Positions 1 through 33,480 of a DNA stretch of 33,480 nt are shown one piece after another. The notes under the pieces are model-generated. The model did no database searches and was not told the origin of the DNA. It was given only the letters and a program-made list of their open reading frames with translations. Within the stretch, counting starts at the first letter, position 1, and every line of letters begins with the position of its first letter. The stretch is from a virus, in IMG/VR virus record IMGVR_UViG_3300028591_000144; one strand, written 5' to 3'. Both the position numbers and the translations under genes were made by a program.

Positions 1-160
1 GTCCTTTTCTCTCTGTTCTTTTTTTTTTTTTGTTGGGGGGGGGGGGGGGGGGGGAGTTACACCTGAGAGTGCCGCACTACTCTTCTATCGGGAGGATTCA
101 GAGTCTCGGCGCGCAGCCAGAGAGGGCGCCCCGGACAAACGTCCCCGTAGTCTAGTCTGT
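1..160. other. GC-rich terminal segment with T13 (19-31) and G20 (35-54) homopolymers
   Basis: Homopolymer runs and about 60 percent GC read directly. Unlike the rest of the window. Possible contig end or two-colour poly-G artefact, or a genome terminus. Confidence 0.5.
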
Positions 161-200
161 CCCTGCTGGGATGGGTTGGGCCGCAATATTCCGAATTTAA
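158..200 (+). repeat. Module-A G-triplet box copy 1 (CCTGCTGGGATGGGTTGGGCCGCAA)
   Basis: Member of a 12-copy family CNGTGCTGGGWWGGGNTGGGNNGCAA. Confidence 0.7.
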
Positions 201-421
201 CAAAACAAAACATAACGAAAAAACGACAAGCGGAAGTGTATAACATTGTCCAGAACTATTCTTTCCCGAAAGAAAAAGGCATGTCGTGAGAAGCCCCTAA
301 AATAGGGGCTTTTTTTGATATACGAAAAAAAATATTGCTAAAAAATTTTTTTTGATTTATAAAGAAATCACAACAGCAGAGCAAACAAAAAATCTTTCGA
401 CTCTGCAAGAAAGGAAAGAAA

Positions 422-622
422 ATGAAAGCAATGAAAGTAAGAGTATGCGTGCAGGCATATGACCCTGCATGGTATGAGGAAGAAGTTGTCCTTGTGCATG
501 AATACAATGGCATGGACGTCAAAAGCGTCCTGCATGGCATTGAAGAATATCGCCGTGCGCAAGGTGACGGCGAAGGCGGTGTGGTGTTCGTTACCGCCTT
601 CGTAGAAAAGGGGGAAGAATAA
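422..622 (+). CDS. hypothetical small protein (66 aa)
   Basis: ORF track. SD AAAGGAAAG upstream. Follows a module-A leader hairpin gcagag/ctctgc. Confidence 0.55.
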   Translation: MKAMKVRVCVQAYDPAWYEEEVVLVHEYNGMDVKSVLHGIEEYRRAQGDGEGGVVFVTAFVEKGEE

Positions 623-826
623 ATGATAGTATTCTTTGCAATCGCTTTTGCAATAGTGAGCATTGTGTTCGCTATTGTGAGCGTGACAACAGCTACCTTG
701 ACCATTCAGATTGACGGCGAACGCACCGCCGTCTTTTACGGATGGAAAAGTTTCTGCTGGTACCGCAAGAACTGCGGTACAAAGCGGACACGCTACAGGT
801 TAATCAAAATTGAGGGGCTCTTTTGA
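623..826 (+). CDS. hypothetical protein with hydrophobic N-terminus (67 aa)
   Basis: ORF track. Start overlaps previous stop (TAAATG). Followed by terminator. Confidence 0.5.
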   Translation: MIVFFAIAFAIVSIVFAIVSVTTATLTIQIDGERTAVFYGWKSFCWYRKNCGTKRTRYRLIKIEGLF

Positions 827-839
827 GTCCCTCAGAACA

Positions 840-873
840 GACCTCGGAGAGAAAACTCCGAGGTCTTTTTTTT
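840..873 (+). terminator. rho-independent terminator
   Basis: gacctcggag-agaaaa-ctccgaggtc followed by T8. Confidence 0.8.
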
Positions 874-907
874 GCCTTACGATACCCCGACATAGCAAAT
901 CTATTCG

Positions 908-950
908 CCTGTCCCTGCTGGGATGGGTTGGGCCGCAATGCCTGCTGATT
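908..950 (+). repeat. Module-A G-triplet box copy 2
   Basis: gtccctgctgggatgggttgggccgcaatg. Confidence 0.7.
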
Positions 951-1043
951 TCAGTTACAAAAGTATTACGAAAAAAACAAAATCCTGGGCAACAAAAGCA
1001 AGTTGTGACTGTCAATTCCCGAAAGAAAAGAGTATGCCGCCAA

Positions 1044-1069
1044 AAGCCCCTAAAATAGGGGCTTTTTTT
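1044..1069 (+). terminator. module-A internal hairpin agcccct-aaaat-aggggct + T7
   Basis: Perfect 7-bp stem plus T-run, immediately upstream of the module promoter. Equivalent hairpin in every module-A copy. Confidence 0.6.
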
Positions 1070-1087
1070 AATATGTTGAAAAAAATA

Positions 1088-1116
1088 TTGCAAAAAAAAT
1101 TTTTTTGATATAAGTT
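1088..1116 (+). promoter_or_regulatory. module-A promoter TTGCAA-17-TAAGTT
   Basis: atattgcaaaaaaaatttttttgatataagtt. Same ATATTGCAA -35 context as second-half promoters. Hexamers read from sequence. Confidence 0.5.
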
Positions 1117-1206
1117 GTGATTGTCCTCAGCGAGAAACAAAAAAAACGGCACGCACCACCGCAAGGGCGTGAAACTCCGTAGGCTGTAGGACAGGAAGGA
1201 AAAACC
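1117..1206 (+). promoter_or_regulatory. conserved structured 5' leader (nested hairpins gtcctcagc/gctgtaggac and cacgc/gcgtg)
   Basis: Identical about 90-nt leader at 1117-1206, 3352-3442 and 5383-5461. Covarying variants elsewhere. Confidence 0.55.
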
Positions 1207-1599
1207 ATGAAGATCGAGAATTACAATCACTACAGCAGAAAGCAGGTCAACTATGGCCTGTGTGCAGGCCGTCACGATATGCCGGTTGATGAGTGCATCT
1301 TTGAGGATACACTTGATCCGACAGATTTTGACGGAATGACCCGTGTGGCCGCACGGGAATTGAAGCAGTACCGCGGCCGCAATATCCATCTGGTGGTGTA
1401 TGCCACCGGATTGACGGCCGCAATGATTGCGGTCATCAACGTTTGCGCCGCATGGCGCATTGACCTTACGGTCATGCACTATGACCGTGCAACGGGGGGC
1501 TATCTCCCCCAAACGGTCATTGAAAGGCCGTACTGCGTGTACTGCGGGGCTGAGTACCCGCTGAACGCGCAGGAATGCCCGGAGTGTCAGGCCACCTGA
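1207..1599 (+). CDS. hypothetical protein, C-terminal CxxC...CxxC zinc ribbon (130 aa), about 55 percent GC
   Basis: ORF track. SD GGAAGGAAAAACC. Motifs CVYC and CPEC at C-terminus. Confidence 0.65.
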   Translation: MKIENYNHYSRKQVNYGLCAGRHDMPVDECIFEDTLDPTDFDGMTRVAARELKQYRGRNIHLVVYATGLTAAMIAVINVCAAWRIDLTVMHYDRATGGYLPQTVIERPYCVYCGAEYPLNAQECPECQAT

Positions 1600-1610
1600 C
1601 ACTCCACAAA

Positions 1611-1637
1611 GGTAGACGGAACGCCTTAAAGACTCCG
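1611..1637 (+). promoter_or_regulatory. 27-nt intercistronic box B copy 1 (GGTAGACGGAACGCCTTAAAGACTCCG)
   Basis: Exact 27-mer directly after the stop codon and before the next SD. 12 copies in the window. Confidence 0.75.
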
Positions 1638-1662
1638 AAACATTTATATAGGAGGAAGAAAA

Positions 1663-1980
1663 ATGATGATTAAGACTTTCACGGGAGCGATTATCGCTTC
1701 TGTGAGCAGCCAAAATGAATGGGAGCGCAACCGGCTCCCGTTCATCGTGGAGTACCGCACTCAGGGCGTGCGAATTCTTCACGGGGCCGATAGCATGGAG
1801 CTGGCTCTGTACTGGGCTCGCTTCAATGCTGAAGCCCACGCCGCAAATGCGGCACCCGCGGCAACACTGTTCATTTATGAACAGAACCGCGGGAAAGACA
1901 AGCGGTTCAACCGCTGGTTGGTTGGTGCCGTCATGTATGATGGCGAAACGGTCAGCCAGTGGGTCGAGGGTCAGGAATAA
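1663..1980 (+). CDS. hypothetical protein (105 aa)
   Basis: ORF track. SD TAGGAGGAAG. Confidence 0.65.
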   Translation: MMIKTFTGAIIASVSSQNEWERNRLPFIVEYRTQGVRILHGADSMELALYWARFNAEAHAANAAPAATLFIYEQNRGKDKRFNRWLVGAVMYDGETVSQWVEGQE

Positions 1981-2002
1981 CATCCTGACCCTCTTTTTTT
2001 TT
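1965..2002 (+). terminator. rho-independent terminator
   Basis: gagggtcagga-ataaca-tcctgaccctc + T9. Confidence 0.85.
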
Positions 2003-2043
2003 GCCTTACGGCAAACCACGACTCACACAGCAAATCTATTCGC

Positions 2044-2085
2044 CTGCCCCTGCTGGGATGGGTCGGGCCGCAAGGAACGAATTTT
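2044..2085 (+). repeat. Module-A G-triplet box copy 3
   Basis: ctgcccctgctgggatgggtcgggccgcaagg. Confidence 0.7.
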
Positions 2086-2296
2086 ACAAAACAAAAGTAA
2101 CCGAAAAAACACAAAACAAAAGTGACAAAGCCAAGAGAGAAAGAAAAAATCCTGATAGTCGCATGCCACGTGCGCAAACCCCCTGTATTTACTGGACTTT
2201 TCAAGATATACGAAAAAAAATATTGAAAAAAAAATATTTTTGATATATAAAAGAATCACAACAGGCAAAAAGAAAAAACAGAAAGGGGAATGAAAT

Positions 2297-2686
2297 ATGA
2301 CTAACTGGCATGAAGTCCAGCAAGACTGGATAGGATATGAAATCAAAGATACTGATATCCCTATCCATGATTGGTGGGACCACGAAGACAGGACAACATA
2401 CATATATTGTCACGTGGCCCTCGGGACAGTTGTCTTTGTTGCTCCGGACCGTTACGGCAATGAAGACATTGCCACAGTGTTCACAAACACCGGTATAATC
2501 GGGGTTGTGAACGTCAAGACGTACAGGTTCTTGACAATGTACGTCACGTCTCAAAGTAAGCTGTTAGATGCTTACACGAGAGCACGTGGCAAGGGGAATG
2601 AACTCCCATTACCGCAAGAAACTCTTTTAGCGGTAAGAGAGTTATACAAGAATCCTGAGGCTCGAGTTAGATTGGAAATGACCTGA
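2297..2686 (+). CDS. hypothetical protein (129 aa)
   Basis: ORF track. SD AAAGGGGAATGAAAT. Confidence 0.6.
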   Translation: MTNWHEVQQDWIGYEIKDTDIPIHDWWDHEDRTTYIYCHVALGTVVFVAPDRYGNEDIATVFTNTGIIGVVNVKTYRFLTMYVTSQSKLLDAYTRARGKGNELPLPQETLLAVRELYKNPEARVRLEMT

Positions 2687-2696
2687 GCTTCGCCCC

Positions 2697-2718
2697 AAGG
2701 GGACGGGGTAAAGTCCCC
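2697..2718 (+). promoter_or_regulatory. intercistronic hairpin ggggac-GGGGTAAA-gtcccc
   Basis: Stem-loop with the GGGGTAAA loop also found at 4553-4572 and 5839-5858. Confidence 0.45.
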
Positions 2719-2747
2719 ACTAAATAACAAAGAAAGGATATGAAAAC

Positions 2748-2933
2748 ATGGCTGAAAAACCCACCCTGTATTTCGTTATGTGCTTGGAATACAAGCACAA
2801 AGATGGAACCATCACAAAGGATATGACCCTTGCGATGGTCAATGACGAAGAGTTGGCGAACAAGAATGCGCTTCTCTGGCAGAATGAACCGGAGTGCATT
2901 GGCGACATTGTTGTCCGCCCAGTAAAGTCTTAA
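2748..2933 (+). CDS. hypothetical protein (61 aa)
   Basis: ORF track. SD AAAGGAT. Confidence 0.55.
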   Translation: MAEKPTLYFVMCLEYKHKDGTITKDMTLAMVNDEELANKNALLWQNEPECIGDIVVRPVKS

Positions 2934-2941
2934 ACACTGAA

Positions 2942-2968
2942 GGTAGACGGAACGCCTTAAAGACTCCG
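2942..2968 (+). promoter_or_regulatory. box B copy 2
   Basis: Exact 27-mer. Confidence 0.75.
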
Positions 2969-2995
2969 ATACTTTAAAAGAAAGGAGAACGAAAA

Positions 2996-3079
2996 ATGCA
3001 AACTGTTATCGCAATTGCCGCGATTATTATCGCAAGTATCATCTTCTGCATCGCACATCTCTACAACATGATGCAATAA
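2996..3079 (+). CDS. small hydrophobic peptide (27 aa, MQTVIAIAAIIIASIIFCIAHLYNMMQ)
   Basis: SD AAAGGAGAA 8 nt upstream. Single predicted TM helix. Followed by hairpin. Confidence 0.5.
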   Translation: MQTVIAIAAIIIASIIFCIAHLYNMMQ

Positions 3080-3146
3080 GACCCACTGGGCCTCTTGGAA
3101 AGAGAATCCAAGAGGCCCAAAGAAAAACAAAAGTACTATACTTCGA

Positions 3147-3190
3147 TGCGCCGTGCTGGGTAGGGCTGGGTCGCAAATATCGAATTTAAC
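3147..3190 (+). repeat. Module-A G-triplet box copy 4
   Basis: gcgccgtgctgggtagggctgggtcgcaaatatcgaattt. Confidence 0.7.
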
Positions 3191-3442
3191 AAATAACAAA
3201 TAAGCGAAAAAGACAAAAACAAATTAAGCTAATCCAAAAGAGGAAAGAAAATTCCTATAATTAAAATGCTAGGCGCAAAGAGCCCCTATTTATTGGGGTT
3301 TTCAAGATATACGAAAAAAATATTGCAAAAAAAATTTTTTTGATATAAGTTGTAATTGTCCTCAGCAAGAAACAAAAAAACGGCACGCACCACCGCAAGG
3401 GCGTGAAACTCCGTAGGCTGTAGGACAGAAAGGAAGTACACC

Positions 3443-3709
3443 ATGATTACTATTTTAATTTGGCTCTGCAATGTCCTCGATAAGAGCTTACTGGTACACA
3501 ACTCCAATGTATCTGTCATGATCCCGACAAGCATTGGCATTTGTGAGGTTCGTCTGGACGCCTGGGTTGATTCCCTTGGCGCTACGCAAGAGCGCCTTTG
3601 GGTAATCTTTGATTATCTGGACGGGTCCGATGCGGATACCGCCAGCTTCACTAATAGAAATGTTGCAAAAGCATTCATTAGTGAATTACTCGAAATCGCA
3701 AATCACTAA
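3443..3709 (+). CDS. hypothetical protein (88 aa)
   Basis: ORF track. Conserved leader plus SD AAAGGAAG. Confidence 0.6.
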   Translation: MITILIWLCNVLDKSLLVHNSNVSVMIPTSIGICEVRLDAWVDSLGATQERLWVIFDYLDGSDADTASFTNRNVAKAFISELLEIANH

Positions 3710-3769
3710 ACTCAATAACGGGGTTGAACTTCTCTAAGAGGTTCAACCTCCATAAAAAGGAGATGTGAT

Positions 3770-4060
3770 ATGAAATATTTTATCCTCGGCGTCCAAGGTA
3801 ATCCAAAACATGGTATCGCCTATTCTGTATACACTTACCGCCGCGCGATGGAGCCGGCAAAAGCTAAAATTGAATGGGATAAGGTAAAAAATCGCAAAGA
3901 TGGCCGAGTAAAGTGCTATCTTGTTCCTGAAGATAAGATTGATCAATTCTATGAAAAAGTAGCTGAGATTAATCAGCGTATGCATAAAGAGTTAGAAACT
4001 CGTAAACGTGGTATAGAACTTCATAACTACGCTATAATGATGTACAATAATATGACCTGA
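3770..4060 (+). CDS. hypothetical basic protein (96 aa)
   Basis: ORF track. SD AAAGGAGATG. Preceded by intercistronic hairpin ggttgaac/gttcaacc. Confidence 0.65.
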   Translation: MKYFILGVQGNPKHGIAYSVYTYRRAMEPAKAKIEWDKVKNRKDGRVKCYLVPEDKIDQFYEKVAEINQRMHKELETRKRGIELHNYAIMMYNNMT

Positions 4061-4090
4061 GAGAGCACATCCCTCAGGTCATATTCCTTC

Positions 4091-4130
4091 GCACCGTGCT
4101 GGGAAGGGTGGGGTCACAAAACTCCGAATT
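4091..4130 (+). repeat. Module-A G-triplet box copy 5
   Basis: gcaccgtgctgggaagggtggggtcacaaaactccgaatt. Confidence 0.7.
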
Positions 4131-4354
4131 CAATAAAACAAAGATACGGTAAAAATACAAAAACAAAAGTTATTAATCTTTGATATAACTGAAAATTCCT
4201 ATATCTCTTTATATCCTTCTCAAACCCCTTGTATTTACTGGGCTTTTCAAGATCTTAAAAAAAAAATATTGCAAAAAAAATATTTTTAATATAAGTTGAA
4301 ATCGTACTCAGCCACAAACAAAAAAATTGCTGAGACAGAAAGTGAGATTCCAGC

Positions 4355-4540
4355 ATGGTTACTATCTATCTTTTCACCGCAGACACCAAGCAGGTCGGTA
4401 TCTATGAGCACTTTCAGGACGTAGGAAGTGCGTTTGACTTCGTCCGTGTTAAGTTCCTGCGGATGCTTCCCGGAGCTTTTGCCTGGCTCGTTTCTGAGGA
4501 TACTGGCGAGCTCCTCAAGGAAATCGACCTCAAGGCCTAA
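4355..4540 (+). CDS. hypothetical protein (61 aa)
   Basis: ORF track. Weak SD. Leader hairpin actcagc/gctgaga. Confidence 0.45.
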   Translation: MVTIYLFTADTKQVGIYEHFQDVGSAFDFVRVKFLRMLPGAFAWLVSEDTGELLKEIDLKA

Positions 4541-4552
4541 TCCTAAGCCCTG

Positions 4553-4572
4553 CCGGCGGGGTAAAACACCGG
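4553..4572 (+). promoter_or_regulatory. intercistronic hairpin ccgg-CGGGGTAAAACA-ccgg (box P)
   Basis: Same box precedes the paralog at 5898. Confidence 0.45.
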
Positions 4573-4612
4573 CAAAATCTAATAAATATTTTTAAAAAGG
4601 AGTTTAAACATT

Positions 4613-4837
4613 ATGGCAAAACGTAGAGTCTATTTCGAATCCGGCGAAATCGTTGAAGCAACTTGCGGCAAGAGCCAATTCAAGCAGATCATCAAGACCC
4701 ATTCTGAACCTGGCATGCGGATGTGGTTCCGGGACTGCCCTGAGTGGCGTCAAACCTATACGAATTGGAATAAGTGGTTCTTTGGATACTGGAAAAACGA
4801 GGACGGAATCCTCTGCCTCCAGAGATTCAAAAAATAA
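4613..4837 (+). CDS. hypothetical protein (74 aa), paralog of 5898-6122
   Basis: ORF track. SD AAAGGAG. Confidence 0.65.
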   Translation: MAKRRVYFESGEIVEATCGKSQFKQIIKTHSEPGMRMWFRDCPEWRQTYTNWNKWFFGYWKNEDGILCLQRFKK

Positions 4838-4847
4838 CTTAAAGATA

Positions 4848-4874
4848 GGTAGACGGAACGCCTTAAAGACTCCG
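4848..4874 (+). promoter_or_regulatory. box B copy 3
   Basis: Exact 27-mer. Confidence 0.75.
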
Positions 4875-4902
4875 TAATTTTAAAATAAAAAGAGGTGAAA
4901 AT

Positions 4903-5121
4903 ATGACTCTGAAAGAGATGGATCTTATTGCAATAGCAATGGACGATCCTAACTATAAATTTAAAACTGTAGGTACTCCATTAATTTTAAGATACAATAG
5001 CTATGGAGATACTACAAAGGTATATCATACTAATGATATACAAAGTGCAATAAAAGATTTCCGTATGACAACTTACAGTATTCAATATGGTACTCATCGA
5101 GGATATAGAGGGCTTATTTAA
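4903..5121 (+). CDS. hypothetical protein (72 aa), AT-rich
   Basis: ORF track. SD AAGAGGTGA. Confidence 0.6.
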   Translation: MTLKEMDLIAIAMDDPNYKFKTVGTPLILRYNSYGDTTKVYHTNDIQSAIKDFRMTTYSIQYGTHRGYRGLI

Positions 5122-5141
5122 GCCCTCTATTTTCTTCTTTT
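5108..5141 (+). terminator. rho-independent terminator
   Basis: agagggcttatttaagccctct followed by T-rich run. Confidence 0.7.
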
Positions 5142-5167
5142 GGTATAATACTTATATATATTTTTAA

Positions 5168-5212
5168 CGCACAGTGCTGGGTAGGGATGGGTCGCAAATA
5201 TCGAATTTGACA
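5168..5212 (+). repeat. Module-A G-triplet box copy 6
   Basis: cgcacagtgctgggtagggatgggtcgcaaatatcgaattt. Confidence 0.7.
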
Positions 5213-5461
5213 AAATAAAAATAACGCAAAAATACAAAAACAAAACTGATTAAACCAAAAGAAGAAGAAAAAATCCTATAATTTTTGATTAACTTGCATG
5301 AAGCCCCTAAATGCAAGGTTTTTAAAGATTTTTCAAAAAAAATATTGCAAAAAAAATTTTTTTGATATAAGTTGTAATTGTCCTCAGCAAGAAACAAAAA
5401 AAACGGCACGCACCGCAAGGGCGTGAAACTCCGTAGGCTGTAGGATAGAAAGGATTCCACT

Positions 5462-5827
5462 ATGTTGTACTACGCTTTTATTAATCTCTCTGACTCCTGC
5501 GTTATCCGCCTGCCGGATACTTATTCCAGCGTCATTTCCGCTTGCGGGGCTATTAACCGCTTTATTGATGCCAATGACAAGATTCACAGCGCCCTTGTCG
5601 TTAGCAAGACTGATGTGAAAGTCATGGTGGCTATGGACAGTGACGGCGGTCTTCTGATTGATCACATTCCTGCTGAAGAGTGGGAAACCCACTCTGTTGA
5701 AGAGTTCTATGGCGCACAAAAGACCATTCGAAAGGTAGGTGATACAATGTTCGGTTGCTATTATGAGGGCGATGTGTGCATTGCCCTTGTGAATCTCCAG
5801 ACTGGTGAGTATATCCCCGTGGAGTAA
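5462..5827 (+). CDS. hypothetical protein (121 aa)
   Basis: ORF track. Conserved leader. Confidence 0.6.
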   Translation: MLYYAFINLSDSCVIRLPDTYSSVISACGAINRFIDANDKIHSALVVSKTDVKVMVAMDSDGGLLIDHIPAEEWETHSVEEFYGAQKTIRKVGDTMFGCYYEGDVCIALVNLQTGEYIPVE

Positions 5828-5897
5828 TCCACAGCCCTGCCGGTGGGGCAAAACACCGGCACAATATAAAAAAAATTTTTTTGAAAGGAAGCAAAAA

Positions 5898-6122
5898 ATG
5901 AAAAAACGTAGAGTTTATTTCGAAGATGGTGAAATCGTTGAAGTAATGAGCGGGAAAGCTCACTTCAAAAGAGTGGTAAAAAATCATTCTGAACCCGACA
6001 TGCGGATGTGGTTCCGGGACTGCCCTGAGTGACGTCGAGCTCACGCAAACTGCGATAAGTGGCTCTTTGGATACTGGAAAAATGATGATGGAATCCTCTG
6101 CATCCAGAGATTCAAAAAATAA
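5898..6122 (+). pseudogene. paralog of 4613-4837 interrupted by in-frame TGA at 6030-6032
   Basis: The TGA sits at a codon that is TGG (Trp) in the paralog. The downstream 29 codons remain in frame and conserved (KW-FGYWKN-DGILC-QRFKK). Indicates recent nonsense mutation or programmed readthrough. Confidence 0.6.
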
Positions 6123-6131
6123 ATCTTGCGA

Positions 6132-6158
6132 GGTAGCCGGAACGCCTTAAAGACTCCG
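6132..6158 (+). promoter_or_regulatory. box B copy 4 (GGTAGCCGG variant)
   Basis: One substitution relative to consensus. Confidence 0.7.
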
Positions 6159-6194
6159 TAATATTTAAAAATTTAAAAAAAGGAGATTATTACT

Positions 6195-6359
6195 ATGATT
6201 CTAAAAGTTAATCCTGCTGAGATCTATGAAGATCTCAAAGTCGTAAAGGCTAAAATGGACGAATTTCTTCCTGGGACCTGGGAAGCGCACTATCTCCAGC
6301 GCTGGGCTGAAGCTCTCGAATTTCTTGAAGATGCCTATGGCGCACAGGAGGAGTGGTAA
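6195..6359 (+). CDS. hypothetical protein (54 aa, MILKVNPAEIYEDLKV...)
   Basis: Manual ORF, below track cutoff. SD AAAGGAGATT. Confidence 0.55.
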   Translation: MILKVNPAEIYEDLKVVKAKMDEFLPGTWEAHYLQRWAEALEFLEDAYGAQEEW

Positions 6360-6370
6360 AACACTCCTCG

Positions 6371-6397
6371 GGTAGACGGAACGCCTAAAAGACTCCG
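6371..6397 (+). promoter_or_regulatory. box B copy 5 (CCTAAAAG variant)
   Basis: One substitution relative to consensus. Confidence 0.7.
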
Positions 6398-6424
6398 AAT
6401 AATAAAAATAAAAGGAGATAGTGG

Positions 6425-6472
6425 ATGTTAACTATTATCATCTTCATGATTCTTGGATCGTTATTTGACTAA
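6425..6472 (+). CDS. tiny hydrophobic peptide MLTIIIFMILGSLFD (15 aa)
   Basis: SD AAGGAGATAG. Conserved in 3 copies (also 10447 and 12094), each followed by a terminator. Confidence 0.55.
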   Translation: MLTIIIFMILGSLFD

Positions 6473-6477
6473 TAATT

Positions 6478-6510
6478 AAAGGAAGGGTAAATCCCTTCCT
6501 TTTTTTTTTG
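6478..6510 (+). terminator. rho-independent terminator
   Basis: ggaagggtaaatcccttcc + T10. Confidence 0.85.
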
Positions 6511-6548
6511 ATAAATGAAAATCTACAATATTACTTTATATATTTCAA

Positions 6549-6590
6549 CCGCACGTGCTGGGTAGGGCTGGGCAGCAAAAGCCGAGTTTT
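6549..6590 (+). repeat. Module-A G-triplet box copy 7 (canonical CCGCACGTGCTGGGTAGGGCTGGGCAGCAAAAGCCGAG)
   Basis: Identical to copies 8 and 9. Confidence 0.75.
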
Positions 6591-6860
6591 CAATAATAAA
6601 AGTAAGCAAAAAACACAAAAACAAAAGCGATAATCCCAAGAGTAAAGATAAAATTCCTATAATTAAAACGCTCTGTATAAAAAGCCCTTATTTATTGGGC
6701 TTTTCAACATATGCTAAAAAAAATATTGCAAAAAAAATTTTTTTGATATAAGTTGTGATTGTCAGCGAGAAAACCGTTGTTAACATAGCAAGCAAGTAAG
6801 CAGACAAGTTGTGGTTTAATCAGTATTAAAAATTATTATTGAAAGGATTTTTTCCGCACT

Positions 6861-7328
6861 ATGAAAATTACTTCTATCTCTCAACTTATTGAAGCTCTGT
6901 ATGCTATCCTTGCGATTCTTGACTCTATCTTTCGTGACCCCGTAGATACTGAAGCCATTAGCGATTACGTATACGAAAACGTCTTGGAAGCTTTGCGTAA
7001 ACAGCGCAAACAGTATATTTATACTGAATCTCCTTATCAGGTTATAGAGGATTTTGATGCTGATGATAGCAATAGCATTAAAATTGATGGCAAAAGACAT
7101 TTCTTCCCTGCCTATTATCAAGAGCAACTTCATTTCCTGAATTGGTTTTACTCAGATAAACGGCACTATGAATTTGATCAGGATATTCGAAAAGCAGAGA
7201 ACATCTCTAAAGATGTTGACGAATGTCTTGAAGCTCTTAACCGTGTAATTGCTGGCGACTTAAATGATGAGATTTATGAAATCATTGGCAAGTTAAACGA
7301 CTTGCGAGATAAATATAATCTCAAATAA
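6861..7328 (+). CDS. hypothetical protein (155 aa)
   Basis: ORF track. SD GAAAGGAT. Confidence 0.65.
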   Translation: MKITSISQLIEALYAILAILDSIFRDPVDTEAISDYVYENVLEALRKQRKQYIYTESPYQVIEDFDADDSNSIKIDGKRHFFPAYYQEQLHFLNWFYSDKRHYEFDQDIRKAENISKDVDECLEALNRVIAGDLNDEIYEIIGKLNDLRDKYNLK

Positions 7329-7336
7329 TTGCTAAA

Positions 7337-7363
7337 GGTAGACGGAACGCCTTAAAGACTCCG
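7337..7363 (+). promoter_or_regulatory. box B copy 6
   Basis: Exact 27-mer. Confidence 0.75.
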
Positions 7364-7402
7364 CAACTTATAAAATACATTTTTGAAAGGACTTTTCTCA
7401 TC

Positions 7403-7726
7403 ATGTTTGAAAACATCAATAAGCACTCCGCTGGTTTCTTCGCTGTTGACATCGCTAATCTTGCCACTAAAGTGGGGGCCTTGTATGAAACTGCCAAAGC
7501 CCATTATGATGAAGTGTACACCGCCCATCCCGATGACTCCGATGATGAAGCCTTTGACCTTTGGTACGATGAGCAGGATGAAGCTTTTGAGTCTTATGAA
7601 ACCTTTTCTCAGCTTGTAGACTTGATCGATGATATCAAAGAGTTGAATGTCGACAGCTGGGAAGAGCTTAGTGCAAAACTCGATCTTCTGGCTGACGCTG
7701 TCGAAAGCTTAGGTTTAGACGATTAA
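7403..7726 (+). CDS. highly acidic small protein (107 aa), DNA-mimic-like composition
   Basis: ORF track. SD GAAAGGAC. D/E-rich. Confidence 0.65.
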   Translation: MFENINKHSAGFFAVDIANLATKVGALYETAKAHYDEVYTAHPDDSDDEAFDLWYDEQDEAFESYETFSQLVDLIDDIKELNVDSWEELSAKLDLLADAVESLGLDD

Positions 7727-7734
7727 CTCTAACA

Positions 7735-7761
7735 GGTAGACGGAACGCCTTAAAGACTCCG
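7735..7761 (+). promoter_or_regulatory. box B copy 7
   Basis: Exact 27-mer. Confidence 0.75.
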
Positions 7762-7800
7762 CAATTTTATAAAATACATTTTTGAAAGGATTCTCTTATT

Positions 7801-7989
7801 ATGACAACTAAAACTTTTATCTTTATTGTAGGCGATCATGAATTCATTAGCAATGAGCCTTTTGGCCCTATGTTTAAAGAGGCTCGCCAGCTTGCTAATG
7901 ACCTCAGTCTTCCTCTTTATAGAAAGAAGATTGAAGAATCTTTAGATGAATACCATCCCCAGTCAGGCTTCTTTACTGCCGTAAAATAG
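7801..7989 (+). CDS. hypothetical protein (62 aa)
   Basis: ORF track. SD GAAAGGAT. Confidence 0.6.
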   Translation: MTTKTFIFIVGDHEFISNEPFGPMFKEARQLANDLSLPLYRKKIEESLDEYHPQSGFFTAVK

Positions 7990-7998
7990 AGAACTAAA

Positions 7999-8025
7999 GG
8001 TAGCCGGAACGCCTTAAAGACTCCG
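7999..8025 (+). promoter_or_regulatory. box B copy 8 (GGTAGCCGG variant)
   Basis: One substitution relative to consensus. Confidence 0.7.
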
Positions 8026-8064
8026 CAATTTTATAAAATACATTTTTGAAAGGAAGTAAACAAA

Positions 8065-14752: not shown

Positions 14753-14863
14753 ATGGGTTGGGGTTGGATTTGTGTGATAACTGGAATCTTAGTCTTTGGA
14801 ATAGCTTGGTATATTGATATTGTAAAACCACAGATTGATAAAATTTGTAAAAAAAATAAATAA
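14753..14863 (+). CDS. small membrane peptide (36 aa)
   Basis: SD AAAGGAGATAC. Single hydrophobic helix. Manual ORF. Confidence 0.5.
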   Translation: MGWGWICVITGILVFGIAWYIDIVKPQIDKICKKNK

Positions 14864-14906
14864 TAAAAAATAGAAGGAAGTAAACAGTTACTTAAATAAA
14901 TACATA

Positions 14907-14956
14907 GAGCGTCTTAAAGACGCTCCGTTTGCGTCTCACGCCAAGCAAACGGAGCG
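14907..14956 (+). repeat. hairpin-C family member with upstream alternative arm
   Basis: Arm gacgctc (14919-14925) can pair with upstream gagcgtc (14907-14913) or with downstream ggagcg in the 12-bp main stem. Confidence 0.65.
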
Positions 14957-15041
14957 AGTTTCGTTTATAGTCAAAATGACCAAAAATTTCATGACAAAAC
15001 CCCGGAGTTTTATGCAATTCATAGAATCCTGGAAAACAGTA

Positions 15042-15070
15042 TTGACATATTTTAAAAATTGCGGTATAAT
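15042..15070 (+). promoter_or_regulatory. sigma70-type promoter TTGACA-17-TATAAT
   Basis: Hexamers read from sequence. Confidence 0.8.
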
Positions 15071-15114
15071 GGGCTTGCCCGATGAGGGAAAGAACAAAAA
15101 ATAAGGAGATCATT

Positions 15115-15285
15115 ATGGATAACATGGCATTCGAACTGATGGAAGCAGAAAACACCATTCAGGAAGATTGGGAAAGATGGAAAGATGAATATGAAGATTT
15201 TGAAGAAGATATGGCAACAAACCCTTATGCCCCTATTGATGATATTGACTATGATATTGCAATTCATCCTTGGGACTATATTTAA
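15115..15285 (+). CDS. acidic small protein (56 aa), paralog of 11920-12078
   Basis: SD AAGGAGATC. Confidence 0.7.
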   Translation: MDNMAFELMEAENTIQEDWERWKDEYEDFEEDMATNPYAPIDDIDYDIAIHPWDYI

Positions 15286-15305
15286 TAATAAAGGAGAATC
15301 TACTA

Positions 15306-15560
15306 ATGAGCTGGACAGATATGTATGATACTCTTCACCTTAATGTTGGTGTAAGTAAAGAAGCCCTTGATCTTGCTTTTGGGCTTAATGGTTGCTCTGA
15401 AGAGACTGCCTGCGATATCCTCCGATATTATACTGGATATAATGACTTTGATCAGTATTTTGATTATGAGTCAGATGATGAAGAAGATTGCCTTGACGAG
15501 CTTTTCAATCTTGATGAAGGATTTGATCCTTATACAGGTTGTTATACCTACGATTGCTAA
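15306..15560 (+). CDS. highly acidic protein (84 aa)
   Basis: SD AAAGGAGAATC. Confidence 0.7.
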   Translation: MSWTDMYDTLHLNVGVSKEALDLAFGLNGCSEETACDILRYYTGYNDFDQYFDYESDDEEDCLDELFNLDEGFDPYTGCYTYDC

Positions 15561-15607
15561 ATAATCTCCTTTTTCTCCTTTTCTCCTCTCTTTTTTCTCT
15601 TTTGTGA

Positions 15608-15662
15608 TGGAGCGTCTAATTGGCGCTCCATTTGCGCGCGTCCCTCGCGCAAATGGAGCGTG
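15608..15662 (+). repeat. hairpin-C family member with triple-arm arrangement
   Basis: atggagcg (15608-15615), cgctccat (15625-15632), atggagcg (15654-15661). The middle arm can pair with either flanking arm. Preceded by a CT-rich tract 15566-15606. Confidence 0.7.
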
Positions 15663-15720
15663 TTTCATTTATGTAAAAATGTACTAAAAATCCAGGACAA
15701 ATATTGTGCATTTTACCATA

Positions 15721-15749
15721 TTGCATTTTTTCCTAATATATGGTAATAT
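15721..15749 (+). promoter_or_regulatory. sigma70-type promoter TTGCAT-17-TAATAT/TATAAT
   Basis: Hexamers read from sequence. Confidence 0.6.
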
Positions 15750-15782
15750 AATACCAAGAGATGAGAGGGGGGAGACCACTTA

Positions 15783-15935
15783 ATGAAAAAATTTATGTTC
15801 TATAATCATGAAGATGGTAATTGCTATTACGTCGTAGCTCAAAAGATAGAATATGCCTATGACATTATGTGTGATTATTTTGGTACTGAATATTTTGCCT
15901 GCTCATTTACTTATGAAGGAGAGATTGACAGATGA
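15783..15935 (+). CDS. hypothetical protein (50 aa)
   Basis: SD GAGGGGGGAG. Manual ORF. Confidence 0.5.
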   Translation: MKKFMFYNHEDGNCYYVVAQKIEYAYDIMCDYFGTEYFACSFTYEGEIDR

Positions 15936-16096
15936 ATAAAAATAAATGGTATTATGAAAATCCAATCACTGGTGAATTTACAGATGATCAGTCACTTGCC
16001 GAATGGTGGACATGGGATCACATTGATGTAAATTGTTGGAAGTGGTCGGACTATTTCAATAACTGGGGAGTCATAATGGTTTGGGAAGGCCAGTAA
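15932..16096 (+). CDS. Trp-rich small protein (54 aa)
   Basis: Start overlaps upstream stop (ATGA). Manual ORF. Confidence 0.5.
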   Translation: MNKNKWYYENPITGEFTDDQSLAEWWTWDHIDVNCWKWSDYFNNWGVIMVWEGQ

Positions 16097-16104
16097 AAAA
16101 GTTC

Positions 16105-16133
16105 TTGACAAACTAATACATTTCTGATATACT
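16105..16133 (+). promoter_or_regulatory. sigma70-type promoter TTGACA-17-TATACT
   Basis: Hexamers read from sequence. Confidence 0.75.
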
Positions 16134-16165
16134 ATAATTACAAAAGATAAGAAAGGAAAAAAACT

Positions 16166-16363
16166 ATGTGGTATACTTATAAGATTAATGATTCTGGCAA
16201 GGCAGTCCTCAGCAAGGCTTTTGAGAAAAAGGAAGACGCCATCCGTCATGCCTGCAAAACCCCCAAGGAAGCTACTTTTATTTCCAATACTGAGCCTGAT
16301 CTGCTCGGTAGGGCCTATAGTAATGACCCTAAATTTAATGCAACGAACTCCTCGGCCGCTTAA
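16166..16363 (+). CDS. hypothetical protein (65 aa)
   Basis: ORF track. SD AGAAAGGAAAAAAAC. Confidence 0.6.
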   Translation: MWYTYKINDSGKAVLSKAFEKKEDAIRHACKTPKEATFISNTEPDLLGRAYSNDPKFNATNSSAA

Positions 16364-16384
16364 ATGCGGCCTTTTTCTTTTTGC

Positions 16385-16424
16385 CGCTCGCTCCACGCAC
16401 GTTTCCTTGCGTGGAGCGAGCGAG
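16385..16424 (+). repeat. hairpin-C family member
   Basis: gctcgctccacgc-acgtttccttgc-gtggagcgagc. Confidence 0.65.
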
Positions 16425-16483
16425 TTTGCTTTATTGTATATTTTAGACAATTTTTAATAAAAATATTTATGCAAAATGCCATA

Positions 16484-16512
16484 TTGCAAAATTCCTAATA
16501 ATGTGATATATT
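16484..16512 (+). promoter_or_regulatory. sigma70-type promoter TTGCAA-17-TATATT
   Basis: Hexamers read from sequence. Confidence 0.7.
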
Positions 16513-16545
16513 ATAATCATCCAAGAGATAAAGGAGATCAAGATA

Positions 16546-16701
16546 ATGACTGAATTAATGGAAATGAAAGAAAAAGTTATAGCGCAGTATGGCAAAGACA
16601 GTTTTGAGGCCGGGTATATTCAATATATCTTTTCTAAACGTCCTACAGCATATTTTAAAAAAATTTGTATTGAATTGCTCACTAAAAAAAATAAAAAATA
16701 A
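16546..16701 (+). CDS. hypothetical protein (51 aa)
   Basis: SD AAAGGAGATCAAG. Manual ORF. Confidence 0.5.
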   Translation: MTELMEMKEKVIAQYGKDSFEAGYIQYIFSKRPTAYFKKICIELLTKKNKK

Positions 16702-16740
16702 TATAAAAAAAAACAAAAGAAAAGAAAGGAAATAAAAAAA

Positions 16741-17067
16741 ATGAAAACTAACATGACAGCCCACGCCAAATTTGATCGAGTCAACCGCCTGGAATATATC
16801 ATTAATACTATTGGTATTGGAAATGTAGTAGCTGAAATCTCTACTATTGATAAACAGGGACGAGCTGGCTTCCAGAAGCTGACAGATACAGGAGTTATTA
16901 TTATTCTCTCTGCTGATAATAAAACTATTGTCACTGCTTATATAGCTACCCCAGATCAGGCTTGCGCTGTTTATAAAACAGCAAAAAAAGTTAGCAGGGT
17001 GCCTGATGGACTGTATAGTAGAATCCGTAAAAATGAAGCTATTATGAAAAAGCAGCCTAAGTTTTAA
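16741..17067 (+). CDS. hypothetical protein (108 aa)
   Basis: ORF track. SD GAAAGGAAAT. Confidence 0.65.
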   Translation: MKTNMTAHAKFDRVNRLEYIINTIGIGNVVAEISTIDKQGRAGFQKLTDTGVIIILSADNKTIVTAYIATPDQACAVYKTAKKVSRVPDGLYSRIRKNEAIMKKQPKF

Positions 17068-17077
17068 TGTAAAAATA

Positions 17078-17110
17078 GGAAAGAGAAAAAAACTCTTTCC
17101 TATTTTTATT
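17078..17110 (+). terminator. rho-independent terminator
   Basis: aggaaagag-aaaaaaa-ctctttcct + ATTTTTATTT. Confidence 0.8.
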
Positions 17111-17111
17111 T

Positions 17112-17150
17112 GGCGTTTCCTTTGCGCGCGTTCCTTGCGCAGAGGAAACG
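17112..17150 (+). repeat. hairpin-C family member
   Basis: gcgtttcctttgcgc-gcgttccttgc-gcagaggaaacg. Confidence 0.65.
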
Positions 17151-17211
17151 AGTTATCCTTTTTGTTTACAATGTATAATTTTTTTTATATTTTTTTGTGC
17201 ATTATTACATA

Positions 17212-17239
17212 TTGCAAATTTCCTAAAAAGTGCTATAAT
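17212..17239 (+). promoter_or_regulatory. sigma70-type promoter TTGCAA-16-TATAAT driving a non-coding transcript
   Basis: Hexamers read from sequence. Confidence 0.65.
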
Positions 17240-17245
17240 CATAAT

Positions 17246-17345
17246 TGTCAAGGGGGAACGGAGAGAGTACGAGGCAAAAAGTCGTAAGACCTCTCGTGAG
17301 GGTGACATAATCAACGAGCCACGCGCCGTGAAAGTTTTTTTAAAA
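17246..17345 (+). ncRNA. candidate sRNA locus (family 1, copy 1)
   Basis: Own promoter and no ORF. Begins AATTGTCAAGGGGGA. Ends with hairpin plus AAAGTTTTTTT, just before the next promoter. Homologous start and end at 31965-32115. Confidence 0.5.
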
Positions 17346-17361
17346 AAAATAAGAAAACCCC

Positions 17362-17390
17362 TTGATATCTTTTCAGAAGTATGATATAAT
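17362..17390 (+). promoter_or_regulatory. sigma70-type promoter TTGATA-17-TATAAT (TG-extended)
   Basis: Hexamers read from sequence. Confidence 0.75.
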
Positions 17391-17425
17391 TAAATCACAA
17401 AAAAAATAAAAAGGAGATAAAAAAA

Positions 17426-17995
17426 ATGAATACTATTCTTGATTGTACTGTTACCACTCGTTGCCCCTTCTGCGGAAAATCCAATGATGTTAAAGTCAAT
17501 GAGATGGACTATCTTGATTGGCTGGATGGTAAACTGGCGCAGAAAGCATTCCCCTACCTCTCTGCTGATGAGCGTGAGATGCTGATTTCTGGCATCTGCC
17601 CTGCTTGCTGGGATTCTACATTCGGCTCTGATGAAGAGCCTGACCCCGATGAAGTAGACATTCATGGAAATACTTTTGGGGATGATGAAGAAGAAGAAAA
17701 TGAAAAAAATGAAGAAGATTCTGAGATGGAAAAATTGATGTCTGCGCTTACTGCTTACAACATCCCGTATGAAACGACTATTGATTGTACTGGAGAAGGT
17801 CTGCAAGTTTGGTATCCTTCGCGTGATGATAATATTTGTGACGTGATTTGTCATAAATATTCTTATGGCGGATCAGAAGGACTCCTGGAAATGATGGGCC
17901 TTGTCCCTGATGACTGGGGAGATAGCGTACAGGGATATCTGACCGCAGAAGAAGTATTCGGGCGTATTCACGCTAATTACTTTGGCACAGTTTAA
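17426..17995 (+). CDS. zinc-ribbon plus acidic-tail protein (189 aa). N-terminal 85 aa paralogous to 28387-28656
   Basis: ORF track. SD AAAGGAGATA. Motifs CPFCG...CPACWD. D/E-rich middle region. Confidence 0.75.
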   Translation: MNTILDCTVTTRCPFCGKSNDVKVNEMDYLDWLDGKLAQKAFPYLSADEREMLISGICPACWDSTFGSDEEPDPDEVDIHGNTFGDDEEEENEKNEEDSEMEKLMSALTAYNIPYETTIDCTGEGLQVWYPSRDDNICDVICHKYSYGGSEGLLEMMGLVPDDWGDSVQGYLTAEEVFGRIHANYFGTV

Positions 17996-18002
17996 TAAAA
18001 AA

Positions 18003-18058
18003 ACAGAGGAAATGCTTTGAGCGTTTCCTCTGCGCGCGTTCCTTGCGCAGAGGAAACG
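18003..18058 (+). repeat. hairpin-C family member with triple-arm arrangement
   Basis: cagaggaaa (18003-18011), tttcctctg (18023-18031), cagaggaaacg (18047-18057). The middle arm pairs with either. Confidence 0.7.
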
Positions 18059-18118
18059 TCTTTATATCATAGACAAAGTATACAAAAATCCAGGATAAAA
18101 GTTGTATATTATGTCATA

Positions 18119-18147
18119 TTGCATTTTCTCCTGATATATGGTATATT
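18119..18147 (+). promoter_or_regulatory. sigma70-type promoter TTGCAT-17-TATATT
   Basis: Hexamers read from sequence. Confidence 0.7.
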
Positions 18148-18179
18148 ATACTCACATAAGAGATAAGGAGATTATAAAA

Positions 18180-18374
18180 ATGCTTATTGACTATTTGTTT
18201 GAAAATGTAAATGAAGACAGTGATTGGTGCGGAGAGCAGTTTTTTGTAGAATGTAAAAAGAATGAAGACCCTTGGATTATAGTTAAAATGAACTTCTGCA
18301 CTACTGAAGATTTTGAATTAATTGGCGAATATACACCAGAAGAAGCAGAAATTTTAGGATATGATACCTATTAA
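18180..18374 (+). CDS. acidic small protein (64 aa)
   Basis: SD AAGGAGATTA. Start chosen at the SD-proximal ATG. Confidence 0.6.
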   Translation: MLIDYLFENVNEDSDWCGEQFFVECKKNEDPWIIVKMNFCTTEDFELIGEYTPEEAEILGYDTY

Positions 18375-18408
18375 GGTATCTACCATACATTAAAAAGGAG
18401 ATAAAAAG

Positions 18409-18633
18409 ATGAATCTTGAAAATTTGACTAATCGTGAGCGTTGCCTTCTGCGTGCAATTGGTATGCTTAAAGACCGTAAAAATTATTACGCCAGTATGCA
18501 TAAACCTGTTGATATTGATGTTACTGATAAAATGTATTGGGCCTATGATTCTGCTGTTGCAATTCTTGAGTCTGCGTGGGATGAAGATTTGGAAACACTG
18601 AATCAGTTTGATTATTTTGGAAAGGAAGACTAA
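18409..18633 (+). CDS. hypothetical protein (74 aa), operon-copy 1 gene A, paralog of 19696
   Basis: ORF track. SD AAAAGGAGATA. Confidence 0.7.
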   Translation: MNLENLTNRERCLLRAIGMLKDRKNYYASMHKPVDIDVTDKMYWAYDSAVAILESAWDEDLETLNQFDYFGKED

Positions 18634-18634
18634 A

Positions 18635-18856
18635 ATGCTTACTATTATTACTAAAGCTAACTCTGATTATTGGTATCAGTTTAAAGAAATTAACACTATT
18701 GAAGATATTCTTAGCCTTTACCCCAGATGCGTTGTAGAAAAAAATGATTATGATGAAAGTCTTGTCCCCTTTTGGGAAGGATTTAAAATAGAAGATATTC
18801 CTAATTTAAGGAAAGCAAAATGTCATATTATAATTTATAATGGCTATATAGAATAA
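18635..18856 (+). CDS. hypothetical protein (73 aa), operon-copy 1 middle gene
   Basis: SD GAAAGGAAGAC. Confidence 0.6.
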   Translation: MLTIITKANSDYWYQFKEINTIEDILSLYPRCVVEKNDYDESLVPFWEGFKIEDIPNLRKAKCHIIIYNGYIE

Positions 18857-18871
18857 AAAGGAATAAAATAA

Positions 18872-19060
18872 ATGTGGATTGAAGATTTGGTTAAAGCCCT
18901 TTATTTTTTGAATGCATCTGAATATAAGCATACAGTATGCATTGAAAAGATTGAAAAAGAATTAGTTTGGTTTTCAAATCATAAAACCATGCCTGTGCAG
19001 GTGCTTGCAAATTGTTATGACAATTATCTCAGAACAGGTGAAATTGTGAAACTTTGGTAA
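18872..19060 (+). CDS. hypothetical protein (62 aa), operon-copy 1 gene C, paralog of 20119
   Basis: ORF track. SD AAAAGGAATAA. Confidence 0.7.
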   Translation: MWIEDLVKALYFLNASEYKHTVCIEKIEKELVWFSNHKTMPVQVLANCYDNYLRTGEIVKLW

Positions 19061-19081
19061 AACAAAGTTTCACTTTTTTTA
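19047..19081 (+). terminator. rho-independent terminator
   Basis: gaaactttg-gtaaaa-caaagtttc + ACTTTTTTT. Confidence 0.8.
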
Positions 19082-19083
19082 TT

Positions 19084-19125
19084 GACGCCACCTTTGCGCG
19101 CGTCTCTTGCGCAAAGGTGGCGTCT
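19084..19125 (+). repeat. hairpin-C family member
   Basis: gacgccacctttgcgcgc-gtctct-tgcgcaaaggtggcgtc. Confidence 0.75.
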
Positions 19126-19182
19126 TTGCATCATAGACAAAGTCCCCAAAAATTAAAAACAAAAGTTGTGCATTATGCCATA

Positions 19183-19211
19183 TTGCAATTTTCCTAATTA
19201 TATTGTATAAT
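19183..19211 (+). promoter_or_regulatory. sigma70-type promoter TTGCAA-17-TATAAT
   Basis: Hexamers read from sequence. Confidence 0.75.
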
Positions 19212-19252
19212 AAGATTAATCAAAAGAAGAAAAATAAAAAGGAGATAAAAAG

Positions 19253-19429
19253 ATGAAAAATAAAAGAGATTGTGCTTGTTTGATGACTATTAAAGACTTG
19301 TATGATTGGGCAGTTGAGCAAGGTATTGAAGAATACATCCTATTTAAGTTTGATGTAGATGGTACAGTAAATAATTGTTTCACCTTTGATATTGAAGTTG
19401 ATGAAGATGAAAAAGCACTTATCCTGTAA
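19253..19429 (+). CDS. hypothetical protein (58 aa)
   Basis: SD AAAAGGAGATAAAAAG. Manual ORF. Confidence 0.55.
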   Translation: MKNKRDCACLMTIKDLYDWAVEQGIEEYILFKFDVDGTVNNCFTFDIEVDEDEKALIL

Positions 19430-19448
19430 TTAAGAAAGAAGTCACGCA

Positions 19449-19679
19449 ATGAAAGTTAGATTTATTTATACAAAGCAAGTAGAAGTAGAAAAAGAAGTAT
19501 CTGATGATTTTATTCCTCTCTTGGATGAAGACACAATGTATAGTCGTTCTTGGCTTGATTTAAATGAAGCATTTCGTGACCAAGCGTGGGAAATTTGGGC
19601 GCAGCTTGAAAAAGAACCTAACTTTTATCGACCTCTGGCTGTTATGACTGAGGATGATGATATTTTAGCAGAATATTAA
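19449..19679 (+). CDS. acidic protein (76 aa)
   Basis: ORF track. Confidence 0.6.
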   Translation: MKVRFIYTKQVEVEKEVSDDFIPLLDEDTMYSRSWLDLNEAFRDQAWEIWAQLEKEPNFYRPLAVMTEDDDILAEY

Positions 19680-19695
19680 AAAAGGAGATAAAAAG

Positions 19696-19896
19696 ATGAA
19701 TTCTGAAAATCTGACTAATCGTGAACGTTGTCTTCTGCGTGCAATTGGTATGCTTAAAGACCGTAAGAATTATTACGCTAATGCGTGCTGTGAAGAATAT
19801 TATGCTTATGATTCTGCCACTGCAATTCTTGAGTTTGCGTGGAACGAAAACTGGGAAGCGCTAAATCAGTTTGATTATTTTGGGGGGGAAAACTGA
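19696..19896 (+). CDS. hypothetical protein (66 aa), operon-copy 2 gene A
   Basis: ORF track. SD AAAAGGAGATA. Confidence 0.7.
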   Translation: MNSENLTNRERCLLRAIGMLKDRKNYYANACCEEYYAYDSATAILEFAWNENWEALNQFDYFGGEN

Positions 19897-19897
19897 A

Positions 19898-20116
19898 ATG
19901 AAAGCAAAAGTTGAATACATCACCAAAGTCGTGAAAGAGATTGAAGTTCCTGATAAATGGGCTGAATGGGCCGAATCAGGCTGGCAAGATGAAACGGTCT
20001 ATAAAGAGATCGAACAGTTTTGGCAAGACATTGCTAAGACAGAAGATGAATACTATTTTCAGCCAAGTGGCATTTATTATGGTAATAATTTTCAGTGGAT
20101 GATTGCGGAGTATTAA
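19898..20116 (+). CDS. acidic protein (72 aa), operon-copy 2 middle gene. Paralog at 29774
   Basis: SD GGGGGGGAAAAC. Confidence 0.6.
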   Translation: MKAKVEYITKVVKEIEVPDKWAEWAESGWQDETVYKEIEQFWQDIAKTEDEYYFQPSGIYYGNNFQWMIAEY

Positions 20117-20118
20117 AA

Positions 20119-20307
20119 ATGTGGATTGAAGATTTAACTAAAGCATTGTATTTTCTTAATGCATCTGATTATAAGTATACAGTTTGCATTGAAAAAATAG
20201 AGAAGAATGTCGTATTCTTTTCTAACAGACAATGCGTATCTGTAAAGCGTCTGGCTGATGCATACGATAAATATATTAAAACAGGTAAAATAGTAGATCT
20301 TTGGTAA
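20119..20307 (+). CDS. hypothetical protein (62 aa), operon-copy 2 gene C
   Basis: SD GCGGAGTA. Confidence 0.65.
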   Translation: MWIEDLTKALYFLNASDYKYTVCIEKIEKNVVFFSNRQCVSVKRLADAYDKYIKTGKIVDLW

Positions 20308-20323
20308 GGTCTACTATTTTATT

Positions 20324-20365
20324 GACGCCACCTTTGCGCGCGTCTCTTACGCAAAGGTGGCGTCT
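20324..20365 (+). repeat. hairpin-C family member (near-identical to 19084 copy)
   Basis: gacgccacctttgcgcgc-gtctct-tacgcaaaggtggcgtc. Confidence 0.75.
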
Positions 20366-20423
20366 TTTATCTTTTGAGTATATTGCACAATTTCCAGGCT
20401 ATATTTTTGTATATTTTTATAAT

Positions 20424-20452
20424 TGACTTTTTTCCTATTATACTGTATACTA
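20424..20452 (+). promoter_or_regulatory. sigma70-type promoter TTGACT-17-TATACT
   Basis: Hexamers read from sequence. Confidence 0.75.
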
Positions 20453-20485
20453 TAGACAATCCAAAAGATAAAGGAGAGAAAGACA

Positions 20486-20656
20486 ATGCGTAAAATTTAT
20501 TTTAAAGTGACTTATAAAAGACTTTGTGATAATCAACCTTGTATTATCTTCTGTAGAACGCTGGAAGAAGCTTATGCACGAATCGCTGAGAAGAAAGCTG
20601 AAAAACCTCCAAAATATTATGGATATAAAATTATTCCTATTAAATTAAAAGTATAA
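20486..20656 (+). CDS. hypothetical protein (56 aa)
   Basis: SD AAAGGAGAGAAAG. Manual ORF. Confidence 0.55.
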   Translation: MRKIYFKVTYKRLCDNQPCIIFCRTLEEAYARIAEKKAEKPPKYYGYKIIPIKLKV

Positions 20657-20680
20657 TTAAAGGAAAAGGAGAAATAAAAG

Positions 20681-20830
20681 ATGAGTACAAAAAATCCTTA
20701 TGCTATTAAAATGGATACAGAAACCCTTCAGCAGTACTTGGCTTTTCGCAATAAGCAGGGAGTTAAACCTGCAAAAAAAGGAAAAGGAAAAAAATACAGC
20801 CGTAATGATTTTAAAAAAGGAATTATTTAA
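20681..20830 (+). CDS. basic small protein (49 aa)
   Basis: SD AAAAGGAGAAAT. Manual ORF. Confidence 0.55.
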   Translation: MSTKNPYAIKMDTETLQQYLAFRNKQGVKPAKKGKGKKYSRNDFKKGII

Positions 20831-20849
20831 TTAAAAAGGAGATACTATT

Positions 20850-21026
20850 ATGGCACATTTTCAGGTAATTTTTGAGGATACTGTTCACGGCATCCAGATT
20901 AACCACTTTGACGAGTATGCTGATGCTCAGGAGTATTGGGATACTTACGCCGACCTGCCTACCTGCTATGCTGGTGAAATGATTGATCTCGATAATGAAG
21001 AAGTAATCTGGGAATTTGGAGAGTAA
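20850..21026 (+). CDS. acidic small protein (58 aa)
   Basis: SD AAAAGGAGATAC. Manual ORF. Confidence 0.55.
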   Translation: MAHFQVIFEDTVHGIQINHFDEYADAQEYWDTYADLPTCYAGEMIDLDNEEVIWEFGE

Positions 21027-21028
21027 TT

Positions 21029-21205
21029 ATGTACTGGAAAGATTTCCTTAAAGCAATTATTGATGAAATGCCCTCTCGTGATGATACTCGTATTTACATT
21101 CATGAGTATAAAAATGATTATGAAGTAGACTGCTATGAAATTATCAGTATTTCTAATGAGGGGTCAAACGATAGTATTTCTATCAATATAAAAAAAGTTG
21201 ACTAA
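21029..21205 (+). CDS. hypothetical protein (58 aa)
   Basis: Starts 2 nt after the upstream stop. Manual ORF. Confidence 0.5.
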   Translation: MYWKDFLKAIIDEMPSRDDTRIYIHEYKNDYEVDCYEIISISNEGSNDSISINIKKVD

Positions 21206-21270
21206 AGAGGGGAATTAATCCCCTCTAAAATCGCTTAGGCGCAGTTCATAATTTATTTACAATTCTTCTA

Positions 21271-21299
21271 TTGACTTTTTACAAAAAAGAAAGTATAAT
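21271..21299 (+). promoter_or_regulatory. sigma70-type promoter TTGACT-17-TATAAT (TTCATAATTTATTTACAATT upstream family)
   Basis: Hexamers read from sequence. Same upstream block at 28166 and 33196. Confidence 0.75.
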
Positions 21300-21344
21300 A
21301 ATATCTGTAGGAAAGAAAAAATAAAAAATAAAGGAGATAAAAAG

Positions 21345-21581
21345 ATGAAAGTTATCAGAGAAGCTGAAAAACGTGCAACTTATTTTTCAGACCTTCGTAT
21401 GGGTGATGTTTTTCTATTTTGTGAAAAACCATTTATTAAGATCTACACCTGCAAGATAAATAGTATAGAGAATAATACAATTATTAATGCTGTATGCCTT
21501 AATGATGGTGAAATATATGAATTTAATGCTTGGGATAAGGTAGAGTCTGTTAATGCTGAACTAACTATTAAAGTTAAATAA
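21345..21581 (+). CDS. hypothetical protein (78 aa)
   Basis: ORF track. SD AAAGGAGATAAAAAG. Confidence 0.7.
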   Translation: MKVIREAEKRATYFSDLRMGDVFLFCEKPFIKIYTCKINSIENNTIINAVCLNDGEIYEFNAWDKVESVNAELTIKVK

Positions 21582-21617
21582 TGAAGAAATTATTTAAGCT
21601 TTTGGAGATAAAAATAA

Positions 21618-21872
21618 ATGATAAAAGAATGGTTTGAATTAAAGAAACCTTATCATTTCGAAACGAATGATATTATTGCATTGCTAAATTTATTTAATAC
21701 TTTTGCTGTGATAGCGTTTGGGCTTATAGCTTCTTGGTTTGGGCTTGCAATTGCTATTATCTGCATCATTGATGACATTATTGAAGTAAGACGCTTTAAT
21801 CTTATGACGCTGCATCTTTCGATTGCTATTCTTAATGCTTATTTTCTTATGACTTTTTATAACATATTATGA
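21618..21872 (+). CDS. two-helix membrane protein (84 aa), tandem paralog 1
   Basis: ORF track. Confidence 0.65.
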   Translation: MIKEWFELKKPYHFETNDIIALLNLFNTFAVIAFGLIASWFGLAIAIICIIDDIIEVRRFNLMTLHLSIAILNAYFLMTFYNIL

Positions 21873-22123
21873 TGAAACAATTTTTTAAAATAGAAAAAAA
21901 ATATACTCCAGAGTGGAATGACTTTCGTAGCTTACTTACAGTAATTAATGTTCTTTTAGTCCTAAAATTTGGATTATCTATTTCATGGATAACTTTTGGA
22001 GTTGCAATTTTAGGAATCTGTAAAGATTTAACTGTAAGTAGACGAATTAATGATTTAATTATGCACTCTGCTAATGCTATTTTAAATGGTTATTTTCTTT
22101 TAATGTTTTATAATATCATATAA
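21869..22123 (+). CDS. two-helix membrane protein (84 aa), tandem paralog 2
   Basis: ORF track. ATGA overlap with upstream gene. Confidence 0.65.
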   Translation: MMKQFFKIEKKYTPEWNDFRSLLTVINVLLVLKFGLSISWITFGVAILGICKDLTVSRRINDLIMHSANAILNGYFLLMFYNII

Positions 22124-22127
22124 TATT

Positions 22128-22160
22128 TAGACCTATTGAAAAATATCAATAGGTCTTTTC
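22128..22160 (+). terminator. rho-independent terminator
   Basis: agacctattg-aaaaatat-caataggtct + TTT. Confidence 0.75.
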
Positions 22161-22200
22161 CACGCCTGCTTCACGCACGTTTCTTACGTGAAGCAGGCGT
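22161..22200 (+). repeat. hairpin-C family member
   Basis: acgcctgcttcacg-cacgtttcttac-gtgaagcaggcgt. Confidence 0.7.
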
Positions 22201-22260
22201 CTTTTACTTTATATATAAATTGCATAATTTCCAGGCTCTTTTTTTGTGTAATATGCCATA

Positions 22261-22289
22261 TTGCAATTTTCCTGATAGTATGTTATATT
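22261..22289 (+). promoter_or_regulatory. sigma70-type promoter TTGCAA-17-TATATT
   Basis: Hexamers read from sequence. Confidence 0.7.
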
Positions 22290-22320
22290 ATATTTAACCA
22301 AGAGAAAGGAAGAAAAAATA

Positions 22321-22863
22321 ATGAAGAAAATGAATTGCGTTCATCCTCGCAGAGCTTATAACCTGATGAAGTCTTTTATTAATACTGCCTCTGATATGAT
22401 TTACATGATTGATGATGAAACTGAAAAGGCAGAAATTCTTTTGCATAAAGGAGATAGTTTTATGGCTCTTCTTGGAGAGTGCATAAACTACGATAGCGAA
22501 CAGGAAATTTATTATAATTTTCCTGAACTGTGGGCTGAATCTTCTAAAATTTTTCGTGAGTATTGGTGCGCTAAATGCCCTATGTTGAAAGGGTTCTCTG
22601 ATATTACAATTTCTTTGCTTCATGAGCTGGGGCATCTTGAAACCAATGATGCAGTAAGAGAATATTTTCCAATTCATATCAGAAACCTCGCTATTAAAGG
22701 GGCAGAGGCTGTTGCTTCTAATTATAAAGAATTAAATTTTATTTATTTTGATCTTCCTGATGAAAAAGCAGCCACTGAATGGGCTATTGAATGGCTGTCT
22801 GATGCAGAAAATCGTAAAATTACTAAAAAATTTGAAAAAGAGTTTTTTAAGTGTTTTAAATAA
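22321..22863 (+). CDS. putative zinc metallopeptidase (HExxH) family protein (180 aa)
   Basis: ORF track. Motif LLHELGHLE (HExxH). Size and motif fit ImmA/IrrE-like or SprT-like small metallopeptidases. Confidence 0.65.
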   Translation: MKKMNCVHPRRAYNLMKSFINTASDMIYMIDDETEKAEILLHKGDSFMALLGECINYDSEQEIYYNFPELWAESSKIFREYWCAKCPMLKGFSDITISLLHELGHLETNDAVREYFPIHIRNLAIKGAEAVASNYKELNFIYFDLPDEKAATEWAIEWLSDAENRKITKKFEKEFFKCFK

Positions 22864-22904
22864 TAATTAAAAATAAATTATAAAGATAAGGGGCTGTCTT
22901 TAAG

Positions 22905-22943
22905 GCGGCTCCTTTGCGCGCGTTCCCTGCGCAAAGGAGCCGA
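22905..22943 (+). repeat. hairpin-C family member
   Basis: ggcggctcctttgcgcgc-gttccc-tgcgcaaaggagccg. Confidence 0.7.
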
Positions 22944-23003
22944 GTTTAAGTTATTGTAAAAAAAGCATAATTTTTTATATTTATTTTTGTATAATTTAAC
23001 ATA

Positions 23004-23032
23004 TTGCATTTTTCCTAATATTATAGTATAAT
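23004..23032 (+). promoter_or_regulatory. sigma70-type promoter TTGCAT-17-TATAAT
   Basis: Hexamers read from sequence. Confidence 0.7.
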
Positions 23033-23064
23033 AAGATCAAAGAATAAAAAAAAGGAGATAAAAA

Positions 23065-23217
23065 ATGTATTATACAATTCTCTATTATAAAGATTGGCCT
23101 GTGCATACTTCTAAAAAGTTTGAAACTTGGGAAGAGGCTAATAACTGGGGAAAAGAACACATTAGGAAGAAACACGGTTCAAATAAATATAAATGGTATA
23201 AAATAAAAGCAGATTAA
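23065..23217 (+). CDS. basic Trp/Tyr-rich small protein (50 aa)
   Basis: SD AAAAGGAGATAAAAA. Manual ORF. Confidence 0.5.
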   Translation: MYYTILYYKDWPVHTSKKFETWEEANNWGKEHIRKKHGSNKYKWYKIKAD

Positions 23218-23278
23218 AAAACTGCTTTTATTTATACATCGAATCAAAAAGAAAAATAAAAAAATCTTAAAAAACTAC

Positions 23279-23307
23279 TTGACAAATTGTCAGGACTATA
23301 CTATAAT
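23279..23307 (+). promoter_or_regulatory. sigma70-type promoter TTGACA-17-TATAAT
   Basis: Hexamers read from sequence. Confidence 0.8.
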
Positions 23308-23341
23308 GAAATCACAAAAGAGATAAAGGAGATAAAAAAAA

Positions 23342-23506
23342 ATGAAAGTAAAAGAATTGATCGAACTGCTTAAGACCTATGATGAAGATACTACAGTTTA
23401 TGTTTGGGACGAGACAGGATATTATGGGAAAAAAATTATAGTAAATAATCAGAATTATAAGTTTACAGAAGAAAAAGCTATTCTTTTAGATCACCTTGAT
23501 TTTTAA
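23342..23506 (+). CDS. hypothetical protein (54 aa), N-terminus paralogous to 24786
   Basis: SD AAAGGAGATAAAAAAAA. MKVKELIELLKTYDED matches MTVKELMNILSKYDED. Confidence 0.55.
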   Translation: MKVKELIELLKTYDEDTTVYVWDETGYYGKKIIVNNQNYKFTEEKAILLDHLDF

Positions 23507-23517
23507 TAAAAAACTTA

Positions 23518-23546
23518 TTGACAAATAGTCCGGTCTGTACTATAAT
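23518..23546 (+). promoter_or_regulatory. sigma70-type promoter TTGACA-17-TATAAT
   Basis: Hexamers read from sequence. Confidence 0.8.
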
Positions 23547-23580
23547 ATAGATAGAAAGCAAGAGAAAAGGAGATAAAAAA

Positions 23581-23853
23581 ATGGATTTTTTTGAACTTGT
23601 CACAATAGAACCTGTTTATGGTCTTTGCCATTATTATTACTTTTATCCTGTTGGGGTACATCATACATGGTATTTGACTCTTGATAGCAACTATCCTAGT
23701 AAGTTGCTGATGTTAATTAAAGACAGAAATGAAACGCCCCTTTATTTAACCAAAATTTCTTTCTTTCAGTATATTAAAAATAAGTATCTACGAAAAGCAA
23801 CGAGCCGTTTCTTTTATGGAAAACGTATAAATTGGGAAAAAGAGAAACTTTAA
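23581..23853 (+). CDS. hypothetical protein (90 aa)
   Basis: ORF track. SD AAAAGGAGATAAAAAA. Confidence 0.65.
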   Translation: MDFFELVTIEPVYGLCHYYYFYPVGVHHTWYLTLDSNYPSKLLMLIKDRNETPLYLTKISFFQYIKNKYLRKATSRFFYGKRINWEKEKL

Positions 23854-23881
23854 AAAAGTTTCTCTTTTTTAAAAAAAAGTA

Positions 23882-23910
23882 TTGACGAATGACCGGGCCT
23901 GTGCTATAAT
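23882..23910 (+). promoter_or_regulatory. sigma70-type promoter TTGACG-17-TATAAT
   Basis: Hexamers read from sequence. Confidence 0.75.
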
Positions 23911-23942
23911 GAAATTACAAAAGAGAAAAGGAGATAAAAAAA

Positions 23943-24098
23943 ATGAAAAAGTATATTATCACTTATCGTTCTTTTAAAACCCACTGGGATAAAGAAGTCT
24001 ATACTGAAAAAGAAAAAGAGATAGCAGAATGGCGTTTCAATTCTTTAATGGAATGTGAAAATGCTGATAATGTAAAAATGGAAATTAGAGAAGATTAA
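23943..24098 (+). CDS. hypothetical protein (51 aa)
   Basis: SD AAAAGGAGATAAAAAAA. Manual ORF. Confidence 0.55.
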   Translation: MKKYIITYRSFKTHWDKEVYTEKEKEIAEWRFNSLMECENADNVKMEIRED

Positions 24099-24127
24099 AA
24101 AAGTCTTCTCTTTTTTTTAAAAATATA

Positions 24128-24156
24128 TTGACAAATAACCAGTCTTGTGCTATACA
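24128..24156 (+). promoter_or_regulatory. sigma70-type promoter TTGACA-17-TATACA
   Basis: Hexamers read from sequence. Followed immediately by terminator 24157-24188. Confidence 0.6.
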
Positions 24157-24188
24157 GACCCTTACACTGAGTAAGGGTCATTTTTTTT

Positions 24189-24250
24189 GGCAACTTACGC
24201 TCAGCCGCGCGCTGGCCGGCGTCCCTGGGTCAGCGCGCGGTTTTTGACGT
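24189..24250 (+). other. GC-rich (about 75 percent) island with hairpin ccgcgcgctg...cagcgcgcgg + TTTTT
   Basis: Composition sharply unlike flanks. Non-coding. Lies between two promoters. Confidence 0.5.
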
Positions 24251-24298
24251 GTAGTATAATCCAGAAAATTTTTGTGCATTTTGACGAACGATTTAGAG

Positions 24299-24327
24299 TT
24301 GACAACTACGCCCGAATGTGGTATAGT
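24299..24327 (+). promoter_or_regulatory. sigma70-type promoter TTGACA-17-TATAGT (TG-extended)
   Basis: Hexamers read from sequence. Confidence 0.7.
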
Positions 24328-24358
24328 ATAAGCACAAAAAGAAAAGGAGATACAAATC

Positions 24359-24559
24359 ATGGAAGAATTTAATAATTTTGAAATCTTTTTCCGTACTCGT
24401 AATAGTTGTGTTATTAAGGTGCCTAAAAATCTTAAAAATAAAAATGAGATTAGAGAATTTATTATTGATAAAATTATTAATGATGAATTAGAAAGCTGGA
24501 TTGATAAATGGTTTGATTTTGAAATTGAAGATTTTGAAATTGTAGAAGAGGAAGAATAA
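24359..24559 (+). CDS. acidic protein (66 aa)
   Basis: ORF track. SD AAAAGGAGATAC. Confidence 0.65.
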   Translation: MEEFNNFEIFFRTRNSCVIKVPKNLKNKNEIREFIIDKIINDELESWIDKWFDFEIEDFEIVEEEE

Positions 24560-24562
24560 AAA

Positions 24563-24766
24563 ATGTATAAAACAGTATGGAGCATTTATTATAATGGAGA
24601 CAAAACAGAGCTGACTTGGTATCATTTTGGTTCTGCTCCTAAATTCCCTACTTGGTACATGGAAGCAAATACAGTTTATGAGATTGAAATGATTTGGAAT
24701 GTGAAACTTGTTTTCAATTTCAATACATTTATGAAGTGTCTGACTCATACTTACATTATAAAATAA
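24563..24766 (+). CDS. hypothetical protein (67 aa)
   Basis: ORF track. SD AGAGGAAGAATA. Confidence 0.6.
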   Translation: MYKTVWSIYYNGDKTELTWYHFGSAPKFPTWYMEANTVYEIEMIWNVKLVFNFNTFMKCLTHTYIIK

Positions 24767-24785
24767 AAAAAAAGGAGATAATAAA

Positions 24786-24992
24786 ATGACTGTTAAAGAA
24801 TTAATGAATATCCTGAGCAAGTATGATGAGGATATGATTGTCCGCGTAATTGGCGGCGAAAGTGAATCCGGTGAGTGGGCCGAACTGGAAGTCGGAAAGG
24901 AAATCAAAAGGCCTTTTATCGATTGCGAAGGTATAGAGAGATGGTTTTACACTGACTTTGATGGTGAAGTCATCCTGGAAGAGAGCTACTAA
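24786..24992 (+). CDS. acidic protein (68 aa)
   Basis: ORF track. SD AAAAGGAGATAAT. Confidence 0.65.
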   Translation: MTVKELMNILSKYDEDMIVRVIGGESESGEWAELEVGKEIKRPFIDCEGIERWFYTDFDGEVILEESY

Positions 24993-25027
24993 GCTCTCTT
25001 CTTTTGCTTCTAGTTGATAAAAAATAA

Positions 25028-25056
25028 TTGACTTTTATTTTTTTTTATGCTATACT
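25028..25056 (+). promoter_or_regulatory. sigma70-type promoter TTGACT-17-TATACT
   Basis: Hexamers read from sequence. Confidence 0.75.
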
Positions 25057-25088
25057 AAATTATAGTATAATTATAAGGAGTTAAATTA

Positions 25089-25295
25089 ATGAAATTGTTT
25101 CAGGTAAAAATAAAGTATACTTTTGTGAATAGTAAAACGACTTATTTTAGCATTAATTATGTCCTTGCAGAGAATATTGACCACATTGAAGAAATAATTA
25201 AAAACTGGATTACAGAAGAAGACTCTGAAGCTATAATTTTAAACTTTGAGGCGCATGAATTGCCAATGATTGAACAGGTATTGCCGGGCTGGTAA
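25089..25295 (+). CDS. hypothetical protein (68 aa)
   Basis: ORF track. SD TAAGGAGTTA. Confidence 0.6.
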   Translation: MKLFQVKIKYTFVNSKTTYFSINYVLAENIDHIEEIIKNWITEEDSEAIILNFEAHELPMIEQVLPGW

Positions 25296-25328
25296 TACCT
25301 GCTTTTTTTATATTTAGAAAAAAAACTA

Positions 25329-25357
25329 TTGACTTTTTATTTATTATATGTTATTAT
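25329..25357 (+). promoter_or_regulatory. sigma70-type promoter TTGACT-17-TATTAT
   Basis: Hexamers read from sequence. Confidence 0.65.
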
Positions 25358-25390
25358 ATATATAAGATAAATAAAGGAGATAAAAAAATT

Positions 25391-25669
25391 ATGACTTTTA
25401 TTCTTAATAAGTGCTATGGTGGCTGGTCGATTTCTGATTTTGCTAAGGAACAGCTGGGCCTTGATTCTAACTACCCTGACAGGGATGAAGTAGATGAAAA
25501 GAAACTGGCAGAATTGATTAATGAGTATGGCTCTGAGAAGTGCTCTGGACGTAGTGCCTGGCTTAAAATAGTTGAAATCCCTGATAATGCTACCGATTGG
25601 GACATTGATGAGTATGATGGCATTGAAAGAATCGTCTATGTTATTGATGGGAAACTAAGGTATGCCTAA
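25391..25669 (+). CDS. acidic protein (92 aa)
   Basis: ORF track. SD AAAGGAGATAAAAAAATT. Confidence 0.65.
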   Translation: MTFILNKCYGGWSISDFAKEQLGLDSNYPDRDEVDEKKLAELINEYGSEKCSGRSAWLKIVEIPDNATDWDIDEYDGIERIVYVIDGKLRYA

Positions 25670-25677
25670 TTAAATAT

Positions 25678-25710
25678 AAAGAAGGAAGAAAATATTCTTC
25701 CTTCTTTTTA
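25678..25710 (+). terminator. rho-independent terminator
   Basis: gaaggaagaaaatattcttccttc + TTTTT. Confidence 0.8.
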
Positions 25711-25711
25711 A

Positions 25712-25750
25712 AGCGCTGGGTCTTCGAGTGCTTGCACCCGAAGACTCAGC
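25712..25750 (+). repeat. hairpin-C family member
   Basis: gcgctgggtcttcg-agtgcttgcacc-cgaagactcagcg + TCTTTAAG. Near-identical copy at 27272. Confidence 0.7.
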
Positions 25751-25812
25751 GTCTTTAAGCTTTTTATATAAAATGTACAATTTCCAGGATTATTTTTTGT
25801 ATAATATTACCT

Positions 25813-25841
25813 ATTGCTTTTTTCCTGAAATAGTAGTATAC
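25813..25841 (+). promoter_or_regulatory. sigma70-type promoter TTGCTT-17-TATACT driving a non-coding region
   Basis: Hexamers read from sequence. Confidence 0.6.
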
Positions 25842-25847
25842 TATAAT

Positions 25848-26135
25848 CGTTCCAAGGGAAATGCACTTAATCCTTGAGAACAGTGTGAATGGACAATACA
25901 CTTGACTTCGAACACACTATAATCAAAAGAAGATAGTGTTGACTTTGGGACTTTTACCAGTTTATATTTTTGTTTCAAAAGGCAAACAAAGGGAGAATAA
26001 ACTGGCGCTCGGCAGGCGTTTAGTGCAAAACTGCCTGCCGATGTGTGAAATGCGCTTACCAAAAAAATAGAAAAAAAGATTAAAAAAATTGGAAAAACGC
26101 ACTTAACTTTTGTTTTTAATAATCATATAGAAAGT
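25848..26135 (+). ncRNA. candidate non-coding RNA locus (family 2, copy 1), upstream of tRNA-like gene
   Basis: Own promoter and no credible ORF. Starts ATAATCGTTCCAAGGGAAA. Contains stem-loop ggcaggc...gcctgcc. Homologous start at 27401. Confidence 0.45.
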
Positions 26136-26214
26136 GAGAAGAACCTTTGACAGGCAAAGGTCACTGTTCGAGTCAGTAAAGTGGTCACGATGGGTTCAAC
26201 TCCCATTCTTCTCA
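26136..26214 (+). tRNA. tRNA-like gene, best fit anticodon CGA (Ser). 79 nt, no encoded CCA
   Basis: Cloverleaf folded by hand. Perfect 7-bp acceptor gagaaga/tcttctc. D-arm cttt-gacaggc-aaag. Anticodon loop TTCGAGT (U33, R37). T-arm atggg-TTCAACT-cccat. Variable arm of 11 nt is atypical for Ser. Confidence 0.55.
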
Positions 26215-26230
26215 AAAAACAAAAAGATAC

Positions 26231-26259
26231 TTGATAAATTACCAAAAGTATGGTATAAT
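26231..26259 (+). promoter_or_regulatory. sigma70-type promoter TTGATA-17-TATAAT (TG-extended) with about 125-nt purine/pyrimidine-tract leader
   Basis: Hexamers read from sequence. Leader contains agagagaagagagaa and ttcttctctctctt complementary tracts. Confidence 0.7.
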
Positions 26260-26384
26260 GAATATGTAAGATAAAGAGAGAAGAGAGAAAGGTCTTAATT
26301 AAAAAGTCAAAAAGACGCCGCTGCAATGTTCAGCTGGTTGACAACGTTCTTCTCTCTCTTACAAAAAACAAAGGAGAAACTAAA

Positions 26385-26576
26385 ATGGCTATCGCACATG
26401 TTACTTTTACTTGTTATTACAATTATGAAGTAGAAATTGACGATACTCTTTATGATGAAGACCCCTGGGCGGCTGAAGAGCAAGCTATTGAGGATGCCTA
26501 TGAACAGTATAAAGCTATTAAAAGTCGTCCTGTTGCAGATACTACATACGATGAAGTAGAAGTTGAATTTGAGTAA
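26385..26576 (+). CDS. highly acidic protein (63 aa)
   Basis: ORF track. SD AAAGGAGAAAC. Confidence 0.65.
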   Translation: MAIAHVTFTCYYNYEVEIDDTLYDEDPWAAEEQAIEDAYEQYKAIKSRPVADTTYDEVEVEFE

Positions 26577-26621
26577 ATGACTTCTTTAGTGAAGGATGTA
26601 ATAACTTAAAAAATCTAAAAC

Positions 26622-26700
26622 AATTTTGTCAGAGGGAGAAATAATGAGGCAGTAGTAGAGTAAGACCTCAACAAGGTTTAATAAACGCCCTCTGACAAAA
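26622..26700 (+). other. long stem-loop (13-bp stem ttttgtcagaggg/ccctctgacaaaa, about 51-nt loop)
   Basis: Inverted repeat read from sequence. No T-run on either strand. Confidence 0.5.
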
Positions 26701-26714
26701 AATTTAAAAAGATC

Positions 26715-26743
26715 TTGACAACATTTTAAAGGTATGCTATAAT
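26715..26743 (+). promoter_or_regulatory. sigma70-type promoter TTGACA-17-TATAAT
   Basis: Hexamers read from sequence. Confidence 0.8.
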
Positions 26744-26780
26744 AAAATTACAAGAAAAAAAAGAGAAAAGGAGATAAAAA

Positions 26781-27251
26781 ATGAATAATGAAGTTATTAA
26801 AGCAATGAATAAAAAGTCTCCAAAAGAAAGCGATTTCAAAAAGTGGTGGAAAAAGAACGGTTATAAAGTTAGGCGGATTGTGTTCTTCCCCATATGGGCC
26901 TTTGTGTGGAGCAAAGATAAAATCAAAGCCTATCTCAATTCCCGCACCGAGTGGAGCGAAAGCAAAGCTAATGAAATCCTTAACTACTATGTTCCCCGTT
27001 TTGCTTGTTGGGATAATGAAGATAAAATTTTTTATTTTTTCGATAATGGATACGGATGGTCAATGGATTTCGCTAAAAGATATTTAAAACTTAAAGACCG
27101 TAGATTCTGGAAACTCTATGCCAGTTGGGGCGGCGCTCAAGTTCGTGATTATCTTATCAATAATTTTGAACTTGATGGATTTACAAAAGAAGTCGGCAAT
27201 TGCTATGATGGCTGGACTGAAATTACTTTCAGAATGAAAGCAGAGGAGTAA
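26781..27251 (+). CDS. Trp-rich basic protein (156 aa)
   Basis: ORF track. SD AAAGGAGATAAAAA. Confidence 0.7.
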   Translation: MNNEVIKAMNKKSPKESDFKKWWKKNGYKVRRIVFFPIWAFVWSKDKIKAYLNSRTEWSESKANEILNYYVPRFACWDNEDKIFYFFDNGYGWSMDFAKRYLKLKDRRFWKLYASWGGAQVRDYLINNFELDGFTKEVGNCYDGWTEITFRMKAEE

Positions 27252-27268
27252 AAATCCTCTGCTTTTTT
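27243..27268 (+). terminator. rho-independent terminator
   Basis: gcagagga-gtaaaaat-cctctgc + TTTTTT. Confidence 0.8.
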
Positions 27269-27271
27269 AAA

Positions 27272-27310
27272 GCGCTGGGTCTTCGAGCGCTTGCACCCGA
27301 AGACCCAGCG
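27272..27310 (+). repeat. hairpin-C family member
   Basis: gcgctgggtcttcg-agcgcttgcacc-cgaagacccagcg + TCTTTAAG. Confidence 0.7.
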
Positions 27311-27371
27311 TCTTTAAGTTTTTTATATAAAATGTACAATTTCCAGGATGATTTTTTGTATAATATTACCT

Positions 27372-27400
27372 ATTGCTTTTTTCCTAAAATAGTAGTATAT
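27372..27400 (+). promoter_or_regulatory. sigma70-type promoter TTGCTT-17-TATATT driving a non-coding region
   Basis: Hexamers read from sequence. Confidence 0.6.
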
Positions 27401-27690
27401 TATAATTGTCCCAAGGAAAAGGGAAGTGATATCACCTGAGTAGCAAAAGGACTGGACAGCAAGCTTTCAGTGGTTAGAACTGTCAAGTACAAAAAAATTT
27501 CGAACTGATGGCTTTTAGGAGTATCGTCTTGCCAAGTGACGAGAGATTGTTGGAAAGAAAATAATCTCTAAAGGAATTGGTTGACCTTTAGATTTATGGT
27601 TAAGTAGATATTACTGTGGGTGACAGGTTTTGATTTCCAAGAAGGAAAACGAAAATTGACAGGAACCCTAAAAAATCCAAAAAAATCTAT
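27401..27690 (+). ncRNA. candidate non-coding RNA locus (family 2, copy 2)
   Basis: Own promoter and no ORF. Starts ATAATTGTCCCAAGGAAAAGG. Contains a tRNA D-arm-like fragment TCAGTGGTTAGAACTG but no complete cloverleaf. Confidence 0.4.
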
Positions 27691-27718
27691 TGACAAGCAG
27701 TAATTTATGTGGTATACT
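27690..27718 (+). promoter_or_regulatory. sigma70-type promoter TTGACA-17-TATACT (TG-extended)
   Basis: Hexamers read from sequence. Confidence 0.8.
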
Positions 27719-27752
27719 TAAATTACAAAAAAGATAAGAGAGGTAGCGCAAG

Positions 27753-27953
27753 ATGATGAAAATTTTTGAAGTTAAGGTTTATGTGGATGATGGATGGCAG
27801 AGATTCTATACAACCCACAAAGTCCTTGCTAACTGTAAAGTAAGAGCTGGTCAGCTGGCATGTGATTACTGGCAAAAGAAAGACAGCACCAACATTGTCA
27901 AGCTTCAAAGCGTTGAAGAGTTGGAAAACTTTACTGAGGGGGTAATTCTGTAA
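27753..27953 (+). CDS. hypothetical protein (66 aa)
   Basis: ORF track. SD AAGAGAGGTAG. Confidence 0.6.
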   Translation: MMKIFEVKVYVDDGWQRFYTTHKVLANCKVRAGQLACDYWQKKDSTNIVKLQSVEELENFTEGVIL

Positions 27954-28141
27954 TGGCACTTAGTTTAGAAAATCCTACTGTAAGATATTTAATTATTAAG
28001 CTGGCTGAGCTTGCGAAGGCTTATCAGGAGCCGTATGATGAGCATGATATGCCTGCTTACGAAAACAATAAAGAACTTTTCCCCAGGTGGGCAGTTTATA
28101 AAGAAATGCTTATTGATGCATGGAATGGTAAGCTTGATTAA
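27953..28141 (+). CDS. hypothetical protein (62 aa)
   Basis: ORF track. TAATG overlap with upstream gene. Confidence 0.6.
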   Translation: MALSLENPTVRYLIIKLAELAKAYQEPYDEHDMPAYENNKELFPRWAVYKEMLIDAWNGKLD

Positions 28142-28191
28142 GCTTACCATTCTGCCCGGACGCCATTCATAATTTATTTACAATTTCCCTA

Positions 28192-28220
28192 TTGACATTT
28201 TAAGAGTAATGTGCTATATT
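28192..28220 (+). promoter_or_regulatory. sigma70-type promoter TTGACA-17-TATATT (TTCATAATTTATTTACAATT upstream family)
   Basis: Hexamers read from sequence. Confidence 0.75.
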
Positions 28221-28250
28221 ATAATCACCAAGAGAAAAGGAGAATAAAAA

Positions 28251-28397
28251 ATGACGCCATACTGGAAATTAAATTTCATTGAAGCCTATAAACTACATTT
28301 ACGAGCAAGCGCTTTATTTAGCGTTCGACCCTCTAACCCAATAACTTTTCTCTTCCGTTGGATTAAAAAAAGAAAGGAAAATAAAGATGAAAACTAA
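28251..28397 (+). CDS. basic small protein (48 aa)
   Basis: SD AAAAGGAGAATAAAAA. Overlaps start of next gene in another frame. Manual ORF. Confidence 0.45.
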   Translation: MTPYWKLNFIEAYKLHLRASALFSVRPSNPITFLFRWIKKRKENKDEN

Positions 28398-28656
28398 TAA
28401 TCATGAAATTACTGTTATTACTGGTTGCCCTTTCTGCGGCCTTATCCATGAAGTTGAGGTCAACGAGATGGATTATCTCGACTGGCAGGACGATGTTCTG
28501 GTTCAGGATGCATTCCCCTATCTGGACGCCAATGAACGTGAGATGCTGATTTCTGGCATCTGCCCTGACTGCTGGGATAAAATGTTTGGCTCTGATGAAG
28601 AGCCTGATCCCGACGAAAGAGACATTCATGGAAATACTTTTGGGGGTGAAAGATAA
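28387..28656 (+). CDS. zinc-ribbon small protein (89 aa), paralog of the N-terminal domain of 17426-17995
   Basis: ORF track. Motifs CPFCG...VNEMDYLDW...EREMLISGICPDCWD shared with 17426. Confidence 0.7.
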   Translation: MKTNNHEITVITGCPFCGLIHEVEVNEMDYLDWQDDVLVQDAFPYLDANEREMLISGICPDCWDKMFGSDEEPDPDERDIHGNTFGGER

Positions 28657-28865
28657 TGAAAATTGGTATCATTGGTGGCGTTCGTGTCCATGTAGGCGAT
28701 GCTATTCAAGCCCTTGGTCATACTTACACTGTGAGCAAAATTATTTATCAAGATTGCTTTAACGGCAATTATGACGTTGAGTTTCTTGACCCTTCTGGTG
28801 GCTATCACCATTGGAAATCTGAATTTGATGGGGGATGCATTATCCCTAATAACGGAGAGGAGTAA
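28656..28865 (+). CDS. hypothetical protein (69 aa)
   Basis: ORF track. TAATG overlap. Confidence 0.6.
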   Translation: MKIGIIGGVRVHVGDAIQALGHTYTVSKIIYQDCFNGNYDVEFLDPSGGYHHWKSEFDGGCIIPNNGEE

Positions 28866-28871
28866 AAAAAA

Positions 28872-33480: not shown

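Follow-up and report, generated by a model that had tools for sequence, protein, structure and literature searches.

We found that the second copy of a duplicated 74-codon gene in a rumen phage carries what is very probably a nonsense allele, a TGG-to-TGA change private to one lineage and located in a redundant paralog. The sequence analyzed is a 33,480-nucleotide stretch of viral DNA (IMG/VR record IMGVR_UViG_3300028591_000144), referred to here as the window. In the mechanism that we propose, a single G-to-A change would have turned the TGG of the conserved Trp45 into TGA in one strain, and release factor 2 would then terminate translation at codon 45 and release a 44-residue fragment, with copy 1 covering the function. 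The loss would be tolerated because an intact paralog lies 1.3 kb upstream and because phages of this group can dispense with the copy-2 slot. The downstream frame would still be intact because the mutation is recent. In addition, the 3′ half of copy 2, especially codons 46 to 56, would have been imported from a divergent family member shaped by purifying selection, so that the codons after the stop look “conserved in frame.”

The duplicated gene and its interrupted second copy

The features of the two copies are as follows, with the hairpins and the ribosome-binding site identified by reading the sequence.

4538..4915, plus strand: first copy of the duplicated segment (upstream hairpin, gene, and 21-nt motif)
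4551-4574: hairpin 5′ of copy 1, counterpart of the one at copy 2
4613..4837, plus strand: copy 1, the intact 74-aa paralog (protein P0001), able to cover the function
4854-4874: 21-nt motif after copy 1, with equal spacing
5825..6207, plus strand: second copy of the duplicated segment, which holds the interrupted gene
5838..5861, plus strand: hairpin 5′ of copy 2, TGCCGG-12 nt-CCGGCA
5885-5891: ribosome-binding site AAGGAAG after the copy-2 hairpin
5898..6122, plus strand: copy 2 of the 74-codon gene family, interrupted at codon 45 (sequence and synteny)
5898..6032, plus strand: 44-residue ORF under standard decoding (protein P0013)
6030..6032, plus strand: in-frame TGA for TGG (Trp45), a single G-to-A transition (ortholog comparison)
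6033..6065, plus strand: divergent tract, codons 46 to 56, differing from the ortholog at 10 of 33 nt
6066..6122, plus strand: in-frame 3′ remainder, codons 57 to 74 and TAA, with 2 nt differences from the ortholog
6138..6158, plus strand: 21-nt intercistronic motif CGGAACGCCTTAAAGACTCCG, 16 nt 3′ of the full-length TAA

Copy 1 runs from the ATG at 4613 to the TAA at 4837 and encodes MAKRRVYFESGEIVEATCGKSQFKQIIKTHSEPGMRMWFRDCPEWRQTYTNWNKWFFGYWKNEDGILCLQRFKK. Copy 2 begins with the ATG at 5898, and its premature stop is followed by 29 in-frame codons (RRAHANCDKWLFGYWKNDDGILCIQRFKK) and the TAA at 6120-6122. The preliminary description of this DNA had placed a TGA at a conserved Trp codon in copy 2, and both the sequence and the translations of the two copies agree with it, coordinates included. 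It had also described the frame as intact and conserved up to the terminal KK-TAA. The 29 in-frame codons and the shared TAA are as described, but the sequence directly after the stop is a divergent mosaic tract. The peptide encoded after the stop is identical at 20 of 29 positions to the paralog and at 25 of 29 to the syntenic ortholog. By themselves, 29 open codons are unremarkable; the remarkable part is the amino acid conservation together with the preserved gene cassette.

The two segments (4538-4915 and 5825-6207) are 78.8 % identical and share the upstream hairpin, the ribosome-binding site, and the 21-nt motif 16 nt past the TAA. Since the spacing of the motif after the TAA is equal in both copies, the cassette is organized around a 74-codon ORF. 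Reinitiation producing a C-terminal piece was rejected, because on reading the sequence we found no in-frame ATG, GTG, or TTG 3′ of the copy-2 stop. Overlapping ORFs in other frames or on the other strand were also rejected, their conservation being absent between copies 1 and 2.

The motif CGGAACGCCTTAAAGACTCCG occurs 12 times in the window compared to 0 expected (21 nt each on the plus strand, starting at 1617, 2948, 4854, 6138, 6377, 7343, 7741, 8005, 8963, 10097, 10392, and 11246). It always lies closely 3′ of a stop codon and 25 to 40 nt 5′ of the next start, and it contains an ACGGA/TCCGT stem with a 13-nt loop. Rfam gave no family anywhere in the window and no match to the motif. We regard it as a candidate element for intercistronic processing or regulation. 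Separately, some 10 copies of a 200- to 250-bp intergenic module, 73 to 85 % identical, split the first 11 kb into small gene groups (approximately 157-359, 909-1112, 2048-2247, 3151-3380, 4090-4326, 5145-5403, 6528-6772, 8313-8562, 9416-9669, and 10524-10777). These modules are probably repeated promoter/leader units. The assemblies of relatives tend to break near this region of repeated modules.

The TGA is present in two separate assemblies, the window and contig k141_3027199 of ENA ERZ27256846 (L001/L002), and an assembly artifact is therefore unlikely. The two sequences are 99.944 % identical over 15,999 nt and differ in 9 alignment columns, nearly all within poly-A runs. They represent the same strain, separately assembled, and add no evolutionary depth. 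Being nearly identical, the two contigs could stem from related or identical samples, which leaves some room for a sequencing or assembly error at the TGA. We consider such an error scarcely credible, however, because the TGA and all 12 substitutions of the tract are the same in both assemblies, and because a single miscall in a unique, nonhomopolymer stretch is unlikely at assembly coverage.

The gene family and the copy-2 position in relatives

Neither copy had a match in Pfam or PHROGs. A search of 5.8 billion proteins returned one cluster of 12 distinct 74-residue proteins, all traced to metagenome assemblies of cattle or rumen type. With a profile search of 1.84 billion representatives, we gained 22 remote homologs of 49 to 138 aa (including P0014-P0034), in which only the N-terminal ~50 residues are shared and the tails are unrelated. 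The alignment of 21 remote homologs has G11, W38, and F39 invariant and M1 and W45 at least 90 % conserved. Trp45 is invariant in all 12 family proteins and is among the five best-conserved columns of the wider alignment. Judged from these alignments, the stop replaces one of the best-conserved residues in an uncharacterized small-protein family. The ~50-residue core of the wider family has the consensus M-KR-AYF--G-IIE---GK--FKR ... RVWFRPC-AW, with variable C termini. No similar DNA was found in GenBank phages, and the conserved 23-mer of the family gave nothing in scans of IMG/VR and JGI metagenomes.

Five contigs, drawn from at least four samples (L003, L004, L005, L006, and L007), carry intact syntenic orthologs of copy 2: the same position, preceded by a 121-aa gene and followed by a 54-aa gene, holds an intact copy with TGG. 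Codon 45 is TGG in all 20 other family copies, including these five orthologs, on 16 related rumen-phage contigs. Among the copies recovered, the TGA allele is limited to the window and L001/L002. The stop, which programmed readthrough would lead one to find conserved among relatives, is conserved in none of them. What we see instead is a single-step change, TGG to TGA, confined to one lineage, as would be expected of a nonsense allele. The preliminary description had connected TGG in other isolates with a simple recent nonsense mutation, and TGG is what the five syntenic orthologs and the genes of the 12 distinct family proteins carry.

The gene is also redundant and its slot dispensable, as a nonsense allele would again require: the window has an intact paralog, and what occupies the copy-2 slot varies among relatives. 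In L008-L011, there is a single hybrid copy with a copy-1-like N terminus and a copy-2-like C terminus (L008:3001-3225), and in L014 the slot holds an unrelated 103-aa gene (L014:1658-1969). Copy 2 of the window has private changes at four columns that are invariant in 21 other copies, namely, G34D, W45*, F56L, and E63D. G34D, F56L, and E63D are conservative, there is no second lesion, and dN/dS is low. Counting against a nonsense allele, the downstream part has no second stop, indel, or decay and keeps its low dN/dS. This lack of visible decay is accounted for by the recency of the mutation and by the origin of the downstream tract.

We also considered whether the 44-residue product could be a functional short isoform, given that conservation in the wider family is concentrated in an N-terminal core, with C termini that vary. 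Among the remote homologs, similarity is limited to roughly the first 50 residues, and the shortest homolog ends 4 residues past Trp45. However, every homolog keeps the Trp45 position and at least 4 more residues, and in the structure model helix 2 begins with Trp45 and two of the five strands come from the missing part. P0013 has neither helix 2 nor the final two beta strands of this predicted fold. G34D, moreover, affects an invariant glycine in copy 2. We regard a functional short isoform as extremely unlikely. According to the model, the 44-residue fragment, without Trp45, helix 2, and the C-terminal beta hairpin, is probably inactive.

The tract downstream of the stop

Compared to the L003 ortholog, copy 2 has 2 differences in the 132 nt that precede the stop and 12 in the 90 nt that follow it (Fisher p = 5e-4), and 10 of the 12 downstream differences lie in codons 46 to 56. 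In these codons, synonymous sites are saturated while the amino acids are mostly retained. By the Nei-Gojobori method, the region after the stop has 7.5 synonymous changes over 14.8 sites and 4.5 nonsynonymous changes over 72.2 sites (pS 0.51, pN 0.06, pN/pS ~0.12), a signal that comes from one TGA haplotype and can originate from the donor of the tract. Eight of the 12 changes after the stop are at third positions (p = 0.02). Neutral drift after pseudogenization was rejected as the source of the tract (p = 2e-4), nonsynonymous changes being far too few. The substitutions show no adenine specificity, and mutagenesis of the diversity-generating retroelement type was rejected on that ground.

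Divergence along the region is patchy, and several family proteins are visibly recombinant (e.g., P0002, P0007, and P0011). In the other “KAHANC”-type members, codons 45 to 52 are nucleotide-identical even with saturation elsewhere in the gene. Across the family, codons 35 to 52 (4715-4768 and 6000-6053 in the window; L003-L018) are near-identical in nucleotide sequence despite saturated synonymous sites elsewhere, and the sole exception is copy 2 of the window. This near-identity suggests frequent gene conversion or a constraint at the nucleotide level. These patterns lead us to infer that a more divergent, functional family member outside the sampled set donated the 3′ part of copy 2 through recombination or gene conversion. 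A second copy of the tract was not found in the window at up to 3 mismatches, and neither the window nor any of the loci contained a third family member. Collection scans for the donor returned only chance matches in high-GC bacteria and one unrelated Prevotella contig, and the tract with TGG was found in no collection scanned.

Codons 45 to 50 differ from the ortholog at consecutive third positions (TGG>TGA, CGC>CGT, AAG>CGA, GCC>GCT, CAT>CAC, and GCG>GCA). The TGA is the first of these six changes and therefore, against the main reading, resembles part of the imported constrained tract rather than a later independent hit. The substitutions after the TGA also create two adjacent 6-bp palindromes, GACGTC and GAGCTC (6031-6042), which are unique in the window.

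One way to read this arrangement is that the TGA lies within an imported patch of codons 45 to 56 and was silent in a donor that reads TGA as Trp, leaving the window with a recombination “scar” between genetic codes. We think this highly unlikely. If it were true that the patch came from such a relative, it would be direct evidence of phage gene flow across genetic-code boundaries, and the scar would lie inside a TAG-recoding clade or mark the first step of a second reassignment. More simply than by a code-4 donor, the pattern could be explained by a point mutation that occurred at the edge of the conversion tract or became fixed along with it.

Decoding of TGA and comparison with known systems

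Readings in which TGA is decoded as Trp were examined against the use of this codon in the window and its relatives. TGA terminates 7 of the 32 other genes called in the region (33 on L002), at positions common to L003, and the 33 early genes contain 68 TGG codons versus one in-frame TGA. A simple gene call across the window gave 64 TAA, 13 TGA, and 1 TAG stops, the TGA count probably including the premature stop; about one in five window genes ends in TGA. The TGA-terminated ORFs listed in the preliminary description (ends at 1599, 2686, 4060, and 12078) are correct. Late genes of relatives likewise end in TGA (4 of 15 in L022 and 4 of 13 in L023) and hold 0 in-frame TGA versus 100 TGG codons. 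A comparison of the code-4 translation of the window with proteins from relatives brought up no further credible in-frame TGA.

A suspected second truncated gene at 15762-15935 was a false alarm, as the call in the relative uses a different upstream ATG. The 75-aa call of the relative, corresponding to the window region 15700-15935, is an upstream-ATG artifact, and a near-consensus sigma-70-type promoter (TTGCAT, spacer of ~17 to 19 nt, TATAAT) lies 5′ of the 50-aa gene at 15783-15935.

The coding density of the window is 0.54 under code 11 versus 0.52 under code 4. Recoding of TGA, TAG, or TAA in the window was rejected, as it opened no long consistent ORFs. Many in-frame TGAs, avoidance of TGA as a terminator, and a gain in density would mark a code-4 genome, and none of these was found. 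ARAGORN detected no tRNA(UCA) in the window, which is 33 kb of a genome likely >200 kb, and no tRNAs in ten related loci that include all loci of >5 kb. The sole tRNA of the window, at 26135-26215, is a tRNA-Ser (CGA) and not a suppressor.

The relatives do recode another stop codon. L006, which carries both family copies, has minus-strand neighbors (a YonG-like gene and others) with in-frame TAGs. Four of its late genes (L006:250-3227, minus strand) hold 23 in-frame TAG codons and no in-frame TGA or TAA, and its MazE-like gene holds 1 further in-frame TAG. In L022, a contig of the same sample as L003, 15 genes (L022:1288-13916) contain 61 in-frame TAG, 0 TGA, 0 TAA, and 49 TGG codons. L023 is the end of a 240.6-kb contig with a YonG-like protein about 80 % identical, and it has 41 in-frame TAG, 0 TGA, and 0 TAA codons at 552-12283. 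Where TAG stood opposite a non-TAG codon in the partner, that codon was CAA or CAG in 23 of 37 cases. By these codon alignments, the close relatives are TAG=Gln (code 15) phages. From contigs of 215 to 247 kb, they are probably jumbo phages, and they carry SPbeta-like YonB/YonD/YonG genes.

Many in-frame, Gln-aligned TAGs were found in the relatives only. The window has small plus-strand genes only, with no ORF of >201 codons under any of four codes, and its real genes have no in-frame TAG. TAG is strongly depleted: there are 252 TAG trinucleotides versus 910 TGA, and a single ORF of 78 ends in TAG. The GC content is about 0.5 at the left end and decreases to about 0.3 in midwindow. The window looks like an early region compatible with the standard code, and recoded large phages have been described with such an early region (bioRxiv 10.1101/2021.08.26.457843). 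The only TAG-ended window gene is at 7801-7989. If TAG is read as Gln late in infection, this gene would gain ~20 residues through the 21-nt motif, up to the TGA at 8047-8049. The rest of the genome to which the window belongs probably needs code 15 for gene calling. Because the same relatives terminate late genes at TGA, TAG recoding leaves the TGA in copy 2 unexplained. Genome-wide recoding had been called unlikely in the preliminary description; this is right for TGA, but the TAG-to-Gln recoding of the relatives was missed.

True decoding of the copy-2 TGA as Trp would call for an opal suppressor outside the window or for a codon 45 to 56 patch from a TGA=Trp relative. The TGA behaves like a synonymous change at the head of the six third-position differences, and the relatives already recode TAG to Gln. 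Large gut phage clades, cattle phages included, mix codes 11, 15, and 4 at >90 % ANI, and a suppressor tRNA is detectable in only about 35 % of code-4 genomes (bioRxiv 10.1101/2021.08.26.457843). Against this, the late genes of three relatives have 125 in-frame TAG and 0 TGA codons with TGA in use as a terminator, as it also is in the window. In part of a larger gene that adjoins the window on its right in the same sample, 273 codons contain no in-frame stop. Searches of the 5.8 billion and the 1.84 billion proteins and of three DNA collections turned up neither a code-4 family member nor a second copy of the tract. We therefore hold decoding as Trp to be very unlikely.

Selected leaky readthrough is a different proposal, in which the UGA-C would be kept to set a low level of full-length copy 2, with tRNA-Trp inserting the native residue. 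The 29 intact downstream codons with their low dN/dS, the spacing to the 21-nt motif that suits a 74-codon ORF, and the fact that the residue restored would be exactly the conserved Trp45 are all in keeping with it. In E. coli reporters, a premature TGA was the leakiest stop and, by mass spectrometry, was almost always decoded by insertion of Trp (PMC11126739). The base directly 3′ of the copy-2 stop is C, which gives a UGA-C context. This context is reportedly the weakest in E. coli (Poole, Brown and Tate 1995). However, the C is merely the first base of the conserved Arg46 codon and is present in all TGG copies; it is not an acquired signal. The stop occurs in no relative and so has not been retained in evolution, the intact paralog already supplies the protein, and the low dN/dS can be inherited from the tract donor. 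A stimulatory 3′ context or structure was likewise not found: the 80 nt from just 5′ of the stop form no stable RNA structure (MFE of −13.4 kcal/mol, z = +0.68 versus shuffles). Selected readthrough is thus unlikely in our view.

The preliminary description had left three options undecided. Taken together, these data favor the first, a recent nonsense mutation. Programmed readthrough has no support, there being neither the stop in any relative nor a stimulatory RNA structure, and neither has TGA-to-Trp decoding, as TGA terminates early and late genes, code 4 brings no gain in density, and no suppressor tRNA was found in the window or in the related loci scanned. With a nonsense allele, a few percent of ribosomes may still read the UGA-C via tRNA-Trp and restore the wild-type residue. 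Through such background leakiness and no programmed mechanism, the allele may be a hypomorph rather than a null.

Several known systems resemble copy 2 in part. In Qbeta, readthrough of a UGA yields the minor coat protein A1, and there the stop is fixed and the extension essential. Copy 2 is like coat/A1 in having a UGA, Trp as the inserted residue, and an in-frame extension. Unlike in Qbeta, its stop is missing in all relatives and interrupts a domain instead of separating a core from an extension. Code-4 gut phages such as Agate and Jade share with it a TGA at a Trp position, a cattle phage, and a labile code in the group (bioRxiv 10.1101/2021.08.26.457843). In code-4 phages, in-frame TGAs are numerous and lie mainly in late and lysis genes (bioRxiv 10.1101/2021.08.26.457843), whereas there are none in 28 late genes of the relatives, where TGA is still a terminator. 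The large code-15 phages (crAss-like, Lak, Agate, and others) are matched by the dozens of TAGs aligned to CAA/CAG in the late genes of the relatives and by an early region compatible with the standard code. This likeness concerns TAG and not the copy-2 TGA, for which it is context and no explanation.

The closest likeness in our reading is to phage nonsense alleles and nascent pseudogenes, with a one-step change in one strain, an intact paralog, and a variable copy number. Unlike in ordinary nascent pseudogenes, the stop adjoins a short recombinant tract with saturated synonymous differences, and unlike in a decaying pseudogene, the downstream frame of copy 2 has a signature of purifying selection. 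A nonsense allele in a redundant gene is already known in kind, and one in a spare paralog is of small importance. It does carry a caution, which is that a conserved open frame past a stop can arise from recency and a recombinant tract without recoding.

Follow-up and report, generated by a model that had tools for sequence, protein, structure and literature searches.

The question raised by this locus is why the 5′ arm of a recurrent intergenic hairpin is preceded, at some of its copies, by a second segment with which it can also pair. The window, that is the whole 33,480-nt stretch analysed (IMG/VR record IMGVR_UViG_3300028591_000144), comes from an uncultured, AT-rich phage whose genome measures ~100 kb or more, and covers part of its small-gene (early-type) region. 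No DNA similarity to the window was found among deposited phages, and its protein hits are weak and not T4-like. To judge from the sequence, the expression signals of this phage look Gram-positive, and the hosts of this group of uncultured phages are probably Gram-positive.

Hairpin C and its cassette

The recurrent hairpin, hairpin C, is found by a covariance model at 19 places in the window (Table 1), with + strand scores far above those of the - strand for every copy. On the alignment of 39 sequences it is a single family: 98.4% of the positions in its 14 pairs are paired, and compensatory changes occur at 12 of the 14. The stems are 12–16 bp long, GC-rich and uninterrupted by internal loops, with energies of -21 to -32 kcal/mol, and are followed by the tail nnTTTnnnTT, an imperfect U-tract with 5–8 T in 10, two of them invariant.

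All 19 cassettes lie between small + strand ORFs, and those of the related contigs L055 and L196 are likewise intergenic. The repeated order is an ordinary intrinsic terminator (T1), a second, very stable hairpin, hairpin C (T2), with its short T-rich tail, a sigma-70-type promoter ~70 nt further on, an RBS and an ATG. In the alignment every copy of hairpin C sits inside a conserved unit of tail nnTTT, promoter block TTGTGCAAT...CATATTGCAATTTTCCT, RBS and ATG, and its distance to the -35 box is fixed. The succession of a stable stem-loop, an AT-rich stretch, sigma-70-like -35/-10 boxes and a Shine-Dalgarno site is recognized here from sequence only, namely from the alignment, promoter-like sites and hairpin energies.

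Terminator-like sites are enriched in the window (30 vs 10.1 expected), and six of its hairpin C copies pass a simple terminator scan. We infer that hairpin C terminates transcription. A role as a second terminator is supported by more distant relatives, in which a GC hairpin, shorter than hairpin C and trailed by an uninterrupted TTTTT(T), comes after T1 and before a similar promoter block. The window and L055 differ in gene order in a mosaic fashion, cassettes occupying the junctions, and neighbouring copies of hairpin C have common stems (17114/18022, 19086/20326, 25714/27273, 12900/14921), which implies local duplication. Furthermore, the stems are 97% Watson-Crick, with 10 G-U and 5 A-C among 737 pairs, and this near-perfect pairing looks more like a maintained DNA palindrome than a typical RNA helix. 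The sister lineage L210 carries at the position of hairpin C an invariant 8-bp palindrome, GCCCGGGC, which hints at a DNA-level role and counts against our main reading.

Table 1. Positions of hairpin C, the upstream arm X and associated elements in the window
Feature	Position	Strand	Details
All hairpin C copies, span	11717..32875	+	19 copies, covariance model
Hairpin C stem starts	11717, 12276, 12900, 13384, 14108, 14921, 15624, 16385, 17114, 18022	+	
Hairpin C stem starts, continued	19086, 20326, 22163, 22906, 25714, 27273, 30247, 31837, 32839	+	
Upstream hairpin, copy 1	14907-14925	+	GAGCGTCT (14907-14914) / TAA / AGACGCTC (14918-14925), 8 bp
Hairpin C, copy 1	14921-14956	+	12-bp stem CGCTCCGTTTGC/GCAAACGGAGCG, tail AGTTTCGTTT
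X, copy 2	15607-15614	+	ATGGAGCG; pairs with X′ CGCTCCAT 15624-15631, 8 bp
Hairpin C, copy 2	15624-15660	+	15-bp stem, loop CGTCCCT, tail TGTTTCATTT
X, copy 3	18004-18014	+	CAGAGGAAATG; pairs with X′ CGTTTCCTCTG 18022-18032, 11 bp, one G-U
Hairpin C, copy 3	18022-18058	+	14-bp stem, loop GCGTTCCTT, tail TCTTTATATC
X, copy 4	22888-22896	+	AAGGGGCTG; pairs with CGGCTCCTT 22906-22914, 9 bp, two G-U
Hairpin C, copy 4	22906-22942	+	14-bp stem, loop GCGTTCCCT, tail AGTTTAAGTT
Hairpin C, weaker case	12276-12311	+	looser complement ATGCGCG ~12234-12240, roughly 30-nt loop
Hairpin C, weaker case	12900-12935	+	6-bp upstream complement CGCAAA/TTTGCG; T1 ~12775-12808
Ordinary arrangement, example 1	17070-17150	+	T1 17070-17108 (AT-rich, independent), T-rich linker, hairpin C 17114-17150
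Ordinary arrangement, example 2	19046-19124	+	T1 19046-19073, then TTTTTTT, hairpin C 19084-19124
Promoter-like site after copy 1	15042..15070	+	TTGACA-17-TATAAT
Promoter-like site after copy 2	15721..15749	+	TTGCAT-17-TAATAT, TG upstream
Promoter-like site after copy 3	18119..18147	+	TTGCAT-17-TATATT
Promoter-like site after copy 4	23004..23032	+	TTGCAT-17-TATAAT

The upstream arm X and its relation to T1

At the X-type copies a segment X, 3–10 nt upstream of hairpin C (3–9 nt in copies 1 to 3), pairs with the 5′ arm (X′) and repeats the end of the 3′ arm. The earlier note had described three such copies, and these are present, with corrections, at 14907, 15607 and 18004; a fourth at 22888 was missed, and two looser cases lie at 12276 and 12900. 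The layout X / X′ / X stands as geometry, but the exact copy of the 3′ arm claimed for all three does not extend to copy 1, where the upstream hairpin overlaps hairpin C by 5 nt only (14921-14925, CGCTC), so that the duplicated 3′ arm sequence is GAGCG only. Upstream and downstream pairings, given there as 9 and 12–14 bp, amount to 8 vs 12, 8 vs 15 and 11 vs 14 bp in copies 1 to 3, with one G-U pair in the upstream hairpin of copy 3. The hairpin C of copy 1 is identical to that at 12900-12935, which lacks an adjacent X. In copy 2, X is identical to 15653-15660 of the 3′ arm, and G15606 provides an additional G-U pair. The X of copy 3 starts 8 nt past the stop codon of ORF 17426-17995, and the ortholog of copy 4 in L055 has X = AAAGGAGCTG, with 10 bp and one G-U. 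In the weaker 12276 cassette, T1 lies ~85 nt further upstream (12159-12189).

The potential for upstream pairing was scored between the 30 nt preceding hairpin C and its 5′ arm, with mismatched upstream/arm pairings as the control. A helix score of at least 8 is reached by 8 of 45 hairpin C copies vs 1% of the mismatched pairings, and the four X-type regions fold with z = -4.1 to -5.7 relative to dinucleotide shuffles. The X sequences are unrelated from cassette to cassette. Their distance from the preceding stop codon ranges from -2 to ~140 nt, with X starting no more than 8 nt from it in five of nine placeable cases.

As the earlier note had proposed, the middle segment is able to pair either upstream or downstream. 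The full hairpin C and the state combining the upstream hairpin with the hairpin top are 1.1–10.7 kcal/mol apart; hairpin C is favoured by 5–9 kcal/mol in the four copies of the window, and at 10356 and 12165 of L196 the minimum-energy fold is the upstream-hairpin state.

The distribution of X is related to that of T1. In a survey of 57 cassettes from six phage contigs, 16 are X-type, 36 T1-type, five neither and none both (Fisher p = 3.5e-10). X-type cassettes, of which further examples occur in L055, L100, L196 and L236/L314, are about a quarter of the units, and X stands in place of the missing T1. The X:X′ hairpins contribute ~12–24 kcal/mol, a range equal to that of the T1 hairpins. Since every X-type boundary retains a good promoter for the gene that follows, a need for read-through is not obvious.

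Comparison of homologous loci finds the extra arm conserved in related phages and partly co-varying, which favours a functional element; the outcome that the earlier note named as refuting, an arm missing from relatives, is thus not what is seen. Identity in the flanking protein is 77% for L182 and 76% for L184, both of which have the same X. In L185 (62%) a single position has changed in concert in X, X′ and the 3′ arm, and X is kept in L055 despite a different upstream gene. For the small sample of five orthologs, 92 of 500 shuffles reach the observed X:X′ covariation score. Mismatches in the X:X′ helix, counted by reading the sequences, comprise seven of G-U type vs one of A-C type and no transversions; this 7:1 count is modest (one-sided p ~0.035, own calculation), and the G-U excess fits pairing in + strand RNA.

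Interpretation of X and the alternatives

The reading that we favour, tentatively and short of calling it probable, is that X may act constitutively, like an antiterminator arm, and make hairpin C weaker in cassettes that lack T1, so that X-type boundaries would be leaky. Because X is transcribed before the 3′ arm, the nascent RNA would fold X:X′ first; the 3′ arm would then have to displace X in order to complete hairpin C beside the U-rich tail, and this step would delay or lower termination. Strand displacement can be fast, and the effect of X on termination may therefore be small. The boundaries would be graded, with T1+T2 tight, T2 alone intermediate and X+T2 leaky, and transcription from the upstream promoter would also reach the gene that follows an X-type boundary. 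X is read as a fixed attenuator because no sensing component was found in these cassettes, and it would respond at most to generic inputs, namely polymerase speed or a ribosome on a nearby stop codon. If so, the insulation of each small early gene would be tuned by three interchangeable parts, a double terminator, a single terminator and a terminator plus competitor, a simple and evolvable read-through setting that works without any regulator. The cassettes would also offer graded terminators for synthetic biology, and they form a natural variant set for measuring how a competitor arm placed upstream affects intrinsic termination.

An extension of this reading, which we regard as quite doubtful, would make X-type boundaries sites of programmed, condition-dependent read-through, with T1, X and GCCCGGGC as interchangeable modules of a boundary code, so far undescribed, of a large clade of uncultured phages. 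The formation of hairpin C would then be set by a phage factor, by a ribosome at the stop codon or by a nuclease recognising the conserved hairpin top, and this would link or separate the members of a fixed group of early genes over time.

Rather unlikely, in our estimate, is that X is a functionless by-product of DNA processes (recombining or duplicating cassettes, template switching, concerted evolution), with inverted repeats kept matched by template switching in replication and X a leftover or templated copy. Such an origin is consistent with the mosaic gene order relative to L055, with the local duplication seen in common stems, with the almost perfect Watson-Crick pairing expected from templated correction and with the weak formal covariation of X:X′. 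A random by-product, however, would not avoid T1 throughout, and X has outlasted both divergence to 62% protein identity and the exchange of the upstream gene, with a + strand mismatch bias of 7:1. Simple slippage or deletion does not explain an inverted copy 3–10 nt upstream, and the bases after X are not copied from the hairpin C tail (in our own reading of the sequences, 1–6 of 8–9 are identical to those after the 3′ arm). The local triplication by slipped replication suggested in the earlier note is not supported: slippage yields direct tandem copies, whereas X and the adjacent X′ are in inverted orientation, and X recurs at ~12 independent cassettes, spread over five or more phage contigs and confined to places without the ordinary terminator. 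Also unlikely is a function of X:X′ as a substitute for T1 at RNA 3′ ends, with no switch involved. Hairpin C would be cut or trimmed by RNase III, RNase Y or a phage nuclease, and the upstream mRNA would need its own protection, given by T1 in most cassettes and in X-type ones by X:X′, which would form after loss of the 3′ arm. That X and T1 never occur in one cassette suggests the same job, their stabilities are similar, and the G-U bias points to RNA. Against this, no nuclease or cleavage site is known for hairpin C, and hairpin C would itself already protect any RNA that ends there. Phage T7 has RNase III processing hairpins between its early genes, and an RNase III site is generally a duplex of ~20 bp or more, often with an internal loop, a length that the uninterrupted 12–16 bp of hairpin C do not reach. 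Hairpin C does resemble the T7 hairpins, and those of the Bacillus phage SP82, in being conserved between early genes of a phage using the host polymerase; the conserved SP82 early-gene hairpins are RNase III sites (Panganiban and Whiteley 1983, as cited in PMC4838370).

A role of hairpin C mainly as a DNA element of the promoter unit appears improbable. It would be a protein-binding palindrome or cruciform ~75–110 bp upstream of the start site, shielded by T1 from incoming transcription, and X would provide an alternative DNA hairpin or prevent folding of the RNA copy. The fixed distance to the -35 box, the near-perfect palindromes and the invariant GCCCGGGC at the equivalent position in L210 and others (11 copies vs 0.01 expected) argue for it. 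Nevertheless, the stem sequence varies freely with compensation, so that a protein recognising a specific duplex sequence would be limited to the ends or loop of hairpin C; the second hairpin of the relatives is followed by a plain U-run, and the G-U bias of X:X′ is not expected for DNA. The least credible reading is a true regulated switch, a riboswitch or a protein- or ribosome-dependent attenuator sensing a signal. The two helices are indeed mutually exclusive and close in energy, and where X lies within 8 nt of the stop codon a terminating ribosome could mask it; yet X is unrelated between cassettes and its distance from the stop codon varies widely. The riboswitch-like character suggested in the earlier note is not supported. 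No Rfam family matches these elements, whether judged by its gathering score or by E below 0.01; there is no conserved stretch of aptamer size, nor space for an aptamer, and no upstream segment complementary to X (a third, anti-antiterminator segment) was found. The variable X stands not in a leader but where a gene ends, before the promoter that belongs to the following gene.

Comparison with known systems

The closest counterparts are the promoter-early stem-loop (PeSL) cassettes of T4-type phages (Arbiol et al. 2010, PMC2839356; Comeau et al. 2014, PMC4122927), which consist of a small intergenic terminator/attenuator stem-loop, an AT-rich stretch, a strong sigma-70-like promoter and a Shine-Dalgarno site. 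PeSLs recur in plastic regions associated with gene shuffling, where they separate small genes whose function is unknown, and their terminator activity, promoter activity and mini-circles have been shown experimentally (PMC2839356, PMC4122927). The cassettes described here have the same part order, many copies and mosaic gene order between relatives. In contrast to the experimental activity of PeSLs, they are known from sequence alone; they have no sequence relation to T4-type phages, their expression signals look Gram-positive, they usually contain two hairpins (T1 and the conserved T2), and their subset with an overlapping competitor arm is not mentioned in PMC2839356 or PMC4122927. Judged by its parts, the cassette would be PeSL-like in its working, without homology to PeSL, and the idea of mobile terminator-promoter cassettes would extend from T4-type phages of Gram-negative hosts to a large group of uncultured phages, probably of Gram-positive hosts.

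With terminator/antiterminator attenuators (trp-type leaders, riboswitch platforms) the X-type cassettes share one RNA segment with two possible partners, an earlier-made helix that excludes the terminator helix, and a terminator that is the more stable of the two. They differ in having no aptamer, leader peptide or anti-antiterminator segment, in lying after a stop codon and before the promoter of the following gene instead of in a 5′ leader, and in occurring as many copies with differing sequences.

Tandem intrinsic terminators, such as rrnB T1T2, likewise end a transcription unit with two back-to-back hairpins carrying T-rich tails. Here, however, the second hairpins form a conserved family linked to the promoter downstream, and the X-type first hairpin uses a strand of the second, so that the two cannot form together. 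In the more distant relatives both hairpins carry plain U-runs.

Architecture and relatives of the hairpin C cassette

The perfect-hairpin scan yielded 16 GC-rich stems of 12-16 bp, and alignment of these hairpins together with their downstream sequence revealed a single conserved unit. In this unit hairpin C is followed by the tail nnTTTnnnTT, about 35 nt in which TGCACAATTT and a CCAGG box are frequent, the block TTGTGCAATATnCCATATTGCAATTTTCCTAA, a -10 box located 17 nt downstream of TTGCAA, an RBS and the ATG. In the window the 17-nt promoter-block core is present in 11 copies, where 0.03 would be expected. Across 39 aligned sequences from the window and its relatives, hairpin C comprises 14 pairs, 12 of which show compensatory changes; the overall pairing of 98.4% follows by construction from the choice of perfect hairpins as alignment copies, which does not hold for the diversity of pair types in homologous units. 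The covariance model built from this alignment recovers 19 window copies, each with a far better score on the + strand, on which all genes lie. Immediately upstream of most of them lies T1, an unrelated AT-rich hairpin with a T-run behind it, of the usual intrinsic-terminator type. Terminator-like sites in 8000-27000 number 30 against 10.1 expected, six being hairpin C copies.

Two further elements are seen in the cassettes. A near-palindrome, TGCAATAT-N3-ATATTGCA, overlaps the -35 box and, judged by its sequence, looks like the operator of a dimeric regulator. In some cassettes the stretch from hairpin C to the promoter contains the CCAGG (CCWGG) box in the context AATTTCCAGGM, and CCTGG replaces it in two others.

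The window has no DNA match among sequenced phages, and its protein matches to known phages are weak and scattered. Its genes are small and mostly of unknown function, with a GNAT acetyltransferase, a few PHROG families of unknown function and one tRNA-Ser; contigs as long as 97 kb carry an identical protein. The names of the samples hint at a rumen origin. L054 represents this phage in another assembly (99.9% identical). The hairpin C unit is carried by the related phage contigs L055 (35% GC, 19 copies), L100, L182, L184 and L185, and by the more distant IMG/VR contig L192/L196 (44-48% GC). The promoter-block scan returned many more relatives, few with long perfect hairpins, among the matches listed. 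The hairpin-top motif gave GC-rich chance matches in public viral contigs and, in metagenomes, L100 as the only true relative among the matches listed; the 17-nt promoter motif gave single matches at chance level in viral contigs. In even more distant contigs, 60-190 kb long, the shared promoter block comes after T1 and a GC hairpin that is shorter and is followed by a plain TTTTT run. It is mainly for this reason that we infer hairpin C to be T2, the second of two terminators in tandem.

Sites with an upstream competitor arm

An X, X', X arrangement, in which a segment (X) just upstream of hairpin C can pair with its 5' arm (X') in competition with the 3' arm, had been described at three sites in an earlier note. 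It is indeed present at all three, with helix lengths and extents that needed correcting. The upstream helix of copy 3, taken as 9 bp, comprises 11 bp with one G-U, and the supposed exact copy of the 3' arm at copy 1 reduces to GAGCG, because no more than the last five bases of the upstream hairpin fall within the main hairpin. A fourth case had been overlooked, and two looser ones are present.

Coordinates of the features discussed (window positions unless a related contig is named)
Feature	Position	Sequence or remark
X site, copy 1	14907-14956	Upstream hairpin GAGCGTCT/AGACGCTC, 8 bp
X site, copy 2	15607-15660	ATGGAGCG present twice, flanking CGCTCCAT; 8 bp upstream, 15 bp downstream
X site, copy 3	18004-18058	CAGAGGAAATG, 7-nt linker, CGTTTCCTCTG, hairpin top, CAGAGGAAACG; downstream hairpin 14 bp
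X site, fourth case	22888-22896 with 22906-22914	AAGGGGCTG with CGGCTCCTT, two G-U pairs
Looser X cases	12276, 12900
Independent X-type units, L055	16371, 16914
Independent X-type unit, L100	2528
Independent X-type units, L196	8552, 9119, 10356, 12165
Independent X-type unit, L236/L314
Near-palindrome at -35 box	e.g. 19166-19190, 32920-32944	TGCAATAT-N3-ATATTGCA
CCAGG box	e.g. 15689-15695, 18088-18094; also after 20326, 22163, 27273, 31837
CCTGG in place of CCAGG	after 14108 and 14921
Pyrimidine-only (CT-rich) tract	15561-15606	~45 nt
26-nt repeat	12207-12232, 12831-12856	TATAGACAACAAAAGTGACAACAAAA
~300-bp repeat unit	3149-3380, 5159-5403, 6535-6763, 8285-8616, 9386-9718	Copies ~84% identical
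A-runs	8548-8570, 11880-11905	~22-24 nt
Paralogous small genes	11838-12078, 15042-15285	MENMAFELMEAENTI... and MDNMAFELMEAENTI...
tRNA-Ser	26135-26215	Anticodon CGA, among small genes
8-bp palindrome in L210	169, 1420, 2413, 3444, 4672, 9901, 10839, 11891, 12870, 17387, 18228	GCCCGGGC

For 45 hairpin C copies, the strongest helix that the 5' arm can form with the preceding 30 nt was scored; 8 copies attained 8 or more, compared with 1% of mismatched upstream/arm pairings. Six phage contigs supplied 57 cassettes, which were classified by energy: T1 was taken as present if the preceding 45 nt reach a folding energy of -9 kcal/mol or lower, and a cassette was called X-type if including the 5' arm lowers the energy by 8 kcal/mol or more with 5 or more arm bases paired. 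Of these cassettes, 16 were X-type, 36 T1-type and 5 without either element, and no cassette combined the two (Fisher p = 3.5e-10), a clean separation even though the two criteria are partly dependent, a formed T1 leaving less free sequence. X-type units thus represent a discrete class confined to sites without T1. The X:X' hairpin equals the T1 hairpin in stability, and in ordinary cassettes the complementarity of T1 arms to hairpin C arms does not exceed the permutation null.

Orthologs of the unit at 18004 follow homologs of ORF 17426-17995. The X of this unit is identical in L182 and L184 (77% and 76% protein identity), and in L185 (62%) a T->C change in the 5' arm is matched by A->G in both the 3' arm and X, which carries two more pairing-preserving changes (A-U to G-U, U-G to C-G). 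In L055, X did not follow a compensated change in hairpin C, and one A-C mismatch results. The formal X:X' covariation test on these five sequences is weak, the observed score being reached in 92 of 500 shuffles. L055 retains X at this unit despite a different upstream gene, and at the 22888 unit despite an extra one, which indicates that X travels with hairpin C. By reading, the internal mismatches of X:X' comprise seven of the G-U type on the + strand, one of the A-C type and no transversions; this 7:1 bias (one-sided p ~0.035 by our own binomial estimate) points modestly to pairing in + strand RNA.

Next to these sites, the pyrimidine-only tract abutting the 5' side of the X of copy 2 contains the motif CTCCT, a complement of Shine-Dalgarno sequences, three times, and the 26-nt repeat of two neighbouring cassettes lies within an 85-nt insert that parts T1 from hairpin C.

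Possible functions of the competitor arm

In the four window copies the full hairpin C is 5.1-9.2 kcal/mol more stable than the upstream hairpin combined with the hairpin top; overall the margin is 1.1-10.7 kcal/mol. For the L196 units 10356 and 12165, the fold of lowest energy is the one with the upstream hairpin. Since X is transcribed first, the nascent RNA would keep X:X' until displacement by the 3' arm. The tentatively preferred reading, whose probability we place slightly short of even, is that the cassette is a terminator-promoter unit in which, in a subset, the competitor arm replaces the first terminator and should weaken the second. Termination at hairpin C would then be reduced wherever X stands in place of T1, and the mix of cassette types would provide gene boundaries of graded tightness. 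In this best-supported reading the cassette functions like the promoter-early stem-loop (PeSL) cassettes of T4-type phages (PMC2839356, PMC4122927), of which it is no homolog; the kind of cassette is known, the example new. The competitor arm is a variation on well-known terminator/antiterminator logic, its effect being predicted from sequence, and as far as we found the literature holds no earlier description of an overlapping arm as a regular alternative to T1.

The mutually exclusive geometry put forward in the earlier note is real and conserved in relatives. Its riboswitch-like character failed every test run: Rfam gave nothing at gathering score across the whole window, a permissive scan of 12000-23200 returned only chance-level matches (e.g., miRNA models at 31 bits against a threshold of 85 bits), and no segment upstream of X able to sequester it was found, scores not exceeding those of shuffled controls. 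The arrangement is therefore two-state rather than a four-segment attenuator, and a true sensing switch formed by X and hairpin C appears very improbable. The distance from stop codon to X ranges from -2 to about 140 nt and is at most 8 nt in 5 of 9 placeable cases; masking of X by a terminating ribosome is thus possible at some sites, not as a general feature. That X:X' provides a substitute 3'-end hairpin once hairpin C is processed, a role for which its T1-like stability may be considered, is unlikely.

The DNA-level views draw on the 97% Watson-Crick pairing of hairpin C stems (10 G-U and 5 A-C in 737 pairs from the 57 cassettes of the window, L055, L100, L185, L187 and L196), with no clear strand bias among these wobbles, several of which lie at the loop edge. 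Such perfection, unusual for an RNA helix given the free sequence variation, suggests that the palindrome undergoes templated correction as DNA. They draw also on the sister phage L210, which lacks hairpin C and has the invariant 8-bp palindrome GCCCGGGC at exactly that position. A DNA-level by-product maintained by concerted evolution is nevertheless a rather unlikely origin of X, the 7:1 mismatch bias pointing modestly to RNA, and it is quite improbable that hairpin C serves the promoter as a DNA element. Triplication by slipped replication, also proposed in the earlier note, does not account for the inverted orientation of the arm or for its appearance in about a dozen independent cassettes, exclusively T1-less ones. 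Local duplication of X plus linker from the 3' arm plus tail was rejected, as only 1-6 of the 8-9 following bases agree.

Sister-lineage palindrome and mosaic surroundings

L210 and L211, fetched for extra orthologs, added no covariation data, hairpin C being absent from both. The palindrome GCCCGGGC occurs in L210 in 11 copies against 0.01 expected, placed after a variable hairpin that lacks a T-run, with AAGTTCATAAATTATT and the promoter downstream. It recurs, again in place of hairpin C, in the sister phages L057, L059, L187 and L188 and in six IMG/VR loci, with zero copies in the window. It may represent a collapsed or ancestral hairpin C, or a DNA-binding site.

Gene order is mosaic between the window and L055, with orthologs 46-97% identical, reordered and interrupted by insertions (PcfJ-like genes in L055). 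The cassettes lie at the junctions of this mosaic, an arrangement like that described for PeSL-mediated shuffling. The paralogous small genes have a common promoter and leader (TTGACn-17-TATAATGGGCTTGCCCGA), by which sequence the pair is a putative local cassette duplication. The first 12 kb of the window carry a different intergenic repeat, the ~300-bp unit, which contains a terminator, the GC-rich block CAACCGCACGTGCTGGGTAGGGCTGGGCAGCAAAAGCCGAGTT, the palindrome AAAAATATTGCAAAAAAAATATTTTT and a leader hairpin GTCCTGC...GCAGGC ahead of the RBS. The A-runs lie between promoter and RBS, as slippage-prone homopolymers of the 5' leader.

What the first reader, a model, noticed from the sequence alone, without database searches (positions are those of the whole stretch)
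17246..17345. Promoter-driven sRNA-like locus, homologous to a second copy at 31965-32115
A near-consensus promoter (17212-17239) is followed by about 100 nt with no ORF and a hairpin/T-run. Directly after it comes another promoter for gene 17426. The transcript begins AATTGTCAAGGGGGAACGGAGAGAG. The copy at 31965 begins AATTGTCAAGGGGAGAGATGAGATG. Both end in AAAAAAATAA(G/A)AAAACC(AA)CCCC just before TTGA(T/C)A. Two copies with conserved ends but divergent middles, each stacked upstream of another promoter, suggest small regulatory RNAs or transcriptional-interference elements.
Basis: partly seen in the sequence, partly recalled or inferred. Interest (0 to 1): 0.6.

Follow-up and report, generated by a model that had tools for sequence, protein, structure and literature searches.

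The report
Promoter leader clamped to next promoter
The two loci are copies of a regulatory cassette common in uncultivated gut and rumen phages, in which the first 10-11 bases made from one promoter can pair with the -35 box of the next promoter; it looks like a non-coding leader closed into a loop rather than a terminated small-RNA gene.

Summary
Two homologous units exist: A (17194-17390) and B (31919-32154). Each has a special promoter (P1), then ATAATTGTCAAGGGG, a divergent middle, an A/T tract, and CCCCTTGAYA, which is the -35 box of a second promoter (P2).

The start, TTGTCAAGGGG, is the reverse complement of the end, CCCCTTGACAA. This closing stem is predicted in both copies.

The same architecture recurs in more than 200 phage-like contigs and gives 72 units with unrelated middles. 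The one variable stem position covaries (G-C 37, A-U 25, G.U 10, A.C 2). It also covaries within single genomes (p<1e-4).

Thirteen of 67 families keep the 3' arm where it is not a promoter. That argues for pairing rather than promoter function.

There is no terminator, no Rfam match, no shared middle and no antisense target, so a classical sRNA gene is not supported.

Best reading: a read-through P1 leader whose 5' end is clamped. This probably protects the 5' end or insulates the leader, but that function is inferred, not shown. I rate it a new variant of known leader and cassette themes, of moderate interest.

The parts
17114..17150 (+). Terminator hairpin of the upstream gene. It belongs to a repeated GCGCGCGTTCCTTGCGC hairpin family.
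   Evidence: Terminator scan: 15 pairs, then a T-rich tail.
17194..17226 (+). P1-class upstream motif TTTGTGCATTATTACATATTGCAAATTTCCTAA. It overlaps the weak -35 box.
   Evidence: 5 sites in the window against 0 expected. Only two of them precede clamp units.
17212..17239 (+). Promoter P1 of copy A: TTGCAA, 16-nt spacer, TGcTATAAT.
   Evidence: Predicted only; the transcription start is inferred at about 17244-17247.
17245..17255 (+). 5' arm TTGTCAAGGGG, at the predicted 5' end of the P1 transcript.
   Evidence: It pairs with 17358-17367 (duplex -16.0 kcal/mol; pair probability 0.997 in a 182-nt transcript).
17256..17357 (+). Variable interior of copy A. It includes the A/T tract 17335-17357 (T7, A8, TAAGAAAA), which resembles an UP element for P2.
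   Evidence: No homologue in more than 200 related loci. Interior z -0.24. No Rfam hit. A/T motif enrichment across families.
17358..17368 (+). 3' arm CCCCTTGATAT. It overlaps the -35 box of P2.
   Evidence: CCCC before a -35 box occurs at only 2 of about 35 promoter-like sites in the window, namely these two units.
17362..17390 (+). Promoter P2 of copy A: TTGATA, 17-nt spacer, TGATATAAT. It drives gene 17426-17995.
   Evidence: (11/12 plus TG).
17426..17995 (+). Downstream gene, 189 aa, with an N-terminal Cys-X2-Cys...Cys-X2-Cys motif. Function unknown.
   Evidence: phrog_20898, unknown function. Homologues in other phages lack the unit upstream.
31919..31964 (+). P1-class motif and promoter P1 of copy B: -35-like TTGTAT at 31937-31942, TGcTATAAT at 31956-31964.
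31970..31980 (+). 5' arm TTGTCAAGGGG of copy B.
   Evidence: duplex -18.1 kcal/mol; pair probability 1.0.
31981..32121 (+). Variable interior of copy B. It folds into an extended interrupted hairpin and contains an unsupported 41-aa ORF at 31990-32115.
   Evidence: Whole unit z -4.07. ORF, with no homologue. No Rfam hit.
32122..32132 (+). 3' arm CCCCTTGACAG of copy B. It overlaps the -35 box of P2.
32126..32154 (+). Promoter P2 of copy B: TTGACA, 17-nt spacer, TGATATAAT.
   Evidence: 12/12 plus TG.
32177..32184 (+). Second-tier 5' arm GGTCAAGA in the P2 transcript. Within it, GTCAAGA (32178-32184) pairs with TCTTGAC at 32232-32238.
   Evidence: (pair I2).
32232..32262 (+). Second-tier 3' arm TCTTGAC (32232-32238) and promoter P3 (TTGACA at 32234-32239, TATAAT at 32257-32262).
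32427..32777 (+). Downstream gene, 116 aa. Genes that appear related by eye sit behind stacked promoters and clamp units in several other phage contigs.
   Evidence: similar N-terminal reads MTKREMFAEIR.../MGNKMTYAVAI... in L001, L003, L004, L007, L009; relatedness not tested by alignment. (phrog_30233 and phrog_19455, unknown function). (weak hit to Enterococcus phage VRE9).

Best explanation
Each locus is a tandem-promoter leader cassette.

P1 is a distinct promoter class. It has a roughly 45-bp conserved upstream motif, a weak -35 box and an extended -10 box. It starts transcription at about AUUGUCAAGGGG.

Because there is no terminator, RNA polymerase reads through the non-coding interior, through the UP-like A/T tract and P2, and into the gene.

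Once the -35 region of P2 (CCCCUUGAYA) has been transcribed, it pairs with the first 10-11 nucleotides of the RNA. This closes the whole P1-specific leader into one loop domain.

Transcripts started at P2 carry neither arm, so the clamp marks only P1-derived mRNAs.

The most likely role is to bury the 5' end. A 5' end with no more than about 3 unpaired nucleotides should resist 5'-end-dependent decay by RppH, RNase J1 or RNase E. The clamp would also keep the variable leader from mispairing with the downstream ribosome-binding region.

Shown by sequence and comparison: the architecture, the complementarity, its covariation, and its persistence where the 3' arm is not a promoter.

Inferred: promoter activity, the transcription start position, read-through, and the stabilising or insulating role.
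For: (1) The closing stem is in the MFE of both copies. It has pair probability of at least 0.997 when downstream sequence is included.

(2) The cassette is widespread. There are 13 exact hits to a 24-base signature in viral contigs. A shorter signature gives 72 viral loci, a 21-base form gives 20 genome-bin loci, and the shorter signature gives 120 or more metagenome loci.

(3) Of 203 distinct starts, 124 have CTTGAYA 25-200 nt downstream. These fall into 72 clusters with unrelated interiors.

(4) Stem position 9 covaries at cluster level: G-C 37, A-U 25, G.U 10, A.C 2. On the smaller first set, Fisher's test gave 7e-7. The tool count on 59 distinct arm pairs is GC 25, AU 19, GU 9, and 0 of 500 shuffles reach the observed score.

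(5) Pairing is specific to each unit within one genome. In 32 contigs that carry both arm types, 72 of 92 units are Watson-Crick at position 9. Permutation within contigs gives 45.7 (p<1e-4).

(6) Compensatory switches occur inside homologous families. L055 differs from L003, L061 and L176, and L044 differs from L199.

(7) CCCC or CCTC precedes the -35 box at 40 of 60 promoters that follow such a start, against 48 of 658 other promoters (p 2.5e-26).

(8) In 13 of 67 families the 3' arm has no -10 box behind it. In L013 a tRNA follows directly. In about 10 families the real promoter lies 25-30 nt further on. The sequence CCCCTTGAYA is kept all the same.

(9) The closing stem is in the MFE of 66 of 67 family representatives, with mean pair probability 0.97.

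(10) Arm spacing ranges from 55 to 163 nt with no helical periodicity. This fits an RNA helix better than protein-mediated DNA looping.

(11) Some starts without a distal arm have a proximal partner instead (UUGUCA...UGACAA within 32 nt; 14 cases). Pairing of this 5' end is therefore a recurring theme.

(12) Established knowledge: 5' secondary structure stabilises mRNA because RppH and RNase E need single-stranded 5' ends. B. subtilis RppH needs at least 2 unpaired 5' nucleotides (review PMC3997798).
Against: - No transcript data exist. Promoter activity, the start site and read-through are all predictions.
- A simple local hairpin would protect a 5' end just as well, so protection alone does not explain why the partner is usually the next -35 box.
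- About 23 starts of the same type are plain short 5'UTRs with no partner. The conserved 5' sequence therefore has a reason to exist that does not depend on pairing.
- The G.U versus A.C asymmetry that would prove RNA-level rather than DNA-level pairing is 10 to 2. This is only suggestive (about p 0.1 by my own binomial estimate from the counts).
- Columns 3-10 and 25-31 of the stem were fixed by the search patterns and carry no information.
- The interiors of A and B have no relatives, so their own structures cannot be tested by comparison.
Confidence: 0.45

Rival explanations
1. It is a discrete small RNA. The clamped 100-165-nt domain is cut out of the P1 transcript by an endonuclease at or next to the closing stem. 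It then acts in trans, with the clamp serving as a generic scaffold for diverse RNA cargos.
For: The closing stem and some internal hairpins keep pairing through changes on both sides. One family carries a tRNA T-arm-like hairpin. Copy B is strongly structured (z -4.07). In L013 the unit precedes a tRNA, and tRNA precursors are processed.
Against: No terminator is present. No sequence or seed is shared between families. Mean interior z is -0.6, the same as on the opposite strand. No antisense target stands out in the window. No Rfam family matches. By my reading, the 10-11 bp stem of copy A is short for RNase III.
Confidence: 0.17
2. It is a DNA-level element. The two arms are inverted binding sites for one protein, such as a repressor or sigma region 4. 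One site lies at +1 of P1 and the other at the -35 box of P2, so both promoters are controlled together.
For: The arms sit at classical operator positions. The 5' motif also occurs at promoters with no partner. The arm sequence is simply the extended -35 consensus, CTTGACAA.
Against: Position 9 covaries within units even when both variants coexist in one genome. A single protein specificity does not predict that. There is no helical phasing over spacings of 55-163 bp. G.U combinations outnumber A.C 10 to 2. Free-standing 3' arms occur away from promoters and directly before a tRNA.
Confidence: 0.12
3. It is an evolutionary by-product. Stacked promoters and orphan leaders are scars left when genes are deleted or shuffled between repeated terminator-promoter cassettes (as with PeSLs), and the unit has no function of its own.
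For: The window is full of repeated terminator hairpins and strong promoters between small genes. Homologues of gene 17426 in other phages lack the unit. Interiors are unrelated and mostly unstructured.
Against: Scars do not explain the CCCC/CCTC extension that matches GGGG/GAGG, the compensatory switches inside families, or the retention of non-promoter 3' arms.
Confidence: 0.1
4. Copy B is a small protein gene. P1 drives the 41-aa ORF at 31990-32115, using GGGGAG as its ribosome-binding site.
For: The ORF starts with ATG. GGAG lies 7 nt upstream. The ORF spans the interior exactly.
Against: No homologue was found among 5.8 billion proteins. It was not called on the independent contig L218. 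Copy A has no counterpart. ORF lengths are not conserved in related families (8 versus 29 codons by my reading of L004 and L001). The predicted helix would bury both the ribosome-binding site and the start codon.
Confidence: 0.05

Closest known systems
5'-terminal stem-loop and polypurine '5' stabilizers' of bacterial and phage mRNAs (ompA, papA and aprE leaders; the SP82 polypurine stabilizer; cryIIIA STAB-SD). These are listed in the review PMC3997798.
   Same: The helix begins at or within about 3 nt of the predicted 5' end of a read-through leader. The 5' arm is itself a purine-rich, Shine-Dalgarno-like run (AAGGGGAGA or AAGAGGAAAG). The context is the early region of a phage that uses sigma-A/sigma-70-type promoters.
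   Different: The partner strand lies 55-163 nt away, and in about 80% of families it is the -35 box of the next promoter. The helix therefore encloses a whole variable domain rather than forming a small local hairpin. No stability data exist.
PeSLs, the promoter-early stem-loop cassettes of T4-type phages (PMC2839356, PMC4122927).
   Same: [quoted passage not shown] Both lie between small non-essential genes in a plastic early region, and copies are shared within and between genomes.
   Different: In a PeSL the stem-loop is a local terminator upstream of the promoter. Here the conserved pairing links a transcript start to the following promoter. These phages have no detectable DNA similarity to any deposited phage over 16700-18000. 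Recombination at these cassettes was not tested.
Tandem early promoters followed by a processed leader, such as T7 A1/A2/A3 with the RNase III site R0.3 (from my own knowledge).
   Same: Two or three strong promoters about 100 nt apart precede the first gene, and the promoter-proximal RNA is non-coding and structured.
   Different: The T7 site is a local hairpin of roughly 20 bp or more, downstream of all three promoters. Here each promoter interval has its own 10-11 bp clamp that uses the next -35 box.
Y RNAs and YrlA (PMC4201824).
   Same: Sizes of 80-165 nt, a stem formed by the 5' and 3' ends, a variable loop domain, a tRNA T-arm-like hairpin in one family, and occurrence in phages.
   Different: There is no GGUCCGA-like Ro-binding motif. 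No ORF in the window is long enough for a Ro60/Rsr protein. No covariance-model match was found. The interiors are not conserved.

Membership tests
Classical bacterial or phage sRNA gene (own promoter, intrinsic terminator, conserved seed) | Its own promoter directly upstream | tested here: met
   Consensus scan and reading of the sequence. This is a prediction only.
Classical bacterial or phage sRNA gene (own promoter, intrinsic terminator, conserved seed) | A Rho-independent terminator that defines the 3' end | tested here: not met
   No terminator-like site lies within 17245-17368 or 31970-32132. The T-run of copy A follows only a 4-bp stem, and copy B has no T-run.
Classical bacterial or phage sRNA gene (own promoter, intrinsic terminator, conserved seed) | A conserved sequence or seed, and identifiable targets | tested here: not met
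   The interiors have no homologues. There are 72 unrelated interior clusters. Antisense matches in the window are no better than shuffles. Host targets cannot be tested.
5'-terminal stem-loop mRNA stabilizer | The helix starts within about 0-3 nt of the transcript's 5' end | tested here: inconclusive
   The -10 box ends 5 nt before the 5' arm (at 17239 with the arm from 17245, and at 31964 with the arm from 31970). A start 5-8 nt downstream of the -10 box would leave 0-3 unpaired nt. No start site has been mapped.
5'-terminal stem-loop mRNA stabilizer | It is part of a translated mRNA, so the transcript reads through into a gene | tested here: inconclusive
   There is no terminator before the gene, so read-through is inferred.
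5'-terminal stem-loop mRNA stabilizer | It lengthens mRNA half-life in a way that depends on pairing | not testable with these tools
   This needs decay measurements with disrupting and restoring mutations.
PeSL regulatory cassettes | Repeated units of a strong sigma-70-like early promoter plus a stem-loop terminator between small genes | tested here: met
   One search finds 25 terminator-like sites against 10.3 expected, including a family of six hairpins that share a GCGCGCGT...GCGC core. One search lists about 35 promoter-like sites.
PeSL regulatory cassettes | They mediate indels or shuffling by recombination in T4-type phages | not tested
   Homologues of gene 17426 lack the unit, which is compatible with shuffling but does not test it. 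The phage type is unknown.
Y RNA / YrlA | A stem formed by the 5' and 3' ends, and a size of about 80-130 nt | tested here: met
   Copy B is somewhat longer, about 163 nt.
Y RNA / YrlA | A Ro-binding motif (GGUCCGA-like) and a match to the covariance model | tested here: not met
   The arm is UUGUCAAGGGG. There are no Rfam matches at E<=1 for either copy, and no Y RNA/YrlA match at E<=10 for the T-arm-bearing family.
Y RNA / YrlA | It is encoded next to a Ro60/Rsr (TROVE) gene | tested here: not met
   The longest ORF in the window is 336 codons, on the opposite strand, and no TROVE hit appeared among the ORFs scanned. The rest of the phage genome was not seen.
RNase III processing site (T7 R0.3 type) | A helix of roughly two turns or more | tested here: inconclusive
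   Copy A has only the 10-bp closing helix. In copy B the helix extends to more than 25 interrupted pairs. Most families have 10-12 pairs.

The most novel reading that the evidence does not exclude
The clamp is a previously undescribed, widespread phage RNA device. The -35 hexamer of a constitutive early promoter doubles as the 3' strand of a helix with the 5' end of the transcript from an upstream promoter of a different class. That helix acts as a universal scaffold that presents, and perhaps releases by processing, many unrelated 50-140-nt RNA cargos. Some cargos are tRNA-like. This would amount to a large hidden family of phage non-coding RNAs comparable in layout to Y RNAs.
Probability: 0.15. 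Interest if true: 0.75.

Novelty: new variant of a known kind. Interest (0 to 1): 0.5.

Why it matters
If the clamp works as proposed, a single DNA segment serves as both a promoter -35 box and one strand of an RNA helix. The phage would then handle mRNAs of the same gene differently depending on which of two stacked promoters made them.

The motif is simple and searchable, and it occurs in hundreds of uncultivated gut and rumen phage contigs. It could therefore mark early regions and transcription starts in phages with no cultured host. It could also be a ready-made part for stabilising or insulating transcripts.

If instead the units are released RNAs, they would be a large unexplored class of phage non-coding RNA.

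Tried and rejected
- **Rfam.** I ran it at gathering thresholds on the window and at E<=1 on both units. I also ran it on 13 related loci and at E<=10 on a T-arm-bearing unit. The related loci gave only ordinary tRNAs. The T-arm unit gave one 17-nt local match to the T-arm of the tmRNA model.
- **tRNA scan.** One tRNA-Ser was found at 26135-26215, unrelated to the units.
- **Deposited phages.** No DNA match to 16700-18000 in near or distant mode.
- **Stop-codon recoding.** I considered it as a reason for the lack of long ORFs. Recoding TGA or TAG gave no clear gain, so I rejected it.
- **Interior homology.** None between A or B and more than 90 loci.
- **Interior folding z-scores.** Not different from shuffles on average, nor from the opposite strand.
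- **Helical phasing of arm spacing.** None.
- **Antisense targets in the window.** None beyond the self-complementary T/A run.
- **Small-ORF reading of copy B.** No homologue.
- **Natural variants of the units.** L097 and L218 are identical to the window. The divergent 5' end of L220 is an inverted fold-back of the copy-B hairpin, which is an assembly artefact.
- **Downstream proteins.** No PDB relatives, and only unknown-function PHROGs.
- **Antisense promoter from the reversed TTGACA at the 5' arm.** No usable -10 box follows on the minus strand, by my reading of the sequence and.
- **6S-RNA-like mimicry and Y RNA membership.** Considered and not supported (see the membership test).

Full report
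**What is in the window**

The region is the + strand of a phage-like stretch. It is packed with small genes, about 35 sigma-70-type promoter-like sites and repeated terminator hairpins.

At copy A a terminator hairpin (17114-17150) is followed by a promoter I call P1. P1 has -35 TTGCAA at 17212-17217 and TGcTATAAT at 17231-17239. After it comes ATAATTGTCAAGGGGG. About 100 nt follow with no credible ORF. Next come an A/T tract (17335-17357), CCCC, and a second promoter P2 (TTGATA-17-TGATATAAT, 17362-17390). P2 drives gene 17426-17995.

Copy B has the same order. Its P1 -10 box is at 31959-31964, and the same ATAATTGTCAAGGGG follows. About 140 nt later comes CCCCTTGACA, the -35 box of P2 (32126-32154). 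A third promoter P3 (32234-32262) follows, then gene 32427-32777.

The two copies align well over P1, the start, the A-rich end and P2, but not in the middle. The P1 core occurs exactly twice in the window against 0.07 expected by chance.

The conserved start and the conserved end are reverse complements. In copy A, 17246-17255 pairs with 17358-17367, giving 10 bp with one G.U. In copy B, 31970-31980 pairs with 32122-32132, giving 10 Watson-Crick pairs plus a terminal U.G.

Both stems appear in the minimum-free-energy folds. Their pair probability is at least 0.997 even when downstream sequence is allowed to compete.

CCCC in front of a -35 hexamer occurs at only these two of the window's promoter-like sites. 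A weaker second-tier pair, GTCAAGA (32178-32184) with TCTTGAC (32232-32238), links the P2 transcript to the -35 box of P3.

**The cassette is widespread**

A 24-base signature spanning the P1 -10 box and the start found 13 viral contigs, all with the same architecture. The sources are mainly rumen and gut samples, and contigs reach 241 kb.

Of 203 distinct starts, 124 have CTTGAYA 25-200 nt downstream. Their interiors fall into 72 clusters with no detectable similarity to one another.

**Evidence that pairing is selected**

The search patterns fix most of the stem, so only the inner positions carry information.

- **Position 9 at cluster level.** The counts are G-C 37, A-U 25, G.U 10, A.C 2 and other 5. 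On 59 distinct arm pairs the tool count is GC 25, AU 19, GU 9, and no shuffle reaches the observed covariation.
- **Not a lineage effect.** In 32 contigs that carry both GGGG-type and GAGG-type starts, 72 of 92 units are Watson-Crick at position 9. Shuffling partners within a contig gives 45.7 (p<1e-4).
- **Switches within families.** Two families with homologous interiors show the double change GGGG/CCCC to GAGG/CCTC.
- **Specific to these promoters.** Promoters that follow such a start have CCCC or CCTC before the -35 box in 40 of 60 cases, against 48 of 658 elsewhere.
- **Kept without a promoter.** In 13 of 67 families the 3' arm is not followed by a -10 box. In L013 a tRNA starts 5 nt after it. 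In about ten families the real -35 box lies 25-30 nt further on. CCCCTTGAYA is kept in all of them.

The 3' arm is therefore maintained for complementarity, not only as a promoter element.

**RNA or DNA?**

Several points favour RNA:
- Arm spacing (55-163 nt) shows no helical periodicity.
- G.U combinations outnumber A.C 10 to 2.
- Internal hairpins in three families keep pairing through changes on both sides.
- The stem begins at the predicted transcript start.

None of this is proof. By my own estimate the G.U/A.C asymmetry is only about p 0.1.

**What it is not**

- Neither unit contains a terminator-like site. The T-run in copy A follows a 4-bp stem and pairs with the neighbouring A-run in the fold.
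- No Rfam family matches, even at E<=1.
- The interiors of A and B have no relatives.
- Across families the interiors are A-rich (42% A). On average they fold no better than shuffles, and the opposite strand behaves the same (mean z -0.6). Copy B is an exception, with whole-unit z -4.07.
- No antisense target stands out within the window.
- The 41-aa ORF in copy B has no homologue and was not called on an independent contig.
- The most enriched interior words (TTTCAAA, TTTGAAA, AAAGTTTT) belong to the A/T tract just before the 3' arm. From my own knowledge of the UP consensus, this tract resembles an UP element for P2.

**Context of P1**

The roughly 33-nt motif upstream of P1 occurs at five sites in the window (17194, 19165, 22243, 31919, 32919), plus a degenerate copy near 22985. 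Four of these six promoters drive genes directly through short 5'UTRs. Only two carry the clamp.

Conversely, the TTGTCAAGRGG start also follows ordinary TTGACA promoters in other phages. In about 23 cases it is a plain 5'UTR with no partner, and in 14 cases it pairs with a nearby UGACAA.

So P1 looks like a separately regulated promoter class stacked on a constitutive promoter. That arrangement would let the downstream gene be expressed under two regimes, and the clamp is specific to the upstream-promoter transcript.

**Most likely mechanism**

P1 transcripts read through P2 into the gene. When the P2 -35 region emerges, it pairs with the 5' terminus and closes the leader.

A 5' end with no more than about 3 free nucleotides should resist pyrophosphate removal and 5'-end-dependent nucleases. 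The review read here states that RppH and RNase E need single-stranded 5' ends, and that B. subtilis RppH needs at least two unpaired nucleotides. It also states that occlusion of the 5' end, or a strong Shine-Dalgarno-like sequence, stabilises long downstream RNA in Bacilli (PMC3997798).

Enclosing the variable leader would also keep it from interfering with the shared ribosome-binding region.

I put about 0.75 on the claim that the clamp is a selected pairing, and about 0.45 on the whole model including the stabilising or insulating role.

The rivals are a processed, released RNA, a paired DNA operator, recombination scars and a small protein gene. They are scored separately.

**Comparison with known systems and novelty**

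The closest concepts are 5'-terminal stem-loop and polypurine stabilisers, the PeSL terminator-promoter cassettes of T4-type phages (PMC2839356, PMC4122927), and stacked early promoters with a processed leader, as in T7. Y RNAs resemble the overall layout, but their defining motif, protein partner and model match are all absent.

I found no description of a transcript start paired with the next promoter's -35 box. My paper searches did not query that feature directly; they covered PeSLs, 5' stabilisers and Y RNAs. The absence therefore rests mainly on Rfam and my own knowledge.

I rate the finding a new variant of a known kind, of moderate interest. It is a clean, widespread and easily testable motif, but there is no functional evidence yet.

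Noticed in passing
window 15623-15661, 16385-16422, 17114-17150, 18021-18059, 22906-22942, 32838-32876: This is a family of long terminator hairpins that share a GCGCGCGT...GCGC centre with variable outer stems. Each lies just upstream of a promoter, an arrangement like the PeSL cassettes of T4-type phages.
   Followed up: partly
window 17194, 19165, 22243, 31919, 32919 (and a degenerate copy near 22985): A conserved promoter class has the upstream motif TTTGTGCAWTATTNCATNTTGNANNTTTCCTAA, which contains the inverted repeat GCAATA-N5-TATTGC over the -35 position. This suggests a regulator-binding site. Only two of the six promoters carry clamp units.
   Followed up: partly
window 20386-20404 and 31899-31917: The 19-nt motif CACAATTTCCAGGCWATAT occurs twice against 0 expected, each time just upstream of a promoter. 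Its function is unknown.
   Followed up: no
window 11884-11907: A run of about 24 A residues lies in the 5'UTR between the promoter at 11838-11866 and the ATG at 11921. The promoters at 11838 and 15042 share the start GGGCTTGCCCGA.
   Followed up: no
window 31990-32115: A 41-aa ATG ORF lies inside copy B, with GGAG 7 nt upstream. No homologue was found, and it was not called on contig L218.
   Followed up: yes
L025, L035, L060, L074, L089, L125, L167, L192 (units after TATAATnATAATTGTCAAGGGG): One family of clamp units contains a tRNA T-arm-like hairpin (GGGTTCGAATCCC). It gives a local match to the T-arm of the tmRNA model (E 0.006). The family may be a decayed tRNA or a tRNA-like module.
   Followed up: partly
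L013 3801-3990: Here the 3' arm CCCCTTGACAA is followed after 5 nt by a tRNA gene rather than by a -10 box. The clamp unit therefore serves as a tRNA 5' leader.
   Followed up: partly
L073, L075, L090, L091 (genome bins labelled Anaerovibrio, Veillonellaceae, Lachnospiraceae and Selenomonadaceae): An apparently bacterial gene whose product begins like a PTS EIIB protein (judged by eye from the N-terminal sequence) has the same TATAATAATAATTGTCAAGGGG start. This may hint at the host group or may be a chance match.
   Followed up: no
L220 1-125: The 5' end of this short JGI contig is an inverted copy of the sequence downstream of it, centred on the perfect hairpin of copy B. This is most likely a fold-back assembly artefact.
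   Followed up: yes
window 26135-26215: A tRNA-Ser (anticodon CGA) is followed immediately by a strong promoter at 26231-26259.
   Followed up: no

Follow-up and report, generated by a model that had tools for sequence, protein, structure and literature searches.

Two neighbouring transcription units in a 33,480-nucleotide stretch of viral DNA (IMG/VR record IMGVR_UViG_3300028591_000144; the window, meaning that whole stretch) carry paralogous copies of two small genes, A and C, on either side of unrelated middle genes, X1 and X2. The arrangement is probably the product of ordinary gene-by-gene shuffling in the hypervariable early region of an uncultured cattle-rumen phage, through duplication or import of operons together with ORF-precise insertion of single genes. 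An earlier note described two three-gene operons; promoter and hairpin positions define larger units, of four genes in TU1 (U64-A1-X1-C1, 18180-19060) and five in TU2 (U58-U76-A2-X2-C2, 19253-20307) (Table 1).

Table 1. Genes and predicted signals of the two transcription units, with the X2 paralogue elsewhere in the window
Feature	Positions	Strand	Description
Hairpin, module 5' of TU1	18021..18059	+	GC-rich, 16 bp; belongs to 13-copy family
Promoter, TU1	18119..18147	+	sigma-70-like: TTGCAT, 17 nt, TGnTATATT; consensus match only (module alignment)
U64	18180..18374	+	opens TU1; 64 aa, pI 4.05; RBS-supported start
A1	18409..18633	+	74 aa helical protein
X1	18635..18856	+	73 aa, between A1 and C1
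C1	18872..19060	+	62 aa alpha/beta protein, final gene of TU1
Terminator-like hairpin	19046..19073	+	intrinsic-terminator-like, with T run; overlaps C1 stop codon
Hairpin, module between TU1 and TU2	19084..19124	+	17 bp; module and stem alignment
Promoter, TU2	19183..19211	+	sigma-70-like: TTGCAA, 17 nt, TATAAT; predicted
U58	19253..19429	+	opens TU2
U76	19449..19679	+	TU2 gene; profile E 8e-4 to X2 family
A2	19696..19896	+	66 aa, A1 paralogue
X2	19898..20116	+	72 aa acidic protein, between A2 and C2
C2	20119..20307	+	62 aa, C1 paralogue, final gene of TU2
Hairpin, module 3' of TU2	20324..20364	+	module and stem alignment
Promoter, following unit	20423..20451	+	sigma-70-like; predicted from sequence
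Y72	29774..29992	+	X2-family paralogue, different operon

The earlier note had staked the paralogy of A and C on alignment statistics, and support is strong for both genes. Pairwise protein alignment gives 50/74 identities for A1 against A2 (68%, E 6e-34) and a gap-free 42/62 for C1 against C2 (68%, E 2e-32). The DNA homology between the units falls into two blocks: 18392-18637 against 19679-19900 (78%), and 18870-19127 against 20117-20367 (76%). It stops exactly at the X start codon (ATG at 19898 in X2) and restarts exactly at the C start codon. Synonymous divergence (dS) is 0.52 for A1/A2 and 1.49 for C1/C2, about three-fold apart, and each copy of A and C has nearer relatives in other phages than in the adjacent unit: A2 shares 92% identity with the second of the A genes in L011, and C2 shares 89-94% with the C genes in L006, L011, and L024 (L0xx labels denote related metagenomic loci). 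By these measures the A and C pairs appear to have separate histories and do not co-diverge. The A, C, X1, and X2 families are all under purifying selection (dN/dS 0.03-0.67, mostly <0.3), and hence are real genes.

The middle genes, as the earlier note proposed, are unrelated: BLASTP of X1 against X2 finds no similarity (E 12), and comparison of the two family profiles gives a probability of 0.07%. Also borne out is the X2 paralogue, Y72. Direct comparison aligns 45% identical residues across just 29 positions (E 3e-7), and an iterated profile links the two proteins over their full length via intermediates from other loci. The X2-family profile weakly recruits U76, just 5' of A2, which is probably a remote member of the family. 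X1 has five clusters of homologues, all elsewhere and in other gene contexts; those in L047, L050, and L052 adjoin neither A nor C. X2 adjoins A without C in L016, and in L006 it sits after an additional 57-aa gene. Both X1 and X2 thus also occur apart from A or C.

The earlier note had called for a survey of further middle-gene variants, and one covering 55 related metagenomic loci did reveal additional arrangements. A directly adjoins C, with no middle gene, in about seven lineages, often with overlapping stop and start codons (L024, L025/26, L035/36, L038, and L039; with divergent A-like genes in L021 and L033/34). One lineage has A-A-C, and another A-57aa-X2-C. In some loci A is followed by a gene other than C, and L016 and L047 have A without C. 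Overall, A then C, whether direct or with inserts, is found in about 11 of 14 A lineages. At least 10 lineages have C but no A; the genes that precede C in these settings are unrelated, of at least five types, and C nearly always closes its transcription unit. The C gene of L021 is 89% identical to C1, yet the gene 5' to it is only a very remote A relative; A2-type A travels with C2-type C in L006, L011, and L024. Among the 55 loci, the only centres found between A and C are X1, X2, and the 57-aa gene plus X2. The adjacency of A and C, the separate occurrences of the genes, and the unequal dS values together indicate an optional insert in the middle position rather than a subunit on which A and C depend. 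The leading genes recur as well: U64 homologues often lead C-terminated operons in relatives; U58 is 83% identical to the gene 5' of A in L006-L010; and a 92% homologue of U76 stands before the A-C pair of L024.

Junctions within these operons are tight. At boundaries between A and the next gene, the A stop codon (TAA; TGA in A2) is followed by A-ATG, with one additional A in L047. Where C follows another gene, the junction is mostly stop-A(A)-ATG, or else the start codon overlaps the preceding stop; at the A-C boundary such an overlap (ATGA, or 11 nt) is seen in L021, L035, L038, and L039. The X1-C1 boundary is exceptional: it has a spacer of 15 nt and a Shine-Dalgarno sequence of its own.

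Between operons, the boundaries are of a different kind. TU1 and TU2 are each bounded by a module of ~160 nt, in which a GC-rich covarying hairpin precedes a sigma-70-like promoter. The module is present in about 13 copies, with stems of 15-17 bp and compensatory changes in 11 of 17 stem pairs; the hairpin after C1 agrees with the one after C2 at 40 of 41 positions. A search of the window against Rfam at gathering thresholds gave no RNA family matches. The X genes are not flanked by these modules, and the X swap, like most rearrangements in the relatives, occurs at plain gene boundaries within operons.

The window contains about 75 tiny, mostly acidic ORFan genes on the same strand (median 72 aa), as well as a tRNA. 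At least four more paralogue pairs lie within it, so duplication is common in the region. No hallmark gene (capsid, terminase, or another) came to light in the window, and its phage identity is therefore inferred from relatives and neighbours. Homologues of C are carried by two large contigs, one viral from IMG/VR (181.8 kb) and one from ENA (181.7 kb); genes nearby have matches to phrog_20187, phrog_192, and phrog_20898; and an exonuclease encoded on the latter, a related contig (locus L002), has homologues among the genes of Enterococcus phages of 134-142 kb. Protein neighbours resemble Enterococcus and Staphylococcus phage genes. A reading of the window as the leading region of a conjugative element was set aside because the relatives lie on viral contigs with phage-family neighbours. 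Recoding of TAG stop codons, which might have altered the gene models, was also considered and rejected: the window has no convincing TAG-containing ORF, and the nine genes all end in other stop codons.

Database searches found little. Roughly 22 window proteins were scanned, with almost no Pfam or PHROG matches; for the nine genes and Y72, searches of Pfam, PHROGs, PADLOC, and NCBIfam returned sub-threshold noise only, and a PDB sequence-profile search gave no match. The DNA of 17000-21500 matches no deposited phage or plasmid. No A family was found in IMG/VR, and no C homologue in 185,579 bacterial and archaeal reference genomes. An exhaustive C profile search recovered only about 29 clusters of tiny proteins besides P0080; this 1692-aa N-x-T-rich repeat protein was rejected as a compositional artefact. 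All four families (A, C, X1, and X2) are almost entirely confined to rumen metagenomes. The AF2 model of A1 is a three-helix hairpin (pLDDT 80) and the predicted C-family fold is very confident, but Foldseek against PDB found no fold match (best E 1.2 for A and 0.5 for C).

These observations suggest a general model. The region would be part of a hypervariable, host-takeover-like arm of a large uncultured rumen phage, presumably expressed early, in which one-directional tiny genes form short operons, each bounded by a hairpin-promoter module. A and C would normally adjoin and be translationally coupled, as in the relatives, and each A-C boundary here would have taken up a different small gene; insertion and deletion of X are both compatible with the data. 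Whole operons may be duplicated or imported by recombination between the repeated modules, in the way described for the PeSL cassettes of T4-type phages. Because the X genes lack flanking modules, such recombination cannot account for the swap inside the operons. Single ORFs may instead be gained, lost, or replaced at gene boundaries, most of which share the short stop-A-ATG junction and a Shine-Dalgarno sequence within the end of the upstream gene. This shared sequence suggests that boundary microhomology could mediate the X swap, with selection retaining only the ORF-precise products.

The junctions could conceivably do more. They may constitute a grammar dedicated to inserting cassettes the size of an ORF, with A and C a conserved functional pair whose junction is a preferred docking site. 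This is a long shot. If true, the grammar would be a second, finer shuffling system beneath the modules, and promoterless small genes would enter and leave early operons by a specific process, not by random illegitimate events filtered by selection. A somewhat less improbable proposal, though still an unlikely one, is that the A and C proteins work together as a two-part functional module (such as an effector and its partner or regulator, acting on the host), conserved as a translationally coupled pair, with the X genes as passenger morons tolerated at the junction. In favour of a genuine functional pair are the frequent adjacency of A and C, in which the stop codon of one often overlaps the start of the other, the recurrence of A then C in most A lineages, purifying selection on both genes, and the accompaniment of C2-type C by A2-type A in three loci. 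However, each gene also occurs without the other, C repeatedly behind unrelated genes; the C1-type C of L021 stands beside a very remote A-like gene; the dS values of the two pairs lie three-fold apart; and tight junctions join all neighbouring genes here, not A and C alone.

The earlier note favoured cassette exchange at a polymorphic defence or anti-defence locus, with A and C as a paired scaffold and X as the interchangeable subunit that supplies specificity, toxin, or immunity. Part of this holds: the flanks are truly paralogous and the centre is replaced with gene precision. Conserved flanks around non-homologous centres are shared with polymorphic toxin-immunity and defence cassettes, and the unrelated centres are of nearly equal size (73 and 72 aa). 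X2, moreover, is strongly acidic, as are many phage inhibitor proteins, and L006 supplies a third centre (57 aa plus X2). The scaffold itself is highly improbable, already weakened by the loci with adjacent A and C. The centre is missing in about seven lineages, X1 and X2 occur apart from A and C, and the flanks themselves reshuffle, with C lacking A in some loci, A lacking C in others, and dS unequal. Two or three centre types in 55 loci fall far below polymorphic toxin-immunity diversity. Nor does a toxin-immunity or defence-type locus find support in the proteins, which have no predicted signal peptide, transmembrane segment, or recognisable toxin domain, and for which Pfam, PHROGs, PADLOC, NCBIfam, PDB, and fold searches yielded no toxin, immunity, or defence domain; the setting is that of phage early genes, not a bacterial island. 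Scarcely credible is an assembly artefact that merged two strain variants of one operon, even though repeated modules favour mis-joins and an independent same-sample assembly (ENA k141_3027199) ends at ~19.41 kb of the window, just past TU1. The copies are just 76-78% identical and differ in gene content, and the U58-A and U76-A adjacencies are present in L006 and L024. Furthermore, TU1, the intergenic module after it, and the first 53 U58 codons all recur at 100% identity on the independently assembled ENA contig, so the join from TU1 to TU2 has been seen twice.

Gene-by-gene shuffling, the preferred reading, makes the two units examples of phage early-region diversification by operon-level duplication and ORF-precise insertion; they represent no new system. 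Four small protein families are defined (A, C, X1, and the X2 family), of which the C family, with its confidently predicted fold lacking a structural neighbour, may be a reasonable target for host-inhibitor or anti-defence screens of phage early proteins.

Tailed-phage mosaicism is characterized by novel joints exactly at gene boundaries and by single small genes between otherwise adjacent genes. Classical morons have their own promoter and terminator. The joints described here likewise fall at gene boundaries, with one small gene between A and C, but X1 and X2 have neither promoter nor terminator of their own and are spliced in at a translational-coupling junction.

The hairpin-promoter modules resemble the PeSL (promoter-early stem-loop) cassettes of T4-type phage hyperplastic regions (Arbiol et al. 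2010, PMC2839356; Comeau et al. 2014, PMC4122927), where indels, replacements, and duplications of PeSL-flanked genes separate related phages. In both cases, a repeated composite intergenic motif combines a stable stem-loop with a strong sigma-70-like promoter (predicted here), thereby carrying its own transcription signals, and the motifs are concentrated among small variable ORFan genes. There are also differences. The hairpin here is longer (15-17 bp), has a conserved loop, and lies ~60 nt 5' of the -35 box, whereas the PeSL stem-loop is part of the promoter or directly beside it; no modules flank the X1/X2 swap, which is internal to operons; and the neighbours are like those of large phages of Gram-positive hosts, not T4. 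Given these Enterococcus- and Staphylococcus-like neighbours and the absence of a DNA match among deposited phages, the modules are best regarded, by analogy, as a PeSL analogue and not a member. PeSL-like modules with strong covariation support would thus be present in a phage lineage unrelated to T4.

A second likeness is to genes 37-60 of Bacillus phage SPO1, its host-takeover module (Stewart et al. 1998, as cited in PMC6873191). The likeness lies in a block of at least some two dozen small, early (here presumed) genes grouped into short operons that have strong promoters (here predicted) and strong ribosome-binding sites; the functions of most of the products are unknown, and some of them act jointly within an operon. 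The proteins encoded here have no sequence similarity to SPO1 proteins, and the block, at 33 kb or more and about 75 genes, far exceeds that of SPO1, while its proteins are smaller (median 72 aa). In organisation, nevertheless, the window is like an SPO1 early-gene block, with its phage identity drawn from relatives, and its proteins may have a host-directed role.

The two neighbouring sets of tiny genes, A1-X1-C1 and A2-X2-C2, share their first and third members. The earlier note's claim of paralogy is upheld by alignment statistics far beyond chance: A1 and A2 have 50/74 identities (E 6e-34), and C1 and C2 have 42/62 without gaps (E 2e-32). The sole gap between A1 and A2 is a deletion of eight residues from a central loop, whose length also varies across the wider A family. 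The middle genes are, as claimed, unrelated: BLASTP found no similarity between X1 and X2, and profile-profile comparison gave a probability of 0.07%. The proposed X2 paralogue, Y72, also stands. Its pairwise match is confined to the N-terminal 29 residues (E 3e-7), and iterated profile searching of all fetched loci unites the two at full length via intermediates. The same profile weakly recruits U76, the gene just upstream of A2 (E 8e-4). In all four families (A, C, X1, and X2) dN/dS is well below 1. At the DNA level, homology block 1 runs from the common ribosome-binding site (TAAAAAGGAGATAAAAAGATG) to the X start codon, and block 2 from the C start codon through the downstream hairpin.

This hairpin belongs to an intergenic module of about 160 nt, with three copies around the two units and about ten more elsewhere in the window. 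Each module comprises a GC-rich hairpin of 15-17 bp with a conserved 7-nt loop (consensus CGTYYCT across 13 copies); an AT-rich spacer; and a match to the TTGCAA/TATAAT-type promoter consensus. A sigma-70-like promoter follows each of the 13 hairpins at a distance of about 60 nt. Stem cells are paired in 92% of cases, versus 35-56% with the partner slid, and 11 of the 17 stem pairs show compensatory changes; the hairpin is therefore under selection as a structure. The repeated modules set the limits of two predicted transcription units, TU1 and TU2, so that the three-gene operons first described give way to units of four and five genes. Because no long T run follows any of the 13 hairpins, and an extra canonical terminator is present in TU1, the large hairpin may serve in RNA processing or regulation and not as the terminator itself. 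The hairpins after C1 and C2 are alike at 40 of 41 positions, whereas the genes themselves are only 70% identical, a contrast suggesting that the modules have undergone exchange or homogenisation.

Coordinates of the features discussed (window positions unless a related locus is named)
Feature	Coordinates	Strand	Description
A1	18409-18633	+	ORF, strong Shine-Dalgarno sequence
X1	18635-18856	+	ORF, strong Shine-Dalgarno sequence
C1	18872-19060	+	ORF, strong Shine-Dalgarno sequence
A2	19696-19896	+	ORF, strong Shine-Dalgarno sequence
X2	19898-20116	+	ORF, strong Shine-Dalgarno sequence
C2	20119-20307	+	ORF, strong Shine-Dalgarno sequence
TU1	18180-19060	+	predicted unit, U64-A1-X1-C1
TU2	19253-20307	+	predicted unit, U58-U76-A2-X2-C2
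U76	19449-19679		gene upstream of A2
Y72	29774-29992		X2 paralogue
DNA block 1	18392-18637 / 19679-19900		78% identity
DNA block 2	18870-19127 / 20117-20367		76% identity
Modules	17998-18185, 19062-19258, 20302-20490		hairpin-promoter
Hairpins (12899-32881)	12899, 13381, 14920, 15621, 16383, 17111, 18019, 19082, 20322, 22160, 22903, 30243, 32836		13 copies
Terminator	19046-19073		extra, TU1
Paralogue pair	17426-17995 / 28387-28656
Paralogue pair	11920-12078 / 15115-15285
Paralogue pair	4613-4837 / 5898-6032
Paralogue pair	21618-21872 / 21869-22123
tRNA-Ser	26135-26215		anticodon CGA
HELGH protein	22321-22863		180 aa
HELGH homologues	L011 7608-8153 and 8275-8844; L006 4941-5492		L011 copies in tandem
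Endonuclease-like gene	L011 6755-7495	-	three in-frame TAG codons

A different repeat grammar occupies the first third of the window (1-11335), in units of about 1.1 kb: AGGTAGACGGAACGCCTTAAAGACTCCG occurs 12 times, each just upstream of ribosome-binding sites; AACCGCACGTGCTGGGTAGGGCTGGGCAGCAAAAGCCGAG occurs eight times; and a terminator with an AT-rich promoter-like element occurs ten times. The 28-mer repeat of this region has no predicted stable fold and no exact match in IMG/VR.

Related metagenomic loci (55 in all) were fetched, and A, C, X1, X2, U58, U64, U76, and Y72 were mapped by tblastn and HMMs. Within this survey, A-X1-C and A-X2-C occur in this phage only. Relatives carry U58-A-57aa-X2-C (L006-10); A-A-C (L011-15); A abutting C directly (L024, L025/26, L035/36, L038, L039); a divergent A-like gene abutting C (L021, L033/34); A-X2 with C absent (L016-18); or A directly upstream of an unrelated 63-aa gene (L047). 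The search for further middle-gene variants that the earlier note proposed gave one, the 57aa-X2 pair, and the middle gene is often absent. At least five unrelated gene types precede C, among them genes for a 58-aa protein, a Cys-rich 54-aa protein, and an 80-aa coiled-coil protein, and X1 homologues adjoin neither A nor C (L047, L050, L052). C is almost always the final gene ahead of a long structured intergenic region. Many loci that otherwise diverge (L006, L011, L021-L025, L027, L030-L032, L035, L037, L038, L040) have a CCCGGGC-containing motif no more than about 40 nt downstream of the C stop codon; the motif is absent after both window copies of C.

Synonymous divergence differs between the flanking genes (dS 0.52 for A1/A2, 1.49 for C1/C2). 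A2 and C2 share 89-94% identity with their counterparts in L006, L011, and L024; for C1, compared with L002 and L021, the figure is 82-89%. In L021, a C1-type C stands beside an A-like gene that is very remote. The two units therefore did not arise by recent duplication of an A-C block in place. The histories of A and C are partly separate, with the A|C boundary a recombination point. That A and C form a functional pair with the X genes as passengers is unlikely, and ranks below the explanation favoured here, shuffling of modules and single genes. Two readings in the earlier note, a toxin-immunity or defence-type polymorphic locus and an A-C scaffold with a variable specificity subunit, fail on their defining features: the centre is optional, and no relevant domains are present.

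The mosaicism is gene-precise, its junctions are conserved, and the operons are bounded by modules. At every boundary between A and the next gene, the A stop codon (TAA; TGA in A2) is followed by A-ATG, with one additional A in L047. Boundaries before C are mostly stop-A(A)-ATG junctions or overlapping stop and start codons; X1|C1 differs in having a 15-nt spacer and a Shine-Dalgarno sequence of its own. The G-rich Shine-Dalgarno sequence usually sits within the end of whatever gene is upstream. Duplication is common in this region: four further paralogue pairs (43-80% identity) include two 84-aa membrane proteins encoded in tandem, and two proteins of 189 and 89 aa that share an N-terminal CxxC domain resembling a zinc ribbon. 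Whole operons would be duplicated or imported via recombination between repeated hairpin-promoter modules; single genes would be inserted or removed by rare recombination at short shared boundary sequences; and selection for intact coupled ORFs would filter the products. An independent assembly from the same sample, ENA contig k141_3027199 (L001), ends inside U58 (window ~19413), just after TU1, a break that repeats or strain heterogeneity at the boundary between TU1 and TU2 could explain.

The window holds about 75 plausible genes on a single strand (median length 72 aa, median pI 4.8), with recognisable domains limited to a GNAT fold, DUF8033, and zinc ribbons. Its one tRNA is embedded among small genes. 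Homologues of A and C were found in metagenomes only, nearly all rumen or cattle; those of C are carried by two contigs, one of 181.7 kb from ENA and a viral one of 181.8 kb from IMG/VR, and none was found among 185,579 reference genomes. Genes close by match phrog_20187, phrog_192 (exonuclease), and phrog_20898, and in Enterococcus phages of 134-142 kb the exonuclease from a related contig has homologues at 39% identity. The window itself showed no hallmark gene. We infer that this is the early, host-takeover-like arm of an uncultured large phage.

A 180-aa protein with a HELGH motif has homologues 54% identical in related loci, one relative weakly matching M78/IrrE peptidase. In the endonuclease-like gene of L011, a related rumen phage contig, one in-frame TAG takes the place of an expected Q in the motif FDGA*HF, suggesting TAG-to-Q recoding in this phage group. 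TAG ends 1 of 75 genes in the window, and no TAG-containing ORF there looks real.

The A model is a predicted three-helix hairpin (pLDDT 80) with no significant structural neighbour in a fold search, and exhaustive profile searching with C gave only about 29 clusters, all similarly tiny proteins. Neither result points to a function. The SPO1 host-takeover module (PMC6873191) offers an analogy, on which the proteins would most likely be made early and act on targets in the host.

The two-operon finding is genuine, has a good explanation, and is ordinary by the standards of phage biology. [quoted passage not shown]

What the first reader, a model, noticed from the sequence alone, without database searches (positions are those of the whole stretch)
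25848..27690. Second pair of homologous long non-coding leaders (25848-26135 and 27401-27690)
Both follow a TTGCTT-17-TATA(C/T)T promoter and the same hairpin-C variant. Both start ATAAT(C/T)GT(T/C)CCAAGG(G/A)AA, contain no plausible ORF for about 290 nt, and end at another strong promoter. The first is followed by the tRNA-like gene. The second contains a tRNA D-arm-like fragment (TCAGTGGTTAGAACTG) but no complete tRNA, perhaps a decayed tRNA. This looks like a duplicated ncRNA/tRNA cassette in two stages of decay.
Basis: seen in the sequence. Interest (0 to 1): 0.5.

Follow-up and report, generated by a model that had tools for sequence, protein, structure and literature searches.

The report
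Two phage pseudoknot RNAs, shared promoter
The two "leaders" are two different conserved, structured non-coding RNAs of an uncultivated phage; only the promoter cassette in front of them is a recent duplicate, nothing is a decaying tRNA, and neither RNA matches a described RNA family.

Summary
The sequence features are real. What the two loci share is a 157-nt control cassette (25705-25861 and 27264-27420, 94% identical). It holds a long-stem hairpin, an AT-rich block, a TTGCTT-17-TATAYT promoter and the first ~15 transcribed bases. Beyond that the two bodies align at chance level.

Both bodies are nevertheless conserved structured RNAs.
- RNA A (25849-~26060) has relatives on four other metagenomic phage contigs. 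33 pairs are 99% paired and 11 carry compensatory changes.
- RNA B (27408-~27690) has six relatives. 36 pairs are 88% paired and 10 are compensatory.

Neither matches Rfam 15. Both have the same core: an H-type pseudoknot, an A-rich linker and a GUUU...AAAC hairpin. A profile of family A weakly but non-randomly hits family B, so they are probably distant relatives, not duplicates in decay.

The "D-arm fragment" in B is the pseudoknot strands. The tRNA-like gene (26135-26215) is a separate module, 79/81 identical in another phage that lacks RNA A, and it scores below the Rfam tRNA cut-off.

Function is untested. Most likely these are RNA genes made from their own promoters. The main rival is a put-like leader that acts in cis. 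Interest is moderate.

The parts
25678..25709 (+). Ordinary intrinsic terminator of the upstream 92-aa gene (unique sequence)
   Evidence: Hairpin AAAGAAGGAAGAA/TTCTTCCTTCTTT plus a T run.
25705..25861 (+). Control cassette, copy 1: long hairpin, AT-rich block, promoter, first ~15 transcribed bases
   Evidence: 94% identical to 27264-27420. It is one of about 11 related cassettes in the window; the others are 61-73% identical.
25713..25752 (+). 'Hairpin C', copy 1: 14-bp stem GCGCUGGGUCUUCG/CGAAGACUCAGCGU, plus a 3-bp cap with a CUUG loop, then UCUUUAAGCUUUUUAU
   Evidence: Read from the sequence. Other cassettes keep a hairpin at this position with different, complementary arms.
25814..25842 (+). 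Promoter of RNA A: TTGCTT, 17 nt, TATACT
   Evidence: The consensus scan missed it because the -35 matches only 3 of 6.
25849..26060 (+). RNA A, structured core
   Evidence: Homologous to L027:603-819, L110:891-1107, L136:2349-2559 and L137:2778-2988. 33 pairs, 99.4% paired, 11 compensatory against 2 or fewer in slid controls. Folding z = -3.5. Helices: P1 25849-57/25943-51; S1 25882-87/25913-18; S2 25898-901/25936-39; P4 25969-75/25984-90; P5 26009-18/26032-41; possible second pseudoknot 25862-66/26023-27.
26061..26134 (+). A-rich tail of unit A with a degenerate -35 (CACTTAACT)
   Evidence: Aligns to the A-rich upstream element and TTGACA promoter of L136.
26135..26215 (+). tRNA-like gene, a separate module
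   Evidence: ARAGORN calls Ser(cga). Rfam tRNA scores 25.0 bits against a gathering score of 29. 79/81 identical in L140:3847-3950 while the flanks have diverged. ARAGORN does not call the L140 copy.
26231..26259 (+). Strong promoter (TTGATA-17-TATAAT, TG) of the structured 5' UTR and 63-aa gene
27264..27420 (+). Control cassette, copy 2 (hairpin C 27272-27311; promoter TTGCTT 27373-78, TATATT 27396-401)
27408..27690 (+). RNA B, a divergent member of a second RNA family
   Evidence: The family profile (which includes this sequence) scores it at E=5e-50, alongside L119, L122, L124, L121, L123 and L071. Family structure is 88% paired with 10 compensatory pairs. Helices: S1 27455-59/27480-84; S2 27467-70/27505-08; helix 4 27531-35/27577-81; P4-like hairpin 27543-51/27560-68.
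27467..27482 (+).
   Evidence: No tRNA signal.
27690..27718 (+). Strong promoter (TTGACA-17-TATACT, TG) of the 66-aa/62-aa genes
   Evidence: Conserved in L115 and L117.

Best explanation
Shown:
- The window carries two separate transcription units. Their only recent shared part is a 157-nt control cassette: a long-stem hairpin, an AT-rich block, a TTGCTT-17-TATAYT promoter and the first ~15 transcribed bases.
- Each cassette drives a different conserved, structured, non-coding RNA. RNA A is about 205 nt and RNA B about 280 nt.
- Both fold around the same kind of core: an H-type pseudoknot (stems S1 and S2), an A-rich linker, and a GUUU...AAAC hairpin (P4).
- They belong to two families found in related uncultivated phages and absent from Rfam. 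The families are probably distant relatives.
- The tRNA-like gene after A is a third, independent conserved module.

Inferred:
- The RNAs themselves are the gene products.
- They start at the cassette promoter, and in A the 5' end GUUCCAAGG is locked into helix P1.
- In this window they have no terminator. Their 3' ends would therefore come from processing (RNase P at the tRNA-like element for A, cleavage in the A-rich tail for B) or the transcript reads on into the next gene. In L027 and L110 the same RNA ends at intrinsic terminators.
- The near-identity of the two cassettes reflects duplication or gene conversion of promoter modules, which recombine at the conserved start motif.

The cellular target is unknown.
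For: Cassette against body:
- 94% identity over 157 nt, then chance-level similarity.

RNA A:
- nhmmer hit to L027 at E=0.003.
- Covariance-model hits of 191-238 bits in L027, L110, L136 and L137.
- 99.4% of 165 cells paired and 11 compensatory pairs, against 0-2 in slid controls.
- Five of the ten differences between the window and L136 fall in the 4-bp S2 helix and keep it paired: ACAC/GUGU becomes GUGC/GCGC.
- S1 is AGUGUG/CACACU here and CGCAGG/CCUGCG in L027.
- Folding z = -3.5.

RNA B:
- Six relatives, E from 1e-16 to 1e-79.
- 88% paired against 28-49% slid, with 10 compensatory pairs.
- Its position relative to genes differs between phages.

Other points:
- No coding potential.
- No Rfam match.
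- A occurs with a different promoter and no tRNA-like gene in L136/L137, and with terminators in L027/L110.
- The tRNA-like gene is 79/81 identical in L140, which lacks A.
Against: - There are no expression data, so transcription, RNA ends and stability are all inferred.
- Neither RNA has a terminator in the window or in most relatives, and each runs straight into the next promoter. That fits a 5' leader as well as it fits an RNA gene.
- The families are small: five A sequences in three lineages and seven B sequences. The covariation is convincing by counts but was not tested with a phylogeny-aware method.
- Window B does not form helices 1-3 of its family as aligned.
- P1 never varies, so it is untested.
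- No target or partner was identified.
Confidence: 0.6

Rival explanations
1. The RNAs are leader modules that act in cis on their own transcript. The folded pseudoknot RNA would alter the RNA polymerase that made it, as the put RNA of phage HK022 does, or would stabilise the transcript. Transcripts from the cassette promoter would then read through ordinary terminators, and the long-stem hairpins at the cassette borders would stop them.
For: - Each RNA starts at the transcription start. In the window and most relatives it has no terminator and runs into the next promoter and gene.
- The downstream gene differs between phages, which suits a function independent of the gene.
- Each unit border carries an ordinary terminator followed by a hairpin with a stem of 14 bp or more. 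Stems of 14 bp or more make terminators resistant to processive antitermination in Bacillus subtilis (PMC10325885).
- putRNA is a precedent for a nascent RNA near a promoter that acts alone on the polymerase (PMC9378689).
Against: - There is no sequence or model similarity to any antitermination RNA in Rfam.
- In L027 and L110, RNA A is followed at once by two terminators and then by a gene with its own promoter. That looks like a free-standing RNA gene.
- The downstream genes have their own strong promoters.
- Nothing was tested functionally.
Confidence: 0.25
2. One reading: one ncRNA/tRNA cassette was duplicated, and the two copies are at different stages of decay, with B holding a decayed tRNA.
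For: - The upstream 157 nt are near-identical.
- A tRNA-like gene follows A.
- B contains a string that resembles a D arm.
Against: - The bodies align at chance level.
- Each body is conserved in other phages with compensatory changes.
- No tRNA signal exists in B.
- The D-arm-like string is the pseudoknot strands.
- A and the tRNA-like gene occur apart from each other.
Confidence: 0.04
3. The stretches are non-functional spacers between tandem promoters, or remnants of dead protein genes. One candidate is an inverted fragment of the 45-aa 'MYEYE...YGYSRQDLARRYP' gene family inside B.
For: - A 25-nt near-identity exists between B (about 27524-27547) and the antisense strand of that gene in L001/L002.
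- Tandem promoters with short spacers are common in this window.
Against: - The antisense match is not significant (p=0.06 within 33 kb). The same block is conserved within the B RNA family, where it includes the 5' strand of helix 4.
- Translated searches find nothing.
- Compensatory changes argue for selection on RNA structure.
Confidence: 0.05

Closest known systems
HK022 put RNA and other processive-antitermination RNAs such as EAR (PMC9378689; EAR from my own knowledge)
   Same: A structured RNA with no ORF, encoded directly downstream of a phage early promoter. It is independent of which gene follows, in a genome region dense with terminators.
   Different: put is about 70 nt with two stem-loops, from lambdoid coliphages. 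Here the RNAs are 205-280 nt with an H-type pseudoknot and extra hairpins. There is no sequence or model similarity, and antitermination is untested.
ROOL and GOLLD, large ornate RNAs of phages and prophages (PMC5737381, PMC12286853)
   Same: Orphan structured RNAs of unknown function. According to those papers they are often phage-borne, come from rumen or Firmicutes settings, and lie near tRNA genes.
   Different: They are 500-800 nt. Their Rfam models do not hit the window or the relatives. The RNAs here are much smaller and sit between tandem promoters.
Stable small RNAs in the phage T4 tRNA gene cluster (species 1 and 2, also called RNA C and D); from my own knowledge
   Same: Small stable RNAs of unknown function, encoded next to and co-transcribed with phage tRNA genes and released by tRNA-processing enzymes. 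This matches the layout of A plus the tRNA-like gene.
   Different: RNA A also occurs without any tRNA-like neighbour.
Canonical bacterial or phage tRNA-Ser
   Same: 26135-26215 has a 7-bp acceptor stem, a T arm with a UUCAACU loop, and an anticodon-type loop UUCGAGU.
   Different: It scores below the Rfam cut-off (25.0 against 29 bits). The D region is unusual, a 6-bp stem with a 5-nt loop or a 4-bp stem with a 9-nt loop. The variable region is a weak 11 nt instead of the long Ser arm. The L140 copy loses an anticodon-stem pair and ARAGORN does not call it.
Tandem early promoters such as T7 A1/A2/A3 (from my own knowledge)
   Same: Several strong host-type promoters in a row, read in the same direction.
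   Different: Here the sequence between the promoters is itself a conserved folded RNA.

Membership tests
Canonical tRNA (element 26135-26215) | A cloverleaf accepted by a tRNA finder | tested here: met
   ARAGORN calls tRNA-Ser(cga).
Canonical tRNA (element 26135-26215) | Score at or above the Rfam RF00005 gathering score | tested here: not met
   25.0 bits against 29. It is absent at the gathering threshold.
Canonical tRNA (element 26135-26215) | Anticodon stem kept in orthologues | tested here: inconclusive
   L140 differs at 2 of 81 positions. A to G gives a G-U pair in the acceptor stem. U to C breaks an anticodon-stem pair in the ARAGORN fold but falls in a loop in the minimum-energy fold. 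ARAGORN finds no tRNA in L140.
Canonical tRNA (element 26135-26215) | Aminoacylation and decoding | not testable with these tools
   This needs biochemistry.
tRNA remnant inside leader B | Any tRNA-model signal | tested here: not met
   ARAGORN finds none. There is no RF00005 hit at E<=10. The D-arm-like string belongs to the pseudoknot.
Any described RNA family (Rfam 15) | A hit at the gathering score | tested here: not met
   Window. Permissive scans of the window region, L027, L110 and L122-L124 give only chance-level hits.
A and B as one RNA family | Direct sequence similarity of the two window copies | tested here: not met
   p=0.12, 0.29 and 0.67.
A and B as one RNA family | B recognised by the covariance model of A | tested here: not met
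   No hit at E<=10. The model was built from only two sequences.
A and B as one RNA family | Profile-level similarity between the families | tested here: inconclusive
   The family-A HMM hits L122 at 6.5 bits and L124 at 4.2 bits, colinearly. 0 and 2 of 3000 dinucleotide shuffles reach these scores. Window A against non-window B members gives p=0.002-0.06. The reverse search found nothing.
A and B as one RNA family | Same core layout (S1, S2 pseudoknot, A-rich linker, P4 hairpin) | tested here: met
   By inspection of the joint alignments A10 and A11. This was not scored statistically across both families.
Riboswitch or gene-specific cis-regulatory leader | Constant association with one downstream gene, plus an expression platform | tested here: not met
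   The downstream gene differs between phages. A separate promoter lies between each RNA and the gene. No terminator/antiterminator or Shine-Dalgarno-sequestering stem was seen.
put-like processive antitermination RNA | Encoded just downstream of a promoter, upstream of terminators | tested here: met
put-like processive antitermination RNA | Raises terminator read-through in cis | not testable with these tools
   This needs transcription assays.
Free-standing small-RNA gene | Own promoter and own terminator | tested here: inconclusive
   A promoter is present everywhere. A terminator is present only in L027 and L110. None is present in the window, L136, L119 or L122.

The most novel reading that the evidence does not exclude
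RNA A and RNA B are members of an undescribed superfamily of pseudoknotted phage RNAs placed next to promoters. Like HK022 put, they would act on the polymerase that transcribes them. Transcripts from the cassette promoters would read through ordinary terminators, and the hairpins with stems of 14 bp or more at each cassette border would act as antitermination-resistant insulators. That would be an RNA-only timing switch in large Firmicutes-type phages.
Probability: 0.15. Interest if true: 0.75.

Novelty: new variant of a known kind. Interest (0 to 1): 0.5.

Why it matters
If these RNAs are real products, this phage group devotes part of its early region to a set of promoter-driven folded RNAs and tRNA-like elements that no database describes. 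Other gene-free, promoter-driven stretches in relatives point the same way, for example L113:1160-3000 and L002:17560-18330. Two points have practical value. First, there are now two alignments with covariation support that can seed searches of all metagenomes. Second, there is a concrete, testable idea (put-like antitermination, with long-stem insulators) for how a phage with a promoter and two terminators around nearly every small gene schedules expression. For annotation, the lesson is that near-identical promoter cassettes in such genomes do not imply that the sequences they drive are related.

Tried and rejected
- GenBank phages: no match by megablast, blastn or tblastn.
- IMG/VR pattern scans for internal blocks of A and B returned only L027, L071 and chance coding hits.
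- The single metagenome scan added only L110. The GTDB genome scan found nothing.
- The covariance model of A found no further members in 0.83 Mb of related loci and did not hit B.
- B as an inverted pseudogene of, or antisense RNA to, the 45-aa gene family: alignment p=0.06, and only 'LARRY' at the protein level. Rejected as unsupported and kept as a note.
- Translated comparison of 16,719 ORFs from all loci against A and B found nothing above noise.
- An alternative local helix in A, CCAAGG with CCUUGR at +20, is weakened by the L136/L137 substitutions.
- The promoter-like site inside A (25939-25968) is the conserved P1 3' strand, and it has no -10 in L027.
- Pfam and PHROGs gave no informative function for neighbouring proteins.
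- A literature search for the start motif returned only unrelated primer sequences.
- Two scripts timed out and gave no result.
Full report
**Setting**

The window is an AT-rich stretch packed with very small + strand genes. Nearly every gene has its own sigma-70-type promoter and terminator. It matches nothing in GenBank phages.

Its 156-aa protein (26781-27251) has relatives on IMG/VR contigs, one of them 239.5 kb long. A 7.4-kb ENA contig is 99.97% identical to window 22903-30283. Homologues of the neighbouring 63-aa and 66-aa proteins lie on metagenomic contigs of up to 247 kb.

I infer a large uncultivated phage with Firmicutes-style promoters. Some record names (STEW19, WILK20) suggest rumen or gut data sets. 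That reading rests on my own knowledge, not on a tool result.

**The observation**

The two loci share a 157-nt repeat, 25705-25861 and 27264-27420, at 94% identity. It consists of:
- a hairpin with a 14-bp stem and a 3-bp cap (25713-25752), followed by a U-rich tract;
- an AT-rich block;
- a TTGCTT-17-TATA(C/T)T promoter;
- the start motif ATAATYGTYCCAAGGRAA.

This is one of about eleven related cassettes in the window. Each follows the ordinary terminator of the upstream gene. Each has a long hairpin whose arms differ between copies but stay complementary. The other copies are only 61-73% identical, so the A/B pair is a recent duplication or gene conversion.

Identity ends about 15 nt into the transcript. 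Beyond that the two ~270-nt bodies align at chance level: local p=0.12 and global p=0.29, and core against core p=0.67. Neither body has a credible ORF.

B ends at a strong promoter. A ends at the tRNA-like gene, with only a degenerate -35 in front of it. In L136 the orthologous spot holds a full TTGACA-17-TATAAT promoter.

**The start motif is generic**

The motif occurs in 104 IMG/VR stretches. In most of these it sits directly after a TTGACA-17-TATAcT promoter. The consensus is ATAATTGTTCCAAGGGAAC, a 5-bp inverted repeat. In most cases an ordinary 5' UTR and a protein gene follow. It therefore does not mark an RNA family.

**RNA A (25849-~26060)**

- nhmmer linked it to L027 at E=0.003. A pattern scan added L110. 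Neighbour-gene look-ups added L136 and L137, which are 94% identical to the window copy.
- On the five-sequence alignment, 33 pairs are 99.4% paired. Eleven pairs show compensatory changes, against 0-2 when partners are slid. No shuffle reaches the covariation score.
- Five of the ten differences between the window and L136 fall in one 4-bp helix and preserve it: ACAC/GUGU becomes GUGC/GCGC. L027 has ACAU/AUGU there. This helix (S2) crosses helix S1, which is AGUGUG/CACACU here and CGCAGG/CCUGCG in L027. Together they form an H-type pseudoknot.
- P4 is UUUGUUU/AAACAAA here, CCCGUUU/AAACGGG in L027 and CUUGUUU/AAACAAG in L110. P5 also covaries.
- A second long-range pairing, YGCAC with GUGCR in the P5 loop, has one covariation.
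- P1 pairs the transcript's 5' end GUUCCAAGG with CUUUGGGAC. It never varies, so it is untested.
- Folding z = -3.5.
- L136 and L137 have a different promoter, lack the hairpin cassette, and carry a 101-aa gene downstream instead of the tRNA-like gene.
- L027 and L110 end the RNA with a CU-rich tract and two intrinsic terminators.

**RNA B (27408-~27690)**

- Homologues of the downstream 66-aa protein led to contigs where blastn matched the 3' part of B. A profile then found L119, L122, L124, L121, L123 and part of L071, at E from 1e-16 to 1e-79.
- On six sequences, 36 pairs are 88% paired against 28-49% when slid. Ten pairs are compensatory.
- The clearest helices are helix 4 (GCCAGA/UCUGGC against GUCAGA/UCUGAC) and the hairpin it encloses. 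That hairpin's stems differ completely between members.
- The window copy is the most divergent member and does not form family helices 1-3 as aligned.
- In L119, L122 and L121 the RNA lies upstream of a homologue of window gene 28387-28656; in L119 and L122 that is downstream of the 66-aa gene. In the window it lies upstream of the 66-aa gene. It therefore moves as a module.
- No relative of B has a terminator. Each runs into the next promoter.

**Relation between A and B**

Joint alignments show the same order of elements in both families:
- the S1 3' strand;
- an A-rich linker (AAAUCAAAAG, GCGAAUACCAAAU or AAGUACAAAAAAA);
- the S2 3' strand;
- a spacer;
- a P4 hairpin with a conserved GUUU...AAAC inner stem. 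Window A reads UUUGUUUCAAAAGGCAAACAAA and L124 B reads CUUGUUUCAAAAGGAUAACAAG.

In window B, S1 is GACAG (27455-59) with CUGUC (27480-84), and S2 is UCAG (27467-70) with CUGA (27505-08). Other B members have GGGG/CCCC or AGGG/CCCU for S1 and CCAACA/UGUUGG for S2.

The family-A profile hits L122 at 6.5 bits and L124 at 4.2 bits, colinearly. Only 0 and 2 of 3000 dinucleotide shuffles reach these scores. Window A against non-window B members gives p=0.002-0.06. The reverse profile search and the covariance model of A found nothing.

I read this as probable distant homology that cannot be seen between the two window copies.

**The tRNA-like gene**

- ARAGORN calls Ser(cga). Rfam gives 25.0 bits against a cut-off of 29.
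- The acceptor stem and T arm are canonical. The D region and the variable region are not.
- L140, on a 247-kb contig, has the element at 79/81 identity directly upstream of the 63-aa homologue. Its flanks have diverged, it appears to have its own -10, and RNA A is absent.
- One change gives a G-U pair in the acceptor stem. The other breaks an anticodon-stem pair in the cloverleaf but lies in a loop of the minimum-energy fold. ARAGORN does not call the L140 copy.
- It is a conserved tRNA-like module whose status as a decoding tRNA is open.

**Mechanism**

Shown: two conserved folded RNAs, each starting at a promoter, with no coding potential, mobile relative to genes, and absent from Rfam.

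Inferred, and my best reading (confidence 0.6 for the whole statement): the RNAs are the products. Their 3' ends would be made by terminators where these exist, and by processing or read-through elsewhere.

The main rival (0.25) is a leader that acts in cis. In its boldest form it is put-like processive antitermination (PMC9378689). Two things fit that idea. Most copies lack a terminator. Each unit border carries an ordinary terminator followed by a hairpin with a stem of 14 bp or more, and such long stems resist antitermination in Bacillus (PMC10325885). The terminators placed directly after RNA A in L027 and L110 argue against it.

Decay of a duplicated cassette and junk spacer are poorly supported.

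**Novelty and verdict**

Nothing matches a described family. The general kind, orphan structured RNAs in phage early or tRNA regions, is known from ROOL and GOLLD (PMC5737381, PMC12286853) and from the T4 stable RNAs (my own knowledge). What differs here is the placement between tandem promoters, the pseudoknot core, and the coupling to a shuffled promoter cassette.

The finding as written is partly right. The real content is two new candidate RNA families, probably one superfamily, plus an independent tRNA-like module. Interest is moderate (0.5).

Noticed in passing
window 1610-11295: Twelve copies of AGGTAGACGGAACGCCTTAAAGACTCCG lie just upstream of ribosome-binding sites. Several other repeat families of 60-160 nt recur about every 1.1 kb, including GTGCTGGGTAGGGCTGGGCAGCAAAAGCCGAG and a terminator followed by a TTGCAAAAAAAA promoter (D1, D2, D5, D7, D9). 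This part of the window has a different cassette system from the region studied.
   Followed up: no
L004-L107 (IMG/VR); window 25843-25860 and 27402-27419: The motif ATAATTGTTCCAAGGGAAC, a 5-bp inverted repeat at the predicted transcript start, follows the -10 box of promoters on about 100 phage contigs, mostly in front of ordinary protein genes. It could be a 5'-terminal stabilising hairpin or an operator. It was not found in the literature search.
   Followed up: partly
window 12905-33000, eleven sites (e.g. 16393, 17121, 20333, 22170, 22913, 30254, 31846, 32846): A repeated intergenic cassette. An ordinary terminator is followed by a ~40-nt long-stem hairpin whose arms vary in a complementary way, then a conserved AT-rich block containing the inverted repeat ATTGTA-N7-TACAAT, then a TTGCAA-type promoter. 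Four of the eleven are followed by a non-coding stretch and a second, TTGACA-type promoter.
   Followed up: partly
window 31970-32430; L113:1495-1660: A third cassette (64% identical to the A/B cassette) drives another stretch that starts ATAATTGTCAAGGGG, followed by two more promoters in tandem. The 41-aa frame 31990-32115 has a 56% identical counterpart in L113, so this 'leader' may encode a small protein.
   Followed up: no
L113:1160-3000; L002:17560-18330; L120:1777-2000: These are gene-free 'RNA islands' in related phages. They hold chains of promoters, each driving a different non-coding stretch or tRNA-like element. One RNA family of about 300 nt is shared by L010, L040, L047, L098 and L113:2150-2450, and another by L025, L069 and L089. 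L120's leader again pairs its 5' GUUCCAAGG with a downstream CUUUGGAA.
   Followed up: no
L002:17800-17890: Two copies of a 35-nt direct repeat (ACCGAATCTGGTTGAAATAACCCAGTAGTTAGAGA) lie 13 nt apart behind their own promoter. Their nature is unknown.
   Followed up: no
window 27524-27547; L002:12084-12221; L001:12472-12609; window 13629-13766: A block of RNA B, conserved in its family, is nearly identical to the antisense strand of a 45-aa gene (MYEYEIRYLATGETDFLYGYSRQDLARRYP...) in the two closest IMG/VR relatives. The window has a paralogue of that gene at 13629-13766. The match is not significant on its own (p=0.06), but it could hint at antisense pairing.
   Followed up: partly
window 26262-26384 and 26614-26709: There are two further structured non-coding segments. 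One is the ~110-nt 5' UTR of the 63-aa gene, closed by AGAGAGAAGAGAGAA/TTCTTCTCTCTCTT. The other is a 13-bp stem, TTTTGTCAGAGGG...CCCTCTGACAAAA, enclosing about 50 nt between the 63-aa gene and the next promoter.
   Followed up: no
L001, L002, L027, L110, L113, L119, L120, L136 intergenic regions: The palindrome GCCCGGGC (often as CGCCCGGGCG) recurs at intergenic borders in relatives, usually between a terminator and the next promoter. In this window the same position is occupied by the long hairpins.
   Followed up: no

Follow-up and report, generated by a model that had tools for sequence, protein, structure and literature searches.

The stretch of DNA analyzed here, hereafter the window, comprises 33,480 nucleotides of the IMG/VR virus record IMGVR_UViG_3300028591_000144. 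It carries a run of small, mostly acidic open reading frames (ORFs) on the plus strand, with sigma-70-type promoters and strong Shine-Dalgarno sites, and family matches were obtained for few of these ORFs, namely, to a GNAT acetyltransferase and some PHROGs without a known function. The DNA from 25650 to 26800 and the 156-aa neighbor protein had no match in 50,697 phage records, and all relatives that were seen are from metagenome assemblies, among them contigs of 164, 239, and 247 kb. In our reading, the window represents the early region of a large, uncultured phage whose style of expression is Firmicutes-like. One of the related records is a bovine metagenome, and one related locus carries a T5orf172 domain. 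Between positions 25670 and 26384, no plus-strand ORF of at least 50 aa is present, in agreement with an earlier sequence-only reading, which had described the leader in this place as holding no mRNA. Within this interval lies a tRNA-like element (26135 to 26215, plus strand) composed of a U at position -1, a 79-nt tRNA body, and one trailing A, and the next gene, from 26385 to 26576, encodes a 63-aa protein.

Direct reading of the bases from 26136 to 26214 matched their earlier description, including an acceptor stem of 7 bp and a T arm with a TTCAACT loop, both perfect, and a TTCGAGT loop with a CGA anticodon, on which ARAGORN concurs. The 5' strand of the acceptor stem (GAGAAGA, 26136 to 26142) pairs over all 7 bp with TCTTCTC (26207 to 26213), and T26135 is able to form an eighth pair with the discriminator base, A26214. 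A single connector base in the ARAGORN drawing, A26143, leads into the D arm (CCTTTG/ACAGG/CAAAGG, 26144 to 26160), which is invariant in all six copies of the element described below and has a 5-nt loop containing GG. The anticodon-type arm (26162 to 26183) starts with the 5' strand CACTG (26162 to 26166), followed by the 7-nt loop TTCGAGT (26167 to 26173), which places CGA at 26169 to 26171 and shows a U at position 33 and a purine at position 37. The 3' strand of this arm is split into CA (26174 to 26175) and GTG (26181 to 26183) by a 5-nt insertion, GTAAA (26176 to 26180). The variable loop, TCACG (26185 to 26189), is 5 nt long, as given both by the Infernal alignment to RF00005 and by ARAGORN on a variant with the insertion deleted, which is the length of a class-I tRNA. 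It is followed by the T arm (ATGGG/TTCAACT/CCCAT, 26190 to 26206), with its canonical T loop and G53-C61, and by the 3' acceptor strand with the discriminator (26207 to 26214). No CCA is encoded, and AAAAA stands directly after A26214.

ARAGORN, one of the two programs upon whose joint failure the gene was to be given up, called a tRNA-Ser(cga) at 26135 to 26215 on the plus strand, the sole tRNA called in the window. The program gave no call when the window was shuffled 300 times with its dinucleotides preserved (10.04 Mb), and its call in the window is therefore far beyond chance. A search at Rfam gathering scores returned nothing in the whole window, and no other copy of the element passed any Rfam cut-off. 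The empty Rfam search would fit a chance cloverleaf and a false-positive ARAGORN call; however, the shuffles, together with five more copies that have a conserved sequence and covarying acceptor pairs, refute this reading, to which we give practically no credence. The cloverleaf is a real tRNA-shaped small-RNA gene. Nevertheless, the label "canonical cloverleaf," which it had been given, is too generous: the tRNA shape stands, but there is a single connector, the anticodon stem is interrupted, and the Rfam score is below the cut-off. When applied to 101 nt alone, RF00005 aligned end to end with 26136 to 26214, at 25.0 bits versus a cut-off of 29. The T stem and a T loop of the U54-U55-C56-R57-A58 type, G53-C61, and the G18-G19 of the D loop are as in a canonical tRNA, whereas an uninterrupted 5-bp anticodon stem is missing, owing to the 5-nt bulge at 26176 to 26180, and neither U8 nor two connector bases are seen in the ARAGORN and minimum-energy (MFE) folds. 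Canonical tRNAs have U8 plus N9 at the connector; here, the MFE fold pairs A26143 with U26161, and the Infernal alignment to RF00005 reads the connector as two bases, A8 plus C9. In the ARAGORN drawing, the acceptor stem has 8 bp, there is one connector base, base 26 is missing, the 6-bp anticodon stem includes a C.A mismatch, and no stem is feasible within the 10-nt variable region. The D stem drawn by ARAGORN has 4 bp versus 6 to 7 bp in the MFE folds.

As for the anticodon-type arm, RNAalifold, RNAfold, and the Infernal alignment to RF00005 all pair 26162 to 26164 with 26181 to 26183, and this pairing is favored over the ARAGORN stem by 3 to 9 kcal/mol in every copy. The stem pairs in the ARAGORN register and the corresponding 7-nt-loop hairpin have a thermodynamic probability of at most 0.14. 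Across the six copies, 99.2% of the cells are paired in the bulge model versus 92.0% in the ARAGORN fold, whose anticodon helix has only 69% of its cells paired because the variable columns 42 to 44 break its pairs. Once 26176 to 26180 are looped out, the arm becomes CACUG-UUCGAGU-CA^GUG, with a perfect 5-bp stem that reaches 6 bp if a U.G pair is counted. Among the copies, the insertion has the consensus [G/A][U/C][A/C]AA, fixed in length and free in sequence, and it is the sole location of variable positions outside the acceptor stem (columns 42 to 44, corresponding to 26176 to 26178). A kink-turn and a variable-arm stem were both ruled out for the insertion, as its sequence is incompatible with either. 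After in silico deletion of 26176 to 26180, ARAGORN called all six copies, compared with three of the six intact ones. All six anticodon arms then became identical, the 6-bp stem was paired throughout, the variable loop measured 5 nt, and the MFE fold was a clean, class-I-shaped cloverleaf of 76 nt. Therefore, what had been taken for the short variable arm of a class-II tRNA is a mis-parse and corresponds to a 5-nt insertion in the anticodon stem plus an ordinary 5-nt variable loop.

Five further copies of the element, 94 to 99% identical, were found in metagenome assemblies (L008, L010, L011, L012, and L013). Together with the window, they make up a set of six from independent assemblies; another record, L001, is the same phage as the window (99.97% identity). 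L008 lies on the 247-kb contig, directly upstream of the 63-aa gene. The other four were retrieved from a metagenome collection by an exact match to a 24-mer (columns 49 to 72), and because this search required an exact match, the invariance of these columns, which include the T arm, is partly forced; more diverged members would be missed by it. The 63-aa gene has 64 homologues, whose contigs show a mosaic region, and the element was not found at most of these relatives, nor at L002 and L003, the relatives of the 156-aa gene. The covariance model derived from the six copies scored the element at 112 bits and, when applied to about 160 kb of related DNA (146 kb plus 13.5 kb), detected no additional copy, diverged or otherwise. 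Five sequence patterns of the element found no copy in IMG/VR, the single match (L023) being a chance 12-mer in an unrelated contig. Two patterns found nothing in GTDB, with one genome per species, which thus gives no indication of an ancestral tRNA in a host or of a copy in a prophage. The bulge-deleted sequence gave only chance-level short matches, and no similar annotated tRNA, among the 50,697 phage records.

The conservation of the element ends at its borders. When the window is compared with L008, identity is 97.5% in the element, 45 to 52% in its flanks, and 78.6% in the adjacent 63-aa gene, with 61% at third codon positions. Over the six copies, mean pairwise identity is 96.4% in the element, 61% in the 17-nt promoter spacer, and 38% further upstream, and the DNA neighboring the element is 38 to 79% identical. 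Such sharp borders argue for a constraint on the RNA over the recent transfer of a larger block; a recent exchange of the cassette among phages could also account for part of the high identity. Only 7 of the 81 columns vary, without any indels, and these are the four columns of two acceptor pairs and the consecutive columns 42 to 44. At pair 4-69, the window has A-U, whereas L008, L010, and L011 have G.U, and L012 and L013 have G-C. Pair 3-70 is A.C in L011, A-U in L012, and G-C in the remaining four copies. In the acceptor stem, 97.6% of the cells are paired, and pairs 3-70 and 4-69 covary, with small numbers and a shuffle control that is not significant. When the variable columns were placed at random, excluding those forced by ascertainment, two doubly variable pairs arose with a P value of about 0.009, and of about 0.001 when the absence of one-sided pair changes was also required, in a test that was devised post hoc, after inspection of the data. 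The shuffle control for covariation, on six near-identical rows, was not significant (about 105 of 500 shuffles reached the observed score). With one test post hoc and the other not significant, the acceptor-stem covariation is therefore only suggestive, and the D, T, and anticodon helices have no covariation support because they never vary in the six copies.

Next, we consider how the element is placed with respect to promoters. In L008 and L010 to L013, a near-consensus sigma-70 promoter ends exactly 12 nt before U(-1), with a -35 box of TTGACA, TTGACT, TTGCTT, TTGCAA, or TTGTTT, a spacer of about 17 nt, and a TATAAT box that is mostly preceded by an upstream TG. The leader of the transcript before the element is predicted to be 5 to 6 nt. 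Compared with these intact promoters, the window has a damaged remnant (26103 to 26131, plus strand), in which TTGTTT (26110 to 26115) is only 10 nt from TATAGA (26126 to 26131), and a hybrid promoter, TTAACT-17-TATAGA, would start transcription inside the element. Upstream, a plus-strand promoter can be read from the sequence as TTGCTT-17-TATACT (25814 to 25842; TTGACT-17-TATACT in the related locus L004), and no plus-strand terminator was found between it and the element. Transcription of the window copy probably depends on read-through from this promoter. A TATAAT-AAATACAG start motif precedes genes in L004 and L012, and none was found in the window's own promoters.

A conserved, ORF-free leader block of 271 nt (25837 to 26107, plus strand) is 92 to 94% identical in L004, L005, and L030, where it is followed by a promoter and a 101-aa gene, and a hairpin within the block (26006 to 26045) shows two compensatory changes in L030. 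The block is fused upstream of the element in the window only, and its homology to the three other loci ends at the damaged -35 box of the element. Because the element's own promoter is damaged and the block homology stops at this box, the 530-nt leader in which the element had been seen to be embedded is, as judged by sequence comparison, a window-specific fusion of a terminator, one copy of a 157-nt repeated promoter module, and the 271-nt block. The embedding is peculiar to the window; the five other contigs carry the element as a stand-alone cassette equipped with a strong promoter of its own.

On the 3' side, the element is followed by an A-rich run (26215 to 26230, plus strand) and then by a further promoter, TTGATA-17-TATAAT with a TG (26231 to 26259, plus strand; 11 of 12 matches in a promoter scan), which drives the 63-aa gene. 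The same promoter also precedes the 63-aa gene in L004, from which the element is absent. An A-rich run and then a strong promoter come after the element in four of the six copies; L011, and largely L008, have the ribosome-binding site of the next gene instead of a second promoter. No terminator was found after the element. In the window, L008, and L013, the next gene is the 63-aa gene, and in L010, L011, and L012 this place is taken by three unrelated genes. Having its own promoter and differing downstream genes, the element is therefore a self-contained, optional cassette.

This arrangement bears on the suggestion that the element only serves processing or stabilization, recruiting RNase P and RNase Z to cut early transcripts and thereby to free or protect the downstream mRNA. 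The lack of a terminator, the location at the 3' end of a long leader in the window, and the absence of a good promoter before the next gene in L011, and largely in L008, where the two would be cotranscribed, are consistent with such a role. We nevertheless consider it improbable, since the strong promoter after the element in four of the six copies makes a processing site unnecessary and the downstream genes vary between copies. Moreover, RNase P and RNase Z require only the acceptor/T-arm helix, yet the D loop, the 7-nt anticodon-type loop, and the variable loop are all invariant, and a pure processing structure, as had been proposed, leaves them unexplained. For a priming structure, which had been put forward as well, we found no evidence.

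The same observations weigh on a decaying tRNA pseudogene, or a passenger in a recently spread promoter cassette. The anticodon-stem insertion resembles a disabling lesion, ARAGORN misses three of the six copies, the element is optional and absent from most related loci, and the promoter in the window is damaged, all of which fit a relic. However, identity falls sharply at the borders of the element, with only 61% in the promoter spacer 20 to 35 nt upstream, the changes are limited to pair-preserving acceptor sites and the insertion, with no indels, and five copies keep near-consensus promoters at a fixed 12 nt. We therefore leave the pseudogene or passenger a slim chance. An integration (att) site was rejected too, as no integrase was seen, the contexts of the cassette are varied and nonintegrative, and the pattern of change is one at the RNA level. 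As for a protein-coding role, two frames are open across the 81 nt in all copies, but there is no start codon or ribosome-binding site, and the unrelated flanks and the pair-preserving substitutions also oppose it. An antisense role of the loop was discarded, since the sense strands of the window and of the other loci contained no complementary site of at least 8 nt, apart from hits to the element itself.

To place the element among known RNAs, it was compared with several families, and it fails the tests of every one considered, namely, RF00005, bacterial tRNA-Ser, allo-tRNA/tRNA-Sec, tRNA-Pyl, tmRNA, and the plant-virus structures. For RF01852 (tRNA-Sec), the copy in L013 scored 24.3 bits versus a cut-off of 47, just above the generic tRNA model, and this family was not among the matches for the window copy. 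RF00023 (tmRNA) matched the T arm only, at 12.5 bits versus 47, and RF00233 (tymovirus-type tRNA-like structure) scored 12.8 to 13.6 bits versus 40. The acceptor/T branch is 7/5 if U-1 and A73 are left unpaired and 8/5 (ARAGORN) or 9/4 (RF01852 alignment) if they are paired. A long variable arm and G73 are the identity marks of bacterial SerRS (PMC5389517). In the element, the long variable arm is absent, and the discriminator is A73, not G73, in six of six copies. The serine identity had been offered as tentative, and this doubt was justified, with no variable-arm stem and with A73. The CGA, which belongs to the serine codon family, is invariant in the copies; the anticodon is not a SerRS identity element, and we know of no synthetase identity set that matches a CGA anticodon on a class-I body. 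G3.U70 is absent from the element. UCG is the rarest Ser codon of the window, with 6 of 169 Ser codons, or 1.6 per 1000 codons over its 41 genes, and codon supplementation was dismissed for this reason.

These results have to be weighed against the view that the element decodes as a true tRNA, which would carry serine or another amino acid, read UCG on the ribosome, and perhaps replace a host tRNA-Ser(CGA) destroyed by a defense nuclease. We regard this as unlikely in view of the missing long variable arm and G3.U70, A73 in place of G73, a CGA on a class-I body that fits no identity set known to us, the scarcity of UCG, the low probability of the ARAGORN-register hairpin, and RF00005 and RF01852 scores below cut-off. 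In its favor, the local hallmarks of a tRNA are all present and invariant (U33, purine 37, UUCAACU, G53-C61, the D-loop GG, and a 7-bp acceptor with covarying pairs), and the anticodon stem pairs perfectly when the insertion is looped out. There are also precedents for functional tRNAs of unusual build. The tRNA-Pyl of Methanomethylophilus alvus and Methanomassiliicoccus is functional with an anticodon stem that contains unpaired bases or small loops, on its 3' side in the M. alvus type, and with 0 to 1 connector bases, and the mammalian mt-tRNA-Ser(UCN), with a compact core that keeps G18/G19 and T-Psi-C, reads UCN codons (PMC7609411). A decoder would also fit the known targeting of Ser(NGA) tRNAs: VapC-type toxins, whose known targets include tRNA-Ser(CGA), cleave tRNA-Ser(NGA) at the anticodon, and resistant phage tRNAs that escape such nucleases are known (PMC10264068, PMC11555353).

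The element differs from ordinary phage tRNAs (RF00005) in its 5-nt stem insertion, its A8, a D stem capable of 6 to 7 bp, and the lack of a synthetase identity set. It resembles them in the 7-bp acceptor, the 5-bp T stem, the D-loop GG, and the 7-nt loop with U33 and R37, as well as in having its own promoter and no encoded CCA, which is common in Firmicutes-type tRNA genes. With tRNA-Pyl and the compact-core tRNAs, it shares one connector base, a 5-nt D loop on a 6-bp stem, and, with the bulge looped out, an anticodon stem of 6 bp. Unlike tRNA-Pyl, it has a variable loop of 5 nt instead of 3, CGA instead of CUA, and A73 instead of G73, and unlike the compact-core tRNAs, it has a bulge of 5 nt and a bacterial phage setting, where PylRS or mitochondrial SerRS is unavailable.

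Allo-tRNAs have an acceptor/T branch of 8/4 or 9/3, and tRNA-Sec has one of 8/5 or 9/4; some members of this allo-tRNA/tRNA-Sec-like group occur in phages and in bovine rumen bacteria (PMC5389517). Some members have stem-destabilizing changes and do not work in translation, and the inactive allo-tRNA(UAU) group has been proposed to consist of regulatory RNAs (PMC5389517). The element is like these RNAs in the possible longer acceptor, the long D stem with a small loop, and the 6-bp anticodon stem. In contrast, it lacks the long variable arm, has A73 where they have G73 or U73, and is read with an acceptor branch of 7/5, 8/5, or 9/4 rather than the 8/4 or 9/3 of the allo-tRNAs. A tRNA-shaped, separately expressed small RNA with a role probably outside ordinary decoding also recalls tRNA-Other, which is chromosomal and charged by LysRS, although the two have no sequence relationship. 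The tRNA-Other of Bacillus cereus is mentioned in PMC5389517. As in the phage tRNAs that evade nucleases, the element is phage borne and would have an anticodon region that differs from that of the host; those tRNAs, however, are canonical and charged and carry base changes in the loop, whereas the element has a 5-nt bulge in the stem and its charging is doubtful. Nuclease attack also reaches the stem, as a bacterial Schlafen nuclease cuts within the anticodon stem (PMC13056530).

Overall, we judge it probable, if well short of certain, that the element is a functional, independently transcribed tRNA-derived RNA gene of about 80 nt, which a group of large, uncultured phages carries in the early region, and that a mimic or an altered, special tRNA is likelier than a routine serine decoder. 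Because the SerRS marks are missing and UCG is the rarest Ser codon, we hold, with lower certainty, that it is not such a decoder. If established tRNA biology applies, the host RNA polymerase would transcribe the element early in infection, and RNase P would trim the leader of 5 to 6 nt. Since CCA is not encoded, an RNase Z-type cut after A73 would then be followed by CCA addition by a host enzyme. The invariant anticodon-type loop, presented on a bulged stem, may engage or escape a tRNA-binding host factor, and by analogy our best single guess for this factor is an anticodon-arm-directed defense nuclease. A mimic or a cleavage-proof special tRNA is preferred because nucleases of the anticodon arm, and phage tRNAs that escape them, are known; the mimic or anti-defense role as such is a conjecture. 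More specifically, an early-made tRNA-shaped RNA with an obligatory bulge might act as a decoy for a nuclease or as a cleavage-proof stand-in for a targeted tRNA, a possibility that we advance tentatively. The limited flanks showed no gene for a nuclease, a ligase, or a synthetase.

Why phages carry tRNAs is debated, and in a recent view many of these tRNAs counter host nucleases that destroy tRNAs. In this context, the element would offer a compact test case, either for how a bulged anticodon stem bears on charging and decoding in bacteria or for phage mimics of tRNAs that do not decode. In the literature cited here, we found no description of a 5-nt insertion in the anticodon stem of bacterial or phage tRNAs. 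If the element is indeed a decoy or a stand-in, it would represent a previously undescribed structural route against tRNA-directed immunity, by an insertion in the stem rather than by point changes in the loop. Such genes are mis-annotated and undercounted in phage metagenomes, since ARAGORN labels half of a set of near-identical copies and covariance models miss them.

The ORF-free block of 271 nt that lies 5' of the tRNA-like element in the window (25837 to 26107) was 92 to 94% conserved in three related metagenome loci, L004 (2337 to 2607), L005 (2766 to 3036), and L030 (277 to 547). Within the block, the hairpin at 26006 to 26045 carries two compensatory changes in L030, and CTG stands in place of ATG downstream of a strong ribosome-binding site (AAAGGGAGAATAAA). 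Since the other phages have the block ahead of a promoter and a gene of 101 aa, it probably constitutes a structured leader or a small RNA in its own right.

The repeated promoter module of 157 nt is present in two main copies, at 25705 to 25861 and 27264 to 27420, which are 94% identical to each other, and in approximately six additional, weaker copies with 74 to 79% identity (20360 to 20454, 22197 to 22292, 22945 to 23033, 30246 to 30363, 31827 to 31953, and 32875 to 32970). The module consists of a hairpin (GCGCTGGGTCTTCGAG.GCTTGCACCCGAAGAC.CAGCG) followed by promoter-like boxes, and it may serve as a recombination substrate for cassette shuffling in the region. Directly after the second main copy, a second stretch without ORFs, of approximately 280 nt (27421 to 27700), was observed. 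ARAGORN called no tRNA in this stretch, it matched no Rfam family, and nothing similar was found in the loci compared; it could be another noncoding transcript.

Two stem-closed elements flank the 63-aa gene (26385 to 26576). The first, closed by AGAGAGAAGAGAGAA and TTCTTCTCTCTCT, lies at 26270 to 26360 in the 5' UTR of the gene and contains the GAGAAGA/TCTTCTC motif that also forms the acceptor stem of the tRNA-like element; it is missing from L004 and from L008 and L013, where copies of the tRNA-like element occur next to the 63-aa gene. The second, at 26624 to 26700, lies immediately 5' of the following promoter and is an inverted repeat (TTTTGTCAGAGGG and CCCTCTGACAAAA) that pairs perfectly over 13 bp. 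In four related loci, MazE-antitoxin domain genes (L014, 2024 to 2305; L020, L021, and L022, 1962 to 2243) were found approximately 0.6 to 0.8 kb away from the 63-aa gene, and these phages are without the tRNA-like element.

Elsewhere in the window, two paralogous genes (17426 to 17995 and 28387 to 28656) have in common an N-terminal cysteine-rich domain (phrog_20898), with a DNA identity of 79% across approximately 285 nt. Two further paralogues of 84 aa, arranged in tandem and overlapping (21618 to 21872 and 21869 to 22123), look like small membrane proteins. At the left end (1 to 6000), the G+C content is 0.39 to 0.48, compared with approximately 0.30 to 0.35 farther right, and a DNA motif of approximately 70 nt is repeated at at least five sites. 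Detected as a recurring minus-frame peptide (...FFLFLAEDNYNLYQKNFFCNIFF...), this motif probably represents a different promoter family.

In the unrelated viral contig L023 (IMGVR_UViG_3300006292_000154), at least three irregular tRNA-like sequences occur in succession at approximately 585 to 900. ARAGORN made no calls among them; their T arms are good and their acceptor-like stems are long. The run resembles the “polycistrons of irregular tRNAs” described previously (PMC5389517).
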